Shown one piece after another: positions 1 to 64,000 of a stretch of 64,000 nt of DNA. This stretch comes from Magnetovibrio sp. (lineage in GTDB: Bacteria > Pseudomonadota > Alphaproteobacteria > Rhodospirillales > Magnetovibrionaceae). Location: positions 44,082 to 108,081 of the forward strand of contig NZ_DATCTF010000006.1 of assembly GCF_036568125.1 (NCBI RefSeq). Reading direction: 5' to 3'. A program made the translations under genes and the position numbers. The notes beneath the pieces are model-generated. The model made no database searches, was not told the DNA's origin, and saw only the letters and a program-made list of their open reading frames with translations. The number at the start of each line of letters is the position of its first letter. Within the stretch, counting starts at the first letter, position 1.

Positions 1-1193
1 GTCCGGTGTGCGATCACGATGGCGATGCGTCGGAACGCATCGCAGAAGATTTTATCGAATTGCTGGGCGGACGGTTGTATTTCAGCGTCGATCTGTGTCC
101 CCACTGCGGCATCATCTATAGCCGCACCCGCAGTCGCGAGGACCGCCTGTACACCGCCGTCGCCGATATCGAAAAGAATCACGGACACCAGCGCCCAGGT
201 CTGTCGCCGCTTTCGAGCGATGTGTGGAACCTGGAAACGAAAACCATGCAGGTTGCGGAAATCATCGCGGCTATGCCTCGTCCTGGCTCTGCGGCTGATC
301 CGGTTAAGTATCTTGAGGTCGGGGCCTCCGACGGCATGCTTTTTCGCATGGTTCATCAGCGCATGAGCGAGCAGGGGCGGACCCTCAACGCGACGCTGGT
401 GGAAAGCACCGGTGCGGCGGAACCATGCGGCGAAATCGACGGCTGCACGGTGTGCTCGCAGTCATTTCTAGAAACCTTCGATACTCCGCAAATCGGGTAC
501 GACATCGCGGTGCTGTCGCATTGCTTGGAACATTTCGACAATCCGCGAGAGGTGATCGCCAAGGCGCATGCGTTGTTGGCGCCGGGGGGTATATTGTATG
601 TCGAGGTGCCCGATGGGATGCGTTACGATCGCTGCATCTCCACCCCATTGGGCTATTACCACGTCACCAATTTCAACCTCATCAATCTGGCGTGGATGAT
701 TGGCGATTTGGGCTTTCGCTGTCGCGATGAAGTCGAGCGACACCATTATCCGGGCATTCGCGTGATTGCCGCCAAGGCGTCTACACCTGATCGCACCCCG
801 ATATCCCACCCGATATCGCCGAGCGCCGTGCAGCTCAGCCGAGATGCGTTGGCGGTTTGGGAAAAAGCGCGGGAAGATGCCTTCGCCCGTCTTAAACCGC
901 TGAGCGGAAAGCACACCTTGGTGTACGGTGCGGGTGTGCACACCATCGCTTTGTTCAACCGCTTTCCCGATTGGCTGCAAAGCTGCGATCTGGCCGACAG
1001 CAATGCGAACCTGACGGAATTTCTTGGCCATGCGGTGCTGTCGCCGGATCAGTTGGACTTTGCAGCCTACGATACCGTGGTTGTGTCGTCCTATGCCTAT
1101 CAGGATGCGATCGCACGTCAACTGGAGGCGGCGGGGTGCCCGCGTGACAAGATCGTCACCTTGTACGACGACATTTTTGCTTATGTGATGTAA
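1..1193 (+). CDS. class I SAM-dependent methyltransferase with N-terminal zinc-ribbon and C-terminal Rossmann-like domain (sugar-modifying type); 5' end cut by window edge
   Basis: The frame of ORF 6..1193 stays open back to nt 1. Nt 1-2 'gt' fit the Cys codon of a CPVC knuckle that pairs with CPHCG. Motifs seen: LEVGASDG (SAM motif I), VLSHCLEHFDNP, GGILYVEVPDG. Convergent with the nonulosonic-acid genes. Confidence 0.7.
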   Translation, partial: PVCDHDGDASERIAEDFIELLGGRLYFSVDLCPHCGIIYSRTRSREDRLYTAVADIEKNHGHQRPGLSPLSSDVWNLETKTMQVAEIIAAMPRPGSAADPVKYLEVGASDGMLFRMVHQRMSEQGRTLNATLVESTGAAEPCGEIDGCTVCSQSFLETFDTPQIGYDIAVLSHCLEHFDNPREVIAKAHALLAPGGILYVEVPDGMRYDRCISTPLGYYHVTNFNLINLAWMIGDLGFRCRDEVERHHYPGIRVIAAKASTPDRTPISHPISPSAVQLSRDALAVWEKAREDAFARLKPLSGKHTLVYGAGVHTIALFNRFPDWLQSCDLADSNANLTEFLGHAVLSPDQLDFAAYDTVVVSSYAYQDAIARQLEAAGCPRDKIVTLYDDIFAYVM

Positions 1194-1208
1194 TTGACGT
1201 TGCCGGGT

Positions 1209-3002
1209 TCAAGCCGGCAATTGATTTTGCCGTCCGGCTTGAATGCGCTCAGCGATGATCTCGGCAATACGCGCCGCACCGCGCCCATCCACAGTATCTC
1301 GTGAGGTTTTCGACATGTCTTGCAGGCGGGACGGATCGTTGAGCAACTCTGCGCAGGTGCGCGCCAGTCGTGATGCATCGTCGGGTGTGACGCGCCCGAG
1401 GTTGATCCCCAGTTTCGCCTGCTCGAACACAGATGCGGATTGGGCATGGTCGTCGCTGAGGCACAAATAGATCGCGGGTAGCCCCATGGCCGCCATCTCG
1501 GCCGCCGTGACGCCGAAGGAAACAATCCCGATGTCGGATGCGGCCATCAAGCCCGCAAGGTCTTGCGGTGCGTCGTGAACGTGCACCGCATGGCGATGGC
1601 TTTCAACGATTTGGGCAAGAGCCGCCCGGTCCGTGAACAAGGGGCCCGCCACGACGTCGATATCGATCGTCTCCGTCACATCATTCAAGGCTTGCAAAGC
1701 CATACGGGTGAAGCCCGCCGGATCGCTCGCACCGCAACTGACGAGGGCGTGGGGATGCGGGTTTTGCGGAGGGATGGTTTTGTGGCTGAACGGATCGCGT
1801 AAAATCAGCCACTCCCATCCGGCTTTGATGTCCGGGCGACCGGGACGGCCATTCAGCGCCAGGGTGCGCGGCGTGGGCGGGCAGAACACCAAGTCGGCAT
1901 GTTCCAGACGCGGGCCGATGTCGTCGATCAGCACGCACAGAACGCCGCTGTCGCGCCATAGATCCAAGGCGTCGCCGCTGAGATCGGTGCGGATGTCCAG
2001 CACCAAGGCGTGCGCACCCTTGTCGCGGATCAGGGCGTCAAGCCATGCGGCTTCTTCCACCCCGGACGGCGCCAGTTGATAGGGAAAGCGCGCGTCTTCG
2101 ATCATCGCCACGCCCTGTTCGCCGCGCATCACGGCGAAGTGAACGGCGGTGGCGTAGCGTTCGCGCAATTGCGTCGCCAACGCCACCATGCGAGAGATGT
2201 GGCCGAGGCCGATGGCGGCGTCGCCGTCGCATCGGAAGATGACGTTGCGCGAACTCTCGTACGCTTGCTTTTGACGCACATGGCTGTTGAGGGCGCGCAA
2301 ATCCGGGTCGTTGTGCAGCAAGGTGGCGACATCGTCCATGTCGATTTCGCCCGGCGCGGCCCCGGTGCGGGCGTACAAGGTGCGCAGCAACAATAAGTCT
2401 GCCGGGGTGTCGAGCCACAAGCGAACGTGATCGAAAATATGATTCTCAGGCGCGGGAATGCCGACCATTCTGCCAAGGTTGGGATTCACGTTCAGGTAGC
2501 CAAAAACGTGCTCCTGAGCCACGGGATTGTCGGCGCCTTCGTCGATGATGCGCTGGAACAAGTCGCGGGTGAAGGGTTCGAACCCGCCGTGCAAGGTCAC
2601 GACATGGGGATTCCAGGTGCTGTAATCGCCTTGCTCTTTGATCAGAACCTCGATCAGGTTGTCGATGACTTGAGGGTCGAGCATCGGGCAGTCGGATGTG
2701 ACGCGCACGATGTAATCCGGATTGTGCAGGTCCACGGCTTCGGCAAAACGCGACAGGACATTGTCGCGCGAGCCGCGCACGACGTCGACGCCGTGCTCAT
2801 GGGCGTAATCGACCAACACATCGTCGCAACTGTCCGTGGTGGTGGCGAGAATGATTTGGTTGATCCGAGTTGATTTCTTGAGCCGGTGAAAGACATGCCA
2901 AAGCACCGGCTTGCCAGCCAGATCGAGCATGATTTTTCCCGGTAGACGCGACGAGCTCATGCGGGCTTGAATGATGGCCGCGATTTTGGGGTTATGTGTC
3001 AT
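1209..3002 (-). CDS. fusion protein: SpsF/NeuA-family cytidylyltransferase domain plus PseG-like UDP-sugar hydrolase domain
   Basis: N-terminal KIAAIIQARMSSSRLPGKIMLDLAGKPVL...VRGSRDNVLSRF resembles the SpsF/CTP_transf_3 family. The C-terminal half starts NVIFRCDGDAAIGLGHISRMVALATQL, resembling the PseG N-terminus. ATG at 3002 is preferred over the track start at 3020. Confidence 0.7.
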   Translation of the reverse strand: MTHNPKIAAIIQARMSSSRLPGKIMLDLAGKPVLWHVFHRLKKSTRINQIILATTTDSCDDVLVDYAHEHGVDVVRGSRDNVLSRFAEAVDLHNPDYIVRVTSDCPMLDPQVIDNLIEVLIKEQGDYSTWNPHVVTLHGGFEPFTRDLFQRIIDEGADNPVAQEHVFGYLNVNPNLGRMVGIPAPENHIFDHVRLWLDTPADLLLLRTLYARTGAAPGEIDMDDVATLLHNDPDLRALNSHVRQKQAYESSRNVIFRCDGDAAIGLGHISRMVALATQLRERYATAVHFAVMRGEQGVAMIEDARFPYQLAPSGVEEAAWLDALIRDKGAHALVLDIRTDLSGDALDLWRDSGVLCVLIDDIGPRLEHADLVFCPPTPRTLALNGRPGRPDIKAGWEWLILRDPFSHKTIPPQNPHPHALVSCGASDPAGFTRMALQALNDVTETIDIDVVAGPLFTDRAALAQIVESHRHAVHVHDAPQDLAGLMAASDIGIVSFGVTAAEMAAMGLPAIYLCLSDDHAQSASVFEQAKLGINLGRVTPDDASRLARTCAELLNDPSRLQDMSKTSRDTVDGRGAARIAEIIAERIQAGRQNQLPA

Positions 3003-3891
3003 CGCTGTCCCCGAAATCACGTATCGATTTCAGCGGTCGCAACCCATCGTCGGGATCCGCCCGCCAGTCGCGATCGGCCATTTCGGACGGGGCGGGTTGC
3101 TTGATCCCGTCGCCATCGGCCTTGAAGCCGGTCTCGATATTCTCGATCACGGCGGCGATCTGGTCGGGTAGCCAGCAGTGTCCGGCGGAAAACTCTTCGC
3201 CTTCGCCATCCAAGTCGAGGTGGTACTCGACCACAACGGCGCCAAAGCGATGCACCGCGCGCGCGATGATGCCGGGATTGACCGAGTGGTCGGATAGTCC
3301 GGTCGGCACGCCAAAGGTGTTCCGCAGGGTTTCCAACGCCGAGAGGTTCATCTGTTCGGGCGGGGTCGGGTAGCTGGAGACACAATGCAAGAGCGTCAGC
3401 TCGACACATCCCGCGCTGTGGATTACGTCCCTGGCGTGGGCGATTTCGTTCATGGTCGCCATCCCCGTCGATAGGACGACGGGCTTGCGCGTGTTGGCGC
3501 AGGCGATCAACAGGTCGTCCCACAACAGTTCGTAGGACGCGATTTTGTAAAAATCGACATAAGGTTCCAACTCGCCGACGGCATCCAGGTAAAACGGGGT
3601 GCACGAAAACAGCATGCCGAGATCGTGCGCCTTTTGCGCCAACTTAGGGATGAAGCCGACAGGTAGTTCCCAGTCGGCGCGGGCACGATGCGCGGGGCTT
3701 TTTTTCAACACCTCGGGGGCGAACAGTTCGTTGATACGAAACAACTGAAATTTCACCGCACCGCTGCCGGTGCGGTGTGCCGCCTCGATAAAGGCGTAGC
3801 AGCGTTCGAGGTCGCGATGGTGATTGCTGGACACTTCGGCAATGAAAACCGGTGCGCCAGCGCCGGCGAACAGGCCTTGGGGTTCAGTCAT
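2992..3891 (-). CDS. NeuB-family nonulosonic acid synthase (PseI/SpsE-like), short form
   Basis: FIAEVSSNHHRDLERCYAFIEAAHRTGSGAVKFQLF and GLSDHS motifs of the NeuB barrel. The start overlaps the pseB stop by 8 nt. Confidence 0.8.
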   Translation of the reverse strand: MTEPQGLFAGAGAPVFIAEVSSNHHRDLERCYAFIEAAHRTGSGAVKFQLFRINELFAPEVLKKSPAHRARADWELPVGFIPKLAQKAHDLGMLFSCTPFYLDAVGELEPYVDFYKIASYELLWDDLLIACANTRKPVVLSTGMATMNEIAHARDVIHSAGCVELTLLHCVSSYPTPPEQMNLSALETLRNTFGVPTGLSDHSVNPGIIARAVHRFGAVVVEYHLDLDGEGEEFSAGHCWLPDQIAAVIENIETGFKADGDGIKQPAPSEMADRDWRADPDDGLRPLKSIRDFGDSDDT

Positions 3892-4888
3892 CGTGGTGTT
3901 CCCGAATCATCGCCAACAGATCGGCATGGCTGGCCCATTCAGGATTGGTGTCGCTAGCGTAGGAAAAATCTTCGGCGACCGGGGTGCCGAGATTGAGCGT
4001 TTCTTGCGCGCCTTCCCAAAAGCTGATGGGGGGCTTGATGACGTAGCCGTTATCAACCTCGACGGTGTTGCGCGCGTCATCGGAGGTGATCATGATTTCG
4101 TGCAGTTTTTCACCGGGGCGGACGCCGACGATTTTGTGCGGTAAGTCGGGTGCCATGGCGTGGGCAAGATCGATGATGCGCATGGACGGGATTTTAGGCA
4201 CGAACAGTTCGCCGCCGAGCATGCGGTTCAAGCAATCGGTGACGAAATCGATGCCTTGGCGCAAGGTGATCCAAAATCGCGTCATGCGCTCGTCGGTGAT
4301 CGGCAGGTGATCCGCGCCTTCGTCGATGAGCTTTTGAAAAAAGGGAATAACGCTGCCGCGCGAACCCACCACGTTGCCGTACCGCACCACCGAAAAACGC
4401 GTGCCCAAAGGCCCCGCTAAGTTGTTGCCGGCGATGAAGATCTTGTCGGATGCCAGCTTGGTCGCGCCATAAAGATTGATCGGGTTGGCGGCCTTGTCGG
4501 TGGACAGGGCGATGACTTTTGAGACTTCGGCGCGCAACGCAGCTTGAACGACGTTTTCCGCGCCAATGATGTTGGTGGCGACGAACTCAAAAGGGTTGTA
4601 TTCGGCTGCGGGAACTTGTTTCAGCGCGGCGGCGTGGATGACGATGTCGACCCCGCGCAATGCCATGGTCAGGCGGTCGCGGTCACGTACGTCGCCGATG
4701 AAATAGCGCATTTCGTCTCGCCCTGCGATGCCGGGGGCATTACTCATTTCGAATTGCTTGAGTTCGTCGCGGGAATAGACGATCACGCGTTTGGCGTGGC
4801 CTTCGGCTAAAATCTGGCGAACCATTTTTTGACCGAACGATCCTGTGCCGCCGGTGATGAGAACGGACTTGCCTTTAAAAATATCCAT
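3884..4888 (-). CDS. pseB: UDP-N-acetylglucosamine 4,6-dehydratase (inverting), PseB/FlaA1/FlmA type
   Basis: GKSVLITGGTGSFG, VIVYSRDELKQ, RYFIGDVRD, IHAAALKQVPAAEYNP and ALSTDKAANPINLYGATKLASDK closely follow the H. pylori FlaA1/PseB pattern. Confidence 0.9.
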   Translation of the reverse strand: MDIFKGKSVLITGGTGSFGQKMVRQILAEGHAKRVIVYSRDELKQFEMSNAPGIAGRDEMRYFIGDVRDRDRLTMALRGVDIVIHAAALKQVPAAEYNPFEFVATNIIGAENVVQAALRAEVSKVIALSTDKAANPINLYGATKLASDKIFIAGNNLAGPLGTRFSVVRYGNVVGSRGSVIPFFQKLIDEGADHLPITDERMTRFWITLRQGIDFVTDCLNRMLGGELFVPKIPSMRIIDLAHAMAPDLPHKIVGVRPGEKLHEIMITSDDARNTVEVDNGYVIKPPISFWEGAQETLNLGTPVAEDFSYASDTNPEWASHADLLAMIREHHDD

Positions 4889-4914
4889 GAATTCTTCCTG
4901 GGATGTTTAAAGGG

Positions 4915-5400
4915 TTAGGGGGCTTCTCCTTGAAGCTGTTTAGGCTCATCCGCGGCATCGTCTTCGGGCAGGAGTTCGTTTTCCGCCAAGAAGGCTTTCA
5001 GCTGTTCGCTGAATTTATGCAGCACGTTCGATTCATATTTGATCAGGTTCTGCGCCTCTTTCAGGCCCTTGTATATGCGGTCGTTGTGCACGTGGTCGCG
5101 CACCTTGATGGCAATGTCCAAGGCGTTGGGGCAGGCGGCGATGAACTCGTTGAGGCGTTGTTCGAAGCGTGCGAGGCAGGCCTCACGTTCCGCCGGATCA
5201 AGTAGGATGTATGCGCCCTGAAGTTCGAAATAGACACGCGAAGCAGGCGTTTGCGCATCCTCTTGGGAAAGGACTTCTTTTTCCCGCAAGATGGCCGACT
5301 TGTTGTGAACGAGAATCTTCGTGTTGCCGCCGATGTTTTCAAGAACGGAGCCGTTGATAATCAGCTTGTCACCGGATTTGAAGTCGATAAGAAGAGGCAC
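4915..5400 (-). CDS. flbT: flagellar biosynthesis repressor FlbT
   Basis: N-terminus MPLLIDFKSGDKLIINGSVLENIGGNTKILVHNKSAILREKEVLSQEDAQTPASRVYF is the characteristic FlbT pattern. Located near flaF. Confidence 0.85.
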   Translation of the reverse strand: MPLLIDFKSGDKLIINGSVLENIGGNTKILVHNKSAILREKEVLSQEDAQTPASRVYFELQGAYILLDPAEREACLARFEQRLNEFIAACPNALDIAIKVRDHVHNDRIYKGLKEAQNLIKYESNVLHKFSEQLKAFLAENELLPEDDAADEPKQLQGEAP

Positions 5401-5462
5401 GTCTGATCCTAAAAGTATGTGTGAGGCTAATTTCGCAGGAACGCTTGCGACCAGTGTCTGAT

Positions 5463-6332
5463 TTAAACAAACAAATTCATCACGGACCCGGGCGGGATGT
5501 CCCAGCCCTGAACCGATTTATTCATTTCTTCAACCGAACTGATCCGCGCTTCGAACGAGAGAGAGATCACGCGCAAGATGTTGCCGTAGTTGGCCTTGAT
5601 GTCTTCGATTTGCGCTTCACGTTTTTGCAGTTCGATAGAGGACAACTGGGTCATGTCGGACAGTTTGGTGGCCAACGTCGCGGACAAATTCAAAGAGGTC
5701 TGCGATGCGTTTTCAAGCGTTGTCGTGGTGACGTCGTAAGCTGTATCGATGAGGCCGCTTAAGGTGTTCAAGTCATCGAGGATTTGCCGATTGCCGTTGG
5801 TTGGCGTTGTGGTGCCTGCCGGGTCGACGACCCCCTCTACAGGGCTCATGGCCTTCAGCGTTTCGTACATGTTTTTGACATCGCGAACCACATAGGGCGT
5901 CGAAATGTCGGGATGCACGGACAGCAGCAAAGCCGACGTTTCTTCGATCAGCGCGTCGCGTTTGGCGTTCAGCGCGGTGATTTCATCGGCAGTGAGGTTG
6001 GTGTTGTCATCGACGGCGGTGAACGCGGAAATGGCCTCGTAGACGTTCGTCTGCATGCTGGCCAAGCGCGTCTGGTTGGCGCGCATGTCGAAGGCGAAGC
6101 TGTCGATCAGCGCCTTGTTCTTTTCGAGTTTTCCGTAGTCACGTTCCAACGCGGCAAGGCGGCGCGGGGTGTCGTCATTGCGGATGACGGTATCGATTTC
6201 GCTGTTGATACGGCGAATGACGGTGTTTTGGATTTGGTTGAATTGCTGCTCAAAACCAAAGCGAAAGCTCGCCGCCGAGACACGCGTCAGGGTCGTCCCA
6301 ATATTGGTATCGGTGGCGTTTGGTATGGGCAT
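5463..6332 (-). CDS. hypothetical helical protein (289 aa) between flaF and flbT; possible very divergent flagellin-like or exported axial-family protein
   Basis: Clean ORF with GGAGAA Shine-Dalgarno about 8 nt upstream of the ATG. Helical N- and C-terminal thirds flank a Thr/Ser-rich centre. No canonical flagellin N-terminal motif is recognisable. Confidence 0.6.
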   Translation of the reverse strand: MPIPNATDTNIGTTLTRVSAASFRFGFEQQFNQIQNTVIRRINSEIDTVIRNDDTPRRLAALERDYGKLEKNKALIDSFAFDMRANQTRLASMQTNVYEAISAFTAVDDNTNLTADEITALNAKRDALIEETSALLLSVHPDISTPYVVRDVKNMYETLKAMSPVEGVVDPAGTTTPTNGNRQILDDLNTLSGLIDTAYDVTTTTLENASQTSLNLSATLATKLSDMTQLSSIELQKREAQIEDIKANYGNILRVISLSFEARISSVEEMNKSVQGWDIPPGSVMNLFV

Positions 6333-6470
6333 TCTTCCCGTTCTCCACTACGAGCACCACGTTGGCGCCCATGTCGCCCTTCTGGGCATTTCCTGTGTAA
6401 CGTGAAAACTATACCATTATTGCGCAAATAGAACAAGCGAGAGGGGCGCGCGGGGCCGCGAAATGGCGGC

Positions 6471-6959
6471 TTACGCGTTTGTGTTCAAGGTCCCACCGCT
6501 GTTGGCGGGCAAGGGTTCTTCAGATTGGCTTTTCTGGGTCTGGTTGGGTGCGTTTTGCGGCGCGTTGTCCAAGGTGTTGTTGAGGCCTTCCAGAAGGCCC
6601 TGGGCGATGTTGCGGTTTATATCGATCAGGGTTTTGATCTGCTCGGGATTCAACTCGCTCATGCACACAATGGTGTGATTGTCGACGAATTGGCACAGCG
6701 TCAGCATGTTTTGGCGCAGATCGAACGGAACGGGATTGGTTTCCAACGTCAGTTCAGCCTGAAAAATGGTCCACAGCCGCCAGTTTAGGCGGATCGCATC
6801 GCGGAGTTCTCGCCGTGCGCCGGGTTGCGCCAAATCGTCGGCGCTTGCGACCTTCTCCAGTGCCGTGGCAATGCGCCGGGCGGCTTCGGTCAGAGCCCAA
6901 GCCTCGGAATGGCTGGGGGAACCTGCCGGAGGTACGGAAGAATAGGGCGATGTTGACAT
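6471..6959 (-). CDS. flaF: flagellar biosynthesis regulator FlaF
   Basis: SEAWALTEAARRI...AIRLNWRLWTIFQAEL...PFDLRQNMLTLCQFV matches the FlaF family signature. Confidence 0.85.
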   Translation of the reverse strand: MSTSPYSSVPPAGSPSHSEAWALTEAARRIATALEKVASADDLAQPGARRELRDAIRLNWRLWTIFQAELTLETNPVPFDLRQNMLTLCQFVDNHTIVCMSELNPEQIKTLIDINRNIAQGLLEGLNNTLDNAPQNAPNQTQKSQSEEPLPANSGGTLNTNA

Positions 6960-7079
6960 TTGTGCTCCGCTCGTTTGCTCTTAGACTTTGGCTTGCCGCA
7001 TCCGGACTGGTAAATCACGATAGAGTCTACTATGGGGGGATGTCCAGGCTCAACCCCCCCTCCATTTATCGCGCAATCC

Positions 7080-9233
7080 TTACATGAACTTGATCAGGCT
7101 CAAATCGCGAATGCGCGCGAGGGTCTGATACGATGCTTCCAAGGCCCGCTGGTCGTCCAAAAGTTGGGTGATCGTTTCCAACGGGTCGGCATTTTCGATG
7201 TTGGCGATCTGGGTTTCGAGAAACCCCGTGTAGGTTTTGTGACTTTCCGTGGTCTGGCTGATCAGAACCTGCTGATAGCCGGACGTGATCAACAAGTCCT
7301 TGATGCTGCCGCTCAACTCGGTGCCGTAGGGGGGAGTGCCCCCGGCGGTTCCGTCGTACGCGCTTTCCAAAAGATAGATCGCTTCCGTCGCGCGCGAGGC
7401 GTTTTGATCCAGACCTCCTTCGGTTCCAAATTTGCCTTGGGCGATGATGGCCATGGCGCGAATGGCTTTTTCGAACGCGGGATCCAAACCGTTGAGGTCG
7501 AAGTTCAGGCTCCGGCTTTCGTCGACGCGGTGGGTGATCGTCAGGTCATCGCCAGCGTAATAGGTTTGCGATGAGATCGTGCCGTCGGCGTTGCTGATGA
7601 CGGCGGTGCTGGCTACTGCCGGTTCCGCCGTCAGCGTTTCGCGTACGTTGATCGACGATCCGTCGGAAGCGACGGAGGTCACGGTGAAGGTTGCGTTGTT
7701 GCTGGCGGTGCCGGCAATTGTGATGCTCATCCCCGCCTTGACGTTGGAATACGTTCCGGCCGCTGCCGTGATGGTGTCGTCGCCGGTATTGACGGTAAAG
7801 GTCTGGTTGCCGGCGAAGTTCAGTGTCGGCGTGGCGGCTGTGCCTTCGTCCGTCAATTTTTTCGGTACGATGTCGACCGTGTCGCCGTTGGCGCCAACGG
7901 CGGCGACGGTATAGGTGCCATTGTTTTGTGCGGTACCGGAAATGGTGAAGGTCGACCCAACGGTGAGAGCGCTCAAGGCGTTGGTGCCAATGCTGGCGGC
8001 GCCGACCGTGATGCGGTTGGTGGCGCGATCGAACGAAAGGTCCGTAAAGTTTGCCGAAGTCAGAATCGTGTTGGCTGCCGTGACGTTGGCGGTGACTGGC
8101 GTGATGTCAATTGTGTTGGCCACGGCGCCGCCGGCTTCGGTGGTGCCCACCGCAAGGGTGTAAGGCACACCCGGTGCTTTGGATACCAAACTGATTCCAT
8201 CGGCGCCGCTTGCGGTCGCCGTAACGAGAGAATTGATCGTGGCATTCGCGTTGATTTGGCTGATCAAGCTATCGCGCAAAGCCACGACGGTGCCGACGCC
8301 GGCGTCTGTTGCGGTGATCGCCGTGCCATTGATCGTCACGGTGTAGGCATCGCCGGCGACGATCGATCCGCCCAATGTCACTTTGTCGGCTTGGGCGACA
8401 TTGGTTGCCGTGTTGGGGCTTATGGTGAGGACGGAGCTGGCGTTGTTGCTTTCGTTGGTCAACATACGCGTCTTGACCGTGATCCCGGTTCCGCCCCCGA
8501 GCACGCTCTCAACCGTGTATGTACCGTTGTTGCTTGTCGTGCCGGTGATTTCGATGGTCGAACCGACGGTGACGTTGGCGAATTGAGCCGTGGTGGCGGT
8601 GATGGTGCCGACACCCGTGGTCGCGGTGTTGCCGTCACCGTCTTGCTGAAATGTCAGCCAGTTGGTTTTACCGGTGGAATCACTGTTGATGGAAAAGTTT
8701 TCGATATGCGCATCGCGCGTCGTGGGGTAGCTGACAGCGGCGCCATCGAAGGTCGCTTGGAAATCGTCCAACGTGGTCAGGTTCATGTCCATCGGAATGG
8801 TGTCGGTGCGTCCACCGGCAAATACATAACGGCCCCCGACGGAGGTGTTGAGGTATGCCTGCAACGACAACAACGAGTTAAAGGCCTGCTGTTGAATATC
8901 GCGAATGTTGATCTGGGTTTTGCCCGCCTGGCTGTTGAAGGTTTTGAGCGATTTTTTAAAATCGTTGATGTTGGTCTGGATGCCGTCCATAGCGGTGGTG
9001 CTGATGTCCAGGCGAACATTCATGATTTCGTTGTTCTTCATGTAACCAGCGATGCTGTCGCGGGTGGCTTCCAGGCCTAAAAGATACTGGGCGCTCTTGG
9101 AAATGCCTTTGTAGTTCGGCGAGACTTTTTCCGACGTCACCTGGTACTGCAGATCGATGAGACGGTTCTGCGTCTTGCCCAGGTAACTCATCAATTGGTT
9201 GCTAGTCGCTAAGTTTGCAATCCGGTCAGCCAT
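7080..9233 (-). CDS. flgL: flagellar hook-associated protein 3 (FlgL), expanded 717-aa form with internal repeats
   Basis: Flagellin-like N-terminus (LMSYLGKTQNRLIDLQYQVTSEKV) and C-terminus (QRALEASYQTLARIRDLSLIKFM). Lies directly downstream of flgK. Confidence 0.8.
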   Translation of the reverse strand: MADRIANLATSNQLMSYLGKTQNRLIDLQYQVTSEKVSPNYKGISKSAQYLLGLEATRDSIAGYMKNNEIMNVRLDISTTAMDGIQTNINDFKKSLKTFNSQAGKTQINIRDIQQQAFNSLLSLQAYLNTSVGGRYVFAGGRTDTIPMDMNLTTLDDFQATFDGAAVSYPTTRDAHIENFSINSDSTGKTNWLTFQQDGDGNTATTGVGTITATTAQFANVTVGSTIEITGTTSNNGTYTVESVLGGGTGITVKTRMLTNESNNASSVLTISPNTATNVAQADKVTLGGSIVAGDAYTVTINGTAITATDAGVGTVVALRDSLISQINANATINSLVTATASGADGISLVSKAPGVPYTLAVGTTEAGGAVANTIDITPVTANVTAANTILTSANFTDLSFDRATNRITVGAASIGTNALSALTVGSTFTISGTAQNNGTYTVAAVGANGDTVDIVPKKLTDEGTAATPTLNFAGNQTFTVNTGDDTITAAAGTYSNVKAGMSITIAGTASNNATFTVTSVASDGSSINVRETLTAEPAVASTAVISNADGTISSQTYYAGDDLTITHRVDESRSLNFDLNGLDPAFEKAIRAMAIIAQGKFGTEGGLDQNASRATEAIYLLESAYDGTAGGTPPYGTELSGSIKDLLITSGYQQVLISQTTESHKTYTGFLETQIANIENADPLETITQLLDDQRALEASYQTLARIRDLSLIKFM
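7641..8615 (-). repeat. three copies of a module of about 45 aa with an NNGTYTV core inside FlgL
   Basis: VTVGSTIEITGTTSNNGTYTVESV, LTVGSTFTISGTAQNNGTYTVAAV and VKAGMSITIAGTASNNATFTVTSV, at residues about 207-255, 414-458 and 487-531. Confidence 0.7.
8079..8399 (-). repeat. FlgL copy of the VAQxD...GDxYxVTINGT...INA...VTA module of about 100 aa (contains a flagellin-hook IN-type motif)
   Basis: VAQADKVTLGGSIVAGDAYTVTINGTAITAT...LRDSLISQINANATINSLVTATASGADGISL aligns by eye with the FlgE modules. Confidence 0.7.
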
Positions 9234-9258
9234 GATCAGGGTCTCCTTTCTTTACCAG

Positions 9259-11502
9259 TTACCGGATCACACGTTCGAGTGAATCGAACATGGCCTGGAT
9301 GACGGATATGACGCGGGCAGCGGCGTTGTAGCCTTGCTCAAACAAGATCAGATTGGACATTTCCTCGTCCAGGTTGACGCCCCTGAAGGTATCGGATTTG
9401 GTTTTAAGGCTGTTGCTCAAATCCTCTTGATAGGTGCGCTGGCTGTCGTTCAATTCCGCCAACGTGGCGTTGTTGGTGAGGATGCTCGTGGACCGCGATA
9501 CGAAGGTCATGCTGGTAGAAGACAGTCCGCCGGCGGCATCGAAGGTATTGGTCGTGGCGAACATTTGCGACATGCTTTTGATCAGCGTATTGTCGCCTTT
9601 GCTGAGGAAATATTCACCGGACGCCCCCTTGTTCGCATCCCATTGAATGGCGCCGCGGGTGACCAGACTGGGTGAAGAAATAATGTCTTCGCGAACGCGG
9701 ATTTGCTCGCTGACGCGCACATCGGCGCTGTGCAGGGAGGTGTCGGAAATAAACGTATTGGCGGCGGCCTGGGTCACCGTAAAGGCGTTGCCGTTTTGAC
9801 TGGAAATGCGCAGGCGTTGGCCTGAGCCGTCCGGGATGATGGTGGCGGTGACGCCCGCGGCGGTGGCTGCATTGATGCTGGCGGCGATGGTGGTCAGGCT
9901 GTCGCCGTTGTTGACGGTGACGTTGGTAGACGTGGTGCCGTTATAGATGGTCAAGGTCGCGGCGGTCGATGCGTAGCTGGTTGACATCACCCCGGTTTCC
10001 CAGATGTTGTCGACCACATCATCGACGAACAAATCGTTGAGGCCGAAGAAATTTGAAAAGCCGCTGACCGTTTCGTCGGCCGTGCCGTCACCGTTGGCGT
10101 CGAACTGGATGGTAGCGTTGGCCGCCGTGCTACCGACCGGAGCAGGCACGGTGCCGGCGGTGTTGACCTCATCGCGCAAGGCGATGTTGTAGGTCGTCGA
10201 ATTGAGGTTAATGTTGAGTTTTCCGGTGGTGCTGCTGACCGCAACGGTGGCGTTGGCGGTGCCATTTTGACGCAGCCAATCTTGCATGGTCGCAGCGACC
10301 TCGGCGATATTCCACGGACCGTTCGCGGCCGATGCGCCGGAACCGTAAGACGCAGAAGCCATGATTGCTTGAACCGTGGTGGTGGTGTGCTGATTTCCGG
10401 TGGAATCGAACAGCGTGATGCGCGTGTCGGAATTGTTGCCCATGGTGATGGTTTGCTCACCGGCGATGGGCACGGTTTTGGCCGTACCGGTGTTGATGAA
10501 TGCGCGCGTGCCGCTCATCGTCGCGGAGCCGGGAAAGCCGGAACCTTGGTTGTGGATCAGGTTTACGGCGTCGCGCAGTTCCGCGGCGAATTCGTCGAGT
10601 TGACTTTGCAGATCGGCCAAAGTGCCGTCGCGCAGATCGATCAAGCCTTTGAGTTTGCCGTCGCGCACTTCGTCGGTGATGTCGTTCGCAGCGGTTTCGA
10701 TACCGATGTAGATACCGTTGAAATCACCTTCGGCATGGGTGGTGGTCGATGCTGCGGTGCTTGCCGGTAAGTGCGAGATGGTCGGCGAGGAGTTGTCGAC
10801 CAAGGTGCGTCCGGCGCGGGTGAACACCACCACGTCGCCGTCGCCGCGATAGAAATAAGAAATGTCGATATAGCCGGCCAGCTCATCCAGCTTGGCATCA
10901 CGCTTGTCGCGCAGGTCTGTGACATCCGCGCTTGTGGATGAGTTCTGGATAATCTTGTTGTTGATGTCGGAAAGTTCGCTGGCCAGGGTATTGATGGTAC
11001 TGGTCACAGCCGCAATTTCGGTATCGGCCTGAACGCGCAGTTCCTGCACGGTGGAGCTCATCTGGGTCAGCTTGTTTGCGACCTCTTTGGCTTGGCGGAC
11101 GAATTCGCCTTGTTCCAAAGACTGATCCGGAGCCAGGGTCAGGGCTTCCATGGATTTGCCGAATTCGGTCATGATGTGCGCGATGGAGGTGTTGTCCCCC
11201 GGTGCGCCGAACAAATCCTGCAAGCGGCTGAAATAACTGGATTGAGCGTCGTGTTGGTTGAAAGCGCTCAGCTCAAGACGCAGGCTTTTGAGCAAGCCTT
11301 CGTCGACAGCGCGTGTCACTTGGGAAAGCTGCACGCCCGCGCCGGTTCCGGCGACGACGCGCTGTTCCATATTCACGATCTTGCGCGAATAATCGGGCGA
11401 GTTCACGTTGGCAACGTTCTGTGCCACCGCGTCCAAAGCGCTTTGGTTGACGAGCAAGCCGCTCTGCGCGGTTCTCAAGGCTAGGGTCAAACTACCGGAC
11501 AT
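9259..11502 (-). CDS. flgK: flagellar hook-associated protein 1 (FlgK)
   Basis: N-terminus LALRTAQSGLLVNQSALDAVAQNVANVNSPDYSRK and C-terminus GVNLDEEMSNLILFEQGYNAAARVISVIQAMFDSL. Confidence 0.9.
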   Translation of the reverse strand: MSGSLTLALRTAQSGLLVNQSALDAVAQNVANVNSPDYSRKIVNMEQRVVAGTGAGVQLSQVTRAVDEGLLKSLRLELSAFNQHDAQSSYFSRLQDLFGAPGDNTSIAHIMTEFGKSMEALTLAPDQSLEQGEFVRQAKEVANKLTQMSSTVQELRVQADTEIAAVTSTINTLASELSDINNKIIQNSSTSADVTDLRDKRDAKLDELAGYIDISYFYRGDGDVVVFTRAGRTLVDNSSPTISHLPASTAASTTTHAEGDFNGIYIGIETAANDITDEVRDGKLKGLIDLRDGTLADLQSQLDEFAAELRDAVNLIHNQGSGFPGSATMSGTRAFINTGTAKTVPIAGEQTITMGNNSDTRITLFDSTGNQHTTTTVQAIMASASYGSGASAANGPWNIAEVAATMQDWLRQNGTANATVAVSSTTGKLNINLNSTTYNIALRDEVNTAGTVPAPVGSTAANATIQFDANGDGTADETVSGFSNFFGLNDLFVDDVVDNIWETGVMSTSYASTAATLTIYNGTTSTNVTVNNGDSLTTIAASINAATAAGVTATIIPDGSGQRLRISSQNGNAFTVTQAAANTFISDTSLHSADVRVSEQIRVREDIISSPSLVTRGAIQWDANKGASGEYFLSKGDNTLIKSMSQMFATTNTFDAAGGLSSTSMTFVSRSTSILTNNATLAELNDSQRTYQEDLSNSLKTKSDTFRGVNLDEEMSNLILFEQGYNAAARVISVIQAMFDSLERVIR

Positions 11503-11548
11503 GAGTGCTTCCTTTCTGGGTGCGTGTCCTTGAAGGCTTCTTTAAGCC

Positions 11549-12004
11549 TTAGAGTGTTTCGTCCAAGGCCAGGGATGTGGCCTGTTTGTGCGCAATCGAT
11601 GCTTGCGTGCCGACATCACCTTTAGCGGAATATGCGCCGGTTCCGGGCGTGGCGTGTTTCGCGGAATCCGCCACGCAAGCCATGAAACGGCGGCTGACTT
11701 CCAGCGCCACTTTCAGCATTTTTTCATTTTCTTCGATTAACACCGCGACCCGTGCGCCGACGTCTTTCAGACGTTCCAGATTGGCGTGATCGACCTCATC
11801 GTACTGGGCCTGCTCGTGTTCGAGTTCCTGCTTCATGCCGAACACACGAATTTCATAGGCCCGGCTGAGGGTCGTTTTGCGTTCCAGCAAATTCTGCACG
11901 ACATCCAACCGGTTGCTGCGCAAGGCGGCGTTTTCCTGTTCCAACAAATCCGCAAGGCCGTTGGTGATGAACAACAGATCATCAATGCGTTTTCCTGCGT
12001 CCAT
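11549..12004 (-). CDS. FlgN-like flagellar export chaperone (putative)
   Basis: Small helical protein (LADLLEQENAALRSNRLDVVQNLLERKTTL) immediately upstream of flgK-flgL, the usual FlgN position. Confidence 0.5.
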   Translation of the reverse strand: MDAGKRIDDLLFITNGLADLLEQENAALRSNRLDVVQNLLERKTTLSRAYEIRVFGMKQELEHEQAQYDEVDHANLERLKDVGARVAVLIEENEKMLKVALEVSRRFMACVADSAKHATPGTGAYSAKGDVGTQASIAHKQATSLALDETL

Positions 12005-12005
12005 G

Positions 12006-12323
12006 TCACTGTACCTCCTGCAATTTGAGCATTTCCGACATCACCGCGTCGGCGATGCCGATGCCGCCGTTTTTGGCGATGGATTTGCCGTATTCATCGA
12101 CCATCAAGGACCGCCACATGCCTTCCGCCTGGCCGCCGCCGAAAGGACCGTCGGTTTCGATGCCTTCGAACATTGGCTTGAGCATCTGCGACAGGAACAC
12201 GGCTTCGAAGTCTTGCGCGGTTTCGCGGATCTTGTTGAGGTCCGCCGTCTTGGAAAATTTGGGCAGGGCCGGGCCCTGGGCCATGGCGGTCTCGATGTCC
12301 ATTTGCATGACGTTGGTCATCAC
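12006..12323 (-). CDS. flgJ: rod-binding protein (FlgJ N-terminal-domain type, no muramidase domain)
   Basis: ETAQDFEAVFLSQMLKPMFEGI...GMWRSLMVDEYGKSIAKNGGIGIAD matches the Rod-binding family. The start overlaps the flgI stop (ATGA). Confidence 0.75.
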   Translation of the reverse strand: MMTNVMQMDIETAMAQGPALPKFSKTADLNKIRETAQDFEAVFLSQMLKPMFEGIETDGPFGGGQAEGMWRSLMVDEYGKSIAKNGGIGIADAVMSEMLKLQEVQ

Positions 12324-13528
12324 ATCACCTCGATTTCAGCTTGCAGTGCGCCGGCGGCTTTGACGGCTTGCAAGATGGTGATCATGTCCCGCGGGCCGAT
12401 GCCCAATGCGTTGAGACTGTTGACGAACTCTTGCAACGACACGCCGTCTTGGACCACCGCCAAACGGCTGTTGCCGCCTTGGTCGACCTGCACGTCGGTG
12501 CGCGCAACCGTGGTGGTGGTGCCGGTCTGCGAAAACGGTCCGGGTTGCGAGACCTGCGGCGTTTCGGTGATGCGGATGGTCAAGTTGCCCTGGGCAATCG
12601 CCACCGTCGACAGACGCACGTTTTCGCCCATGACGATGACGCCCGATTGCTCGTCGATGATGATGCGGGCGATTTGATCGGGTTCGATGCGCAGTTGCTC
12701 GACGTCGGTGATGAGGTTGACGACGTTGTTTTGGTAAGCGTCGGGCACGTTCATTTGCACCGTGCTGGGGTCGGTGGCGCTGGCTGCGGTGGTGCCGAGA
12801 AATGCGTTGACCGCTTGGGCGATGCGCCGCGCGGTGGTGAAGTCGGGGTTGCGCAGGCTCAGCTTGACGCTGTTCATACGATCCATGTCGAAACCGATTT
12901 CGCGTTCGACGATGGCGCCGTTGGCGATGCGCGCCGATGTCGGCACGCCCTTGGTGACGGTTTCGCCCGCACCACCGGCGGAGAAGCCGCCGACCGCGAC
13001 TTGGCCTTGCGACACGGCGTAAACTTCACCGTCTGCGCCCAGCAGCGGGGTTACCAGAAGCGTGCCGCCGAGCAGGTTCTTCGCGTCGCCCAGTGCGCTG
13101 ACTGTGACGTCGACGCGTGAGCCCTTGGATGAAAAGGCCGGCAGCGACGCGGTGACCATGACCGCGGCGACGTTTTTGGAATCCAGACCCGCTTCGGTCG
13201 GCTTGACGCCCAGGCGATTGAGCATGGCGAGCAGGCTTTGTTTGGTGAAGTGGCCGTTTTTCAGCGTGTCACCGGTGCCGTTGAGACCGACCACCAACCC
13301 GTAACCGACCAGCATGTTGTCGCGCACGCCTTCGAAATCGACCACGTCCTTGATCCGCGATGCGGCGTTGGCGGGGCTGGCCCAGGCCACCAGCATCAGC
13401 AAAACCAGACTGAACAGACCCGCGCCGAAGGCTTGCGCAAACATCAAGCGCGTTTTCACGGCGGCTGGCGTCTGGTCGTCATTCAGCGCCGATACGGGCA
13501 GCGTTCTGAAATCAAGTGCGCGGTTCAT
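12320..13528 (-). CDS. flgI: flagellar P-ring protein FlgI
   Basis: Signal peptide, then RIKDVVDFEGVRDNMLVGYGLVVGLNGTGD and C-terminal MITILQAVKAAGALQAEIEVM. Confidence 0.95.
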   Translation of the reverse strand: MNRALDFRTLPVSALNDDQTPAAVKTRLMFAQAFGAGLFSLVLLMLVAWASPANAASRIKDVVDFEGVRDNMLVGYGLVVGLNGTGDTLKNGHFTKQSLLAMLNRLGVKPTEAGLDSKNVAAVMVTASLPAFSSKGSRVDVTVSALGDAKNLLGGTLLVTPLLGADGEVYAVSQGQVAVGGFSAGGAGETVTKGVPTSARIANGAIVEREIGFDMDRMNSVKLSLRNPDFTTARRIAQAVNAFLGTTAASATDPSTVQMNVPDAYQNNVVNLITDVEQLRIEPDQIARIIIDEQSGVIVMGENVRLSTVAIAQGNLTIRITETPQVSQPGPFSQTGTTTTVARTDVQVDQGGNSRLAVVQDGVSLQEFVNSLNALGIGPRDMITILQAVKAAGALQAEIEVM

Positions 13529-13605
13529 CGTTTCGTTTCCCGTTCAATGGCCCATTTGCGGGCTTTATGTCGTGTGCGGCGTTGGCGCCGCTTCGGGAAT
13601 AGTGA

Positions 13606-13621
13606 TGCGAATATCGTGCCA
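13606..13621 (-). promoter_or_regulatory. sigma54-type (-24/-12) promoter candidate for the flgI operon
   Basis: The minus strand reads TGGCACGATATTCGCA (GG-N10-GC spacing, TGGCAC exact), about 78 nt upstream of the flgI ATG. Confidence 0.55.
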
Positions 13622-13697
13622 CTTCTTGTGTGTTTGTAAGTGGCTGAAAATAATGATGAATGATGATTTTTGCAGGGGTAAAACAATACCCCCGCAG

Positions 13698-13730
13698 GGC
13701 AGAGGCTGCCGTGCAGGGGCAAAAAGTGCC
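13698..13730. promoter_or_regulatory. two GGCAR-N3-YTGCC-type dyads (candidate enhancer-binding-protein sites) upstream of the flgI promoter
   Basis: GGCAGAGGCTGCC (13698-13710, perfect) and GGCAAAAAGTGCC (13718-13730, one mismatch). An AT-rich tract lies between them and the promoter. Confidence 0.4.
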
Positions 13731-13763
13731 GAGCGATTGAGGCGGACCAGGAAACCGGCTGCG

Positions 13764-15674
13764 TTAACGTTTCAGATCACGCGCCACGGTGGTCATTTCA
13801 TCGGTAGTTTTAAACACCGTCGATGAAGCGTTGTAGGCAGTTTGAGTGGTCATCATTCTGGTGAACTCTTCGGCGATGTCGACGTTCGACAGTTCCCGCG
13901 CATTGGGGGTGAATACTGCATAACCATTTGAATCAGCTGACGTAATCGTTACATTTCCGGATTCCGGGCTGACCGCATAGACATTGCCATTTCTAGGGTC
14001 GAGGCCGTCAGGATTGGCAAACACGCCCAGCGACAATTTGTAAATGCTGCGATAGGTGTCGTCTTCGAACACGCCAATGACGTTGCCGTTGGTGTCAAAG
14101 CTGAACGAGCGCATATTCGCCGAAGCATAACCGTTTTTGGAATACGACGCATTGAGGTCGTCGCCCGCGCTGGAGTATTGCGTCATCGGCGAGATGTCGA
14201 TCGCGATGCTTGCCGTCGAACCGCTCGAAAACGACAGCGCCAAATTCAGCGTGGTCGGCGTGGACAGTTGGCCGTTTGCGTTGAACGTCATTGCCGTTGC
14301 CGCGCTGGTTTGGGTGCTGCCCGCGTTGGCTGTGGTGGTAACCGCGCTGGCGGTGTTGTCGGCCACGGCGGTGAAATTCGGCGTGACGTTTGTCGCGGAT
14401 ATGGTGTTGGCGGGCGCTCCGCCGGCATCGGTTGTCGCGGTGCTCAGGGTGATGGGCGTGCCCGCCGTATCCGCCGTGATCACCAATTGATCGGCGCCGC
14501 TGGGGGTGGCGGTGACCAATGCGCTGGCTGTGGGGTCGGCGTTGATCTGCGCGATCAAGTCGTTGCGCAACGTGGTCAGGGTCGAGGCAGCCCCGGCGGT
14601 CGCGGTGAACGCGGTGCCGTTGATCGTGACGCTATAGGTGTCGCCCGCAACCACCCCGCCTGCCAGGGTTATGTTATCCACTTGGGCAACGCTGGCCGGA
14701 CCTTGGGTGGCAGTGGCCGAGGTGGTGATCGTGGTTCCTGCGGTGTCGGAGGTAATCAGCAACGCGCCGGTGGCCCCCGCGCTGGCGGTTACGGCGCCGT
14801 TGATGGAGGTGTCGGCGTTGATGCTGGTGACCAGCGCGTCGCGGATGACATCGATGTTCGCCTCTGTGCCAAGCGTGGTGTAGGTCTTGGTCACGCCGTT
14901 GACGGTGACGCTGTAAACGTCGCCAACTTCGCCGACCGATCCCCCAAGGGTTACCGTATCCACCTGTGCGACGGGCGCTTGCGAGGTGGTGCTGGTGACA
15001 CTCCACGTATTGATGCCGGTTTTGGTGAAGTTGAGCTGTGCCGTTTGCCTCGCGCCCAGGCTGTCGGTGAGACTGACGTCGAATTGGCGAACCTTGCCGA
15101 TGGCATCGTTGGCGGGAAGGTTCAGGCCAAGCGTTGCCGTGGTGGTCGGCTCGAACTGGCCGATGAAAGCATACTGATCGACGCGCAGACTTTGGGGCGT
15201 GGCGGAGGTTGACACGGTTCCGTTTGTGTAGGGCCAGCCCTGAACGAAATAACCATTCTTATCAACAAGATAGCCGTCTTTTGTGGTGACTGAGGTGCCG
15301 CCGATTCCAGTCACGGAAACGTCGTTCACGGTAGCGATTTCGAGACTGCCGTCGCGGGTAAACAATTGCTGACCGCTGCCATCCTGTTTGGTGTTGAGGA
15401 CGAAGAAGCCTTTACCCGCGATGGCGACATCGGTGGCGGACTCGCTGGACACGATGTTGCCTTGCTGAGTGATGGTCGATTTGTCGCTGGGGCGCACGCC
15501 GCCAATGTCGGACAAGGTTTGCACAGTGTGGCTGAGCACGGTCGAAAACGATGTGTCGATCCGTTTATAGCCGCCGGTGTTCACATTGGCGACATTGGTG
15601 CCAATGTTATGCAGGGCGGCGGTTTGGCTCATCATGCCGAGCACGGATGTGGAAAAGGCGCCATAAATCGCCAT
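13764..15674 (-). CDS. flgE: flagellar hook protein FlgE, expanded form with two tandem inserted modules
   Basis: AIYGAFSTSVLGMMSQTAALHNIGTNVANVNTGGYK N-terminus and SNVDIAEEFTRMMTTQTAYNASSTVFKTTDEM C-terminus. ATG at 15674 has a GGAGAA Shine-Dalgarno; the track start at 15704 is GTG. Confidence 0.9.
   Translation of the reverse strand: MAIYGAFSTSVLGMMSQTAALHNIGTNVANVNTGGYKRIDTSFSTVLSHTVQTLSDIGGVRPSDKSTITQQGNIVSSESATDVAIAGKGFFVLNTKQDGSGQQLFTRDGSLEIATVNDVSVTGIGGTSVTTKDGYLVDKNGYFVQGWPYTNGTVSTSATPQSLRVDQYAFIGQFEPTTTATLGLNLPANDAIGKVRQFDVSLTDSLGARQTAQLNFTKTGINTWSVTSTTSQAPVAQVDTVTLGGSVGEVGDVYSVTVNGVTKTYTTLGTEANIDVIRDALVTSINADTSINGAVTASAGATGALLITSDTAGTTITTSATATQGPASVAQVDNITLAGGVVAGDTYSVTINGTAFTATAGAASTLTTLRNDLIAQINADPTASALVTATPSGADQLVITADTAGTPITLSTATTDAGGAPANTISATNVTPNFTAVADNTASAVTTTANAGSTQTSAATAMTFNANGQLSTPTTLNLALSFSSGSTASIAIDISPMTQYSSAGDDLNASYSKNGYASANMRSFSFDTNGNVIGVFEDDTYRSIYKLSLGVFANPDGLDPRNGNVYAVSPESGNVTITSADSNGYAVFTPNARELSNVDIAEEFTRMMTTQTAYNASSTVFKTTDEMTTVARDLKR
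14370..14972 (-). repeat. two tandem copies of the same module of about 100 aa inside FlgE
   Basis: VAQVDTVTLGGSVGEVGDVYSVTVNGVTKTYTT...IRDALVTSINADTSINGAVTASAGATGALLI, followed by VAQVDNITLAGGVVAGDTYSVTINGTAFTAT...LRNDLIAQINADPTASALVTATPSGADQLVI. Confidence 0.75.
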
Positions 15675-15743
15675 CGGGCTTCTCCGTCTTGACGGTGTAC
15701 TCACGTGACAGTGGTGTCGCGCACAAAAATCTACAGATCACGT

Positions 15744-15760
15744 AGCAAGAAGGATGCCAG
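15744..15760 (-). promoter_or_regulatory. sigma54-type promoter candidate for flgE
   Basis: The minus strand reads CTGGCATCCTTCTTGCT (TGGCAT-N5-TTGCT), about 70 nt upstream of the ATG at 15674. Confidence 0.65.
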
Positions 15761-15813
15761 CGGAACCTTGAGTCTAATCACTTGTTTTTAAATAAAAAGT
15801 AACTGGCGCGATG

Positions 15814-15867
15814 GGCAAGGTTTGCCCCAGTTCACAGCGGTGGAGGTGCAGGTGAGCAAAACTTGCC
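15814..15867. promoter_or_regulatory. two GGCAR-N3-YTGCC-type dyads upstream of the flgE promoter
   Basis: GGCAAGGTTTGCC (15814-15826, perfect palindrome) and AGCAAAACTTGCC (15855-15867, one mismatch). The AT-rich tract TTGTTTTTAAATAAAAAGT lies between them and the promoter. Confidence 0.4.
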
Positions 15868-15875
15868 GGGCCCGG

Positions 15876-16961
15876 TTAAGGGATGGCGAAGGCGAACACT
15901 TGCTTGGGGTCGGCCCACACGCTGACAGCGGCGCCTTCTTCGGGCTTCATCACGCCGGGCACGCGCACATGCAAACGCACTTCATCAGTGGCGCTTCGAG
16001 GGGTGCGCGGCACGAGAATGTGCAGGTGGCTGGAACGCCCCAGGAGGTAGGCTTCTTCGATGCGTCCGGTGGTCGAACAGCACCCTTCGGGCGCTTCGTG
16101 GTTTGCCCCCATGGTCACGCGAATGCCTTCCATACGCACCAGCACTTGGGCGTGTTGGCCGTCGGGGATCGAAGGGATCGGGAAGGGGCCGAACGGGGTT
16201 TGCAATTGACCCTTATCGACAACGCCTTCGAAGTGATTCATCGGCCCAAACAGCTCCGCGACGAAGGCGTCGTTGGGATGGAAGTAGATCTGCACCGGGG
16301 TGCCCGCCTGAACCACTTTGCCGCTTTTCATGACCACGATGTGATCGGCCATGAACATGGCCTCTTCGGGGTCGTGCGTGACCATCAACACAGCCACGCC
16401 GCATTCCTTGAGGAAATTGAGCGTGTCTTCGCGAACCTGAGCGCGACGCGTCACGTCGAGACCGGAAAACGGTTCATCCAACAGCAACACTTGCGGTTCC
16501 GGTGCGAGTGCACGCAGCAACGCCACACGCTGCTGTTGACCGCCGGAAAGCACATGGGGATAGCTGTTGCGATGCTTGGCCACACCCATGCGTTCCAGTC
16601 CCGCTTCGATCCATTGCCGACGCTCAGACGTCAAATCTTTGATGCCGAAAGCGATGTTTTCGTACACGCTCAAGTGTGGAAACAGCGCGTAATCTTGAAA
16701 CATCAGTCCGATGCCGCGTTGTTCCGGGGGCAGGCACATGCCGTCATGTCCGTTGGCGACCATTTTGCCTTGCAAGTAGACGCGACCGTTTTGCACCGTT
16801 TCCAATCCGGCGGCGAGGCGTAGCAAGGTGGTTTTGCCGCAGCCGCTGGGGCCCAGCAGGCACGTCAGTTTGCCCGCTTCGGCGACCAGGGACACGTCCT
16901 TGAGGACTTCCGCCGCGCCGAACGCATGGCGGATGCGTTCCATCACAAGACCCGAGGTCAT
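15876..16961 (-). CDS. Fe(3+)-type ABC transporter ATP-binding protein (FbpC/Afu-like)
   Basis: Walker A GPSGCGKTT, signature LSGGQQQRVAL, Walker B LLLDEPFS, plus a C-terminal TOBE-like tail. Confidence 0.85.
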   Translation of the reverse strand: MTSGLVMERIRHAFGAAEVLKDVSLVAEAGKLTCLLGPSGCGKTTLLRLAAGLETVQNGRVYLQGKMVANGHDGMCLPPEQRGIGLMFQDYALFPHLSVYENIAFGIKDLTSERRQWIEAGLERMGVAKHRNSYPHVLSGGQQQRVALLRALAPEPQVLLLDEPFSGLDVTRRAQVREDTLNFLKECGVAVLMVTHDPEEAMFMADHIVVMKSGKVVQAGTPVQIYFHPNDAFVAELFGPMNHFEGVVDKGQLQTPFGPFPIPSIPDGQHAQVLVRMEGIRVTMGANHEAPEGCCSTTGRIEEAYLLGRSSHLHILVPRTPRSATDEVRLHVRVPGVMKPEEGAAVSVWADPKQVFAFAIP

Positions 16962-18763
16962 GGCGCGGCCTCCTCAAGATCAAGCAACGTGGGCTCGGCG
17001 ACTTGTGCAGCCTGACCGGTGCGCGAACGCGCGATGGTGAGGCTCAGCAAAATAACCGGAATGATTCCCGCGCCGACGATGGTCAACGCCGCCAGCGAGG
17101 CTTCGGGCAGCAATTCATCCGACGCGTATTGATGCACGAAGGTCGCCAACGTCTCAAAATCGAACGGACGCAGGATCACCGTCATAGGAAGTTCCTTCAT
17201 GCAATCAACAAACACCAGCAACGCCGCGGTCATGATCGAACCTTGCATCATCGGCAGATGAACGCGGCGAAGCGTCGCCATCGGGCCGGCGCCCAAGGTG
17301 CGCGCCGCACCGTCCATGTTGGCGGTGATTTTACCGAGGCCCGCCTCGGCAGACCCGAACGACAACGACAAAAAACGCACCACATAGCCGAACGTCACGG
17401 CGAGCACAGTGCCGGAAAAGATCAGCCCCGTCGAGACGTCAAATGTACGTCGCGTCCAGCCGTCGATGGTGTTGTCGAGCCAGCCCAGATACATCAAAAT
17501 GCCGATCGCCAGCACCGCGCCGGGCACCGCGTAGCCCAGCGCCGCCAAGCGCGTTACGCCGCGTACCCACGATGCTTGGCCGAGGCGCAGGCTGTAGGCG
17601 AGAAACACACCCAGCACGATGGCCATGATGGCGGCCAAACCCGACAGCAGCAGTGAATGGCCGGTAAAGGTCCAAAAGTCGGCATCCAGGGTGTCTTGAT
17701 AAAAGTCCATGGCGTAGCTGCCCAACACCCAGGCGGGCACGGCAAAACCCAGCGTCACCGGGATGGCACAAGCCATAAAGGCCAGCGTCGCCACCGGGGC
17801 GGATAGGCGAAAACCGGGCAGGGCGCGCACATGGGTGGAGGTGTGGTGAAATTTCTGTTTGCGCCGGCCGTAGCGTTCCAGGCCGACCAAGACGATCACG
17901 AACATCAACAGCATGCTTGCCAGTTGCGCCGCGCCGGACGGGCTGTTCATATTCAGCCAAACGTCGAAAATACCGGCGGTGAAGGTCGCGACGGCGAAGA
18001 AATCGACGGTGCCGAAATCGTTCAAGGTTTCCATCATCACCAAGCTGACGCCCACCGCGATGGACGGCCGCGCAAGCGGCAGGGCGACTTTGAAAAAGCT
18101 CGTCCACGGGCCTTTGCCGAGCGTGCGGCTGGCTTCCAGAACGCACACGCTCTGTTCTAGAAATGCTGCACGCGCCAAAAGATAGACGTATGGATACAGC
18201 ACCAACGTCATCATGGTGATGGCGCCGCCCAGCGAGCGGATTTCCGGAAAGACGTAGTCGTGGCGGGTTTGAAAACCGAATGCGTCGCGGATCATGCCCT
18301 GAATGGGGCCGGAGTATTCCAACAAGTCGGTATAGACGTATGCGATCACGTAGGCTGGCACGGCCATGGGAATCAGCAGCGCCCACTCGAAAATGCGCCG
18401 CCCCGGAAACCGGCACATGGTGACGATCCACGCGGTGCCGGTACCAATGACGAAGGTGCCCACTCCCACGCCAACCATTAACAACACGGTGTTGAACACC
18501 AGTCGGCCCAAGACGGTTTCGACCAGGTGGCTCCACATATCGCCCGACGGGGTGAGCGCCAAGCCGATCACCCACAAGATCGGCATCGCCACGGCGATCG
18601 CGACCGCAAGCGTGCCAAAAGCCCAGACATCAATTCTGGGCAGTTTGAAGCGAGAGGAAGCGCTTTGGGGACCAGGTGACGCGACCGAATGGGGCATCTG
18701 TGTTCCGCTGTTGTCAATAAAAGCTCGACACCGTGGAAACCCAAGCATCGCGAGGGTTTCCAC
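16958..18763 (-). CDS. Fe(3+)-type ABC transporter permease, duplicated two-domain form (FbpB-like)
   Basis: About 600 aa with two repeated six-TM permease halves. Overlaps the ATPase gene start. True start uncertain (18763 GTG, 18748 or 18697 ATG). Confidence 0.8.
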   Translation of the reverse strand: METLAMLGFPRCRAFIDNSGTQMPHSVASPGPQSASSRFKLPRIDVWAFGTLAVAIAVAMPILWVIGLALTPSGDMWSHLVETVLGRLVFNTVLLMVGVGVGTFVIGTGTAWIVTMCRFPGRRIFEWALLIPMAVPAYVIAYVYTDLLEYSGPIQGMIRDAFGFQTRHDYVFPEIRSLGGAITMMTLVLYPYVYLLARAAFLEQSVCVLEASRTLGKGPWTSFFKVALPLARPSIAVGVSLVMMETLNDFGTVDFFAVATFTAGIFDVWLNMNSPSGAAQLASMLLMFVIVLVGLERYGRRKQKFHHTSTHVRALPGFRLSAPVATLAFMACAIPVTLGFAVPAWVLGSYAMDFYQDTLDADFWTFTGHSLLLSGLAAIMAIVLGVFLAYSLRLGQASWVRGVTRLAALGYAVPGAVLAIGILMYLGWLDNTIDGWTRRTFDVSTGLIFSGTVLAVTFGYVVRFLSLSFGSAEAGLGKITANMDGAARTLGAGPMATLRRVHLPMMQGSIMTAALLVFVDCMKELPMTVILRPFDFETLATFVHQYASDELLPEASLAALTIVGAGIIPVILLSLTIARSRTGQAAQVAEPTLLDLEEAAP

Positions 18764-18777
18764 GGGTCCGAGTGGGT

Positions 18778-19845
18778 TTAATGGTCGAAGCCGACGGTGT
18801 CCATCATTTTCGTGGCGGTGGTGTGTGCGCTGACGATCTCCGACAAGTTGCGATCGTCGGCTTTGAACGTGCCCCAGCTGGCAACCAACGGATCGAGCGG
18901 CACGCCTGCTTTCAGCGGATATTCGAAGTTTGACGCGGCGTAGATGCCCTGAGCGTCGTCGGACGATAGGAATTCAAGGAACTTGACCGCTTCGTCGTAG
19001 TGCTTTGAGCTCTTGGTGATGGCGGCGGCGGACACGTTGACGTGGGTGCCGCGGTCGTTTTGATTGGGGAAGATGATGTTGACGGCGTTGGCCCATTCCT
19101 TTTGTTCGGGCTTTTCATCGTTGGTGATCATCATGCCGAAGTAGTAGCTGTTGCCCAGAGCGACGTCGCATTCGCCTTCCATGACGGCCTTTACCTGGGC
19201 GCGGTCATTGCCTTGCGGGCGGCGCGCCAGATTTTCCTTCACGCCGCGCAGCCAGGTCTCGGCCTCTTTTTCGCCTTTCGCCGCGATCACCGACGCCAGC
19301 AAGGACACATTGTAGGGATGTTTGCCCGAACGGGTGCAGACGCGGCCTTTCATGTGCGGTTTGGCAAGGTCTTCATACGTCGTCACTTCACCGGGTTTAA
19401 CGCGGGTTTTGTGCGCGTAGATGGCGCGTGCGCGCATCGTCAGGCCGGTCCAAAGGCCGTTGGGATCGCGATACTGAGAGGGGATGTTGGACGTAATGAC
19501 GTCGCTTTTGATGGGTTGGAGCAGATTGTCGGCCGTGAATTCGGCCATTTGGTTGATGTCCGCCGTCAGCACCACGTCGGCCGGGCTGTTCATGCCTTCC
19601 GATTGCAGGCGCTGGAGCAGCCCTTTGCTGGCTGAGACGACCTTGACGGTGACACCGGTCTTTTGCTCGTAGGCCTTGACCAGCGGCTCCACCAAAAAGG
19701 CTTGGCGGTAGGAATAGACATTGACGACCTTATCCGCGGCCACGGCCTGGGATGTGGCGCTCAACCCGACAAGGGCGAGGGTCGCGGCGGCCAGGGACAG
19801 CACCGATAGGGCGCGTGTGGGTTTGTGTTGAATGGGGGTACTCAT
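18778..19845 (-). CDS. Fe(3+) ABC transporter substrate-binding protein (FbpA/FutA-like)
   Basis: Signal peptide MSTPIQHKPTRALSVLSLAAATLALVGLSATSQAVA, then KVVNVYSYRQ...VVLTADI...GNSYY. ATG at 19845 has a GGAG Shine-Dalgarno; the track start at 19965 is TTG inside the Fur-box region. Confidence 0.85.
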   Translation of the reverse strand: MSTPIQHKPTRALSVLSLAAATLALVGLSATSQAVAADKVVNVYSYRQAFLVEPLVKAYEQKTGVTVKVVSASKGLLQRLQSEGMNSPADVVLTADINQMAEFTADNLLQPIKSDVITSNIPSQYRDPNGLWTGLTMRARAIYAHKTRVKPGEVTTYEDLAKPHMKGRVCTRSGKHPYNVSLLASVIAAKGEKEAETWLRGVKENLARRPQGNDRAQVKAVMEGECDVALGNSYYFGMMITNDEKPEQKEWANAVNIIFPNQNDRGTHVNVSAAAITKSSKHYDEAVKFLEFLSSDDAQGIYAASNFEYPLKAGVPLDPLVASWGTFKADDRNLSEIVSAHTTATKMMDTVGFDH

Positions 19846-19944
19846 CTTAAGGCTCCAACTCGGGTCTGCTCGGGGGCGAGGGAATGAAACGTCAGTTTGC
19901 TTATGGTCCGTCAGAAATATCGATATTCTAGTTTGGAATGATTT

Positions 19945-20010
19945 GAAATTGATAATCATTCGCAATTGATGATTTGGACGCTATCCTAATTGAGAATGAC
20001 TTGCAATAAC
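19945..20010 (-). promoter_or_regulatory. two Fur-box-like operators upstream of the Fe(3+) ABC transporter operon
   Basis: TTGATAATCATTCGCAATTGAT (about 19948-19970) and AATTGAGAATGACTTGCAATAAC (19988-20010). Both resemble GATAATGATAATCATTATC and are inverted near-copies of each other. Confidence 0.55.
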
Positions 20011-20179
20011 TATTTTCAGGTTCGGTACTGTGCTCCAAAATCAAGGCGAAAACCTCGGTGCATGCGCGTGAGACGGATTGTATCAACTGATATTTAACCC
20101 AATGCGTTCATGCTCTATGATGCTTCAACGCCCGAGTCTGGCGTGCACCCGCTTGGACACAACCGAACAGGCCAAACGT

Positions 20180-20626
20180 ATGAAGATCGGAAACGTAGAT
20201 CAGAGCAAAGGCGTCGATCGTTCGAAACGCAAAAAGGGCGTTTCTGGCGGCGGTTCGTCTGCGTTCGCCGATCAATTGCGTGGGGCGTCCGGAGGGGGCG
20301 AGACATCCTCCACGGAAGGCGCCGTCACGGACTCGGTGACGCTGAGCGGGGTCGATGCTTTGCTGGCGATGCAAGAAGTCGGCGATGCCACCGATGGGCG
20401 GGCACGGAAACAGGCTCAATCCTATGGTGAGGATCTTCTGGATCGTTTGACCGCCTTGCAGGATGCGCTTTTACGCGGCGCCATCCCCAAAGAGAACCTC
20501 ATGGAAATGGCTAAGCGGATTCGGACCGCACGGGTCAAAGTGCAAGATCCAAAGCTCAATGCGATCCTCGACGCCATCGAATTGCGCGCTGAGGTTGAGA
20601 TCGCCAAATACGCCCGCAGTTCCTGA
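20180..20626 (+). CDS. fliX: class II flagellar assembly regulator FliX
   Basis: VDALLAMQEV...LLDRLTALQDALLRG...DPKLNAILDAIELRAEVEIAKY follows the FliX pattern recalled from Caulobacter. Start taken at MKIGNV. Confidence 0.75.
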   Translation: MKIGNVDQSKGVDRSKRKKGVSGGGSSAFADQLRGASGGGETSSTEGAVTDSVTLSGVDALLAMQEVGDATDGRARKQAQSYGEDLLDRLTALQDALLRGAIPKENLMEMAKRIRTARVKVQDPKLNAILDAIELRAEVEIAKYARSS

Positions 20627-20804
20627 TCACAGTGAAAAACGGGGCTGTCGCGCGATTGCGCGGCGCTGTTGCAGTGAATTTATCCGTTTGTTCATCCCTT
20701 AAAAGGCGACTTTATCCACAATCAGGTGAAACGCCTCTTGCCTAGAGGCGAGCGCTTTCATATATTCCGCGCCAAATCCACACTCTGGGAGATATAGGCA
20801 GAAC

Positions 20805-21221
20805 ATGAACGTGACTCTTCCTCCCGATTACAAACCCTCCCCCAAGGAGGAGTTTATGAACCCGATGATGCTCGAGTACTTCCGCCAGAAGCTTCTGGAT
20901 TGGAAGAGCGATCTTTTGAAGGAATCGCACGAAACCCTGGAACACCTTCAGGAAGGCGGTATTCTCGAACCCGACATCGCCGACCGTGCCTCGATTGAAA
21001 CGGACCGCGCCTTGGAACTGCGCACGCGTGACCGTGCGCGCAAGCTGATCGCCAAGATCGACGAAGCGCTGGAACGCATCAACGATGGCAGCTATGGCTA
21101 TTGCGAAGACACGCACGAGCCGATTTCCATTCCGCGTTTGGAGGCCCGTCCGATTGCGACGTTGACCATCGATGCGCAGGAACGCCACGAACGTATGGAA
21201 AAAACCCACCGCGACGACTGA
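20805..21221 (+). CDS. dksA: RNA polymerase-binding transcription factor DksA (single-Cys alphaproteobacterial type)
   Basis: DIADRASIETDRALELRTRDRARKLIAKIDEALERINDGSYGYCEDTHEPISIPRLEARPIATLTIDAQERHE. Confidence 0.9.
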   Translation: MNVTLPPDYKPSPKEEFMNPMMLEYFRQKLLDWKSDLLKESHETLEHLQEGGILEPDIADRASIETDRALELRTRDRARKLIAKIDEALERINDGSYGYCEDTHEPISIPRLEARPIATLTIDAQERHERMEKTHRDD

Positions 21222-21257
21222 GGCTTGGTCCAAGTCTTCACGGAACCGATTGCAAAA

Positions 21258-21284
21258 GGCCGGAGCACCGCTCCGGCCTTTTTT
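21258..21284 (+). terminator. rho-independent terminator after dksA
   Basis: GGCCGGAGC-ACC-GCTCCGGCC followed by TTTTTT. Confidence 0.7.
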
Positions 21285-21310
21285 GCGATCCGAACCACAG
21301 GATAAGTGGA

Positions 21311-21341
21311 CAAAAAGAGAGGCCGGAGCAAAGCTCCGGCC
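21311..21341 (-). terminator. rho-independent terminator after flgH (near-copy of the dksA hairpin)
   Basis: GGCCGGAGC-TTT-GCTCCGGCC on the minus strand, followed by TCTCTTTTTG. Confidence 0.6.
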
Positions 21342-21399
21342 TTTAAGTTGGGTGGAAGAGGGGCGTACCCCAATTCCGAACGGAAACGATCTAAAAGGC

Positions 21400-22161
21400 T
21401 CAGAACGGGAACAGGATGTCCCAGAGCTGAGTTCCCCAGCGAGGCTGCTGGAGATTGCTGAGCGTACCGCGGCCACCGTAAGCGACGCGCATCTCGGCAA
21501 TGCGGGTGTGAGCGATGGAATTGTCGGCGTCGATGTCGCCGGGGCGAACCACGCCGGTTAATTCCAACTCACGCATTTCTGAATTCACCATCAACTCCTG
21601 GCGACCCAGGATGACCAGTGCACCGTTGGGCAGAATTTGCGTCACCACGGCGGCGAAGGTCAGATTGATGGTTTCCTTGCGGTCGATGGTGCCGTCGCCT
21701 GACGTGGAGTGGTCGTTGCCGAAATTGGCGGCGGCGGTGGGGCTGAAGCCGGCGGGCAGATTGTTCTTGGCCAGCTTGGTTTCAAAGCCCAACAAATTGG
21801 TGACGTTGGCGCTTTCGCTGTCGGTGCGGGCGCGTTCGGTCTTGTTTTGCAGCGCGGCGCTGTCCGACAACGCCAAGCTGACGGTCAAAATGTCGCCGAC
21901 TTCCTTGGCGCGGTGATCCTTAAAGAAGGCCCGTGCGCCAGGACGCCACAACGAGTTGGGGTTGTTTTCGGCAACCTTCGGCGCGGGCATCGGCATGCTG
22001 ACCGGGCGATAATTGGGCATCACCGTGGGGTTGGTGATTTGCGTCAATTCCGGTCCGTCGCCGATTTCACTGATCCGCGACACGGTGTTGCAGGCGCTGA
22101 CGGTGGCCGCCAACGTGGCGGTGAGCATCAGGTTTTTAAACAGGGAGGTGGTCCGTTTCAT
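21400..22161 (-). CDS. flgH: flagellar L-ring lipoprotein FlgH
   Basis: Lipobox LAATVSAC after MKRTTSLFKNLML. GDILTVSL, FAAVVTQILPNGALVILG and YGGRG motifs. AGGAGA Shine-Dalgarno before the ATG at 22161. Confidence 0.9.
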   Translation of the reverse strand: MKRTTSLFKNLMLTATLAATVSACNTVSRISEIGDGPELTQITNPTVMPNYRPVSMPMPAPKVAENNPNSLWRPGARAFFKDHRAKEVGDILTVSLALSDSAALQNKTERARTDSESANVTNLLGFETKLAKNNLPAGFSPTAAANFGNDHSTSGDGTIDRKETINLTFAAVVTQILPNGALVILGRQELMVNSEMRELELTGVVRPGDIDADNSIAHTRIAEMRVAYGGRGTLSNLQQPRWGTQLWDILFPF

Positions 22162-22177
22162 GGCTACTCTCCTAAAA

Positions 22178-23167
22178 TTAGCGCATCGCCAGATTGACTT
22201 GCGCATCGACGCGAACCTGTCCGGGTCCGGTGACGACGCCTTCAATCACGGTGCTGGTTTGACTGTTGGAGATGCGGATGGTGTCACCGGTTGCACCCGA
22301 TTCAAGCGCTTTTCCCTTGGCGGTCAGGCGCATGCTCGGGGTCGACAAGACCATGGTGACGGTAGCCCCTTTGGCGATGTCGACGGGCCGACGGATGTCG
22401 TTTTCGGTGATGGGGTTGCCCGCCGAAATGGTGCGCTTGGCGGCCATGCCGATGAGGTGGCTGGGATCGGTGACGGCGTTGCGCGCCAGCCGGGCCTGGG
22501 GCATCTCAACCCACTCCAAGTCGCCCTCTTCGATGGTGTCGCCACCCATCTTGCGTTTGGCAAGCACCGGGACTTCGGTCATACGTTCCAACCGGCCGCT
22601 GACGCGGCGGCGTTCGTCTTTGGCGTTGCCCCAGGCGAGCACGGCGCTGAACCGGCCGGTGCTGGCGTCCAGGTTGATTTGGTCGACACCCAGCAAATAG
22701 TCCTCGCCGACCGGCAGGTGCAAACGAAACGAGCGGTTGGCCAGTGTGGCGCGCGACGAGGCGTCACCGCCTTCGGCAACCAGGCGTTCGAACAGCAGCG
22801 CTTCGATTTCGCTCTTGCTGATGACTTGGCTGTCGCGTTCCACGACGACGCGATCCGCCGCGGAACCGGGCTGCCAATTCAGCTTGAATGCAGCAGCAAC
22901 CCGCTTGAGCCAGCGGGCATCGAACACGGCCCTCGAGCCGGGGCGCGGGGCATAGGCGACGACGCGTTCTGCGTATTCGCCCGTGCCTTGAAACAGATCG
23001 CCCAGACGGATCACACCGTCTTGGATGAGGATGCTGTGGTTAAGCGCGACGTACCCTCGGGGGTGTTCGATGGCGGTGTCGGCGGGCTTTTGTCCGCCGA
23101 CGCTGGCCGCCAGAGCAGGGGCGCCGCTCAAAAGCGTGAGAGCGAAAAGAAAGGCAATGCGTTTCAT
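22178..23167 (-). CDS. flgA: flagellar P-ring assembly chaperone FlgA
   Basis: Signal peptide. C-terminal GDTIRISNSQTSTVIEGVVTGPGQVRV is typical of FlgA/SAF-domain proteins. Position between flgG and flgH. Confidence 0.75.
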   Translation of the reverse strand: MKRIAFLFALTLLSGAPALAASVGGQKPADTAIEHPRGYVALNHSILIQDGVIRLGDLFQGTGEYAERVVAYAPRPGSRAVFDARWLKRVAAAFKLNWQPGSAADRVVVERDSQVISKSEIEALLFERLVAEGGDASSRATLANRSFRLHLPVGEDYLLGVDQINLDASTGRFSAVLAWGNAKDERRRVSGRLERMTEVPVLAKRKMGGDTIEEGDLEWVEMPQARLARNAVTDPSHLIGMAAKRTISAGNPITENDIRRPVDIAKGATVTMVLSTPSMRLTAKGKALESGATGDTIRISNSQTSTVIEGVVTGPGQVRVDAQVNLAMR

Positions 23168-23177
23168 AGCGTCCTCC

Positions 23178-23963
23178 TTACCTCAGCGACGTCAAGGTGC
23201 CCATCATGTCATCCGAGGTCTGGATGACCTTGGAGTTCATTTCGTAGGCGCGCTGCGCGGAGATCAGGTTGGAGATCTCTTCCACCGCATTGACGTTGGA
23301 GGTTTCTAGGAAACCCTGCAAAATCGTGCCGTAACCGGTGGTGCCGGGGGCCGCCGTGGTGGCGTTGCCCGATGCCGGGGTTTCCAGATACAGGTTCGAG
23401 CCGATGGATTCCAAACCGGCTTCGTTGGCGAAAATAGCGGTCTGAATTTGGCCGACGTTGGAATAGGCGACCTGACCATCCAGCTTCACCAGAACTTCGC
23501 CGGAGGTGTTGATGGCGACGTCCACAGCGTTGCTCGGCACTGTGATGTTGGGCAGGATGGGATAGCCGTCATGGGTCACGATCTGGCCGTTGGCGTTGAG
23601 CTGAAAGGTGCCGTCGCGGGTGTAGGTGGTGTCGCCGTTGGGCATCTGCACCTGGAAGAAACCGCGCCCCTGAACCGCTAGATCGAAGGCGTTGTCGGTG
23701 GGGTTGAGGTTGCCTTGTTCGTGGATGCGATAAACGGCGGCAAGCTTCACGCCCAAACCGATCTGCACGCCCGACGGCACGATGTCGCCGGCGTCCGAAG
23801 AGGTCGAACCGACACGGCGCAGGTTTTGATACAGCAGGTCGTGGAATTCCGTGCGCCGACGCATGAAGCCGGTGGTGTTCATGTTGGCGAGGTTGTTGGA
23901 TACGACTTCGACGTTGCGCTGCTGGGCCAACATGCCGGTGGCTGCGATGCTTAAAGATCTCAT
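23178..23963 (-). CDS. flgG: flagellar distal rod protein FlgG
   Basis: MRSLSIAATGMLAQQRNVEVVSNNLANMNTTGF and SNVNAVEEISNLISAQRAYEMNSKVIQTSDDM. Confidence 0.95.
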   Translation of the reverse strand: MRSLSIAATGMLAQQRNVEVVSNNLANMNTTGFMRRRTEFHDLLYQNLRRVGSTSSDAGDIVPSGVQIGLGVKLAAVYRIHEQGNLNPTDNAFDLAVQGRGFFQVQMPNGDTTYTRDGTFQLNANGQIVTHDGYPILPNITVPSNAVDVAINTSGEVLVKLDGQVAYSNVGQIQTAIFANEAGLESIGSNLYLETPASGNATTAAPGTTGYGTILQGFLETSNVNAVEEISNLISAQRAYEMNSKVIQTSDDMMGTLTSLR

Positions 23964-24045
23964 GGTTTCCGTCCTTTCGCTCTTTGGCGTTTGTTTTGTG
24001 TCTGTCGGAGGCTCTTAAAGGTCTCAACGCCAGATCAAGTGCTGA

Positions 24046-24789
24046 TCAGTTGCTGCCGACTTTGGCCAGTTCGTTGATGGCCTTGCGGATGCGTTCGTCT
24101 TCTTTGTCGATGAAGCTCTGGGTGCTTTTGTATCGACGGCTGACTTCGATCATGCGGGTCATTTCCAACACGCCTTCAACATTGGAACGCTCCAGGGCGT
24201 GCTGGGCCAGTTGGGGCCGGTCGATCGGTATGGCGGCCTGATCGGTGGTGTACAAACCGTTGCCGGCGCGTTGCAAAGCCAAAGGCCTGTCGAAGGTGAC
24301 AACCTGAAGCTTGCCGATCTGGCCGTTTTCCGTCGAGATCGTGCCGTCACCGTTGACCACGATGTTGGTGTCTTCCGGGGCGAAAAAAATCGGCGCACCG
24401 GCATCGGTCAGCACAGGCTGGCCGTTTTGCGTGACCATTTGGCCGGTGTTGTCGAGGCGGAAGTTGCCGTTTCGGGTATACTGCTGGGCGCCGTTGGGGC
24501 CTTGAACCACGAAATAGCCGTCGCCGTGAATGGCGATGTCGAGAGGATTGCCAGTTTGTTCGATGGTGCCTTCGGAGGTATCGCGATAGCTGGCGACGTC
24601 GCGGGTGAACGACAGGCGCTGGTCGGCGATGAAGTCCCCGGACTTGGAGCGCGTGATATGGTCGACGAACATCATCCGCTCACCTTTGTAGCTGGTGGTG
24701 TTCATGTTGGCCATGTTGTTGGCGATGGTGCTCATTTCTCGGCGCAAGGCTCCCAGGCGGGATAGCGCAATATATGAAGAAGTTTCCAT
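24046..24789 (-). CDS. flgF: flagellar proximal rod protein FlgF
   Basis: IALSRLGALRREMSTIANNMANMNTTSYKGE N-terminus and SNVEGVLEMTRMIEVSRRYKSTQ C-terminus. Confidence 0.9.
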   Translation of the reverse strand: METSSYIALSRLGALRREMSTIANNMANMNTTSYKGERMMFVDHITRSKSGDFIADQRLSFTRDVASYRDTSEGTIEQTGNPLDIAIHGDGYFVVQGPNGAQQYTRNGNFRLDNTGQMVTQNGQPVLTDAGAPIFFAPEDTNIVVNGDGTISTENGQIGKLQVVTFDRPLALQRAGNGLYTTDQAAIPIDRPQLAQHALERSNVEGVLEMTRMIEVSRRYKSTQSFIDKEDERIRKAINELAKVGSN

Positions 24790-24872
24790 CAGACTTGCCT
24801 TTGGTTCAGATCGTTTTCCGTTCGGCTTGTTTGTGTCTGCGTTCGAGCGCAGGTGCCGTTGCTAAATACAAA

Positions 24873-24888
24873 TGCAGAGACCGTGCCA
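24873..24888 (-). promoter_or_regulatory. sigma54-type promoter candidate for the flgFGAH operon
   Basis: The minus strand reads TGGCACGGTCTCTGCA (GG-N10-GC, TGGCAC exact), about 84 nt upstream of the flgF ATG. An IHF-core-like AATCAATGCGTTG lies at 24907-24919. Confidence 0.6.
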
Positions 24889-24963
24889 ATTGTTAATGTC
24901 GTTGCAAATCAATGCGTTGTGTTGGTTATGGTCGTCGTTTGAGGGGGAATGAAAAGGGGGCGC

Positions 24964-24990
24964 GGCAGGGGCTGCCCGGCAGAACTTGCC
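24964..24990. promoter_or_regulatory. two adjacent GGCAR-N3-YTGCC dyads in the flgF-fliL divergent region
   Basis: GGCAGGGGCTGCC (24964-24976, perfect) and GGCAGAACTTGCC (24978-24990). Confidence 0.45.
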
Positions 24991-25179
24991 GTTTTCAGAA
25001 GGTCATGGCGCCAAAGAGAAAGGGTGAGGCGTGGGAGGTTTGCGAAGGGGGGGGTGAGGTGGTGGCGTTTAAGCCCCGACATTTATGGATTCGCATGAAA
25101 AACGAGAGCGTTGCACGAGGGGCGCGTATGGTAAAAGGGTGCCAAACCCCTTGGTTTTCTTGGTTGGGTCAACCCCTTG

Positions 25180-25187
25180 TTAACCAT
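25180..25187 (+). promoter_or_regulatory. TTAACCAT (CtrA half-site-type octamer) upstream of fliL
   Basis: Exact TTAACCAT about 100 nt upstream of the fliL ATG. This is a single short motif, so weak evidence. Confidence 0.25.
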
Positions 25188-25283
25188 CGGCATCATATTG
25201 TGGTGAGCTGAGTTAACTTACATGCGGTGCGCGTGGGCGCGTTTCGATATGATAAGTCAGGACTCAAAACGAGTGGAGACGGC

Positions 25284-25847
25284 ATGGCCGACGAAGAACT
25301 AGAAGAAGACCTGGACGACGGCGTCGGTGAGTCCGAGGACGAAGGCGGCGAGGGCGAGGGTGGAAGCGGTTCTGGTAAAAAGCGCCTCCTGATTGTCATC
25401 GCGGCGGTCCTGGTGTTGATTCTGGGTGGTGCCGCGGCGGCTTACTTCACGGGTCTTTTGCAGCCGGTGATTGACATGTTGTCCGGCGGTCAGGATGCGG
25501 TTGCGGTCGAGGAGCTCGATCAGCAGCAAGTGATCTCCGGCGATGCCGTGTTCTACGATTTGCAAGAAATGCTGGTGAACATTAACACCGGCGGGCGCAA
25601 GGCGGTTTATTTGAAGATCCGCGTCAGTCTGGAACTGGAAAGCGGTGACGATATCGTCAGAATTGAAGAAATGATGCCGCGCATCGTCGATAATTTTCAG
25701 ATTTACCTGCGCGAGCTTAGAATTGAAGACCTGAAAGGGTCGGCGGGCATGTACCGACTGCGTGAAGAGCTGCTCAAGCGCGTAAGCGTGGCTGTGGCGC
25801 CCGCCAAGGTCAACGATGTGTTGTTCAAGGAGATGCTCGTCCAGTAA
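25284..25847 (+). CDS. fliL: flagellar basal-body-associated protein FliL
   Basis: Acidic N-terminus, one TM segment, then VFYDLQEMLVNINTGGRKAVYLKIRVSLEL...MPRIVDNFQIYLRELR. GGAGA Shine-Dalgarno before the ATG at 25284. Confidence 0.85.
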   Translation: MADEELEEDLDDGVGESEDEGGEGEGGSGSGKKRLLIVIAAVLVLILGGAAAAYFTGLLQPVIDMLSGGQDAVAVEELDQQQVISGDAVFYDLQEMLVNINTGGRKAVYLKIRVSLELESGDDIVRIEEMMPRIVDNFQIYLRELRIEDLKGSAGMYRLREELLKRVSVAVAPAKVNDVLFKEMLVQ

Positions 25848-25871
25848 GGCGAGCGGAGGTTAGGCAAAAGC

Positions 25872-27032
25872 ATGACTGCGCCCGGTGAAGACGTCGATCA
25901 AGATGCCATGGCGGCGGCCTGGGAGGCTGCCATGGGCGGTGGCGACCCCGATGCCGACAGCGGTGGCGGTGGCGACGACGGTGACGATCTCGCCGCCGAA
26001 TGGGCCGCAATGCTGGATTCCGGCGGTGGCGGCGAGGCTGCTACGGGCGGTAGTTCTCCACGAGAATCAACCCGCGTTCTGAACCAGGACGAAATCGACA
26101 GTCTGCTCGGCTTCGATGACGACCTGGAAGAAGGCGACCAGAAATCCGGTATTCAGGCGATCCTCAACTCGGCGCTGGTGTCTTACGAACGCCTGCCGAT
26201 GCTCGAAGTTGTGTTCGACCGCTTAGTGCGTTTGATGTCGACGTCATTGCGCAACTTTACCTCCGACAACGTTGAAGTCTCCCTCGACAACATCACTTCG
26301 ATCCGTTTTGGCGATTATCTCAACTCGATCCCGCTGCCGGCCATGCTTTCGGTGTTCAAGGCCGAGGAATGGGACAACTACGGTCTGCTGACGGTCGATA
26401 GCTCTCTGATCTACTCGATCGTAGACGTTTTGCTCGGCGGACGACGCGGCACGGCGGCGATGCGTATCGAAGGTCGTCCCTACACCACCATCGAACGATC
26501 CTTGGTCGAACGCATGGTGCACGTGGTGCTGTCGGATCTGTCGGGCGCGTTCGAACCGCTTTCGCCGGTCACGTTCCGTTTTGACCGCCTGGAAACCAAC
26601 CCGCGTTTCGCGACCATTTCCCGGCCTTCCAACGCCGCCATCGTGGCGCGGTTGCGTATCGATATGGAAGACCGCGGCGGCCAAATGGAGCTGCTGTTGC
26701 CCTATGCGACGCTGGAACCTGTGCGCGAGCTGCTGCTGCAGATGTTCATGGGCGAAAAGTTCGGTCGCGACAGCATTTGGGAAACTCACTTGGCCGAAGA
26801 GCTGTGGATGACGGAAGTCGAGCTGGAAGCCGTGCTCGATACCCAAACCATGCGCTTGGGCGATGTGTTCGATATGCAAAAGGGATCACATATGGATCTC
26901 GGTGCGACACCGGAATCGCAAGTCATGCTGTTGTGTGGCGACGTCCCGATGTATCTTGGGCGTATGGGCCGCAAAGGCGACCAGATTGCGATCCGCATCG
27001 ATGGTCGATATGAGAAGCCCAAGAACGACTAG
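25872..27032 (+). CDS. fliM: flagellar motor switch protein FliM
   Basis: LNQDEIDSLLGF CheY-P binding motif, followed by the FliM middle and C-terminal domains (RLPMLEVVFDR..., ELLLPYATLEP). Confidence 0.9.
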   Translation: MTAPGEDVDQDAMAAAWEAAMGGGDPDADSGGGGDDGDDLAAEWAAMLDSGGGGEAATGGSSPRESTRVLNQDEIDSLLGFDDDLEEGDQKSGIQAILNSALVSYERLPMLEVVFDRLVRLMSTSLRNFTSDNVEVSLDNITSIRFGDYLNSIPLPAMLSVFKAEEWDNYGLLTVDSSLIYSIVDVLLGGRRGTAAMRIEGRPYTTIERSLVERMVHVVLSDLSGAFEPLSPVTFRFDRLETNPRFATISRPSNAAIVARLRIDMEDRGGQMELLLPYATLEPVRELLLQMFMGEKFGRDSIWETHLAEELWMTEVELEAVLDTQTMRLGDVFDMQKGSHMDLGATPESQVMLLCGDVPMYLGRMGRKGDQIAIRIDGRYEKPKND

Positions 27033-27076
27033 CGGAGCCACAGAAGGGACGGCGCTCAAACGCCAGTGAGGTAAAC

Positions 27077-27754
27077 GTGCAAATTGCCTTCGTACTCGAC
27101 GTCATCATTGCGGTGCTTTTGGTGCTGACCATCACCTATGCGGTGCGTCTCAACCAGCGTTTGGCACAATTGCGCAGCGACAAAAACGAATTGATGGAAC
27201 TGGCCAAAACCTTCGCCGAAGCCACCGTCAAGGCCGAAGCGGGCATCAAGGCGCTTAAGATTTCCAGCGAAGCCTTGCAAACCGACGTCCAAAAGGCCGA
27301 AGCCTTGCGCGACGACTTGGCCTATCTGGTGGAACGCGGCGGACGTTCGGCGGATGAAATGGTTGCTTCCGTGCGTGCACCCAAATCGCAGCGTCATGAC
27401 TTTTCACCCGAAGAAGAGGATGAAGACCTGCTGATCGAAGAAGCGATCCGCGCCGCGACACCGGGTGCCGGTGGCCGACCGGGGGGGCGTGCCGATACGC
27501 GTCCGGGGCCGCGCTTCGGGGCTAAAGACGATAATTCATTGGCGCGTGGCGAGACGACCCGGCGCGTCAGTTTGCATCCTGAACCGGCGCCTGCGCAACG
27601 ATCGTCCGAGCAACGCAGACTGGGTGGCGGATTGGGTGGCTTGAGCGCCCAGGACCGCTTGCTCGACAAACGCGGGACTTCCGCCGAAGAGCCGTCCATT
27701 GGCGATACGGATGCCGCACGTGAACTGCTCAAGGCGCTCAGCTCGATGAAGTGA
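27077..27754 (+). CDS. hypothetical membrane-anchored coiled-coil protein in the fliLM operon
   Basis: GTG start with a GAGG Shine-Dalgarno. One N-terminal TM (FVLDVIIAVLLVLTITYAV), a coiled-coil segment, and an Arg/Gly/Pro-rich low-complexity tail. Confidence 0.6.
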   Translation: MQIAFVLDVIIAVLLVLTITYAVRLNQRLAQLRSDKNELMELAKTFAEATVKAEAGIKALKISSEALQTDVQKAEALRDDLAYLVERGGRSADEMVASVRAPKSQRHDFSPEEEDEDLLIEEAIRAATPGAGGRPGGRADTRPGPRFGAKDDNSLARGETTRRVSLHPEPAPAQRSSEQRRLGGGLGGLSAQDRLLDKRGTSAEEPSIGDTDAARELLKALSSMK

Positions 27755-27780
27755 GCGGATATATCTATGGAATGCACTGA

Positions 27781-28641
27781 ATGGCTATGGCGCAAGGGAA
27801 CATGAGTATCGGCAGAATAACCCCGGTTCGGCGGAGTGCGCATGCGCTGCCCGAAGCGGACGAAGAGCTCGACTTTTCGTTCGAAGAGCCTGAGGCGAAA
27901 AAGCCCAGCCTGTTGCGCCGAGTGGTTGTTAAGGTGCGCCTGTTGCCGATGGTCATCTTCTTTTCCACCCTGACCTTGACCGTGCGCGTCGGCGATATCT
28001 GGGAAGGCGTCGATGGTGTGTTGAACGGCACCGTGTCCGTCGCCACCACCCAGGCGCAAACGGGAACTGATCCAGCGGCCACTGATGCCGCCATGCCCGC
28101 AGCTGACGGGTTGCCGTCGGAACTGATGTCCACCGATGGGTTGGACCCCGGTGCGATGGCGGAAGAAGACCAAGCCGCGGTTGCCGCGCGCATGTTGGCG
28201 GACGATCCGACGTTGCTGACGCAATCCGAAATCGACTTGTTGCAAAAGCTTGCCGAGCGCCGTGTCGAGATTGATGCGCGCGCCCGTGAATTGGATAGCC
28301 GCGTCGCGCTGCTCGCCGCCGCGGAATCTCGGATCGATAGAAAAATTCAAGATTTCAAGGCGTTACAGGCGACGATCGAAAGTTTGATCAAGACCTATGA
28401 CGAACAGCAGGACGCCAAGTTGATGAGCTTGGTGAAGATCTACGAAAACATGAAGCCCAAGGATGCCGCACTCATTTTCGAAGAGTTGGAAATGGACGTG
28501 CTACTGCAGGTGGCGGAACGGATGAAGGAACGCTCTTTGGCGCCGATCATGGCGAAGATGAATCCCCAGCGGGCGCGTGAGGTGACGGTCGAACTGAATG
28601 CGTTGCGCAAGTTGCCGGAACCGAACCCGGCGGGCGGGTGA
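27781..28641 (+). CDS. MotE-like protein (MgtE-N-like flagellar motility domain)
   Basis: C-terminal LMSLVKIYENMKPKDAALIFEELEMDVLLQVAERMKERSLAPIMAKMNPQRAREV is the MotE/FlbB-type motif. One TM segment. An alternative start at 27802 has a better Shine-Dalgarno. Confidence 0.6.
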   Translation: MAMAQGNMSIGRITPVRRSAHALPEADEELDFSFEEPEAKKPSLLRRVVVKVRLLPMVIFFSTLTLTVRVGDIWEGVDGVLNGTVSVATTQAQTGTDPAATDAAMPAADGLPSELMSTDGLDPGAMAEEDQAAVAARMLADDPTLLTQSEIDLLQKLAERRVEIDARARELDSRVALLAAAESRIDRKIQDFKALQATIESLIKTYDEQQDAKLMSLVKIYENMKPKDAALIFEELEMDVLLQVAERMKERSLAPIMAKMNPQRAREVTVELNALRKLPEPNPAGG

Positions 28642-28939
28642 GAGCATGCTGAAAAAGGCTTAGACGTTTGTTCTAAAAGGTTGCGAACTGTTTGCGACTC
28701 CTTTACCAAGATAGGGTAAATTCATTTTGGCTCTGTGATTCTTGGGGATGAAAGCCTGCAAGCTAGTTCCTGCGTCCCGAGATGAAACGAATGGAATAAA
28801 GGCGCAAAAGCGCTCAACTTTGGTAACGGTGAAGAACTGCTATCGCGAAAACCTAAGACCTTCGTGTTAACTCAGGGAACGCACGGAAAGTCAGACTTAA
28901 GATATAGGCGATAGTTAAGCCGGGAAATGGAGTGTTCAG

Positions 28940-29332
28940 ATGGCTGTCGATAAGAACATGAATGTTCTGATCGTGGATGATTACAAGACCATGCTCAGGA
29001 TCATCCGAAACCTTCTGCGTCAACTTGGTTTCGAAAATGTAGATGAAGCGACGGACGGAACCCAGGCGCTCGAGAAGCTCAAAGAAGGCGGCGGGAACTT
29101 CGGATTGGTTATTTCCGATTGGAACATGGAGCCCATGACCGGCATTGAATTGCTGCGTCACGTGCGCGCCGACGACAAGCTCAAGCATATTCCCTTCATC
29201 ATGGTGACGGCGGAATCCAAGTCAGAAAACGTGATCGCGGCGAAAGAAGCCGGTGTGTCCAACTACATCGTTAAACCTTTCAACGCTGATACCCTCAAAT
29301 CGAAGATGGTCAGTGTGCTGGGCGACTTCTAA
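28940..29332 (+). CDS. cheY: chemotaxis response regulator CheY
   Basis: VLIVDD, phospho-acceptor context LVISDWNMEPMTG, MVTAES and YIVKPF. Confidence 0.9.
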   Translation: MAVDKNMNVLIVDDYKTMLRIIRNLLRQLGFENVDEATDGTQALEKLKEGGGNFGLVISDWNMEPMTGIELLRHVRADDKLKHIPFIMVTAESKSENVIAAKEAGVSNYIVKPFNADTLKSKMVSVLGDF

Positions 29333-29351
29333 GGTCGTCTGAGGAATCTTT

Positions 29352-30080
29352 ATGGCCGGACGTAAGTCGAATACGGCCACGGCTAAAAAGCCGAAGGCCA
29401 TAAGAAAACCCAGTACCAAGTCTGCTGCTAAGGACGGTGCGGTGAAAAAACGCGCCGTCAAAGCTGTCGATCAGGTCATTGCAGCCGCCAAAAAGGTCAA
29501 ACGCAAAGGCAAAGCGGTCCCGATCGCTGCGCCCAGGCGCGCCAAACGCGACCCGGCTGTGACCATTTACGCCGAACTGGAACGCTTAGCGGCCTACATC
29601 GATGCGGCGAAGCGCGAAATCGCGGAAATTCGTCCTCAAGACGTAAAAGAGGAATATCTGCCCGGTGCGAGCGACGAGCTGGATGCCATCGTCGCGGCGA
29701 CTGCTGACGCGACCAACACGATCATGGACAATTGCGAAGTGATCGAGGGGGTGATGGGTGACGTCAACGATGCGGTTTCGGCAAAGCTTATGGATGCCAC
29801 GACACACATCTATGAGGCTTGCACCTTTCAAGACATCACCGGGCAGCGCATCGGCAAAGTGGTTGCGGCGCTGAAAAACATCGAAAAGCGCATCGATGCC
29901 TTGGTGTTGACGCTCGGCGACGAGATCATCAAGCCACAGAAGAAAAATGCCAAGCCTGAACCCACGGGCAAGAAAGAGAAGAAAGAAATCACCGACGCGG
30001 ACCTTCTCGAGGGTCCCCAGCTTGGCGACAAGGCCAAGAGCCAGGCTGAGATCGACGATCTTTTGGCAAGTTTTGACTAG
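29352..30080 (+). CDS. cheZ: CheZ-family CheY-P phosphatase with Lys-rich N-terminal extension
   Basis: DELDAIVAATADATNTIM...ACTFQDITGQRIGKV (catalytic QDxxGQ context) and a C-terminal QAEIDDLLASFD CheY-binding-like peptide. Confidence 0.75.
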   Translation: MAGRKSNTATAKKPKAIRKPSTKSAAKDGAVKKRAVKAVDQVIAAAKKVKRKGKAVPIAAPRRAKRDPAVTIYAELERLAAYIDAAKREIAEIRPQDVKEEYLPGASDELDAIVAATADATNTIMDNCEVIEGVMGDVNDAVSAKLMDATTHIYEACTFQDITGQRIGKVVAALKNIEKRIDALVLTLGDEIIKPQKKNAKPEPTGKKEKKEITDADLLEGPQLGDKAKSQAEIDDLLASFD

Positions 30081-30094
30081 GGCTCACGTCCGCC

Positions 30095-30799
30095 ATGGAC
30101 ACCATGAACGACCAGATCAAGCGGTTACCTGAAGAGGGCCCCAACACCGTCGCCCTGTTTCTCGGGCTGTATCTGGTCGTGTTGGCGTTCTTCATTTTGC
30201 TGGTGACGATTTCCACCGTCGAGGAAACCAAATCGAAAAAGGTGATGGACAGCCTGTCCAGCGCGTTCACTTCCATCGTACCGCCGTCGGCGGACCTGCA
30301 AAGCTTTCAATCCAAAGACGGCGACGTCTTGGCGGGGCAGGAATTTCAGCAGCAGGTGACGGGCATTTTTTCCACTGCCCTGGGCATCGACAAAGTCGAA
30401 ACCGTTCAGCCGGGACGGCAGATGCGCTTGTTGTTGAAGGCTGACAGCTTGTTTTTTCAAGACGAGGCGCGCATCCGTCCGGCAATGTTTCCGCTGCTGG
30501 ACCGAACCGTAGCGGCGCTGTCCAGCCGCCCGTCGGGATTGCGTTACGATTTGGAGTTCGTGATCGGCACACCGACCGCCGATGACGGCAAAACCATGCC
30601 GACGGAAGAAACGCTGGAAGTGCGCCGCGCTGGGGCGTTCGCCGATGAAATGAATTCGCGCGGCATTCCGCCCGACAGCGTCGCGGTCGGCATGCGTCCG
30701 GGCCATGTCGGGGAAATCGTGATCTGGTTCTATACCCGCGACATCGAAAAAACCAAACTGCAATTCACTGAGGAGGATCGGTTCAAGAATGCCCGGTAG
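30095..30799 (+). CDS. MotB-like membrane protein, degenerate (no TM Asp, degenerate OmpA-like domain)
   Basis: The TM helix VALFLGLYLVVLAFFILLV resembles the MotB TM but has no acidic residue. The C-terminal LLLKADSLFFQDEARIRPAMFPLLDRTVAAL...VRRAGAFADEMNSRGIPPDSV resembles an eroded OmpA/MotB fold. Confidence 0.5.
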   Translation: MDTMNDQIKRLPEEGPNTVALFLGLYLVVLAFFILLVTISTVEETKSKKVMDSLSSAFTSIVPPSADLQSFQSKDGDVLAGQEFQQQVTGIFSTALGIDKVETVQPGRQMRLLLKADSLFFQDEARIRPAMFPLLDRTVAALSSRPSGLRYDLEFVIGTPTADDGKTMPTEETLEVRRAGAFADEMNSRGIPPDSVAVGMRPGHVGEIVIWFYTRDIEKTKLQFTEEDRFKNAR

Positions 30800-30802
30800 C
30801 AT

Positions 30803-31540
30803 TTGAACGCTGTGCCCATGCTCGACGACGACATGACCCCTGATATGCAACGCCAAGCAGGCCCGAAAGCGGCCTGGATGGTCACGTTCGCGGATCTCGT
30901 ATCCCTGATGCTGACCTTCTTCGTGTTGCTGTTTTCCATGTCGTCGCTGCAAATGGACGAATGGGACGCGATGACCGACACCCTGACCCAGACCTTGAAC
31001 CCGGGCAAGCTGACCACCGTCGCGGCGGCCACGGCTGAATTCAACATCGGCACCATCTTTCGCCGACAGGCCACCGACCTGGATTATCTGTCCGGGGTCT
31101 TGCAGCGTGGCGTGCAGGAAGACGAGCTGTTGAGGGCCTCTAAGATCATGCTGCTCGACGACCGTTTGGTGGTGGCGTTACCGGGTGACCTGTTGTTCCC
31201 GTCGGGAAAGGCGGAGATGCCCGACGAAGCGCGCTCGGCCCTATTTACGCTGGGTAGTCTTTTGCGCAACGTCGGCAATCAGATCGGCGTCAACGGCCAC
31301 ACCGACCCCAGTTTGCCGTCAGGTGAAAGCGGCTTTCAAACCAACTGGGAACTTTCCGTGGCGCGCTCGGCTGCGGTGGCCAACGCCTTGCGGGCGTCGG
31401 GCTATACCGATGACATCATCGCGTTCGGGTATGCCGACAGCCGCTACGGCCAATTGCCGGAAATTGATGAAGTCGAACGCGCCAAGCTGGGCCGACGCGT
31501 CGATATCGTAATTTTCCCCACCGTTGGGGGAGGCGACTGA
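30803..31540 (+). CDS. motB: flagellar motor stator protein MotB
   Basis: AWMVTFADLVSLMLTFFVLLF carries the conserved Asp. OmpA-like domain: LPGDLLFPSGKAEM...VNGHTD...NWELSVARSAAVANAL. Start is TTG at 30803 or ATG at 30818. Confidence 0.85.
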   Translation: MNAVPMLDDDMTPDMQRQAGPKAAWMVTFADLVSLMLTFFVLLFSMSSLQMDEWDAMTDTLTQTLNPGKLTTVAAATAEFNIGTIFRRQATDLDYLSGVLQRGVQEDELLRASKIMLLDDRLVVALPGDLLFPSGKAEMPDEARSALFTLGSLLRNVGNQIGVNGHTDPSLPSGESGFQTNWELSVARSAAVANALRASGYTDDIIAFGYADSRYGQLPEIDEVERAKLGRRVDIVIFPTVGGGD

Positions 31541-34500
31541 TGGGGCGGCTGGGGGGCATTCTTTTTGTGGTCGCGTTGATTACGGCGGCCGTCACCAGCC
31601 CATCCGTGTCTTGGGCCGATCCGGTTCAGGTGCGCGCCAGTCGGGGTGACGGCTACGGCCGTTTAACCTTCCGCTGGCCCCAACCGGTCGGCCATCAGGC
31701 GAGCCGCGACGGCGATCGGTTGGTGATCACGTTTTCGCGCCCCATCGAAGCGGACCTGCGCCCGGTGGTGCGGGGGCTGGGACAACTGATCGCCTCGACC
31801 GAAGCCGCGCCCAACGAAGCCACGGTCGTGTTTCGCATCAAGGGCGATTTTTCGGTTCGCAGTTACGACAGCGGTGCATCGGTGGTGGTGGACATCGTCA
31901 GTGCCGCTCAACAGCCTCAACCGCAGACAAACGCACCCCAGGCAGGGAATGTGCAGGGGCAGCAAGTCGCGACGCAGCAGGGCCCCACTGTTCCGGTGCG
32001 CGTCGGCGCTCACGACACCTATTCGCGGATCGTGTTCGATTGGCCCGCTGCTACCGCTTTCGAAGTCGTGCGCGATGGCGTCAACGCCACCATCAAATTC
32101 GCCAAACCGGGACGCGCAAATGTGGCGGCCTTGGCTGGCGGTCGCACGCGCAACATCTCCGGTGCTGAAACCTTTGTCGACAACGGCAATCTCAGCGTCA
32201 CATTGAAGGTCGATGCGACGTCGCAAATCAAGGCGTTCGCCAGCGGCCCCAAAGTGGTGGTCGATGTGTTCGCGCCCGGCACCCAGGCCGCTGCGCCCGC
32301 CGTTGCGGCCACACCCGCAGCCGCACCAGAGCCTACTTCCATACCCACACCTGCGCCCACGCCAGTCGCTGCTGCATCCGCACCAACGCCGCCGAGCGCC
32401 GAAGGCGAACAACCGCCGCCGCCCGCCGCCGTGCCAACCGCGCCGGTGGAATTGGCCCAGTCGGCCCCGGTGAGTTTGGAGCCTCAACCCGCAGCCCAGG
32501 CCGCCCCACAGCCTGCCGCGCCGCCCGTCGAGGACACGCGCATCGAAACCCGCGCCCAGGCCAGTACCATCGCCGAAGGCGCTGTGGCTTTGAAATTCAG
32601 CTGGGACGAACCGGTCGGCGCGGCAGTATTTCGGCGTGGCGGCGATTTATGGGTGATTTTTGACAAGCGCGCAAAAATCGATACCGAGGCCTTGATCCGC
32701 GATGGCGCGGGCTTGATCACCTCGGTCGAACAAGTGCCGTCGCAAAACGGCGCCGTATTGCGTATGACCACTGCGGAAAGCGTCAACCCCGACATCAAAC
32801 GCGCGGGACTGGCGTGGGTTTTGGAATTTATGTCCCAGCCGTTGATCCCCAGCGCGCCGCTGCAAGCCGACTCCCAACCGGACTCGCCTTTGGGTGCGCG
32901 CTTGTTCGTGGCTGTGCCGGAACCAGGCAACATCATCGCCTTTCGCGACCCCGAAGCCGGCGATAACTTGATCGCAGTGCCGGTGATCCCGCTTGGTCAC
33001 GGTATGTCGCGGGAATGGTCGTATCCGCAGCTCAGCTTCCTGCCATCCAAACAAGGTGTGGTGTTGAAGCCGTTGTCGGACGATTTGCGGGTGCGGCCGT
33101 TGCGCCAAGGCATCGAAGTGACCAGCACCGGGACCTTGCAGATTTCCAGTGTCAGCGCCGAAGAAAAGGCCAATGTGGACCTGCAGCAACAATTGGCCGC
33201 CAGCGCCGGCATGGGGGGCTTGGGGCCTGTGACGAGGGTCCTTGATCTGGAAAAGTGGAAACGCCCGGACTTGCTGTCGTTCACCGAAACCAAACAAGAC
33301 CTTCAGCGCGAAGTGGCGTTTGCCAAGAACGACCGTGCGAAAAAACAGAGCCACCGCAACTTGGCACAGTTTTTCTTCGCCAATGGGTTCGAGGCCGAGG
33401 CCTTGGGCGTGCTTCAGGAAATGGTTCGCAGCGAACCGGACTACGCTAAGGAACCCGAGTATTTGGTGATGCACGGGGCGGCCAGTTGGATGATGGGGCG
33501 CATGGAGGACGCGCGCACCGATCTGTTCAATCCCAATCTGGACCCTTACGACGAAGCGACGTTTTGGCGCGCCGCCGTGGTGGCCGGCGAGGGTAAGCTT
33601 GCCGATGCGGCGTACGAGTTGCGCAAGACCGGTTCCATCACCCAGCCTTATCCGAAATCTCTCAAGATGCCGACGGCGACGCTGGTTGCGGCGGCGGCGG
33701 TTGAATTGGGTGACGTTAGACAGGCGACGCAGTATCTCGAAGTGCTGAGTGTCGATAACCCGACCCAAGCGCAGTTGGATCAAATCAAATACGTTTCCGG
33801 CAAGCTCAAGGAATTGAGCGGCGACTTCGATGGCGCAATCGCGGATTGGGAAGCGGTGATGGAGGGACGCCACCGCCCCTCGCGGGCCAAGGCCGCGGTG
33901 GCGCGCACGGAACTTTTGCTCAAACGCAATCTTTTCACCCCGGCAGATGCGATCGAAGAATATGAAAAGCTGCGTTTCGTGTGGCGCGGCGACAATTACG
34001 AATTCGAACTTCTGCGGCGCCTGGGATCTTTGTATCTGGATCAGAAATTCTACCGCAACGGTCTGCGTACACTGCGCCAAGCGGCGACCTATTTCCCCAA
34101 CCATGAGGAAAGCAATCAGGTCACCAAGCAGATGAGCGACGCGTTCAATTTTCTCTATTTAAAAGACGGCGCGGATATCTTGCCACCGGTAACCGCCATT
34201 GCGCTTTACGACGAGTTTCGCGAACTGACCCCGCCGGGGGCCTTAGGCGACGAGATGATTCGACGCCTTGCCGATCGCTTGGTCGGCGTGGACTTGCTGG
34301 ACCGCGCGGCGGACCTGCTGGAACAACAAGTCGACTTCCGCCTCAAAGGCGAAGACAAAGCGCGCGTAGGCGCGCGGTTGGCGCTGATCTATCTGCTCGA
34401 TCGCAAATATGAAAAATCCTTGTCGGCTCTGGATAAAACCGAAGTTCCCGCCGTGGCCGATGCATTGGCGAGCCAACGGGTCTTGCTGCGTGCACAGGCC

Positions 34501-34950
34501 GAAATTGGTTTGGACAAGCCGCAGATGGCATTGGAACTGCTAACCCAGGAAGTCAGTCAAGATGCCGAACTGGTTCGCACCGGCGTCTACTGGCGCGCGG
34601 GCGATTGGAAAAATGCCGCCAAGTCTTTGGCCAAGGTGGTTCGGGGATTGGGCGTAAAGCCCAACAAAGCGATGAACGACAGCCAGGCCGCCGCCGTGCT
34701 GTCGTTGGCGATCGCCCATACTTTGGACGGCAACGAGGTGGCGATCACCCGCTTGCTCGAATCCTACGGTCCCGCCGTGGCCCAGACCAGCTACGCCGAC
34801 GCGTTCCGCTTGATCGCCGAACCGCCCGAGACGGGCTTGGTGAATTTTCGCGGACTGGAACCGATCGTCAAAAAAGTCGTCGATTTCCAAGGCTTCATGG
34901 AAGTCTATCGCCAGCGGATCGCCGACGGGCAACTGAGCTCATTGTACTGA
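31540..34950 (+). CDS. large secreted protein (1136 aa): N-terminal repeated beta-rich modules, Pro/Ala linker, C-terminal helical (TPR-like) repeats; function unknown
   Basis: The ATG overlaps the motB stop (TGATG) and has a GGAGG Shine-Dalgarno. Signal peptide ends VSWA-DP. The C-terminal 500 aa or so are helical-repeat-like by composition. Confidence 0.7.
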   Translation: MGRLGGILFVVALITAAVTSPSVSWADPVQVRASRGDGYGRLTFRWPQPVGHQASRDGDRLVITFSRPIEADLRPVVRGLGQLIASTEAAPNEATVVFRIKGDFSVRSYDSGASVVVDIVSAAQQPQPQTNAPQAGNVQGQQVATQQGPTVPVRVGAHDTYSRIVFDWPAATAFEVVRDGVNATIKFAKPGRANVAALAGGRTRNISGAETFVDNGNLSVTLKVDATSQIKAFASGPKVVVDVFAPGTQAAAPAVAATPAAAPEPTSIPTPAPTPVAAASAPTPPSAEGEQPPPPAAVPTAPVELAQSAPVSLEPQPAAQAAPQPAAPPVEDTRIETRAQASTIAEGAVALKFSWDEPVGAAVFRRGGDLWVIFDKRAKIDTEALIRDGAGLITSVEQVPSQNGAVLRMTTAESVNPDIKRAGLAWVLEFMSQPLIPSAPLQADSQPDSPLGARLFVAVPEPGNIIAFRDPEAGDNLIAVPVIPLGHGMSREWSYPQLSFLPSKQGVVLKPLSDDLRVRPLRQGIEVTSTGTLQISSVSAEEKANVDLQQQLAASAGMGGLGPVTRVLDLEKWKRPDLLSFTETKQDLQREVAFAKNDRAKKQSHRNLAQFFFANGFEAEALGVLQEMVRSEPDYAKEPEYLVMHGAASWMMGRMEDARTDLFNPNLDPYDEATFWRAAVVAGEGKLADAAYELRKTGSITQPYPKSLKMPTATLVAAAAVELGDVRQATQYLEVLSVDNPTQAQLDQIKYVSGKLKELSGDFDGAIADWEAVMEGRHRPSRAKAAVARTELLLKRNLFTPADAIEEYEKLRFVWRGDNYEFELLRRLGSLYLDQKFYRNGLRTLRQAATYFPNHEESNQVTKQMSDAFNFLYLKDGADILPPVTAIALYDEFRELTPPGALGDEMIRRLADRLVGVDLLDRAADLLEQQVDFRLKGEDKARVGARLALIYLLDRKYEKSLSALDKTEVPAVADALASQRVLLRAQAEIGLDKPQMALELLTQEVSQDAELVRTGVYWRAGDWKNAAKSLAKVVRGLGVKPNKAMNDSQAAAVLSLAIAHTLDGNEVAITRLLESYGPAVAQTSYADAFRLIAEPPETGLVNFRGLEPIVKKVVDFQGFMEVYRQRIADGQLSSLY

Positions 34951-34954
34951 TCGC

Positions 34955-34984
34955 GCGCGCGCGCACCGTGCGCGAAATTTTTTT
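34955..34984 (+). terminator. terminator after the 1136-aa gene
   Basis: GC-only stem CGCGCA-CCG-TGCGCG (extendable), followed by AAATTTTTTT. Confidence 0.5.
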
Positions 34985-35078
34985 ACGTAAAAAGTACGAT
35001 ATTTCTTGAACCCATAATCGCATTGGCGTATTTACCGCGCTCTTCCCTTTCGGGTCACTCTAGTTTGGGGGCGCGCTC

Positions 35079-35549
35079 ATGGACAGCAACGCACTTGCCG
35101 AATTCGAAATGAACCTGGAGGAGGCCTCCGAAATGCAGGCCGAGACCCAGACTCTCTATCCAGTGGTGGACAACACCAAAGACTACTTCATCGAACGCGA
35201 TGGGGTCCGCTATGCGGGCAACCACATCCTGGTCGAGCTGTGGGGGGCGAGCAATCTCGACGATCCCAAAACCATCGAAGACGCTCTGTGTCAGGGAGCG
35301 GTGGTTGCGGGTGCGACGATCTTGCACAGCCATTTTCATCATTTTTCACCGTATTCGGGCGTGTCCGGCGTGGTCGTGCTGGCGGAAAGCCACATTTCCA
35401 TCCATACGTGGCCGGAAAAATCTTATGCGGCGATCGACATCTTCATGTGCGGCGACTGCGATCCCCACGACGCATTGCCGTCGATCAAGATCGCGTTCCA
35501 GCCCGAAGACATGGACGTGTCCGCGTTTAAACGCGGCGTGATCAAATGA
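35079..35549 (+). CDS. speD: S-adenosylmethionine decarboxylase proenzyme (small pyruvoyl type)
   Basis: VVVLAESHISIHTWPE self-cleavage context and AAIDIFMCG. Confidence 0.85.
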   Translation: MDSNALAEFEMNLEEASEMQAETQTLYPVVDNTKDYFIERDGVRYAGNHILVELWGASNLDDPKTIEDALCQGAVVAGATILHSHFHHFSPYSGVSGVVVLAESHISIHTWPEKSYAAIDIFMCGDCDPHDALPSIKIAFQPEDMDVSAFKRGVIK

Positions 35550-36391
35550 AGCGCTTCGAGGAGCTGCTCCACAAGGGGTACGCTCAGAGCTTCGAAATCA
35601 GCACCGTTCTGTTTCACGAAAAAACCGAACATCAGGATCTGGTGATCTTTGAGACACCAACCTTCGGCCGGGTGATGGCTTTGGACAACATCGTCCAAGT
35701 CACCACGCGCGACGAATACGTCTATCACGAGATGATGACTCACGTGCCGCTGTTCGCCAAAGGGGATGCAACAGACGTGTTGATCATCGGCGGCGGCGAC
35801 GGCGGAATTTTGCGTGAAGTCTTGCGGCACGGTTCGGTCAAGAACGCCACCATGGTCGAGCTCGATCGTTCGGTCGTGGATTTGTCTGTGAAACACTTGC
35901 CGGAAATTTCCGCGGGTGCCTTCGACGATCCGCGCACCGACTTGATCATCACCGACGGGGTCAAGTTCGTGGCGGAAACGGACAAACGCTTCGACGTCAT
36001 CATCGTCGATTCCACCGACCCGGTGGGCCCCGGCGAAGTCTTGTTCACCGAAAGCTTTTATGCCGATTGCCATCGCTGCCTGAAGGACGGCGGCGTTCTG
36101 GTGACGCAAAATGGCGTGCCGTTCTTTCAAGGCGACGAAGTCACCAATACCTATCGGCGTATGGGGAAGTCGTTTTCCGACAACGGTTTTTATACCGCCG
36201 TGGTGCCGACCTACGTCGGTGGGTTTATGACGCTGGGGTGGGGAACGGACGATGCAGGTTTGCGTGATATCGATGCCGAGGTGCTGCGCACCAGGTTTCA
36301 GCAGGCAAATATCAAGACCCGCTACTATACGCCGGACCTGCACAAAGCGGCGTTCGCCTTGCCGCAGTTCATACTCGACCTGATGAACTGA
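35546..36391 (+). CDS. speE: spermidine synthase / polyamine aminopropyltransferase
   Basis: VLIIGGGDGG, MVELD, FDVIIVDSTDPVGPG. Overlaps the speD stop. Confidence 0.9.
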   Translation: MKRFEELLHKGYAQSFEISTVLFHEKTEHQDLVIFETPTFGRVMALDNIVQVTTRDEYVYHEMMTHVPLFAKGDATDVLIIGGGDGGILREVLRHGSVKNATMVELDRSVVDLSVKHLPEISAGAFDDPRTDLIITDGVKFVAETDKRFDVIIVDSTDPVGPGEVLFTESFYADCHRCLKDGGVLVTQNGVPFFQGDEVTNTYRRMGKSFSDNGFYTAVVPTYVGGFMTLGWGTDDAGLRDIDAEVLRTRFQQANIKTRYYTPDLHKAAFALPQFILDLMN

Positions 36392-36410
36392 ACCCGCATT
36401 GCGTTAAAAC

Positions 36411-36437
36411 AAAAGCCCGGCTTGCGCCGGGCTTTTT
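36411..36437. terminator. bidirectional terminator between speE and hsp20
   Basis: AAAA-GCCCGGC-TTGC-GCCGGGC-TTTTT. Confidence 0.7.
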
Positions 36438-36447
36438 ACGTTGTGTG

Positions 36448-37029
36448 TCAGCGCCCCGAAATGGGGATCTTCGTCGCTTTGGCTTTCGGCAAAGCCTTCT
36501 TGGGAAGCGTGATGTTCAGCACGCCGTTCTTGAAACTGGCTTCAGCCTTGCTCAAATCGACCGTGTCGGGAACCGGGAAGGTGCGTTTCACCGAACCGTA
36601 ATGACGTTCGGTCAGGTGATAGTCTTCGCGGTCTTCTTTTTTCTCTTCCTTCTTCTCGCCCGTGATGGTGAGCATGCCGTCGGAAACACTGACGTCGACG
36701 CCATCTTCTTCTACGCCGGGCATTTCGGCTTGGATGCGGTATGCATCATCGCTCTCGCGGACATCGGCTTTGATGCTCAGTGACGGGGCGAGCCCGGCAA
36801 ACGCATCTTCAAAACGACGAAACGGCTCGGTGCGCAGGGTGCTGCGACCGAATTCGCCGAACGGGCCGATTGCAAAGCCGGAGAAGAAATTGTCGAACAA
36901 GTGGTCGACTTCTTCGCGAAGCGCCAACAAAGGATGCTGCATACGCCCAATCGCGGGCGTCGTCTTCGTCTTGGAAGTCTCCGCGTCATCCTTTTTCGGT
37001 TTTTCGGTTTTCTTGACTTTGACCGACAT
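36448..37029 (-). CDS. Hsp20/alpha-crystallin family small heat-shock protein
   Basis: IKADVRESDDAYRIQAEMPGVEEDGVDVSVSDGMLTITGEKK...RTFPVPDTVDLSKAEASFKNGVLNITLPK. The ATG at 37029 has an AAGGAGG Shine-Dalgarno 5 nt upstream; the track start at 37044 would lie inside that Shine-Dalgarno region. Confidence 0.9.
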   Translation of the reverse strand: MSVKVKKTEKPKKDDAETSKTKTTPAIGRMQHPLLALREEVDHLFDNFFSGFAIGPFGEFGRSTLRTEPFRRFEDAFAGLAPSLSIKADVRESDDAYRIQAEMPGVEEDGVDVSVSDGMLTITGEKKEEKKEDREDYHLTERHYGSVKRTFPVPDTVDLSKAEASFKNGVLNITLPKKALPKAKATKIPISGR

Positions 37030-37122
37030 AACAGCCTCCTTCATAAAAGAGAAACTGGGGTGTGGGCTCGATCCAGCCTAGACCCTGTACGCCCTATAAG
37101 GGCGCCTTCGGGAGGTATTATA
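37030..37122 (-). promoter_or_regulatory. hsp20 leader: extended -10 promoter (TGGTATAAT) plus structured 5' UTR whose last hairpin sequesters the Shine-Dalgarno (RNA-thermometer candidate)
   Basis: mRNA sense: TGGTATAAT at 37117-37125. The UTR ends CUCUUU-UAUG-AAGGAG (37036-37051), pairing the Shine-Dalgarno with one G-U wobble. Confidence 0.4.
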
Positions 37123-37158
37123 CCACAACTTTTGGTGAAACGAGAGCGCTTGCCGCAG

Positions 37159-37953
37159 CTAACCGCCGTAACTGCGCACCAGTGAGCCGACGATCAAGTA
37201 CCAGCCGTCAACCAACACGAAGAAGATGATTTTGAACGGCAGTGCGATCATGATCGGCGGCAGCATCATCATACCCATAGCCATCAGGACCGATGCGACC
37301 ACCATGTCGATGATGAGAAACGGCACGAACAGCAAAAAGCCGATCTCGAACGCGCGTCTGAGTTCCGAAATCATGAACGCCGGGATCAACACCCGCATGG
37401 GCATGTTCTGGGCGACGTCTTGATCGGTGAGGCCGGCCATATCGACGAACAGCGCCAAATCCTGCTCGCGAACGTGGGTCATCATGAAGTTTTCAAACGG
37501 CACGATGGCGCGGTTGAACGCCTGGGTCTCGTCGATGGTGCCGTCGATCAATGGTTGCAAGGCATCGTCGTAAGTGGCCTGCAGGGTCGGCATCATGATG
37601 AACATGGTGAGAAACAGCGCCAACGAGATCAGCACTTGGTTGGGCGGGGTTTGCTGGGTGCCAATCGCCGTGCGAAGAAACGACAGCACCACCACGATGC
37701 GCGTAAACGAGGTCATCATGATCAGGATCGACGGCGACAGGGTGAGAACCGTCAGCAGTAATACCAACTGAACGATGCGTCCCGTTGTCGATGCCCCGGC
37801 GGCGGGGCCCAGGTCCAGCGTCACGCTTTGCGCCAAGGCGTCAATGGGCGCGACCCAAAACAATCCACTCACAGCTAGGGTGAAAAGCGTCAGCTTGAGC
37901 ATAGGCTTAAGCAGGGGGGCTGCGACTTTACGGGTCAGGGAAAACGTCTTCAT
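37159..37953 (-). CDS. fliP: flagellar type III export pore protein FliP
   Basis: SILIMMTSFTRIVVVLSFLRTAIGTQQTPPNQVLISLALFLTMFIMMP and FLLFVPFLIIDMVVASVLMAMGMMMLPP. Confidence 0.95.
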   Translation of the reverse strand: MKTFSLTRKVAAPLLKPMLKLTLFTLAVSGLFWVAPIDALAQSVTLDLGPAAGASTTGRIVQLVLLLTVLTLSPSILIMMTSFTRIVVVLSFLRTAIGTQQTPPNQVLISLALFLTMFIMMPTLQATYDDALQPLIDGTIDETQAFNRAIVPFENFMMTHVREQDLALFVDMAGLTDQDVAQNMPMRVLIPAFMISELRRAFEIGFLLFVPFLIIDMVVASVLMAMGMMMLPPIMIALPFKIIFFVLVDGWYLIVGSLVRSYGG

Positions 37954-38300
37954 GCCGTGTCCTTCGTTCCCTGCGGTGCGACGTTCTCGAGCGCCTCGGT
38001 GAAGGTGTCCGCTGCGGGGCCTTTCACCGGCGGCGGGGCAATGGAACTTTCCACGACGGTCTCTGAATCCGGGCCCAAGATAATCAGGTGTTCAACGCTG
38101 TCGCGGCGCAACAAGATGGCGCGCCGCTTGGTGTCGATAGGCAGAATTTCCACTAGGCTCAGGCGTCGATCCTGACCTTTGCGAATGGGCTGCGTGGACA
38201 TGCCGAAACCGTACCGGCGCACAAGGACGCTGAGCACACCGATCAAGCCCAGCACGAACAGCAAGGCAAACACAAAACGTAAGTAGTTTCCAAGATCCAT
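37950..38300 (-). CDS. fliO: flagellar biosynthesis protein FliO
   Basis: A single TM, then RRLSLVEILPIDTKRRAILLRRDSVEHLIILG. Overlaps the fliP start. Confidence 0.7.
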   Translation of the reverse strand: MDLGNYLRFVFALLFVLGLIGVLSVLVRRYGFGMSTQPIRKGQDRRLSLVEILPIDTKRRAILLRRDSVEHLIILGPDSETVVESSIAPPPVKGPAADTFTEALENVAPQGTKDTA

Positions 38301-38439
38301 AGCTTCAGACCATACGCGTTTTGCGGGTTGCGGAAAACTCAGGGGGTGCGAGCCCTAGAGCTGCTTGGTTCTGATGGGTAGGCGCGGCGCGCCCGTTTTT
38401 ACAAAGTGCGTCGATTCGCATTCTGGGCGCCAGCACGGA

Positions 38440-38760
38440 TCATTTCTTTTTCGGCCCATAGGCGTCGTGGGCTTCGCGGTGACGGATGGCGTTGATGCTA
38501 TCTTCCATCGCCTGGTGATGGGTTTGTAGGTCTTGTTCCAAGACGTCCAAGGCATCGATCAGCGCTTGCAAATGCTCTTTGTACGTGGCGGCTACCTCCG
38601 GTGCGGCGGCGGAGATGGCCTGAGTGATGGCGCGCACGCGCTCTTCCATGGCGCTGAGATCGACGTGACGACCTTCGCCCATCAAACGCCGCGCGCCGGA
38701 AATCAGACTGGCGGCTTTTTCCAGTTCCTCACGGATCGTCGCTTCACTCATATCGGTCAT
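38440..38760 (-). CDS. hypothetical small helical protein (106 aa), translationally coupled to the FlhB-C-domain gene
   Basis: The ATG at 38760 overlaps the upstream stop (ATGA). Predicted all-helical and acidic, then His-rich (QDLQTHHQAMEDSINAIRHREAHD). Confidence 0.55.
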   Translation of the reverse strand: MTDMSEATIREELEKAASLISGARRLMGEGRHVDLSAMEERVRAITQAISAAAPEVAATYKEHLQALIDALDVLEQDLQTHHQAMEDSINAIRHREAHDAYGPKKK

Positions 38761-39077
38761 CGGCGACCTCCACCGCTGGGTTTGCGTTGCGGGCCCAAGC
38801 CTTCGGGCCATTGGTTGTTTTTCTCGTATACATAGGACAGGATTTCCGCGACCACGGTGAAGGCTTCCAGCGGGATTTCACTGTCCACATCCACCTGCGC
38901 CAAAATCTGCGCCAGATTGGCATCGGAACGAACTTCGATGCCGTTGGATTCGGCGATTTCGATGATTTGCTGCGCCAGCCAACCTTGCCCTTTGGCCACC
39001 ACGCGGGGGGCCTGATCTTGCCCGGGCTGATAGGTCAGGGCGACGGCCACATCCTCATCATCGATTTCGTCGCTCAT
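38757..39077 (-). CDS. stand-alone FlhB C-terminal-domain protein (EscU/YscU/FlhB-CC like, YlqH type)
   Basis: AVALTYQPGQDQAPRVVAKGQGWLAQQIIEIAESNGIEVRSDANLAQILAQVDVDSEIPLEAFTVVAEILSYVY parallels the FlhB segment VALEY...APKLVAKGVDSLALKIREVAEENEVPIVENPPLARALYAAVELDEEIPVEHYQAVAEIIGYI seen at 41750..42811. It has no NPTH site. Confidence 0.75.
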   Translation of the reverse strand: MSDEIDDEDVAVALTYQPGQDQAPRVVAKGQGWLAQQIIEIAESNGIEVRSDANLAQILAQVDVDSEIPLEAFTVVAEILSYVYEKNNQWPEGLGPQRKPSGGGRR

Positions 39078-39353
39078 TACGCGATTATCCCGAATTTCTT
39101 CGTTTCAAGTTCCGTAGCGTGACAGATGGCGCTTAACATCCTCTGAATCGCGTGCATGAATTTATGGGGAATCGTCATGCGTGTGCGGGAAAGGGGCGAT
39201 TCATTGAATCTTAAAACGTCTGCGCGAGACTCCGTACATAAGCTTTCCGTTCCAGAAAGGGACATTTGGGGCCCAGAATGGGATCACACCTGAGTAAGGG
39301 GTGAGATGTCTGCAGTCGTGCTGAATTTCGTGACGTCAGTTGGTGAATGAGAG

Positions 39354-39764
39354 ATGGATCTCAATAAACTCACACTGTTTGGATTGGTTAAGGGACACAT
39401 GGGCTGGCTGACCCGCCGCCAGGAAGTTCTTGCCCAAAACGTGGCCAACGCCGATACGCCGAAATACAAACCTCAAGACCTCAAGGCTTTGAATTTTAAG
39501 GATATGATGAGAAAGCAACAGCAGACTCAATTGAATGCTGTGACGACTTCTCCGATGCATATGGCCGGTGCACGACGCGCGACATCGCCGTTTGCGGGCG
39601 AAGAAAACCGCACGCCCTATGAAACCGCACCGGACGGCAACGCCGTGGTGCTGGAAGAGCAGATGGCAAAAATCGGCGAAACGCAAATGCAATACCAGCT
39701 CACCAACGAGCTCTATCGCAAGCACATCGGTATGATCAAAATCGCAATTGGCAAGGGCCGCTAA
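39354..39764 (+). CDS. flgB: flagellar proximal rod protein FlgB
   Basis: RQEVLAQNVANADTPKYKPQDL and QLTNELYRKHIGMIKIAIG. Confidence 0.9.
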   Translation: MDLNKLTLFGLVKGHMGWLTRRQEVLAQNVANADTPKYKPQDLKALNFKDMMRKQQQTQLNAVTTSPMHMAGARRATSPFAGEENRTPYETAPDGNAVVLEEQMAKIGETQMQYQLTNELYRKHIGMIKIAIGKGR

Positions 39765-39824
39765 GGCCCACTTTGGGCCGTTTGAGGCCAGAGGATAAGG
39801 CGCAAGGGCGTCAGGAAGGACGAC

Positions 39825-40235
39825 ATGGACGATCTGCTCAGAACATTGCGGATTTCCGCAGCGGGTATGAAAGCCCAAGGCACGCGCTTGCGCGTGGTTT
39901 CGGAGAACGTCGCCAACGCCGATTCGCTGCCGACCCAGCCCGGCGGCTTGCCTTACCGTCGCAAAGTCGTGACCTTTCGTAACGAACTCGACCGTGCCAT
40001 CGGCGTCGATACCGTGCGCATCGACCGCATCAAAACGGATCAGTCGGAATTTCAGCGCCGCTACGATCCGGCTCACCCGGCCGCGGGTGCGGACGGCTAC
40101 GTGCTGGCACCGAACGTCAATTCGTTGGTGGAAATGATGGACATGCGTGAAGCGCAGCGCTCCTACGAAGCCAACCTCAACGTTATCAAGTCTTCCAAGA
40201 CCATGCTGCAAAGCGCCATCGGTCTTTTGCGCTAA
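39825..40235 (+). CDS. flgC: flagellar proximal rod protein FlgC
   Basis: ISAAGMKAQGTRLRVVSENVANADS and PNVNSLVEMMDMREAQRSYEANLNVIK. Confidence 0.95.
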   Translation: MDDLLRTLRISAAGMKAQGTRLRVVSENVANADSLPTQPGGLPYRRKVVTFRNELDRAIGVDTVRIDRIKTDQSEFQRRYDPAHPAAGADGYVLAPNVNSLVEMMDMREAQRSYEANLNVIKSSKTMLQSAIGLLR

Positions 40236-40272
40236 GTCTTTGGTTTAAATTATTAATTTTGGAGTATGAGCC

Positions 40273-40605
40273 ATGGCCATCAATCCCAATGTGAACATTG
40301 CCCAGGCCGCTCAGTTGTACAATCAGGCCCAGCAAACCGGCATAACGCCCAATGCGATCCCGACCCAGGACATTCAGCCGAACGTACCGGGGCCGTTTTC
40401 CAACTTGGTCTCGGGGTACCTGAATCAGGCCACCCAATTGGGACAAACCAGTGAGCAATTGGCTATCCAGGGCATTCAGAACCAAGCCAATCTGACCGAT
40501 GTGGTGACGGCGGTAAGTGAGGCGGAAGTGACTTTGCAAACGGTTGTTGCAGTTCGCGACAAGGTCGTTGAAGCTTACCGAGAGATTCTCCGCATGCCGA
40601 TGTAA
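40273..40605 (+). CDS. fliE: flagellar hook-basal body complex protein FliE
   Basis: C-terminal LTDVVTAVSEAEVTLQTVVAVRDKVVEAYREILRMPM. Confidence 0.85.
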   Translation: MAINPNVNIAQAAQLYNQAQQTGITPNAIPTQDIQPNVPGPFSNLVSGYLNQATQLGQTSEQLAIQGIQNQANLTDVVTAVSEAEVTLQTVVAVRDKVVEAYREILRMPM

Positions 40606-40672
40606 TCGTGGCGGAGGTTCGCCGGTAGCCGCAGGGGGGCCGGAAGCCGTACGGGGTCTGTGAGCCGAAACC

Positions 40673-40939
40673 ATGAACCAAACCGATGTCCTTGATATTG
40701 CACAGGGTGCGCTGTGGGTCGTGCTGCTGTCGGCCGGACCGATCATGATGGCTGGCCTATTGATAGGTTTGATCATCGCGCTGTTCCAAGCGCTGACCAC
40801 CATTCAGGAAATGACCCTGACGTTCGTGCCCAAGATCATCATTATCTTTATCGCGATCGTGGTTTTCCTGCCCTATATGATGACGACGGTGATCGAATAT
40901 TCCCTGACTCTGTTCGATCGTATCGCGACGGTCGGTTAG
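40673..40939 (+). CDS. fliQ: flagellar export apparatus protein FliQ
   Basis: 88 aa with two TM segments: GPIMMAGLLIGLIIALFQALTTIQEMTLTFVPKI. Confidence 0.9.
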   Translation: MNQTDVLDIAQGALWVVLLSAGPIMMAGLLIGLIIALFQALTTIQEMTLTFVPKIIIIFIAIVVFLPYMMTTVIEYSLTLFDRIATVG

Positions 40940-40954
40940 GCCGGGTCGCGGGAC

Positions 40955-41722
40955 ATGTTGAGCGAACTGATCAACCTCAACCTTTTCGCCTTTTTACTGA
41001 TTTTCGCGCGGATCGGTACCGCGTTTTCGCTGATGCCGGGTTTCGGCTCCCAACAGGTTCCCATGACGGCGCGGTTGGTGTTTGCCTTGCTGGTGAGCCT
41101 CCTGGTCACGCCCATTCTCTTACCCATCATCCCTACCGAACCGGCAGCGCCGTCGGTGCTGGTTCTACTGCTGATTTCCGAAGTGTTGATCGGTGCGTTT
41201 TTGGGTACGATTCCGCGTATTTTTCTCGGTTCTCTGCAAACGGCGGGAACGATTTTGGCGATGGTGTCGTCAATGGCGAACTCGTTTATTCAAGATCCCA
41301 TTTCTGAGCAGCAAAGCGCGGTCTTGTCGACATTCATCAGCACCGTAGCGATTACACTCGTATTCGTCACCGATACCCATCACCTGATGTTGATGGCGGT
41401 GGTGGACAGTTACAACCTGTTCGTGCCCGCGGAGGGCGTTCAGGTCGGAGACATGACCGACTACATCGCCCATCGCGTTGCCGACAGCTTTCGCATCGGG
41501 GTGCAAATATCTTCTCCGCTGGTGGTGTCGGGCGTGGCGTATTATCTTGTGTTGGGCATCATGGGGCGTTTGATGCCGCAGTTGCCGGTGTTTTTCTTCG
41601 GCATGCCCATTCAGATCGCCATGCAGATATGGATACTGATCCTGTCTCTCAGTGGAATGATGATAGTGTTCATGCGCTATTTCGAGGGCAATTTGTACAA
41701 TTTCTTGATTCCACTGGGTTGA
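40955..41722 (+). CDS. fliR: flagellar export apparatus protein FliR
   Basis: Polytopic membrane protein. FLLIFARIGTAFSLMPGFG N-terminus. Position between fliQ and flhB. Confidence 0.9.
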   Translation: MLSELINLNLFAFLLIFARIGTAFSLMPGFGSQQVPMTARLVFALLVSLLVTPILLPIIPTEPAAPSVLVLLLISEVLIGAFLGTIPRIFLGSLQTAGTILAMVSSMANSFIQDPISEQQSAVLSTFISTVAITLVFVTDTHHLMLMAVVDSYNLFVPAEGVQVGDMTDYIAHRVADSFRIGVQISSPLVVSGVAYYLVLGIMGRLMPQLPVFFFGMPIQIAMQIWILILSLSGMMIVFMRYFEGNLYNFLIPLG

Positions 41723-41749
41723 TAGAGCCGTTGCGGGTATTGGGGTGAT

Positions 41750-42811
41750 ATGGCTGAGGAAGACGACTCCCAAAAAACAGAAGACCCGACCGCCCGAAAA
41801 CTCTCCAAAGCACGAGAAAAGGGACAGGTCGGGACTTCGCAGGAAGTCAAAAGCTGGGCCATTTTGTTGGGCGCCGCGATGGGCTTAGCCGTATTGGCGC
41901 CGTGGACCATGTCGCACATCGCGGGCTATGCGGTGGGTTTCCTCCAACATATTGAGGACATTTCCGTTACGCGTGGGTCTGTGCCGTTGTTGATGGGCGA
42001 TGTTTTCTTGGAATTGGGTATCGTTCTGTCGCCGCTGTTCGCCATGCTATTGATTTTGGCCTTCGTCGCCAACGTGGCGCAAACAGGTTTTTTGATGGCG
42101 CCGAGTAAGTTGGTGCCATCACTTGATAAAATATCCATCATTAAGGGCGTCAAGCGCATGTTCTCGCTGCGCTCGGTGATCGAATTTCTCAAGGGTTTGT
42201 TCAAACTGACGGTGATGGCGTTCGTGTGTTTTTCCATGACGCTGCCGTGGATGACGGATCTGCCCGTGATGGCCGATCACGACATCATGGACGTCTTGGA
42301 CCGCATCTATTTCGTCTCGCTGAGCATTGCTGCGGGGGCGGTGATGGTGATGTTCGTGGTCGCCGTTTTGGACTTTTCCTATCAAAAGTTCGAATTCACC
42401 AAATCGATGCGCATGAGCCGCCAAGAGGTCAAGGACGAGCACAAAGACACCGAAGGCGACCCCCACGTCAAAGCGCGTATTCGTAAAATCAGGACGGAAC
42501 GCGCCCAGCAGCGCATGATGGCCAACGTGCCGAACGCCGACGTGGTGATCACCAACCCGACCCACTTTGCGGTGGCGTTGGAGTATAAGATGGAAAACAT
42601 GCAAGCGCCGAAGTTGGTTGCCAAAGGCGTGGATTCTCTGGCACTTAAGATCAGGGAAGTCGCCGAAGAAAACGAAGTGCCGATCGTCGAGAACCCGCCG
42701 TTGGCGCGCGCGCTCTATGCGGCCGTGGAGTTGGACGAGGAAATTCCCGTCGAGCACTATCAGGCGGTGGCCGAGATCATCGGTTATATTATGCGTTTGA
42801 AGGGGAAGTAA
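41750..42811 (+). CDS. flhB: flagellar export switch protein FlhB
   Basis: SQKTEDPTARKLSKAREKGQV, SRQEVKDEHKDTEGDPHVK and the autocleavage site VVITNPTHFAVAL. Confidence 0.95.
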   Translation: MAEEDDSQKTEDPTARKLSKAREKGQVGTSQEVKSWAILLGAAMGLAVLAPWTMSHIAGYAVGFLQHIEDISVTRGSVPLLMGDVFLELGIVLSPLFAMLLILAFVANVAQTGFLMAPSKLVPSLDKISIIKGVKRMFSLRSVIEFLKGLFKLTVMAFVCFSMTLPWMTDLPVMADHDIMDVLDRIYFVSLSIAAGAVMVMFVVAVLDFSYQKFEFTKSMRMSRQEVKDEHKDTEGDPHVKARIRKIRTERAQQRMMANVPNADVVITNPTHFAVALEYKMENMQAPKLVAKGVDSLALKIREVAEENEVPIVENPPLARALYAAVELDEEIPVEHYQAVAEIIGYIMRLKGK

Positions 42812-42815
42812 TCTG

Positions 42816-45545
42816 GTGGCCTTGGACAAACCATCCACTGAGAGCGAAGCAACGGATAGCGCGGCGCCCGACGGAGGCGCGGCTACTGCGCCAAACGTGC
42901 TGCGCGACGGCCCCAAGCCACCCATCGCCCCGATCACGGTGCCGTCCCAAGCCCAAGACGATGGGGGACCTCAAGGCCCGGGGGCGGAGCGTTTTCGCCC
43001 GCCGCGCGGCCCCAATCCACTTGCGTTCGGCTTGCCGGCGTTGGTGTTCGGCGGGTTGCGCGTGGCCATGGAAATGGGTGTGTTCATCCCCCAAGATTTC
43101 GCCCTCGACGGTCCGATGGTCGGCCACACCACGTTGGCCCTGGGCGCGGCGTTCACTGTAGCGTTCGCGTGGAGCCTCGGGCGGCGTTCGCGCAGCGACG
43201 AAGAGGCTGCGCTGGTGCATCTCGCCGCAGGCGAAACCGGTTCGCCCTTGATGTTGAGCAACGCCCAAGGCCGGGTGCTTTACGCCAATCAAGCGTTTCG
43301 CAGTTTGTTCCAGCGCAATGCGGCGGCGGAAATCCCCAACGCGTTACGTTTTTTCGAACAGGATGCGGACTCGCCGCTCACCGTACGGCGGATGCTCGCC
43401 GCCGCCGCCAGTGGCGCAAAAGACTGGGCGGAACTGCCGTTTGCGTTGATCGGCGGCGCCAAGTCGTGGTGGCAGTTGGCCGCGCGTCCGGCGGGCGGTC
43501 CACGTAGCGGATTGGTGTGCTGGACCGCGCGTGATGTCACCGCACGGCGTGAACTCGACGAAGTGCGCCGCGCCGAAGAGGCCGTGCTGGCCGACCTGCT
43601 CGACAATCTGCCGGTGGGCTTCTTTTCGGTCGACGGCACCGGGCGCATGGTCTACGCCAATGAAACCTTGTGCAAATGGCTTGGAATTCGCCTCAGCGAC
43701 ATTCGTGACCAAGGCTTGGGGTTTGCTGAATTCGTCGCCGAATTGATGCCCAGCGACGATCCCGATGACGACGGTGATAATGGTCAGGTGATCTTGCAAC
43801 CACGCGACGGACTTTCGTTCAAGGCGTTCTTGTTGCAGTCGGGGCGCACCGGCGACAGTGGCGAATTGCTCTACACCCGTTCCATCGTGGTGCGTGATCT
43901 GGTCAAGAAACAACCGCCGCCGGAAACCGCAGTGGTGGCGCATCCGGGCGCGGACGAGGACCTGTCCGACATCGCGCGGCGCTTGTACTGGCTGTTCGAC
44001 GAAGCCCCGGTGGCCATTGCGATGTTGGACATGAAGGCCAACATCACCGATTGCAACGGCGCGTTCCTCAAGATGCTGGGGCTGCACAAGGACGATGTCC
44101 AGGGACTGCCGTTCACCGAACGCCTGGCCAAGGAAGACCGCGGCGAGGTCGGCGGGCAGTTGTCCAAGGTGGTGATGGGCATCATGCGCGCGGCGCATTT
44201 GGATGTGCGCATGCCGGCGCGCGGCGGCCGGGAAATCACCGCATCGCTGTACGCGTCGCGCATGGAAGACGGCTTCGGCGAGGTCACCGGCCTGATCTTG
44301 CACTTCATCGACACCACCGAACACAAGCACCTAGAAGTGCAGTTCGCCCAGTCGCAAAAAATGCAGTCCATCGGCCAGTTGGCAGGTGGAATCGCCCATG
44401 ATTTTAACAACCTGCTGACGGCTATGATCGGCTTTTCCGATCTGCTTCTGACCCGTCACGGGCCCGAAGACCCGTCGTTCAACGACATCAACCAGATCCG
44501 CCAAAATGCGGTGCGCGCCACGTCCTTGGTACGTCAATTGTTAGCATTCTCGCGCAAGCAGACGCTGGAGCCGCAAATCATCGAACCGAAGGAAAAACTT
44601 TCGGAGTTGTCGGAAGTTTTGAGCCGCCTGCTCGGTCCGACCATCGACCTCAACATCGAACACAGCCGCGATCTGGGCGCCATTCGCGTCGACCCGACCC
44701 AGTTCGATCAGGTGATCTTGAACTTGGCGGTGAACGCCCGTGATGCCATGCCCGGCGGTGGCACGCTGACCATTCGCACCGCCAACTTGTCGCTGGACGA
44801 ACCGGTCCAGCGCGGCATGGAACTGGTGCCCGCTGGCGAGTATGTGACGCTTGACGTTATCGACACCGGCGAAGGCATTCGCAAGGAAGACATGTCGCGC
44901 ATTTTCGAGCCGTTCTTTTCCACCAAGGAAGTCGGCGAGGGCACGGGGTTGGGGCTGTCCACGGTCTACGGCATCGTCCATCAGACCGGCGGCCATGTGT
45001 TCGTCGACAGCGCGCCGGGCGAAGGTGCGGCGTTCACCGTGTGTCTGCCGCGGTATTTCGAAGAGGACGCCGCCACTGCAACTGCGATTGCGGAGACGCC
45101 AGCCGAAACCGTACCCGATGGCGCACCGGAACCGGAACTCAAGGCCGAACGCGAGGGCATTGACGGCGATCTCACCGGGGTGGGTACCATCTTGCTGGTC
45201 GAAGACGAGGACGCGGTGCGCATGTTCGGTTCGCGCGCGCTGCGCAACAAGGGCTATACGGTGCTCGAAGCCGCCAACGGCGAAGAGGCGCTGGAAGTCA
45301 TCAACGCCACCGATAAGCAGATCGACCTGATCGTCACCGACGTGGTGATGCCGGGCATGGACGGCCACACCCTGGTGCAGTTCGTGCGCCAGGAAATGCC
45401 GGACATGAAGGTGATCTTGATCTCGGGCTTTGCCGAAAACGTCATCCCCGGCGGCATCCCCGCCGACAGCAGCTTCCACTTCCTGCCCAAGCCGTTTTCG
45501 CTCAAAGACTTGGCGGCGAAGGTCAAGGGTGTGCTGGCGGAATAA
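42816..45545 (+). CDS. hybrid sensor histidine kinase/response regulator with two TM segments and PAS domains (CckA-like architecture and synteny)
   Basis: H-box GGIAHDFNNLLTAMIG, N/G boxes NLAVNARDAM, DTGEGI and GTGLGLS. C-terminal receiver ILLVEDEDAVR...LIVTDVVMPGMDG...LPKPF. GTG start 4 nt after flhB. Confidence 0.85.
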   Translation: MALDKPSTESEATDSAAPDGGAATAPNVLRDGPKPPIAPITVPSQAQDDGGPQGPGAERFRPPRGPNPLAFGLPALVFGGLRVAMEMGVFIPQDFALDGPMVGHTTLALGAAFTVAFAWSLGRRSRSDEEAALVHLAAGETGSPLMLSNAQGRVLYANQAFRSLFQRNAAAEIPNALRFFEQDADSPLTVRRMLAAAASGAKDWAELPFALIGGAKSWWQLAARPAGGPRSGLVCWTARDVTARRELDEVRRAEEAVLADLLDNLPVGFFSVDGTGRMVYANETLCKWLGIRLSDIRDQGLGFAEFVAELMPSDDPDDDGDNGQVILQPRDGLSFKAFLLQSGRTGDSGELLYTRSIVVRDLVKKQPPPETAVVAHPGADEDLSDIARRLYWLFDEAPVAIAMLDMKANITDCNGAFLKMLGLHKDDVQGLPFTERLAKEDRGEVGGQLSKVVMGIMRAAHLDVRMPARGGREITASLYASRMEDGFGEVTGLILHFIDTTEHKHLEVQFAQSQKMQSIGQLAGGIAHDFNNLLTAMIGFSDLLLTRHGPEDPSFNDINQIRQNAVRATSLVRQLLAFSRKQTLEPQIIEPKEKLSELSEVLSRLLGPTIDLNIEHSRDLGAIRVDPTQFDQVILNLAVNARDAMPGGGTLTIRTANLSLDEPVQRGMELVPAGEYVTLDVIDTGEGIRKEDMSRIFEPFFSTKEVGEGTGLGLSTVYGIVHQTGGHVFVDSAPGEGAAFTVCLPRYFEEDAATATAIAETPAETVPDGAPEPELKAEREGIDGDLTGVGTILLVEDEDAVRMFGSRALRNKGYTVLEAANGEEALEVINATDKQIDLIVTDVVMPGMDGHTLVQFVRQEMPDMKVILISGFAENVIPGGIPADSSFHFLPKPFSLKDLAAKVKGVLAE

Positions 45546-45554
45546 AACGGAACT

Positions 45555-46040
45555 CTATCGCAAAAAGCTTGCGGACTGCGTTTGGACAAATTCGAGAATA
45601 TATTTCTTCGCAGGTTTGAAGAACACCAAACCCAGATGGCCGACGATCACCACAAGGGTGAATTCGGCCACGCCTTCATGCAGGTCCTTGGTGAAAGGCA
45701 GCAGTTCGGCAAGCCAACCGGTCGCGGCGGCAAGGCCGATGATGCCCAGAAGCGCGGTGGCGAACCATGCATAAAGCGGATTGCGCGCTTTGGCGCCGCT
45801 TGAAACGCGTTCCCACCACAGCCGGGTAGCATCCATCGGATTGCTCAGGGCGAGCGGCGATTTGTCGCGCGCCATCCAACCGAGCAGCACGCGCACCGCA
45901 ACCGCGCCCAGCACCACGGTGCCGGAAAACATGTGCATGGCGTACACGTCTTCGGTGACGTAGGCGACGATGAAACCGCCGGAAAATATGGCGTGCCAAA
46001 ACCTCAGAAACTGGGTTTGAAAACGGTTAGAAATGCGCAT
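45555..46040 (-). CDS. cytochrome b561/Ni-Fe-hydrogenase b-type cytochrome-like membrane protein (putative)
   Basis: Four predicted TM helices with conserved-position His residues (RFWHAIF..., MHMFSG..., LHEGVAEFTLVVIVGHLG). Confidence 0.55.
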   Translation of the reverse strand: MRISNRFQTQFLRFWHAIFSGGFIVAYVTEDVYAMHMFSGTVVLGAVAVRVLLGWMARDKSPLALSNPMDATRLWWERVSSGAKARNPLYAWFATALLGIIGLAAATGWLAELLPFTKDLHEGVAEFTLVVIVGHLGLVFFKPAKKYILEFVQTQSASFLR

Positions 46041-46056
46041 CGGTTCAGACGCTTGT

Positions 46057-46161
46057 TTAAGCGACGCCCAAGGCGCGCGCCGTAATGACCATGAAACCGC
46101 CGGAAATTACACTGATGGCGATACCTGCGATCAAGGTGTCCTGCATCATTTTCTTCAGCAT
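46057..46161 (-). CDS. candidate 34-aa hydrophobic micro-protein (MLKKMMQDTLIAGIAISVISGGFMVITARALGVA)
   Basis: ATG preceded by AGGAG with a 7-nt spacer. One TM-like helix. Ends 16 nt upstream of the cytochrome-b-like gene. Below the ORF-track length cut-off. Confidence 0.3.
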   Translation of the reverse strand: MLKKMMQDTLIAGIAISVISGGFMVITARALGVA

Positions 46162-46253
46162 GGGGTAGCTCCTATGACGATGTTTGCTGATTTCGCAAAT
46201 CTAGCAAGGTGTCACTGAACGGCTACTGAAGGAGAAATTCAGATTGAGTTCAT

Positions 46254-46299
46254 AAAAAAAATGACACGAGACCACACCGCAAAGCGGGGATCGCGTGTC
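46254..46299 (-). terminator. rho-independent terminator after the MCP gene
   Basis: The minus strand reads GACACGCGA...TCTCGTGTC (9-bp stem, one mismatch), followed by ATTTTTTTT. Confidence 0.65.
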
Positions 46300-46324
46300 G
46301 TTTTAAAGAAGCGTCTGCCCGAAC

Positions 46325-47653
46325 TTAATGCCCGAGTTCGCGCGCCAGTTCGTCAAGCAAGCTGAGCACCTCTTTCGAGGCCGCTTCCATGCTGCCCGCT
46401 GCTGCCAGCGCACCGTCCATATCGCCGCTGTGCATACACTGCAGGGCTTCTTTGCCGTACTTGTGGACGCGGGCGTGCGGATCTTCCATGTTCTTGTAAG
46501 CGTGGGTGTTTTTGATTTCGGGCTCGCTCACGGCGTAATACCATTTGCCCAGTCGGCAATTGTGATGGTCAGCCAAGTCGTCGGCACCCAGCGACTTGCG
46601 TCCGATCAACGTATCCATGACGTTTTTCTTGAACGTGGTGTGGTCGGATTTGGCCAGATAAACGACCTTGTAAGAAATGTCGCGCGCCCCGAGAAGCTGT
46701 ACGCGATCGACGATCACGCCGTTGGCCTTGTCCATGGCGTCGGCGACGCGGCTGATCTCTTCGGAGTTGCGCCGCGACATGTCGGCAATCATGGTTACAC
46801 CTTGGGCGACCTCGGTCGAGGCTTCGCTTTGCTGCGCCAGAATCGAGGAAATGTCTTGCATCTTCGATGTCACGCCGGCGATTTGTTCGCCGATGGCGCG
46901 CATGCCGTCGCCAGTCGCGGCGATGACTTCCTCGCCTTCTTGCACCGCTTTGGCACCGGCTTCCATGGAGGTCACGATGGTCGACATTTCTGTGCGCAGA
47001 TGGCCGATGCGCGTGCGGATGTCGTCGGTCGATTTTGCAGTCTGGTTAGCGAGGTTCTTCACTTCACCGGCGACCACGGCGAAGCCCTTGCCGGCTTCGC
47101 CCGCGCGCGCCGCTTCGATGGTTGCGTTCAAGGCCAACAGGTTGGTTTGTTTGGCGATGGCTTCGATGCTTTCGACGATTTGACCGATCTGGGCAGAGGC
47201 TTCGGCTAGGCTGTCGACCTGTGCCGCGGCGTCTTTCACCGCACGGGCGATGTTGTGCATGGTTTCCACCGCCAATTCGGCCGACTTCAAGCCATCGTGG
47301 GCGCTGGCTTCGACGGTGTTGGCGTCCGCGGCGGCGGCTTCGCTGGTGTGGGCGATGTCTCTAACGGACGCGACCATTTCTTCAGCGGCCGCAGCAATGG
47401 CCTGGGAGCGATTGTTGACTTCGTGAACGTCGCGGGTCATTTCCGCGATGGAAACCATGGCGTCGCCGCATTCGACGGCCACCTGAATCGAGCCCTTAAG
47501 GTTGTCGCGATCATTCTCTTCCAAAACTGCGGCGAGTTTGTCGACCGTCGGTCCGCTGCCTTCGCTATGTCCGGTGGTTTTGGCTTGTTCATACGCCCCT
47601 TCGGCCAGAAGCTTGATGACGTTGTCGCTGCACTTTTCGCTGTTCTCGGACAT
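46325..47653 (-). CDS. soluble methyl-accepting chemotaxis protein with C-terminal CZB (chemoreceptor zinc-binding) domain
   Basis: Signalling hairpin [35 protein letters not shown]. No TM segment. C-terminal [11 protein letters not shown]...H...H...C motif typical of CZB. Confidence 0.9.
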
Positions 47654-47955
47654 GACGTTCCCTTCTATCAGAAGCTATTTTCGAACATTGTACATCCTTT
47701 GTACGTGCAAAAACATACCCTTAATTCATATTATTTTTGTATGGATCGGTCTGTTCGATACACCTCCATGAGTGATGTCGCGTATAGAAATGCAGCGCTC
47801 TTGGGCCGTGGTATGGCGGAGCGTTTGACGTCGCCTTTTCCTGAAAGGAGTAACGGGCGATATCTCCGCAGTGCCGTCATGGTTGGCGGGCCGATTCGAT
47901 CTATATCGGAATGTGCTGCTTGATTTGCGGCGCGTGTGTTTTTGATAAAAAATGT

Positions 47956-48038
47956 GAACATGATGAGAACATGATGCAAAAAATATATTAATATCAGTAA
48001 GTTAAAATTTTACTGGACAATGAGAACAAAGTGAGTAC
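47956..48038 (+). promoter_or_regulatory. two alphaproteobacterial LexA (SOS) boxes upstream of recA
   Basis: GAACATGATGAGAAC (47956-47970, exact GAAC-N7-GAAC) and GAACAAAGTGAGTAC (48024-48038, one mismatch). Confidence 0.6.
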
Positions 48039-48091
48039 ATCCTGACTTCATTGAACAACGCAAACCTCTATGAAACATTGGAGTGGGGATC

Positions 48092-49189
<1,098 letters not shown>

Positions 49190-49431
49190 TCCGGCTCCTT
49201 ACAGCCTTATTTTGCCGCATGATCCCCATGCGCTGTGCGCGGCCCCAAAGAGCGACGCTTCGTCGCCCGTTGGGGCCGTCGTCGCACTGTGGGTAACGTG
49301 TTGAGAGCCAAAGGCGGTTGGCGTGGTGGACAGGCTATCAGAACCCCTGTAAAAGCAATTCTTTGTGTCGCCGGGCTTGTCCGGGGGCGCAGTGAAAATG
49401 TGTGAGCACGAACCAGTCGGACTGAAACCAG

Positions 49432-52080
49432 ATGCAAACCGCCAACGATATCCGCAAGGCTTTCCTCGATTTCTTTGCCAAAAACGGCCACGAAGTGGTT
49501 TCGTCGAGCCCGCTCGTGCCGCACAACGATCCGACCTTGATGTTCACCAACGCCGGCATGGTGCAGTTCAAGAACGTCTTCACCGGCATGGAAACGCGCG
49601 ACTACACTCGCGCCACCACGTCGCAAAAATGCGTGCGCGCCGGCGGTAAGCACAACGACTTGGAAAACGTCGGCCACACCGCGCGTCATCACACGTTCTT
49701 CGAAATGCTCGGCAACTTTTCGTTCGGCGATTATTTCAAGGACGACGCCATCGATCTGGCGTGGAAACTGATCACCAAGGATTACGGCATCGACCCCAGC
49801 CGCTTGCTGGTCACCGTCTACCACACCGACGACGAGGCCTTCGATATCTGGAAGAAAGTCGCGGGACTGCCCGATGAGCGCATCATCCGCATTCCCACCT
49901 CGGACAACTTCTGGTCCATGGGCGATACCGGCCCGTGCGGCCCGTGTTCGGAAATCTTTTACGATCATGGCGATCACATTGCCGGTGGCCCTCCGGGCTC
50001 GCCCGACGAGGATGGCGATCGCTTTGTCGAAATCTGGAACCTGGTGTTCATGCAGTACGAACAACAGGCAAACGGCGAGCGGATCGAGCTGCCCAAACCG
50101 TCGATCGACACCGGTATGGGCCTGGAACGCATCGCCGCGGTGATGCAGGGCACCCACGACAACTACGATACCGATTTGATGCGCGCGCTGATCTTGGCTT
50201 CGGCCGACGCCACCGGTACGGACCCGGACGGCGACCACAGGGTTTCGCATCGGGTGATCGCGGACCATCTACGCGCCACCGCGTTTTTGATCGCCGACGG
50301 CGTGCTGCCGAGCAACGAAGGTCGTGGTTACGTTTTGCGCCGCATCATGCGCCGCGCCATGCGCCATGCCCACATGATGGGCGCGTCGGAACCGCTGATC
50401 TATAAACTGTTCCCGGCACTGCAGGCGAAAATGGCCGGCGCGTTCCCGGAATTGAACCGCGCCGAAGCGCTGATCACCGAAACGCTCAAGCTGGAAGAAA
50501 CCCGCTTCAAGAAGACCCTGGAACGCGGTCTCAAGCTGCTCGACGAAGCCACCGACGGCATGCAAACGGGGGGCGAGCTGGATGGCGAAACCGCGTTTAA
50601 GCTTTACGACACGTACGGTTTCCCCCTGGACCTGACCCAAGACGCGTTGCGCTCCAAGGGCATTCAGGTCGACGAAGCCGGCTTCAACAGCGCCATGGAG
50701 CAGCAAAAGGCCGCCGCCCGCGCCAGCTGGTCTGGGTCCGGTGAAGCGGCCACGGAAGAGTTGTGGTTCGACATCAAAGACGATGTCGGCGCGACCGATT
50801 TCCTCGGCTACAAAACCGAAACCGCGCAGGGGCAAGTCACCGCCATCGTCATGAGCGGCGAACGCGTCGATGAGGCGTGCGTCGGCGACGAAGTCTTGGT
50901 GGTGTGCAACCAAACGCCGTTTTACGGTGAATCCGGCGGCCAGATGGGCGACATCGGGGAGATGTGTGGCGATGGTGTCGGTGTCGAAGTGACGGACACG
51001 CAAAAGAAGCTCGGCGACATCACCGTTCATGTCTGTAAGGTCGTCGAAGGCGCGCTGAAGGTCGGTGACGAGGTGGCGCTGAACGTCAATCACGGCCACC
51101 GCGCCGCGACCCGCGCCAACCATTCCGCCACGCATCTGCTGCATGCGGCGTTGCGACTGGAACTGGGCGATCACGTTACGCAGAAGGGCTCGATGGTGTC
51201 TGCGGAACGTCTGCGCTTCGACATCAGCCAGCCGGTGGCGGTGAGCGCCGAACAAATTTCCGACGTTGAGCTTATGGTCAACGGTCAAGTGCGCGCCAAT
51301 ACCGCGGTCACCACCCGTCTGATGGCCCCCGAAGAGGCCGTCGAAGCGGGCGCGATGGCGCTGTTCGGCGAAAAATACGGCGACGAAGTCCGGGTCGTGT
51401 CGATGGGCACCGAAACCGAAAATGGCGGCAAGGACTTCTCTATCGAACTGTGCGGCGGTACCCACGTCAACCGCACCGGCGACATCGGGTTGTTGAAAAT
51501 CGTCTCCGAAAGCGCGGTCGCCGCTGGCGTGCGGCGTATCGAGGCGCTGACCGGCGCGGCTGCGGTCGCGTACATGGAAGCCCAGGAAGCAACCTTGCAG
51601 GCTGCGGCTGCGGTGTTGAAATCGTCGCCCGCCGACGTGCCGACGCGGGTTCAGAACTTGGTCGAAGAGCGCAAGAAGATGGAACGCGAAATCGCCGACC
51701 TGCGCAAGAAACTGGCATCCGGCGGTGGCGCCGGCGGCGGTCTCGAAACCAAGGACATCGGCGGCGTGACCTTCGCGCCGAAGCTGTTGGAAGACGTGTC
51801 GGGCAAAGAACTCAAGGGCTTGGCCGACGATCTCAAGGCGCAGATCAAATCCGGCGTGGTGGCTTTGGTTGCGGTGGCGGACGGCAAGGCATCCTTGGTG
51901 GTCGGCGTCACCGACGACTTGATCGATAAGATCAGCGCGGTCGATCTGGTGCGCGCCGGTTCCGCCGTGGTCGGTGGCAAGGGCGGTGGCGGGCGTGCCG
52001 ACATGGCCCAAGCGGGCGGCCCCGACGGCGACAAGGCTCAAGCCGCGTTGGACGCCATCGAAGCCGCGCTCGGCGCCTAA
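49432..52080 (+). CDS. alaS: alanine--tRNA ligase
   Basis: [56 protein letters not shown] and the C-terminal DHHA1-like [12 protein letters not shown]. Confidence 0.98.
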
Positions 52081-52089
52081 GGGCTTCAA

Positions 52090-52935
52090 TCATTTGCGGA
52101 AGTACTGTCCCGGCGTCACGCCGAGGGCTTTCTTGAACATGGCGATGAAGGCGCTCTGGCTGGCGTAGCCCAGATCCAGTGCGACGGATACCACCGGTTC
52201 GCCGTCTGCCAGACGTCCCAGCGCGGCCATCAGGCGCGCCTGCTGGCGCCATTGGCCGAAACTCATGCCGGTCTGTTCGGGAAACTGTCGCGCCAAGGTG
52301 CGTACGCTGACGCCGTAATGTTTTGCCCATTCGCTTTGGTTGCGGGTGTCGGCGGGGGCCTCGACGATGGCCTCGGCAATGCGTTTGAGACGCGCATCGC
52401 GGGGCATCGGCAGGTGCAACGGCACCTCTTTCAGGCTCTCCAGCATATCGATGATGACGGCGATCACGCGCCCCTCGGGGCCGTTGTCGTCGTAGCGATC
52501 CGCGAACCCGTTGGCGTGCAGGATCAATTCACGCAACAGCTTGGGCACCTCGACCACCGCGCAGGTCCTGGGCAGATTCGCCACCGTACCGGGGGTGACG
52601 AACAGGCTCGCCATTGCGGTGTCGGTGATGGCTTTGACGCCATGGTCCAAATTGCCCGGCACCCACACCGCGCGGTTGGGCGGCATCACCCACGCGCCAT
52701 GGGCCGTGGTCACCAACGCCAGCCCTTTGTGGGCGTACACCAACTGCCCGCGCCGGTGTCGGTGCAGAGGAACCTCTTCACCACGCACCATGTCATGGGG
52801 GCGAATGACGATGGGGCGGGGAACGTCCTCCCAATCGAGCAGGACCCCGGGAAGCGGATAAGGGTGATCTGTGTTTGGCATAAACTCGATACTTATTGTC
52901 ATAATGGCGTGTATCAGCCTATTGCCAAGCGGCAT
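52090..52935 (-). CDS. AraC-family transcriptional regulator (cupin N-domain plus HTH)
   Basis: C-terminal WAKHYGVSVRTLARQF...ALDLGYASQSAFIAMFKKALGVTPGQYF. Start uncertain (Met 1, 12 or 19). Confidence 0.85.
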   Translation of the reverse strand: MPLGNRLIHAIMTISIEFMPNTDHPYPLPGVLLDWEDVPRPIVIRPHDMVRGEEVPLHRHRRGQLVYAHKGLALVTTAHGAWVMPPNRAVWVPGNLDHGVKAITDTAMASLFVTPGTVANLPRTCAVVEVPKLLRELILHANGFADRYDDNGPEGRVIAVIIDMLESLKEVPLHLPMPRDARLKRIAEAIVEAPADTRNQSEWAKHYGVSVRTLARQFPEQTGMSFGQWRQQARLMAALGRLADGEPVVSVALDLGYASQSAFIAMFKKALGVTPGQYFRK

Positions 52936-52992
52936 ATTTTGGCAATGCTTTTAAACCATGCGCAGCACAAAGATGCTTCGGAGCCACCGCAA

Positions 52993-54219
52993 ATGAGTGA
53001 ACGCACAACGCCTTTTTCCCAGCGTCCCGAACTGTTGTTGATCTTGTTGTCCATCGCCATGCCGCTGAGCTTCAGCACCTGGATGGCGTTGCTCAACAAC
53101 TTCGCCATCGAACGCGCCGCATTCACGGGGGTAGAGATCGGCATTTTGCAGAGCCTGCGGGAAGTGCCGGGTTTCCTGTCGTTCGGGGTGGTGTTCTTGC
53201 TTTTGGTGATGCGCGAACAAGCACTGGCGCTGATCGCGCTGACGCTGCTCGGTGTCGGTACTGCGGCGACGGGCTTTTTCCCGTCTGAAATAGGCCTCTA
53301 TATCACCACCGTGGTGATGTCGATCGGGTTCCATTATTTCGAAACCCTGCGTCAATCCTTGGCTTTGCAGTGGTTGGATGTGAAGCGCGCCCCGGTGGCG
53401 CTGGGGCGCATGGTGTCGGCGGGCTCGTTCGCCGGTCTGTTGGTGTTCGCCCTGATCTGGCTGAGTCAGGATGTGTTGCATATCGACATGGTGTGGGTCT
53501 ATGCCGTGGGCGGCGGGGCGACCGTGGCGATGACGCTGTGGTGCCACTTGGCCTTTCCACGCTTTCAGGGCAAGGCCGAACAGCACAAGCACTTGGTGGT
53601 GCGCCGGCGCTATTGGCTGTTTTACGCTTTGACGTTTTTGTGGGGCGCACGGCGTCAGATTTTCGTGGTGTTCGCGGGCTTTTTGATGGTCGAGAAATTC
53701 GGCTTCGACGCCGGGGCGATGAGCTTGATGTTTCTCGCCACCAGCGCCATGGCGATCTGGTTTTCGCCCAAGGTCGGGCGTTTGATCGCGCGCCTTGGCG
53801 AACGGCGCGTACTGATCATCGAATACACAGGCCTGATCGGCGTGTTTCTGGCTTATGCGGTGGTTGACACCGCATGGGTGGCGGTGGGGCTCTATCTGCT
53901 CGACCACCTGTTTTTCGCCATGTCGTTTGCGTCGAAAACGTATTTTCAGAAAATCGCCGATCCCCAAGACATCGCGTCGACATCGGGGGTCAGCTTTACC
54001 ATCAACCACATCGCGGCGGTGGTGATCCCGGTGGTGTTCGGACAAATCTGGGTCGGAGACCACGCCTGGGTATTTTATGCGGGGGCGGGCATGGCGGCAG
54101 GGTCGTTGGCGCTGGCGTTCTTGATCCCGCGCAATCCGTCGTGGGGCTGTGAAACGGTGTTTTCCACCCCCACTGCGAAGGCCGTTGAAGAGCCGACGGA
54201 AGCTCCCGCCGGAGAGTAG
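52993..54219 (+). CDS. MFS-type transporter (putative)
   Basis: About 408 aa and polytopic, starting at MSERTTPF. The upstream 247 codons of track ORF 52252..54219 are antisense to the AraC gene and are not part of this gene. Confidence 0.65.
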   Translation: MSERTTPFSQRPELLLILLSIAMPLSFSTWMALLNNFAIERAAFTGVEIGILQSLREVPGFLSFGVVFLLLVMREQALALIALTLLGVGTAATGFFPSEIGLYITTVVMSIGFHYFETLRQSLALQWLDVKRAPVALGRMVSAGSFAGLLVFALIWLSQDVLHIDMVWVYAVGGGATVAMTLWCHLAFPRFQGKAEQHKHLVVRRRYWLFYALTFLWGARRQIFVVFAGFLMVEKFGFDAGAMSLMFLATSAMAIWFSPKVGRLIARLGERRVLIIEYTGLIGVFLAYAVVDTAWVAVGLYLLDHLFFAMSFASKTYFQKIADPQDIASTSGVSFTINHIAAVVIPVVFGQIWVGDHAWVFYAGAGMAAGSLALAFLIPRNPSWGCETVFSTPTAKAVEEPTEAPAGE

Positions 54220-54238
54220 CGCCTTGTGACGAGTGCGC

Positions 54239-55306
54239 TTAGTGAAAGGGCGGTGCGTACATCAAACCACCGTCGGTCCACAGTGCATTGAGACCACGTT
54301 CCAGTTGGAAGTCGCTGTCCTTGCCGAGGTTGCGCTCGAAAATTTCACTGTAATTGCCGACGTGCTTGACCACCCGGTAGGCCCACCCGTCGTCAAGGCC
54401 GAGCGCTTTGCCAACACCCGCTTCTGCGCCGAGGAAGCGGCGTTGCGCGATTGTGCCGCTGTCGCGCATTTGATCGATGTTGCTGGACGTGATGCCCAGT
54501 TCCTCGGCCTGGATGGTGGCGAATACGATCCAACGCACGATGTTGAACCATTGTGGATCGTCATCACGCACCGCCGCGCCGAGGGGCTCTTTCGAGATGA
54601 CGTCTTCGAGAATCATGTAATCATCGGCCACGGGCGTTTCCTTGGTGCGAAACTCGACCAGAAACGACTGGTCCGAACTGAACAGGTCGCAACGTTCGGT
54701 GAAGAAGGCGTAGCGCAGTTCTTCAAAGGCGCCGAACGACATCAAGGCGATGGGCAGGTCGTGGTCGCGGATGTATTCGGCGATGTTGTCTTTACTGGTG
54801 GTGTTGTTTTCGACACAGGCGGCCGCGTTCTTGCCCTTTGCTTTCAGCTCGAGCAGGCTTTTCACGCCGAGAGATTTGCGCGCCACGAAGCCCTGACCAT
54901 CATAAAAATTGACGCCGGCAAAGTGGATGCCGAGAGAGCCGTCGCGCGACAGGGTCCAGGTGGTGGAGCGGATCAGTACATCGACGGCGCCTTCCTGCAA
55001 GGCTTGAAAACGGTTTTGCGGCACCAACTGAACAAAATTGATCTTTGTCGTGTCGTGCAACACCGCGGCGGCGATGGCACGGCAGAAATCTCGGTCGAAA
55101 CCGGCGATGGTGCCGGGTTGAGAGTATTCGCGCGGGGTGTTGAGGTGTCCGGCGGTGCTGCAATTGAGCTGGCCGCGGTCTCTCACCATGTCGAGCGTGC
55201 TATGCGGCTGCTCTTGGCCCACTGCGGCAAAAGCGTTGAAGGTGCTGAACAGAAATAACGCCAACGCCGTTCGGCGGGCCGTGTAAAAAGGTGAGCGTGC
55301 GCGCAT
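54239..55306 (-). CDS. periplasmic amino-acid-type ABC substrate-binding protein (family 3, AapJ/BztA-like), no cognate permease or ATPase nearby
   Basis: Signal peptide MRARSPFYTARRTALALFLFSTFNAFAAV. GFDRDFCRAIAAAV, VDVLIRSTTWT and C-terminal NALWTDGGLMYAPPF. Confidence 0.75.
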   Translation of the reverse strand: MRARSPFYTARRTALALFLFSTFNAFAAVGQEQPHSTLDMVRDRGQLNCSTAGHLNTPREYSQPGTIAGFDRDFCRAIAAAVLHDTTKINFVQLVPQNRFQALQEGAVDVLIRSTTWTLSRDGSLGIHFAGVNFYDGQGFVARKSLGVKSLLELKAKGKNAAACVENNTTSKDNIAEYIRDHDLPIALMSFGAFEELRYAFFTERCDLFSSDQSFLVEFRTKETPVADDYMILEDVISKEPLGAAVRDDDPQWFNIVRWIVFATIQAEELGITSSNIDQMRDSGTIAQRRFLGAEAGVGKALGLDDGWAYRVVKHVGNYSEIFERNLGKDSDFQLERGLNALWTDGGLMYAPPFH

Positions 55307-55455
55307 AGTGGGTTTCCAACTGTTATTTATCGCAGTGTATGCGCCCAAGATGATCTTGTTAAGCGTGATGATTTTGATTGTGTGGTGGAATATCAATGCA
55401 CCGCATGCGAAAGTCATGCAGATACGCAGTGAGGCTATTTTGCGTCGGGAGCGTG

Positions 55456-57495
55456 ATGAGTAAGGTTTTTTCCAGTATTCGGCAGCGGGTTCTGTACGCC
55501 TTCTTTTTGCTCGCGTTCGTCGGGGTGGTATCCAGTATTTGGAACATCTACCTGATGGGGCAATACGAGCAGCGCCTTACGCGTCTGTCCGGCGAAAGCA
55601 TTCCGGTGTTGGTCGCGGCCTATGAGGTGGCGCGCCAAGGAGAGGCGATTTCCAAGGGCGCGGCCGGCGTGGTGCTGACACGCGACAAATGGACCCGCGA
55701 AGCCTTTGTCAATCGTATCAATGACCAATTCAACTGGCTCGACACTCAATTAGCCACTTTGGCCGAAAAGGGTATCGAGCAAGAGCGTCTCGATCACGTC
55801 CAGCAAAACAAACGGGCCTTGCTGGACAGTTTCAAGGACCTCGCACTGGCGGTGGAGCGTCGTCACGATGCTGACGTCGCCGGGCTCGGCGCGGAAACAC
55901 CGGAATTGGCGGCGGAAGTCGACCGCTTGCTGCTTTTGCACAAATATCACGCCGACCGTTTGACCTATTCCGTCGCCGGGTTGGCCAATGCGCGCACGGG
56001 CGAAATCGAACGTTCTGTTTCGGGCATTCTCAACCAAATCCAGGTGGAAAGCTGGTTCCTCAACGTCTATGCGCTTGGCGCCACCATCTTTGCGATCTTG
56101 ATCGCGGTTTATTTGGACAACCGCGTCGGCAGTCGCGTGGTTGCCATCCAGCGTGCCATGCGTGCGGTCGCCGATGGCAGCACCAAGGAAGTCATTCCGC
56201 GCGGTGGCGAGGATGAAATTTCCGACATGGCGGATGCGCTCGGCACCTTCGTCGATAAATTGGGCGAGCGTGAAGAGCGGCTCCAGGTTTTGGTCGATGA
56301 ACGTACAAGTGAGCTGGAAACGGCCAAAAACAATCTAGAAACCAACGAGCGACGGCTGCGTAATCTGTTCGAAGTGGCGTCCGACTGGTTTTGGGAAACC
56401 GATGCGGATTACGCCATTACATACATGTCGCCGCAGTTTTTCGAGACCGTGGGCAACCCACCTGATGTTCTTCACCACAGTCTGTTCGAACGCATGACCG
56501 CAGACGACGTCCGCGTCGATGCCGAAATCTTGTCGGATCACCTGCAAACCCTGCGTGATCGCAAGGCGTTCAGCCGCTTCGAATTCGCCGTGCGCACCGT
56601 GGACGGACACACCAAGCATCTGCAATCGTCGGGTATTCCGGTATTCGATGAAAATGGCCGCTTCGCTGGCTATCAGGGTGCGCTCACCGACATCACTGAA
56701 TACAAGCAGGCCGAAATTGAAATGCGTCATGCGCAGAAAATGCAGGCGCTTGGCAACCTGGCTGGGGGTGTGGCGCATTCGTTCAACAACATTTTCCAAC
56801 CGATCTTGATCTTGAGCGAACTGACCTTGAGCGATGCGCCCGAAGGTTCGCCCATTCGCGAACGCCTGCAAATCGCCATCGATGCATGCCGCAGGGGCAA
56901 GGCGCTGGGGGATCGGATATTGCTCTATTCGCGCCAAGACGAGCCGGAGCGGTGCGCACTGGATATTCACGGCGTGGTCAGCGACACCTTGGCGCTGTTT
57001 CGCTCCAGCGCGCCGACATCAATCCGCTTGACTGAAAATCTGGATTCAGGGGTTGGCAAGATTGTCGGCGATGCGGCTCAACTCGAAGCGCTTTTGCTCA
57101 ATCTTGCCACCAACTCCATGGATGCGATCGGCGACAAGGCCGGCGAGATTACAGTCAATTTATCACGGGAAGACCGAGCGAACGTCGAATACGATATGGG
57201 TGGGGACGTGGTCCACGACGTGTACGCAAAAATCAGCGTGAGTGACAATGGCTGCGGAATGGAACCGGAAATCGTCGAGCGGATTTTCGATCCCTTTTTT
57301 ACGACCAAGGGGCTTGGCAAGGGGACGGGGCTGGGCTTGTCCATGGCCAGCGGCATCGTGACCATGCATGGTGGGGGTATCAAAGTGACCAGCGTGAAAG
57401 ATCAAGGCACCAGATTCGATATTTATCTGCCTATCTCCGACGAGGTTGTGGTAAATGTCTGCGATCAACCTAAAATGGGCTGTGAGGGCGCGTGA
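55456..57495 (+). CDS. sensor histidine kinase (two TM with helical periplasmic domain, HAMP, PAS, HisKA, HATPase)
   Basis: H-box GGVAHSFNNIFQPI, NLATNSMDAI, DNGCGM and GTGLGLSM. GGGAG Shine-Dalgarno before the ATG at 55456. Confidence 0.85.
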   Translation: MSKVFSSIRQRVLYAFFLLAFVGVVSSIWNIYLMGQYEQRLTRLSGESIPVLVAAYEVARQGEAISKGAAGVVLTRDKWTREAFVNRINDQFNWLDTQLATLAEKGIEQERLDHVQQNKRALLDSFKDLALAVERRHDADVAGLGAETPELAAEVDRLLLLHKYHADRLTYSVAGLANARTGEIERSVSGILNQIQVESWFLNVYALGATIFAILIAVYLDNRVGSRVVAIQRAMRAVADGSTKEVIPRGGEDEISDMADALGTFVDKLGEREERLQVLVDERTSELETAKNNLETNERRLRNLFEVASDWFWETDADYAITYMSPQFFETVGNPPDVLHHSLFERMTADDVRVDAEILSDHLQTLRDRKAFSRFEFAVRTVDGHTKHLQSSGIPVFDENGRFAGYQGALTDITEYKQAEIEMRHAQKMQALGNLAGGVAHSFNNIFQPILILSELTLSDAPEGSPIRERLQIAIDACRRGKALGDRILLYSRQDEPERCALDIHGVVSDTLALFRSSAPTSIRLTENLDSGVGKIVGDAAQLEALLLNLATNSMDAIGDKAGEITVNLSREDRANVEYDMGGDVVHDVYAKISVSDNGCGMEPEIVERIFDPFFTTKGLGKGTGLGLSMASGIVTMHGGGIKVTSVKDQGTRFDIYLPISDEVVVNVCDQPKMGCEGA

Positions 57496-57878
57496 AGATG
57501 GCGGCTGTGCTTGTAATAGAAGATGACGATGCGGTGCGGTTCTCTTTGCAGGCGGCGCTTGAATCCATGGGGCACACGGTCGAAAGTGCGTCCAATGGTG
57601 TGGAGGGGGTTGAAAAATGCATTTCCGGTGCATTCGACTTGGTCATTACGGACCTGATCATGCCCGAAAAGGACGGTGTCGAAACCATTCTGGAATTGAA
57701 ACTGAACAACCCGGAGCTGAAAATCGTGGCGATTTCCGGCGGTGGACGGAACGTCGACATCATGGAAACGACGTATCAGATCGGTGCCGATTGTGCCTTG
57801 ACCAAGCCGTTTTCCGTCAAAGACCTGGGCGATTGCCTCAACCGCGTTTTGGTGCCCGATCTGAAAGTGGTGGACTGA
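57492..57878 (+). CDS. single-domain response regulator (CheY-like receiver)
   Basis: VLVIEDDD, LVITDLIMPEKDG, AISGGG and LTKPF. The start overlaps the kinase stop (GTGA); an alternative ATG is at 57498. Confidence 0.85.
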   Translation: MKMAAVLVIEDDDAVRFSLQAALESMGHTVESASNGVEGVEKCISGAFDLVITDLIMPEKDGVETILELKLNNPELKIVAISGGGRNVDIMETTYQIGADCALTKPFSVKDLGDCLNRVLVPDLKVVD

Positions 57879-57888
57879 GGGCTTTGGT

Positions 57889-58500
57889 TTAGCCCCGCTG
57901 ATCCGCCTTGATGTGCATGCGCACGATTTTATCGGGTTCGCCGCTGATTTTGCCGTTCGCGTTCTTGTCGCCCTTTTTCAGGGCATCGACAAATTCCATA
58001 CCCTCAACCACATGGCCCCAGACGGTGTATTTGCCGTCAAGCCAACGTCCGTTGCCGAGCATGATGAAAAATTGGCTGTCGGCGCTGTCGACATCGCGCG
58101 CGCGGGCCATGCCGACCACACCACGGACGAATTTGTCGCCCGAGAACTCACCGGGCAAGTTGACGCCGGACCCGCCGGTGCCGTTGCCCAGCGGGTCGCC
58201 GGTCTGTGCCATGAAGTCTTCGATCACGCGATGGAAGGTGAGGCCGTCGTAAAAGCCCGCGCGCACCAATTCCTTGATCCGCGCGACGTGCTTGGGGGCC
58301 AGGTCGGGGCGCATTTCGATCACCACCCGCCCGGCGGGAAGGTCGAGATAGACAACGTTGTCGGCGCTTTGTAAGTCCAAATTGGTCTCGCCAGCGCCTT
58401 GGTAGACGCTGGCGGGAGACACGGATGAGGACGGACTGAGAGCGAACCATGCGCCGGCGGCGATGGCGCACGCAAGAGCCGCTAAGATGGCAATGCGCAT
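57889..58500 (-). CDS. peptidyl-prolyl cis-trans isomerase, cyclophilin type, secreted
   Basis: Signal peptide MRIAILAALACAIAAGA. FHRVIEDFMAQTGDPLGNGTGGSG and SQFFIM. GGAGG Shine-Dalgarno before the ATG at 58500. Confidence 0.9.
   Translation of the reverse strand: MRIAILAALACAIAAGAWFALSPSSSVSPASVYQGAGETNLDLQSADNVVYLDLPAGRVVIEMRPDLAPKHVARIKELVRAGFYDGLTFHRVIEDFMAQTGDPLGNGTGGSGVNLPGEFSGDKFVRGVVGMARARDVDSADSQFFIMLGNGRWLDGKYTVWGHVVEGMEFVDALKKGDKNANGKISGEPDKIVRMHIKADQRG
58155..58257 (-). repeat. 103-nt tract nearly identical to 58787..58889 (tandem cyclophilin paralogs)
   Basis: Hand alignment shows 3 mismatches in 103 nt, while the flanking coding sequence is clearly more diverged. Confidence 0.7.
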
Positions 58501-58523
58501 GACACGGCCTCCAGATGCATCGT

Positions 58524-59075
58524 TCAGTTTTGAGCGTCGGCCGCGACCTGCATGCGCACGATCGTGTCGGGTTCGCCGAGAACCGCACCGTTGGGACCTT
58601 CGCCCTTCTTGATGTTGTCGACGAATTCCATGCCCTGAACGACTTGGCCCCAAACGGTGTACTTGCCGTCGAGATATTCGGAGCGGTCAAACATGATGTA
58701 GAACTGGCTGTCGGCGCTGTTGATGTCTTGGGCGCGTGCCATGCCGACGGTGCCACGGACATACTTCTCGCGCGAGAATTCAGCCGGCAAGTTGACGCCG
58801 GACCCGCCGGTGCCGTTGCCCAGCGGGTCGCCGGTCTGGGCCATGAAGCCGTCGATCACGCGATGGAAGGTGAGGCCGTCGTAAAAGCCTTCACGGACCA
58901 GTTGCTTGATGCGCGTAACGTGCTTGGGCGCCAAGTCTTCGCGCATTTCGATCACCACGCGGCCGTCTTTCAGGTCCAGGTACAGGGTGTTTTCAAGGTC
59001 CAGGGCCAGGGCCTGTTGGGTCATAAGCAAAACTCCGAAAGTGAGGGCAGCGAAAGCGGAAATGAAACGGGTCAT
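58524..59075 (-). CDS. peptidyl-prolyl cis-trans isomerase, cyclophilin type, secreted (tandem paralog)
   Basis: Signal peptide MTRFISAFAALTFGVLLMTQQALA. FHRVIDGFMAQTGDPLGNGTGGSG and SQFYIM. Confidence 0.9.
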   Translation of the reverse strand: MTRFISAFAALTFGVLLMTQQALALDLENTLYLDLKDGRVVIEMREDLAPKHVTRIKQLVREGFYDGLTFHRVIDGFMAQTGDPLGNGTGGSGVNLPAEFSREKYVRGTVGMARAQDINSADSQFYIMFDRSEYLDGKYTVWGQVVQGMEFVDNIKKGEGPNGAVLGEPDTIVRMQVAADAQN

Positions 59076-59130
59076 AGAGTCCCTCGCGTTGTAAAAGTGG
59101 GTCGGTGCGGGGAAAATAGCACGGTGGTTC

Positions 59131-59163
59131 AAAAACAAAAACCCCGCCGAAAGGGCAGGGTTT
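59131..59163 (-). terminator. rho-independent terminator after the second CheZ-like gene
   Basis: The minus strand reads AAACCCTGCC-CTTTC-GGCGGGGTTT, followed by TTGTTTTT. Confidence 0.6.
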
Positions 59164-59205
59164 ATGCGCAGGATTTTTGAGTGCGAACTTCGTGCTTGGT
59201 CGCGC

Positions 59206-59748
59206 TCAGTCGAATAGGGCGTCGATTTCATCTTGGCTGATGGCGCGGGTGGGGTCGAGCGCCGGGCCGTGGAGCAGTTTTTCGTCCTCGGTCTTTTCTT
59301 CGCCTTTGATTTCCACTTTGGCGATTTCGTCCTTGCCCCATAGTTCCGTCAGCGCCGTAACGCGATCTTCCACGTAGGTCAGCGAACGGGCCACTTTGGT
59401 AACGCGCTGGCCGGTGATGTCTTGGAAGCTGCAGGCCTGGATGGTGTTCATGTCGTTTTCGGAAATTTGATCGAGCAGCGCAATTTGTGCCGGATCCGTG
59501 AGGACGGCGCGCAGCTTCTGAACGGCCTCTTCATTGTCTTCCGCGCAGGCCATGATCGTGTTCGACGCGTCGTCGGTGGCCTTGATCACGGCGTCCAGTT
59601 GGTCGGACATGGTGCCGAATTCATGGGCATCGTCCGCCGGACGGGAAATGCTGGCGATTTCTTGACGCACGCGGTTGATGTAACGCAATAGTCCGTGCAA
59701 TTCGTGCCGCAGTGCATCGGAGTCGAGATCTTCAATCGGTGCATTCAT
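59206..59748 (-). CDS. CheZ-like CheY-P phosphatase, second paralog
   Basis: DQLDAVIKATDDASNTIM...ACSFQDITGQRVTKV and a C-terminal SQDEIDALFD peptide. Parallels the gene at 29352..30080. Confidence 0.7.
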   Translation of the reverse strand: MNAPIEDLDSDALRHELHGLLRYINRVRQEIASISRPADDAHEFGTMSDQLDAVIKATDDASNTIMACAEDNEEAVQKLRAVLTDPAQIALLDQISENDMNTIQACSFQDITGQRVTKVARSLTYVEDRVTALTELWGKDEIAKVEIKGEEKTEDEKLLHGPALDPTRAISQDEIDALFD

Positions 59749-59888
59749 GTACGCCGCATCCTTTTCGCCATGTCCCCAACGTATCCGCGCGGCGTTGGCG
59801 CGGGTTTCTATTCAACATACTTTAACAGCTAAATCAGTTAAAGGTTGATGAAAATAACACTTTTGGCTGAGGTCGGGGGGGAATTGGC

Positions 59889-60263
59889 TTAATTGGTAGG
59901 GCGTTTGGGAGCCATGGCTTTCATCGCCATGACTTGAAGTTTCAATTTCTGTTCCGCGCTGAGATCGTCCAGCACGTCTTGTTTGGCAGCGTGGACGCGC
60001 AAGGCATTTTGAATCAATTGCTGGCGGGTCGGCGAGCCCGATTGGGCGTGCTGGTTTGCGACGCGGTTTTGGATGCCGTCTATTTTGGCGTCGAGTTGCG
60101 CTTTGATTTGCGCCTGGGATGGCTCGGGCAATGGCTGTCGGGGCTGTGGTGGGGCGGCGACCGGGCGATCGGCAGGCTTGGGAGCCGAAGCCGCCTTTTC
60201 CAGGGCTTCACGGGCTTTTTTATCCAATATCAAGGACATAAAAGCTTTGCCGATTTTTGACAT
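59889..60263 (-). CDS. hypothetical protein with Pro-rich centre
   Basis: ORF with ATG at 60263 (MSKIGKAF). No recognisable motif. Confidence 0.45.
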   Translation of the reverse strand: MSKIGKAFMSLILDKKAREALEKAASAPKPADRPVAAPPQPRQPLPEPSQAQIKAQLDAKIDGIQNRVANQHAQSGSPTRQQLIQNALRVHAAKQDVLDDLSAEQKLKLQVMAMKAMAPKRPTN

Positions 60264-60547
60264 GACGGCGACCTTTCGCACTTTATGTGCGCACCCTAGC
60301 GCGATTCCCGCCGCTGCGGCAAATACTCAACATCGAAGCTGTTTTGACGATTGCATTCATCATCGTCCTGGCTAGGATGGGAACAGGTTCCGGCATGCCT
60401 CCCCAATAAATACTCACCCCACGCACCGTTGTGTCGTGATGTGGTGTTCGCGGCATTTTCATAAGGTGGGAAAGTTCCTGCTTTCATGAATGCTTAACCG
60501 AAAATAGATAGCGCTTTCACAATAAGCGCAGTATGTTGCGGACCATC

Positions 60548-61963
60548 ATGAAAAGGACAAGAAACGCTAAAATTATCGCCACGCTCGGGCCGGGCCGTTC
60601 TTCTGCGGACGACATTGCCGCTCTCATAGAGGCCGGCGCCGACGTATTCCGTCTCAACTTCTCACACGGCGTTCACGAAGATCATAAACGCCGTTACAAC
60701 GTCATTCGTTCCCTTGAAGAAAAATTCCAGCGCCCCATCGGCATTTTGATGGACCTGCAAGGTCCCAAGCTGCGTGTGGGCAAGTTCGAAAATGACCGCA
60801 TCCAACTGGTCAAGGGCCAGCCTTTGCGTCTGGAATTGACAGACGCGTTGGGCAACGAAACGGTTGCCCCGCTGCCCCATCCCGAAATTTTCGCGGCGCT
60901 GCGTCCCGATATGGACCTGCTGCTCGACGACGGCAAGATCCGCTTGCGCGTCGACAAGGCGGGCAAGGACTTCGCCGAAACCGAAGTCGTGTTCGGCGGC
61001 GAGTTGTCGAACCACAAGGGCGTTAATGTACCCAGCGCGATTTTGGAACTGTCCGCGCTGACCGAAAAGGATCACGCCGACCTCAAGTACGGTCTTGAGT
61101 TGGGCGTCGACTGGATCGCGCTGTCGTTCGTGCAGCGTCCGTCCGACGTCGAAGAAATCAAACGCATCGTTCAAGGCCGCGCCGGCGTGATGGCCAAGCT
61201 GGAAAAGCCTTCGGCCATCGAACACCTGCACGGCATCGTCGAATTGGCCGACGCGATCATGGTCGCACGCGGTGACTTGGGCGTCGAATTGCCGCCCGAA
61301 GATGTGCCGGTACAGCAAAAACGCATCATCAACGCATGTCGCATCGCCGGCAAGCCGGTGGTGGTGGCGACGCAGATGCTCGACAGCATGGTGCACGCCC
61401 CGACCCCGACCCGCGCCGAAGCCTCCGACGTGGCGACCGCCATTTACGACGGCGCCGACGCGGTGATGTTGTCTGCGGAAACGGCGGTGGGTGACTATCC
61501 GATTGAATCGGTGGCCATCATGGACCGCATCATCAACCGGGTGGAACGCGATCGCTTGTATCGCAAGATGACCGATTCCGCTCGTTCGATCCCCGAGGCA
61601 ACGGCTGCCGACGCCATTTCGGCTGCCGCCCGTCAGACCGCGGAAACCATTTCCGCCCAGGCGATCGTGTCGTTCTCCTCGACGGGGTCGACGACCATGC
61701 GCATCGCGCGTGAACGTCCGTCGGTGCCGATTTTGGGCCTGACGCCCAATTTGGACATCGCGCGGCGCTTGGTGTTGGCGTGGGGGGTACACTCCATCCG
61801 CACCAAGGACGTGAAAAGCTTCAGCGAAATGATGGGCAAATCGGTGCGTATTTCCAGGCGTCAGGAATTCGCCCAGGACGGCGACACGGTGGTGATCGTC
61901 GCGGGCATTCCGTTCGGGGTGCCCGGCGGGACCAACATTATGCACATCGCCAAGGTCGAATAG
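60548..61963 (+). CDS. pyk: pyruvate kinase
   Basis: RNAKIIATLGP, FRLNFSHG, MVARGDLGVELP, ATQMLDSM and MLSAETAVGDYP. Confidence 0.95.
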   Translation: MKRTRNAKIIATLGPGRSSADDIAALIEAGADVFRLNFSHGVHEDHKRRYNVIRSLEEKFQRPIGILMDLQGPKLRVGKFENDRIQLVKGQPLRLELTDALGNETVAPLPHPEIFAALRPDMDLLLDDGKIRLRVDKAGKDFAETEVVFGGELSNHKGVNVPSAILELSALTEKDHADLKYGLELGVDWIALSFVQRPSDVEEIKRIVQGRAGVMAKLEKPSAIEHLHGIVELADAIMVARGDLGVELPPEDVPVQQKRIINACRIAGKPVVVATQMLDSMVHAPTPTRAEASDVATAIYDGADAVMLSAETAVGDYPIESVAIMDRIINRVERDRLYRKMTDSARSIPEATAADAISAAARQTAETISAQAIVSFSSTGSTTMRIARERPSVPILGLTPNLDIARRLVLAWGVHSIRTKDVKSFSEMMGKSVRISRRQEFAQDGDTVVIVAGIPFGVPGGTNIMHIAKVE

Positions 61964-62016
61964 CCTTTGGCATCAAGCGGTTCGCGGGTGTTTTCGCCAT
62001 GCGGAAGAATTGTGGC

Positions 62017-62052
62017 GGCGTCCGGCGTTTGTGCGGACGCCGCTTTTCTTTT
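62017..62052 (+). terminator. rho-independent terminator after pyk
   Basis: GGCGTCCG-GCGTTTGTG-CGGACGCC, followed by GCTTTTCTTTT. Confidence 0.7.
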
Positions 62053-62105
62053 GCGCGCGAAGCGACTAGCGTGGGCATTCCTCAACTTCCCCAGGATATT
62101 TCCAC

Positions 62106-62981
62106 GTGTTTGAAACGCTTTTTGCCATCATCGCCCCTGTCTTGATTTGTGCCGCCATCGGATATGGCTGGGCGCGTACGGGACGGCCCTACAACACCGA
62201 AATGGTGACGCACTTGGTGTCCGCTGTCGGCGTGCCTTGCTTGGTGTTCACCACCTTGGTCAACGTCGATATCGATTTGGACGCCTTGGGGCGCATGGCG
62301 GGCGCGACGTTTGCGGCGATTTTCATCATGGGCGCAGTTGGCGGTGTGATCTTGGTGCTGTGGAAGCAATCGGTGCGCGCGTATCTGCCCGCGCTGGTGT
62401 TTCCCAACACCGGCAACATGGGGCTGCCGCTGGCGCTGTTGGCGTTCGGCGACGAAGGCATGGCCCTGGCGGTGGCGTATTTCACGGTCTGCATCATCTT
62501 TCAGTTTACCGTCGGCGTGGCGGTGTCGTCGGGGGTGACGTCGCCGATGGCGCTGATGCGGGTGCCTACCATTTACGCGATGATTTTGGCGCTGGTCTTT
62601 AAAATGACCGACAGCACGGTGCCGATCTGGGCGGGCAACACCATTCAAATCCTCAGCGGTTTCACCATCCCCTTGATGTTGATCACGTTGGGCATTTCAT
62701 TGCAGCAATTGAAGATCGGCGATTTGGGCAAAAGTCTGGTTCTGGCCCTGATCCGCTTGTTGATGGGCTTTGGCGTCGGCTTGGGCTTGGCCGAGGTGTT
62801 CGGTTTCGAAGGTGCGATGAAGGGCGTGTTGATTTTGCAATCGACGTTGCCGGTGGCGGTGTTCAATTACCTGTTTGCGGCGCGCTACGAAACCGATCCC
62901 GACACGGTCGCGGGGGCGGTGGTGCTGTCCACGGTGCTGTCGTTCGCGACCTTGCCGGTGCTGATGTGGTTCGTGCTGTAA
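62106..62981 (+). CDS. AEC-family (auxin efflux carrier-like) transporter
   Basis: About 10 TM segments. N-terminus FETLFAIIAPVLICAAIGYGWAR, plus FPNTGNMGLPL. Confidence 0.75.
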   Translation: MFETLFAIIAPVLICAAIGYGWARTGRPYNTEMVTHLVSAVGVPCLVFTTLVNVDIDLDALGRMAGATFAAIFIMGAVGGVILVLWKQSVRAYLPALVFPNTGNMGLPLALLAFGDEGMALAVAYFTVCIIFQFTVGVAVSSGVTSPMALMRVPTIYAMILALVFKMTDSTVPIWAGNTIQILSGFTIPLMLITLGISLQQLKIGDLGKSLVLALIRLLMGFGVGLGLAEVFGFEGAMKGVLILQSTLPVAVFNYLFAARYETDPDTVAGAVVLSTVLSFATLPVLMWFVL

Positions 62982-63880
62982 TGCCGTCGTTGATGCGTGA
63001 TCTGGGGCTGTTGATCGTCTTGGCGACGATCTGGAGCTCTTCGTTCACAGTCATCAAGGTCGGCGTCGAAGTCATCCCCCCGGTAACGCTGACGATGATC
63101 CGCATCGTCGTTGCTGCGGGGGTGTTGTATGCGTGGTTGAAGGCCAAGGGCCAGAGCCTGCCGAGCGAACCGCGGGTGTGGTGGTCGTTTTTTCTCATCG
63201 GCTGTTTCGGCAACGCCTTTCCGTTCACCATGATCAATTGGGGCGAGCAGGTGATCCCGTCGGGACTGGCGGCGATCATGATCGCGTCGATGCCGCTGGC
63301 GGCGTTGTTGTTGGGACGCATTTTTTCCGACGAGGAACTCAATGTGCGCCGTCTGACGGGCGTGCTGGTGGGGTTCGGGGGCGTGGTTTATCTCATCGGG
63401 CCCCAGGAACTGATGGCGCTGGGGGAACAAGCCTTGCGCCAGTTGGCGGTTGCGCTGGCGGCGGTGTTGTACGCGGTGTCGGGCATTTTGGTGCGCAAGC
63501 TGCCCAAAGCCAGCCCACTGGAGCACGGCACGGGGGTGTTGATCGCGTCGTCGGTGATCTTGATCCCCGCATCCTTGTTCGGCGATCAGCCGTGGACCAT
63601 CGACTTCACGGCCGACGCGCTGGCGGCGGGTGTATATCTGGGGGTGCTGCCGACCGCGCTGGCGACCATCATCTTGATGACGGTGATTGCGTCGCGCGGG
63701 GTGACGTTCCTGGCCTTGAACAATTACCTGATCCCCATCTTAGGCGTTATGTGGGGGGCGCTGTTTTTGGACGAAGCCGTCAGCAGCGATGCCATCGTCG
63801 CGCTGACGTTGATCTTTGTGGGCATCGCGATTGCCGGGATAGGCCCCGCGACCCGTGTCGAGGCCACCCGCGCCGTTTAA
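62981..63880 (+). CDS. DMT-superfamily (EamA-like) transporter
   Basis: Ten TM segments in two EamA-like halves (IWSSSFTVIKVG..., ALNNYLIPILGVMWGALFLDE). The ATG overlaps the upstream stop (TAATG). Confidence 0.8.
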   Translation: MPSLMRDLGLLIVLATIWSSSFTVIKVGVEVIPPVTLTMIRIVVAAGVLYAWLKAKGQSLPSEPRVWWSFFLIGCFGNAFPFTMINWGEQVIPSGLAAIMIASMPLAALLLGRIFSDEELNVRRLTGVLVGFGGVVYLIGPQELMALGEQALRQLAVALAAVLYAVSGILVRKLPKASPLEHGTGVLIASSVILIPASLFGDQPWTIDFTADALAAGVYLGVLPTALATIILMTVIASRGVTFLALNNYLIPILGVMWGALFLDEAVSSDAIVALTLIFVGIAIAGIGPATRVEATRAV

Positions 63881-64000
63881 CCGTAGAGCGCTTCGAGGGC
63901 TTGACCGTAAATCTCTTTGATTTTGTGGCGGCGCACCTTGAGGGTCGGGGTCATCTGCGCGTTGTCGATGGTGAACGGCTCCGTGGCGACGATGAATTTG
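63877..64000 (-). CDS. C-terminal fragment of an AMP-dependent acyl-CoA synthetase/ligase (partial, continues beyond the window)
   Basis: Hand translation gives ...KFIVATEPFTIDNAQMTPTLKVRRHKIKEIYGQALEALYG*, a typical long-chain acyl-CoA ligase tail. Confidence 0.55.
   Translation of the reverse strand, partial: KFIVATEPFTIDNAQMTPTLKVRRHKIKEIYGQALEALYG

Follow-up and report, generated by a model that had tools for sequence, protein, structure and literature searches.

The axial components of the flagellum are thought to form a closed and well-catalogued set consisting of rod, hook, FlgK, FlgL, flagellin, and FliD. FliD is missing from many alphaproteobacterial systems of the FlaF/FlbT type, and chaperone genes usually lie beside the genes of their clients. 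In Caulobacter, FlaF is a secretion chaperone that binds all flagellins, while FlbT and the specialized flagellin FljJ repress flagellin translation until FljJ is secreted (PMC7591256). Minimal flagellins made of D0-D1 are represented by FljK/L/M/N of Caulobacter crescentus (271 to 273 aa; PDB 6xky, 6xl0, 8uxn, and 9cef), and the flagellin-type D0-D1 fold is also that of the junction protein FlgL/HAP3 (PDB 9go6, 9u7y, and 3pwx). Two further proteins of different kinds bear on the locus described here. GlfM, an 89-aa four-helix bundle related to FliS/FliT, is a cis-encoded specificity factor of Maf-2 (bioRxiv 10.1101/2023.12.03.569772). In Rhodobacterales, where FliD is absent, cells without CP1 secrete flagellin but form no filament (PMC11974857).

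In the 64-kb stretch of Magnetovibrio DNA analyzed here (the window), a gene that we term X lies between flaF and flbT. Its product is probably an unrecognized part of the flagellum or a secreted regulator in Magnetovibrio-like marine bacteria. As judged from its modeled structure, X is of the flagellin/HAP3-fold axial kind, and it is a sequence orphan in an unnamed family marked by distinctive motifs and a fixed partnership with flaF. X is a genuine gene, as evidenced by its homologs and their near-invariant motifs, and it is preceded by a ribosome-binding site (GGAG/GGGAAG) 4 to 14 nt 5′ of its start. A preliminary description of this DNA had named flaF and flbT as the flanking genes, and the Pfam matches listed in the table establish both. 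The gap between flaF and X measures 138 nt, flbT starts 62 nt downstream of X, and a combined sigma-70/terminator scan predicted no terminators between the three genes. Further upstream of flaF, the same strand carries the FlgL-like gene, flgK, flgN, flgI, and a hook-type gene. On the other side, the junctions from flbT through the PseB-like and NeuB genes to the cytidylyltransferase fusion are short or overlapping, and these pseudaminic-type genes are probably on the same transcript as the one issuing from the X promoter.

Coordinates of X, its neighbors, and its putative leader elements in the window
Feature	Position	Strand	Remarks
X	5463..6332	minus	ATG start, 289 aa; unnamed flagellin-fold family (predicted)
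flaF	6471..6959	minus	PF07309, E 1.8e-21
flbT	4915..5400	minus	PF07378, E 6.7e-31
FlgL-like hook-filament junction protein, 717 aa, repeated beta modules	7080..9233	minus	FlgL-type NCBIfam matches
flgK, hook-associated protein 1	9259..11502	minus	
Nonulosonic (pseudaminic-type) acid genes, total span	1209..4888	minus	directly behind flbT
PseB-like dehydratase	3884-4888	minus	
NeuB	2992-3891	minus	
Cytidylyltransferase fusion	1209-3020	minus	
Promoter-like element, GCTTGTTC-N17-TATAGT	6408..6438	minus	conservation only
Leader hairpin 1, GCCC-AGAA-GGGC	6376..6387	minus	pairs in 11/11 relatives
Leader hairpin 2, ~10-bp stem just upstream of the Shine-Dalgarno sequence	6350..6372	minus	four pairs with changes on both sides

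A word-indexed search retrieved 51 homologs of X at an E value of ≤1e-3, with identities of 30 to 80%; a "hypothetical protein" of Magnetovibrio blakemorei is a homolog with 72% identity. An exhaustive profile search delineated 170 family clusters at 50% identity, nearly all of them 265 to 295 aa long. Plasmids returned no match to X by tblastn. The GTDB scan, which used one motif only and may miss divergent members, found five species genomes, so the family seems to be limited to some Rhodospirillales-type lineages. Near-invariant motifs occur at the N terminus (FRxGFExQFNQIQNTxIxRINSEI), in ISLSFE, and at the C terminus (PGSVMNLF). Conservation peaks at residues 21 to 50 of the N-terminal helix, at residues 241 to 260, and in the tail (residues 281 to 289). 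These are the parts expected to form a D0-type coiled coil, which is the pattern of an axial protein.

As far as profile comparisons can tell, X stands outside every flagellin-type family tested, i.e., flagellin, FlgL, DUF1217, and DUF1522. X and 24 homologs did not match Flagellin_N (PF00669) or Flagellin_C (PF00700) at E values of ≤1, the M. blakemorei ortholog did not match them even at E values of ≤10, and 10 long variants gave no match to flagellin profiles of Pfam and NCBIfam. In place of the N-terminal LSSGxRIN block of flagellins, X has FExQFNQIQNTxIxRxNxEI. Searches of PDB with sequence profiles built from 25 and 72 members likewise retrieved no flagellin; what they returned (designed helical bundles, spike HR regions, and ACE) is compositional noise. 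Alignment of the 72-sequence family by hhalign with 20 flagellins from X-bearing lineages reached a probability of 3%, and the value was 0.8% with an alignment of the local FlgL. NCBIfam models of FlgL (TIGR02550 and PRK06008) did not match X, and the flgL slot after flgK, together with the FlgL-type matches, belongs to the 717-aa ORF rather than to X. Neither X nor its homologs matched the Pfam models of DUF1217 (PF06748) and DUF1522, and X had no Pfam match to FliD_N or FliD_C. Across Pfam and NCBIfam, X and its homologs found no family, just weak hits to unrelated coiled-coil families. The preliminary description had seen no canonical flagellin N terminus in the ORF, and no flagellin signature was found in its homologs either; the profile comparisons that it had proposed with flagellin, DUF1217, and DUF1522, like those with FlgL, gave no support for membership in Pfam, NCBIfam, or hhalign.

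The predicted structure points in another direction from the sequence. AlphaFold2 models derived from 25 sequences (pLDDT 80.9) and from 72 sequences (pLDDT 90.9; pTM 0.69) displayed the same architecture. Residues 1 to 10 are predicted to be disordered and are followed by helices 11-51 (ND0-like), 55-102/105 (ND1a-like), and 115-133 (ND1b-like), an irregular segment with short strands (residues 134 to 180), and a long helix (181-274; CD1+CD0-like) that ends in a Pro-Gly break before a five-residue terminal helix. This order and these lengths match ND0, ND1a, ND1b, the hairpin segment, and CD1+CD0 of a flagellin devoid of outer domains, as in the Caulobacter proteins, which X also resembles in overall length. 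A Foldseek search of 350,542 PDB chains placed Caulobacter FljK/FljM/FljN on top for both models (best E value of about 2-4e-4; TM 0.43 to 0.46), and the top five matches of the second model were aligned over the full length, with E values of 1.9e-4 to 2.5e-3 and TM scores of 0.40 to 0.46. The flagellin cores of E. coli, Roseburia, Bacillus, Shewanella, and Leptospira came next, together with FlgL of Salmonella and Vibrio; TM scores against FlgL (0.24 to 0.33) were lower than those against flagellins. These E values and TM scores are modest, and unrelated long helical hairpins (dynein stalk, SMC coiled coil, IpaD, and OspC) also match at E values of about 1e-2, with slightly worse scores. For these two reasons, we grade a D0-D1 helical hairpin of the flagellin/FlgL type, as deduced from secondary-structure order and Foldseek, as likely and not as proven. 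One feature departs from flagellin CD0, namely, the conserved Pro-Pro-Gly-Ser that breaks the C-terminal helix before the last five residues. The fold comparison proposed in the preliminary description thus ranked flagellins first in both models. The helical ends noted there are borne out by helices 11-133 and 181-274, whereas the Thr-rich center is not, since the stretch DVTTTT...ATK falls within the long C-terminal helix.

The composition of X is, as far as sequence can indicate, that of a flagellar export substrate. Among 72 diverse members (20,379 residues), there is not a single Cys, and Trp and His account for 0.1% and 0.6% of residues, respectively. FlgK, FlgL, FlgE (hook protein), and FlgI of the window also have zero Cys each; the cytoplasmic proteins FlaF, FlbT, and FlgN contain one or two, and the neighboring enzymes contain up to eight. 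Absence of Cys, richness in Thr/Ser/Asn/Ala, and conserved termini are further traits shared with the Caulobacter flagellins. A few family members are long (362 to 662 aa); they keep both ends and carry inserted beta-rich modules, either ahead of the C-terminal helix or in the loop between predicted helices 2 and 3. Provided that X packs like a flagellin, both insertion sites would be at the tip of the D1-like bundle, and the helix 2-3 loop would be an outer-domain site used by X besides the usual D2 site of flagellins. The 662-aa member has modules homologous to the repeats of the FlgL-like protein of the window (BLASTP E value of 3e-8; 27% identity over 184 aa), whose gene lies two positions before X. 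Outer modules common to X and FlgL are as expected of surface-exposed flagellar proteins. Across the same loci, X has diverged at roughly the pace of FlgL and more quickly than FlaF or FlbT; at the locus L009, for instance, identities are 55% for X, 76% for FlaF, 77% for FlbT, and 61% for FlgL. The layout of an axial or exported protein, which had been proposed from the window alone, is thus consistent with the predicted D0-D1 hairpin, the lack of cysteine, the conserved termini, the FlgL-type modules, and the linkage to flaF.

X is not the main filament subunit. In the 64-kb window, tblastn detected neither a canonical flagellin nor Maf, TPR-GT41, or FliK, and X itself was present only once, in agreement with the earlier remark that the window has no recognizable flagellin gene. 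Nonetheless, the notion that the ORF stands in for a missing flagellin does not hold, as the relatives carry an ordinary flagellin besides X. In distant relatives, the canonical flagellin is encoded at the same locus as X. In a relative with 62% identity, it is on the same contig, the locus tags being 28 genes apart, and in another with 80% identity, it is about 35 kb from X, within the arrangement fliK-flgD-flgE/TPR-GT41-Maf-flagellin. With the relatives' flagellin gene about 35 kb off, its absence here is a matter of window edges; judging by how the relative's contig is oriented, about 30 kb more would have been needed to reach it. Because canonical flagellins coexist with X, X is an extra protein, and its identity as the main flagellin can be ruled out.

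To place X in its genomic contexts, we compared 27 distinct loci, namely, the window, 4 GTDB genomes, 14 JGI metagenome contigs, and 8 further contigs; a fifth GTDB locus was left out, as its contig is already represented among the metagenome loci. All 27 lie in late-flagellar or flagellin-glycosylation clusters, down to 30% identity. The most constant partner of X across the family is flaF, which is its immediate neighbor at 22 of the 27 loci. The order flgL-flaF-X, with flaF immediately upstream, occurs at 21 of them, including those of the most distant and long-variant members, and X-flaF occurs at one. flbT directly follows X at 18 loci. The preliminary description had specified that a match to an unrelated family or absence from the flaF-flbT interval in relatives would count against a flagellar role; we found no unrelated-family match, and X resides inside the flaF-flbT interval at these 18 loci.

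The best reading of these patterns is that X has diverged in sequence beyond recognition from minimal flagellins or FlgL, with the predicted D0-D1 fold kept. We consider that X has about an even chance of being a flagellin-fold protein that FlaF escorts to secretion and that becomes a minor or proximal part of the flagellum. A conserved promoter and a structured leader, both its own, would direct the synthesis of X, and FlaF, encoded next door, would bind the product as a secretion chaperone. After completion of the hook and junction, the flagellar type III apparatus would export X. The conserved terminal helices would then mediate incorporation of X as a minor structural subunit, e.g., in the hook-proximal filament or the junction zone, alongside a canonical glycosylated flagellin encoded elsewhere. 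The Maf or FlmG-like enzymes whose genes follow X in other lineages may also glycosylate X itself. We infer all of these steps, from the binding of X by FlaF through export and incorporation to glycosylation. As with the minimal flagellins of Caulobacter, the flagellar system that encodes X is of the FlaF/FlbT type and includes genes for pseudaminic-type glycosylation.

The region upstream of X bears on a second reading, in which X is mainly regulatory. Across 11 relatives, the 138-nt flaF-X gap is conserved, and it contains a promoter-like element, GCTTGT-N-TTTGC-N-TATAGT, whose pattern is found nowhere else in the window. In a close relative, the canonical flagellin gene has a similar element, CGCTTGTG-N17-TAGAAT, ahead of it; a scan for sigma-70 consensus sequences flagged no promoter for X. 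If transcription starts just past the promoter-like element, the leader of X would be about 75 nt long. The earlier estimate of a leader of about 130 nt would then fit the gap but not the leader. Between the −10 box and the ATG of X, a stretch of 83 nt folds better than its shuffled versions (z −2.7) and harbors the two hairpins listed in the table. In hairpin 1, the AGAA loop is invariant and one compensatory change converts a C-G pair to U-A. Hairpin 2 pairs in 75% of the cells across relatives, and four of its pairs have changed on both sides. Taken together, 82.5% of the cells of both hairpins pair, compared with 37 to 53% in slid controls, but the pair counts did not exceed the shuffle control (48/500). 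Rfam models revealed nothing relevant between positions 4800 and 7200. A regulated, structured leader of X is thus plausible, though not proven, and FlbT, put forward in the preliminary description, would be a candidate ligand.

Similar promoter-like elements and hairpin leaders before X and before the flagellin gene of a relative are what might be anticipated if X worked like FljJ, the regulatory flagellin paralog of Caulobacter. X would then act in the cytoplasm as a corepressor with FlbT of flagellin translation, and its FlaF-dependent secretion through the finished hook-basal body would lift the repression. The FlbT-FljJ-FlaF mechanism is an established precedent (PMC7591256). X shares with FljJ the (predicted) flagellin-like shape, an export-type composition, coexistence with structural flagellins, and a gene position beside flbT and flaF; it is directly between the two at 18 loci, and at the Maf-type loci flbT is within 6 kb of X. 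However, FljJ has the sequence of an ordinary flagellin, which X lacks. Several FlgL-type outer domains in the long variants would also be needless for a purely cytoplasmic corepressor, and the most conserved neighbor of the family is flaF, not flbT. This is the principal rival reading, yet we consider a mainly regulatory X rather unlikely. This role and a structural one are compatible, as FljJ is also incorporated next to the hook.

A different set of loci invites a third interpretation. At 5 of the 27 loci, X is the first gene of a glycosyltransferase operon with TPR-GT41 and/or Maf. Four of these have the order X-TPR-GT41 (FlmG-like)-Maf, with one gene between X and maf, and in the fifth (L001), X and maf are adjacent. 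At L001 and L002, a canonical flagellin and flbT are found further along, and the other three contigs stop at Maf. Pse genes adjoin X at L002, L007, and L031, and in the window X heads the series flbT-pseB-neuB-pseF/G. X might accordingly be a cytoplasmic accessory of flagellin glycosylation or secretion, i.e., an adaptor presenting flagellin to Maf or to the FlmG-like TPR-GT41, in the way that GlfM serves Maf-2. GlfM sets a precedent for cis-encoded helical adaptors of Maf (bioRxiv 10.1101/2023.12.03.569772), and like GlfM, X is a helical protein whose gene may lie beside maf. An identity with GlfM itself is ruled out by size (289 versus 89 aa) and by the predicted long-hairpin topology, reminiscent of flagellin, versus a four-helix bundle. 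A cysteine-free family with FlgL-type surface modules also points to an extracellular protein rather than an adaptor, and the GT41-Maf-flagellin operon of the Magnetovibrio clade is about 35 kb from X, with no copy of X beside it. An adaptor function is, in our judgment, distinctly unlikely.

Absence of FliD from many FlaF/FlbT-type systems leaves room for an assembly function. In broad terms, X could cap the filament or assist its assembly, or it could form some other new structural element (a proximal adaptor segment, for example), in those alphaproteobacterial flagella of the FlaF/FlbT type that have glycosylated flagellin and lack FliD/FliS/FliT, with FlaF as its dedicated chaperone. We regard this proposal as highly unlikely; if true, X would represent a new class of axial proteins that has only the fold in common with flagellin. 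The narrower proposal, that X is a filament cap or assembly factor replacing FliD, is very improbable. An unknown assembly factor has been postulated in the Caulobacter model (PMC7591256), and CP1, encoded beside flaF-flbT in FliD-less Rhodobacterales, is needed for filament assembly and not for flagellin secretion (PMC11974857); X, for its part, looks exported and flagellin-shaped. Against this, the top 50 fold matches of X include no FliD chain, the protein lacks plate-forming beta domains, and the family is seemingly limited to some Rhodospirillales-type lineages (five GTDB species in a single-motif scan). CP1 was also tried as an identity for X and rejected. At the CP1 position of the flaF-flbT cluster on a Sulfitobacter plasmid, the gene encodes a DUF1217 protein (PF06748; about 275 aa), directly after flaF-flbT and probably CP1, which is unrelated to X by Pfam and by hhalign (probability of 0.6%) and is thus an analogue of X in position only. 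Finally, X could be a coiled-coil protein of a generic type that plays no direct part in the flagellum and came to lie here by a lineage-specific accident. Its sole sequence matches are indeed weak hits to unrelated coiled-coil families, but every one of the 27 loci, down to 30% identity, lies in a late-flagellar or flagellin-glycosylation cluster, and this reading is extremely improbable.

As a secreted client of FlaF with the predicted flagellin fold, X would enlarge the set of flagellar parts in a marine alphaproteobacterial lineage to which the magnetotactic Magnetovibrio belongs. X would also be a candidate for what FlaF/FlbT sense in species without an FljJ-type flagellin and a candidate helper for the assembly of glycosylated flagellin in systems that lack FliD. 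On the annotation side, a name could be given to about 170 clusters of "hypothetical proteins."

X, the 289-aa product encoded between flaF and flbT, is followed by flbT and then by three genes, which encode a dehydratase resembling PseB, NeuB, and a cytidylyltransferase fusion of 603 aa. Since these genes are separated by gaps of 62 nt and 26 nt and then overlap (3884-3891 and 2992-3020), X, the flagellin regulator flbT and the nonulosonic-acid pathway are probably carried on a single transcript. Pfam matched solely the N-terminal CTP_transf_3 domain of the fusion, with no match for the remainder. In L015, the contig of the closest relative (80%), the canonical flagellin (383 aa) is the third gene of its operon after TPR-GT41 and Maf, and thus two different putative flagellin glycosyltransferases lie in tandem. 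A GH57 gene and other sugar-modification genes occur downstream of this operon.

Features compared in the window and in related loci
Feature	Location	Strand	Remark
flbT, PseB-like dehydratase, NeuB, 603-aa cytidylyltransferase fusion	window 1209-5400	-	in this order after X
Loop joining X helices 2 and 3 (residues 108-112)	window 5997-6011		contains D-x-N-x-T
X leader hairpin	window 6376-6387		GCCC-AGAA-GGGC
FlgL-like protein, 717 aa	window 7080-9233	-	several copies of a beta module
TPR-GT41, Maf, flagellin operon	L015 5902-11152		divergent from fliK-flgD-flgE
Canonical flagellin leader hairpin	L015 9943-9963		CAGCAGG-ATAGAAA-CCTGCTTG
Canonical flagellin leader hairpin	L002 12901-12933		GGGGT-TAGAAA-ACCCC
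flaF, flbT, 274-aa DUF1217 protein in tandem	L017 4594-6254		Sulfitobacter sp. CB2047 plasmid pSpoCB-1

AGAA(A) lies within the hairpin loop in all three leaders, i.e., those of X and of the L015 and L002 flagellins. This hairpin could be a recognition element common to X and flagellin leaders; the likeness could also be due to chance.

The near-invariant loop DDDTNLTADE of X includes D-x-N-x-T, the extended bacterial N-glycosylation sequon, and a TPR-GT41 gene directly follows X in four loci (L002, L007, L010, and L031). Cytoplasmic N-glycosyltransferases occur within the GT41 family. The pairing of a sequon-like loop with this neighbor may nonetheless be a coincidence, and D-x-N-x-T is not retained in the most remote family members. 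The inserts of long variants also fall at this position.

The gene order of the Roseobacteraceae plasmid pSpoCB-1 agrees with the flaF-flbT-CP1 portion of the published Rhodobacterales cluster; because the DUF1217 gene occupies the CP1 place after flaF-flbT, this suggests that the essential, uncharacterized CP1 is a DUF1217 protein. In MAG nSSYDbin4 (L005 8360-10840), the annotated X homolog P0040 has just 230 aa, the flaF-X gap spans ∼1.2 kb, and the FlgL match is split into two pieces, irregularities that suggest either a faulty assembly or a frameshift, or else inserted sequence at the locus.

The beta module of the FlgL-like protein (∼60 to 100 aa) follows the pattern G.T..I.G....NG.Y.V..V..DG..I.V. 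Long X-family members (P0233, P0234, and P0232) carry up to ∼4 insertions of this FlgL-type module (BLASTP E value, 3e-8). The module looks like a mobile outer-domain cassette common to flagellar surface proteins of this lineage.

Follow-up and report, generated by a model that had tools for sequence, protein, structure and literature searches.

A string of flagellar genes in Magnetovibrio sp. closes with a large open reading frame directly downstream of motB, and we ask what its product might contribute to the flagellar motor. The DNA analysed is a stretch of 64,000 nucleotides, here called the window. The gene (31540..34950, forward strand) is the sole long open reading frame at the locus, comprising 1136 codons and a stop, and the encoded protein is 100% identical to the NCBI entry 'tetratricopeptide repeat protein [Magnetovibrio sp.]'. 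We conclude, with a probability of about three in four, that the product belongs to the PflA/MotK class of periplasmic proteins accessory to the flagellar motor.

The gene string and its conservation

The string begins on the forward strand with fliL, fliM and a DUF6468 gene (25227..27754; Pfam FliL 5e-19, FliM 1e-66 and DUF6468 8e-16). On the same strand there follows a gene (27781..28641) whose MotE/FlgY/FlbB-like product has a transmembrane helix at its N-terminus. The earlier note had called it MotE-like, and this agrees with matches to MgtE_N (E = 4.8e-5) and collar_FlbB (E = 3.9e-5), both sub-threshold. Its product is presumed to be the E-ring partner of the window protein. The order overall is fliL-fliM-DUF6468-motE-cheY-cheZ-motB′-motB, closed by the gene under study. 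Here motB (30803..31540, forward strand; Pfam MotB_plug 1.5e-14, OmpA 2.5e-8) is directly preceded by a paralogue, motB′ (30095..30799, forward strand), that escaped the earlier note. The paralogue encodes 234 aa with a transmembrane helix, a plug (Pfam MotB_plug 8.8e-6) and a degenerate OmpA-like C-terminus; it shares 24% identity with MotB along its full length (E = 3e-6), and is kept in most related loci.

The TGA of motB (31538-31540) and the ATG of the gene (31540-31542) have an A in common (TGATG), i.e. a 1-base overlap. A Shine-Dalgarno site GGGGGAGG (31526..31533, forward strand) can be read within the 3′ end of motB, its GGAGG stopping 6 nt short of the ATG. Both features were as previously described. 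Directly 3′ of the stop codon, a consensus scan identified a terminator-like hairpin (34951..34975, forward strand) with a 9-bp stem containing seven G-C pairs, followed by AATTTTTTTA; this probably marks the end of the operon, and had been overlooked before.

The earlier note proposed a check of co-occurrence with motB and motE. The order fliL-fliM-DUF6468-motE-(cheY-cheZ)-motB paralogue-motB-gene hardly varies across 80 related genomes, and it is widespread in Rhodospirillales. A homologue is immediately preceded by motB in 64 of 67 loci, has motE within 4.5 kb upstream in all 55 and fliM upstream in all 52, and overlaps motB by 1 or 4 nt (start on stop) in 36 of 63. In three loci (L027, L030 and L039) no motB adjoins the gene. 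Across the 80 loci, synteny with motB, motE and fliM persists down to 34-40% identity. At least 570 of the 600 pattern matches listed, from species-representative genomes, encode a relative, so the pattern exceeds chance.

Domain organization of the protein

Structure prediction, also proposed in the earlier note, gave a whole-protein model with a pLDDT of 85.7 and an N-terminal two-domain model with a pLDDT of 89.9. By inspection of the sequence, the protein begins with a Sec-type signal peptide (residues 1-26; 31540..31617, forward strand, as for all segments below). The N-terminus MGRLGGILFVVALITAAVTSPSVSWA/DP has a basic n-region, a hydrophobic core and an A-x-A-type site with putative cleavage at SWA/DP. 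The A-x-A followed by D or E is kept across the family, consistent with the cleavable signal peptide suggested before.

Two AMIN-fold domains follow. The first (residues 27-121; 31618..31902) is modelled with pLDDT > 90 and assigned by structure match, while the second (residues 151-245; 31990..32274) is assigned by structure match and by profile comparison with the first; Pfam AMIN-like matches it below threshold (E = 2.2e-4). They are separated by a short disordered Ala/Pro/Gln linker (residues 122-150; 31903..31989; pLDDT < 50) that is 16-49 aa long among family members. The two-domain model best matches the tandem AMIN domains of PilQ (3jc8_Qa, E = 8e-6), with further matches to AmiC (4bin) and PilQ (4aqz/4av2). 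The same 3JC8 reference was used in naming the β-sandwich of PflA 'PflA-AMIN' (PMC11870540). A disordered linker (residues 246-334; 32275..32541; pLDDT 36-46) then contains 26 Ala (29%) and 25 Pro (28%) in its 89 residues, close to the ~85 aa estimated earlier; family members have 55-166 aa here. Beyond this lies a third, more divergent AMIN-like module (residues 335-432; 32542..32835; pLDDT about 90-95). Profile-profile comparison relates the first module to the second (E = 1.3e-24), the first to the third (3.8e-9) and the second to the third (1.3e-9), bearing out the prior claim of at least three related β modules.

A fourth β domain (residues 433-530; 32836..33129), defined by the model and by alignment conservation, showed no relationship to modules 1-3 in profile comparison. 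It is the second most conserved region of the protein (mean column identity 0.69 in 49 sequences), and its invariant residues include D470, G474, D475, P481, P484, Q505 and G506. This domain is absent from the earlier description. A connecting segment (residues 531-578; 33130..33273), modelled as a helix (540-555) and a lower-confidence loop, leads into a TPR-like α-superhelix (residues 579-1129; 33274..34926) that is assigned from the model, structure match and weak TPR matches. Its approximately 550 aa form ~30 helices paired in about 15 TPR-like hairpins with pLDDT mostly > 90, in keeping with the ~500 aa of helical repeats noticed before. Residues 801-935 (WRGD..EF..LRRLG, YDEF+ELTP) are the most conserved stretch of the protein, and the superhelix is homologous to flagellar-cluster TPR proteins in other alphaproteobacteria. 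Of the profile families suggested in the earlier note, TPR was matched weakly, AMIN-like below threshold and MotC not at E ≤ 1 in NCBIfam.

Relation to characterised motor proteins

The top solved-structure match to the whole model is 9hmf_K (E = 2.3e-9), a chain of 773 residues from the periplasmic motor scaffold of Campylobacter jejuni. Mature PflA presumably spans residues 16-788 of the 788-aa full length, i.e. 773 residues, and for this reason we take 9hmf_K to be PflA. The TM-scores are low (0.13/0.18) because the domain orientations differ. Generic TPR proteins rank below this match, from 1.4e-6. It counts against the assignment that TPR proteins converge easily. A phmmer search of all PDB sequences at E ≤ 1 returned nothing relevant, with no detectable sequence similarity to C. 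jejuni PflA.

PflA, from the proximal-disk spokes of C. jejuni and Helicobacter pylori, is thus taken as the best solved-structure match (PDB 9HMF; PMC12222027, PMC12054838, PMC11870540). It comprises a β-sandwich, an unstructured linker and 16 TPR motifs (PMC12222027). It has in common with the window protein an AMIN-like β-sandwich, a flexible linker and 16-17 TPR repeats, and it is partnered with a FlgY/MotE-type ring protein and with stators, as presumed for the window protein. It differs in having a single β-sandwich, through which it binds PflB. The window showed no protein resembling PflB (a transmembrane segment plus TPR), nor are there counterpart genes here for the basal, medial and cage structures found in Campylobacterota.

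MotK of the Cereibacter sphaeroides Fla2 system (RSWS8N_12065) was described in 2024. It has an AMIN domain, a Pro-rich linker and TPRs, is encoded by the last gene of a fliL-pflI-motE-motA-motK operon, binds MotE and MotB2 and is required for rotation (PMC10954123). Like MotK, the window protein is a periplasmic protein (Sec export being predicted here) with an N-terminal AMIN-like region, disordered Pro-rich linkers and a TPR-like C-terminus; its gene is the last of a fliL-(pflI)-motE-stator operon, with stop and start overlapping or close, and co-occurs with MotE where MotC is absent. However, MotK has 652 aa and one AMIN domain, compared with 1136 aa, three AMIN-type modules and the extra β domain, and motK follows motA2, whereas the window gene follows motB′-motB in a string with cheY-cheZ inserted. 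The partner binding and Mot- phenotype of MotK are experimental, while the window protein is known from its gene and a model. CC_2058 of Caulobacter crescentus (958 aa) is likewise large and periplasmic, and combines an AMIN-like N-terminus with TPRs. It adjoins the MotE-like CC_2059, which has a transmembrane helix as in the window, but it directly follows that motE homologue rather than motB. The likeness to MotK is one of described plan and operon position, that to CC_2058 one of described plan. FlcA and FlcB of Borrelia burgdorferi are TPR proteins that assemble on a ring of the MotE-family protein FlbB and are needed for stator assembly, as part of a spirochaete-specific collar of periplasmic flagella.

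PflA, MotK and CC_2058, with MotC tentatively, have been grouped as E-ring partners of MotE/FlgY/FlbB (PMC12054838, PMC11870540, PMC13023049). The earlier note had judged the protein undescribed and unlike any named flagellar component; this does not hold, since MotK has the same plan (PMC10954123) and the class has already been grouped. We therefore have a new member of a class described since 2024, in a subfamily set apart from MotK and PflA by its three AMIN modules, extra β domain and tandem motB paralogue. In a 2025 preprint (PMC11870540, Supplementary Table 5), proteins of 1100-1170 aa from Thalassospira, Magnetospirillum and Rhodospirillum centenum are entered as 'potential PflA' next to MotE homologues, and these are likely orthologues.

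Proposed function and alternatives

The protein most likely helps to hold the flagellar torque-generating units in place, by analogy with its characterised relatives. After Sec export, the TPR superhelix would form a radial 'spoke' near the inner membrane, contacting both the MotE/FlgY-like ring that surrounds the MS-ring and MotB on its periplasmic side. The flexibly tethered AMIN domains might attach to peptidoglycan, a role proposed in the case of MotK, or to another scaffold component, in the way that the β-sandwich of PflA binds PflB. MotA/MotB stator units would thereby be recruited, positioned or locked open. Given the overlap with motB, the two proteins would tend to be made in roughly equal amounts, as reported for Sinorhizobium motB-motC. 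If this is correct, loss of the protein should give cells that are flagellated but paralysed or weakly motile. The PflA/PflB-like periplasmic stator scaffold guessed in the earlier note is well supported by the 9hmf_K match, the AMIN fold and the linkage to motB, motE and fliM.

A rather unlikely alternative is that the protein is the functional equivalent of rhizobial MotC, i.e. a mostly soluble, MotE-chaperoned partner that binds the periplasmic domain of MotB and opens or regulates the proton channel, forming no fixed spoke. The gene is exactly at the motC place noted earlier, immediately after motB with a conserved overlapping junction, and a MotE homologue is always nearby. MotC of Sinorhizobium meliloti is periplasmic and MotE-dependent and requires expression balanced with MotB. 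It is predicted to be an extended, TPR-rich protein (PMC12054838, PMC13023049). However, MotC (434 aa) is TPR-only and the window protein is 2.6 times its size; the three AMIN-type modules and long tether suggest anchoring; NCBIfam gave no MotC model match at E ≤ 1; and a 2026 review makes the case that MotE, beyond any chaperone role, is part of the ring. The remark that no MotC-like gene is visible stands at the level of sequence; the gene itself, on our reading, encodes the MotC/MotK-class partner. We note that this alternative overlaps heavily with the PflA/MotK-class assignment.

It is distinctly improbable that, rather than a stator scaffold, the protein is a landmark or assembly factor anchored to peptidoglycan at the pole, which would take part in positioning the flagellum or building its rings, like FimV/HubP or PflI. 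The AMIN domains of AmiC and PilQ, which the N-terminal fold matches, target septal or polar peptidoglycan, and the DUF6468 gene sits where pflI does in C. sphaeroides. Yet linkage is tightest and best conserved with motB, and not with genes for placement. Moreover, motK and motE mutants of C. sphaeroides are flagellated but paralysed and a CC_2058 mutant is reported as Mot-; in pflA mutants of both C. jejuni and H. pylori, the motor is missing densities of the scaffold and stators.

A general envelope TPR protein (like CpoB/YbgF of Tol-Pal, or associated with type IV pilus PilF/PilQ) that merely lies beside flagellar genes is very improbable indeed, for although PilQ and AmiC are the best-known proteins with the AMIN fold and there are weak TPR-level matches to YbgF (36-41 bits), PorW/SprE, SctY and MamA, these are far below family cut-offs (e.g. 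41 vs 90 bits), the synteny persists in distant relatives, and the distant homologues of other orders all lie within flagellar clusters, some of them plasmid-borne. These distant homologues also speak for the PflA/MotK-class assignment. In Azospirillum lipoferum the homologue is an 831-aa AMIN plus TPR protein encoded just upstream of motA-motB (hhalign E = 1.3e-29), and an Erythrobacter relative (1.6e-34) is also in a flagellar cluster. Relatives in Roseobacteraceae and Tabrizicola were found by profile-profile comparison (E = 7.5e-25) and plain HMM search (E = 3.8e-21). Against the assignment, the sequence-matching proteins of Rhodobacterales are encoded between flgF and flgE; since motK lies elsewhere, they may represent a second protein of the PflB type and not MotK.

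Domain organization and fold

A model of the 1136-amino acid protein encoded at 31540-34950 (+) was generated by AlphaFold2 using 49 family members as input, with a mean pLDDT of 85.7. A signal-peptide helix (residues 1-26) is followed by the beta domain N1 (residues 27-121), a disordered linker (residues 122-150), the beta domain N2 (residues 151-245) and a second disordered linker of 89 amino acids (residues 246-334; pLDDT 36-46), 57% of which are alanine or proline. Two further beta domains, N3 (residues 335-432) and a fourth (residues 433-530), lead via a helix (residues 540-555) into a stack of TPR-like hairpins comprising about 30 helices (residues 579-1129). In profile-profile comparison N1, N2 and N3 proved mutually homologous (E = 1.3e-24, 3.8e-9 and 1.3e-9), i.e. 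there are two clear copies and a divergent third, while the same comparison revealed no relation of the fourth beta domain to the other three. Conservation within the family peaks in the TPR region at residues 801-935, where the mean column identity is 0.77; the value for the fourth beta domain is 0.69, and the linkers vary in both sequence and length.

Residues 24-250 were modelled separately (pLDDT 89.9). The best match to this model was the tandem AMIN domains of Myxococcus PilQ (3jc8_Qa, E = 8e-6), and it also matched the Neisseria PilQ B2 domain (4aqz/4av2) and E. coli AmiC (4bin). These matches indicate that the N-terminal modules, as modelled, adopt the AMIN fold, even though this protein scores below threshold with the AMIN models of Pfam. 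AMIN (PF11741) gave E = 0.13 and 12.8 bits on module 1 against a gathering threshold of 20.5, and AMIN-like (PF24837) gave 21.8 bits on module 2 against a threshold of 27. Some homologues score just above threshold with the AMIN-type models (27.6-28.4 bits). For the whole protein Pfam assigned no family and NCBIfam gave weak TPR-type matches only. No match named MotC was found in NCBIfam or Pfam at E ≤ 1, though these libraries may hold no MotC model.

Gene context and conservation

The gene is the last in a string on the (+) strand comprising fliL (25227-25847), fliM (25872-27032), a DUF6468 gene (27077-27754), a MotE/FlbB-like gene (27781-28641), cheY (28940-29332), cheZ (29352-30080), a motB paralogue that matches MotB_plug only (motB′, 30095-30799) and motB itself (30803-31540). 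The A of its ATG at 31540 is shared with the TGA stop codon of motB, and the sequence GGAGG lies 6 nt upstream of the ATG. Directly 3′ of its stop codon is a G+C-rich, terminator-like hairpin (34951-34975 (+); 9-bp stem, with a run of T) that probably marks the end of the operon. All the features that had been read from the sequence in the earlier note (stop/start overlap with motB, Shine-Dalgarno sequence, signal peptide, modules, linker and TPR-like repeats) are indeed present. The large flagellar region of the window also includes flgH, flgA, flgG and flgF (21400-24789 (-)), with flgI, flgK, fliP, fliR and flhB found elsewhere in the window, where no second paralogue of the protein was found. 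The next genes downstream, speD and speE, are unrelated. We note that about 30 of the 80 best-scoring related loci also have speD-speE downstream of the homologue, without functional link to it. NCBI lists an identical protein under the name 'tetratricopeptide repeat protein [Magnetovibrio sp.]'.

With one genome taken per species, relatives are encoded in at least 570 stretches among the 600 pattern matches listed. The best 80 come from Magnetovibrio, Thalassospiraceae, Terasakiella and other Rhodospirillales, with identities of 34-76%, and their gene order is nearly invariant. In loci with enough flanking sequence motB is immediately upstream of the homologue in 64 out of 67, while motE lies no more than 4.5 kb upstream in 55 out of 55 and fliM is upstream in 52 out of 52. 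The exceptions are three loci (L027, L030 and L039) in which the homologue directly follows motE or cheY. Of 63 junctions between the motB stop and the start of the homologue, 23 show an overlap of 1 nt and 13 one of 4 nt, and most of the remainder have a gap of 25 nt or less; these gaps are biased towards small values because the nearest start codon was chosen. In six loci (L053, L055, L061, L066, L068 and L073) N1 is missing, the match starting at around query residue 141-147, and therefore subfamily members differ in how many AMIN modules they have. In the members without N1, module 2 comes straight after the signal peptide.

Distant homologues of the C-terminal half were all located inside the flagellar clusters of other alphaproteobacteria. 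Azospirillum lipoferum has an 831-amino acid relative with one AMIN module and a TPR region (hhalign E = 1.3e-29), encoded directly upstream of motA-motB. Relatives in Erythrobacter aureus and Sphingobium were found by tblastn (E = 8e-18 and 9e-24, respectively), with an hhalign E-value of 1.6e-34 for Erythrobacter. Sulfitobacter, Marinovum, Alloyangia and Tabrizicola have TPR-only homologues of 600-680 amino acids, encoded between flgF and flgE. A profile of the Roseobacteraceae group matches the family profile with E = 7.5e-25 over 498 columns (profile-profile) and the window ORF with E = 3.8e-21 (plain HMMER), and recovers 2,244 representative proteins (50%-identity clusters) at E ≤ 1e-3 from 1.84 billion. 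The C-terminal superhelix therefore constitutes a broad family of alphaproteobacterial flagellar clusters, and variation in the class concerns the N-terminal AMIN modules, of which there are zero to three, this superhelix being conserved.

Relation to PflA and MotK

When the full model was compared with 350,542 PDB chains the top match was chain K of 9HMF, the periplasmic motor scaffold of C. jejuni (E = 2.3e-9), ahead of generic TPR proteins (E = 1.4e-6 or weaker). The arrangement of the domains differs between the model and this chain, which keeps the TM-scores low (0.13/0.18). From its length chain K is probably PflA; its 773 residues presumably correspond to the mature protein (residues 16-788 of 788). 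No sequence similarity to PflA was detectable, in that a phmmer search of all PDB chain sequences, 9HMF included, returned nothing relevant at E ≤ 1. The PflA sequence is not conserved (PMC11870540).

PflA consists of a beta-sandwich, an unstructured linker and a TPR superhelix of 16-17 repeats, and forms radial spokes which, in concert with PflB and FliL, act as a scaffold for the stators (PMC12222027). In a 2025 preprint the beta-sandwich was named 'PflA-AMIN' for its likeness to the PilQ AMIN domains in 3JC8 (PMC11870540), the same entry that was matched by our N-terminal model. The features by which 'potential PflA' proteins are recognized in that preprint are found here, i.e. an N-terminal AMIN-like beta-sandwich, a flexible linker between beta and TPR regions (residues 246-334) and a long C-terminal TPR superhelix (16-17 repeats or so; about 30 helices here, with chain K of 9HMF as the top match), together with a gene location within or beside flagellar genes and a FlgY/MotE homologue in the same genome. 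The hallmarks of PflB, a transmembrane segment and a mid-protein antiparallel beta pair (PMC11870540), are absent; there is a signal peptide instead of a membrane anchor, and the TPR region is devoid of strands in the model. Sequence homology to PflA of C. jejuni or H. pylori was undetectable in the phmmer search.

Supplementary Table 5 of the preprint lists 'potential PflA' proteins beside FlgY/MotE homologues. That of Thalassospira xiamenensis has 1169 amino acids and lies five accession numbers past the MotE homologue, a spacing that agrees with that in the window. The proteins of Magnetospirillum magneticum AMB-1, Rhodospirillum centenum and Sneathiella have 1168, 1102 and 1143 amino acids (PMC11870540). 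Judged by size, taxon and spacing, these four entries are probable orthologues of the window protein. The component was called undescribed in the earlier note; this no longer stands, since the class was described in 2024-2026 (MotK and PflA) and probable orthologues have already been catalogued computationally.

MotK of the Cereibacter sphaeroides Fla2 system has a signal peptide, an AMIN-like N-terminus, proline-rich disordered regions and a TPR-like remainder, and its gene closes the string fliL-pflI-motE-motA-motK. It binds MotE and MotB2, requires MotA2/MotB2 for polar localization, and is essential for rotation while dispensable for assembly (PMC10954123). The window protein matches this architecture as published, and its gene likewise ends a fliL-pflI-motE-stator string if the DUF6468 protein is assumed to be PflI. 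Neither MotK (WP_041669865.1) nor any other Cereibacter protein, nor CC_2058 or any other protein of Caulobacter, was returned by tblastn of plasmids (with the window protein, MotE and distant relatives as queries), word-indexed protein searches from the Roseobacteraceae relatives, the exhaustive HMM search or a cluster name look-up. PflA, MotK and CC_2058 have been grouped as TPR partners of the E-ring formed by MotE/FlgY/FlbB, with MotC and FlcA/B joined tentatively (PMC12054838 and the 2026 review PMC13023049). We conclude that the window protein is probably an experimentally uncharacterized member of the PflA/MotK class, the three AMIN modules, the conserved extra beta domain and the location after tandem motB paralogues being specific to its subfamily.

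This adds a large and well-defined alphaproteobacterial sequence family to the class, and lends support to the idea, put forward recently, that motors outside the enteric models widely possess an E-ring with TPR spokes, a feature that is probably ancient. 'Flagellar motor PflA/MotK-like scaffold protein' could take the place of the annotations 'tetratricopeptide repeat protein' and 'hypothetical protein'. The hosts of the subfamily include culturable, fast-swimming spirilla and magnetotactic bacteria, in which mutants and cryo-tomography are feasible.

The TPR-only proteins of the Rhodobacterales are unannotated, have signal peptides, and are encoded in fla2-type clusters, several of which are plasmid-borne (L086 26497-28314; L087 3761-5614; L088 3764-5611; L089 8001-10037). 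At the sequence level they are genuinely homologous to the C-terminal half of the window protein. They were rejected as MotK orthologues, since they are located between flgF and flgE whereas motK follows motA, and an AMIN domain was undetectable in them with the profiles used. Since their genes do not occupy the motK position, these proteins may act in those motors as a second scaffold component resembling PflB, and the Paracoccaceae may therefore carry two such proteins. The published table has Thioclava entries of 768 and 593 amino acids (PMC11870540). The motE neighbourhoods on plasmids of Marinovum, Sulfitobacter and Salipiger contain no large TPR gene.

Probable role at the stator, and the neighbouring genes

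The stator-scaffold function proposed in the earlier note seems essentially right, given the top match to chain K of 9HMF, the AMIN fold and the linkage to motB and motE. By analogy with PflA and MotK, the TPR superhelix would link the MotE-type ring to periplasmic MotB, and possibly FliL, as a spoke or adaptor, while the tethered AMIN modules would bind peptidoglycan or another part of the scaffold; together they would recruit or stabilize the stators. We give this a probability of about three in four. In the window it draws on the co-transcription context, the overlap with the motB stop, the signal-peptide-like N-terminus, the AMIN-fold modules, the flexible tethers, the TPR superhelix and the near-obligate linkage to motB and motE.

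The main rival, a soluble regulator of MotB resembling MotC, differs mostly in degree. The motC gene of Sinorhizobium and other Rhizobiaceae also follows motB immediately and is co-expressed with it, as is the arrangement here, but MotC is a TPR-only protein of about 430 amino acids whereas the window protein has 1136 and includes beta domains; we regard this reading as unlikely. A role in flagellar placement or assembly is less probable again, fitting poorly with the synteny and with the phenotypes of the class. A non-flagellar role in the envelope shares that poor fit and is highly improbable: Tol-Pal CpoB/YbgF (TIGR02795) scored 36-41 bits against a cut-off of 90.1, over a 75-residue TPR stretch only, and Tol-Pal, type IV pilus and type IX secretion readings were ruled out by score cut-offs and synteny.

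A more elaborate form of the scaffold role is doubtful. Here the stator would be a heteromer of MotB and MotB′, with the TPR spoke providing part of its attachment to the cell wall through the AMIN domains, so that anchoring would be indirect. This draws on the tandem of MotB paralogues, in one of which the OmpA-like (peptidoglycan-binding) domain is degenerate, and on the protein encoded next, via an overlapping stop and start, whose three AMIN modules sit on long tethers. If true, this would be a design of stator anchoring not described for MotK or PflA.

The motB′ gene immediately precedes the canonical motB and encodes 234 amino acids; besides a transmembrane helix and a MotB plug, its product has an OmpA-like C-terminus, which is degenerate. 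MotB′ and MotB share 24% identity (E = 3e-6). The motB′-motB pair is kept in most of the 80 related loci, and no motA was found in the scanned parts of the window. The tandem paralogues suggest a heteromeric or specialized stator.

Three regions near flagellar genes on the (-) strand contain ORFs with no match in Pfam or to the TPR family profiles: 50269-52089 (606 amino acids), 39336-40803 (291 and 205 amino acids) and 20742-21500 (252 amino acids, adjoining flgH). The MotE-like protein (27781-28641 (+)) has 286 amino acids, compared with 179 and 185 for MotE of S. meliloti and C. sphaeroides. In place of a cleaved signal peptide, a cytoplasmic stretch at the N-terminus precedes a transmembrane helix (around residues 48-70), a layout that resembles Caulobacter CC_2059 and Borrelia FlbB. 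The genes for cheY and a cheZ-like phosphatase (28940-30080 (+)) interrupt the motor-gene string, separating motE from the motB genes in most related loci, and are missing in some (e.g. L009, L011, L015 and L016). The DUF6468 gene (27077-27754 (+)), between fliM and motE, holds the position of pflI in the C. sphaeroides fliL-pflI-motE-motA-motK string, and is kept in nearly all related loci and in the Erythrobacter and Azospirillum clusters.
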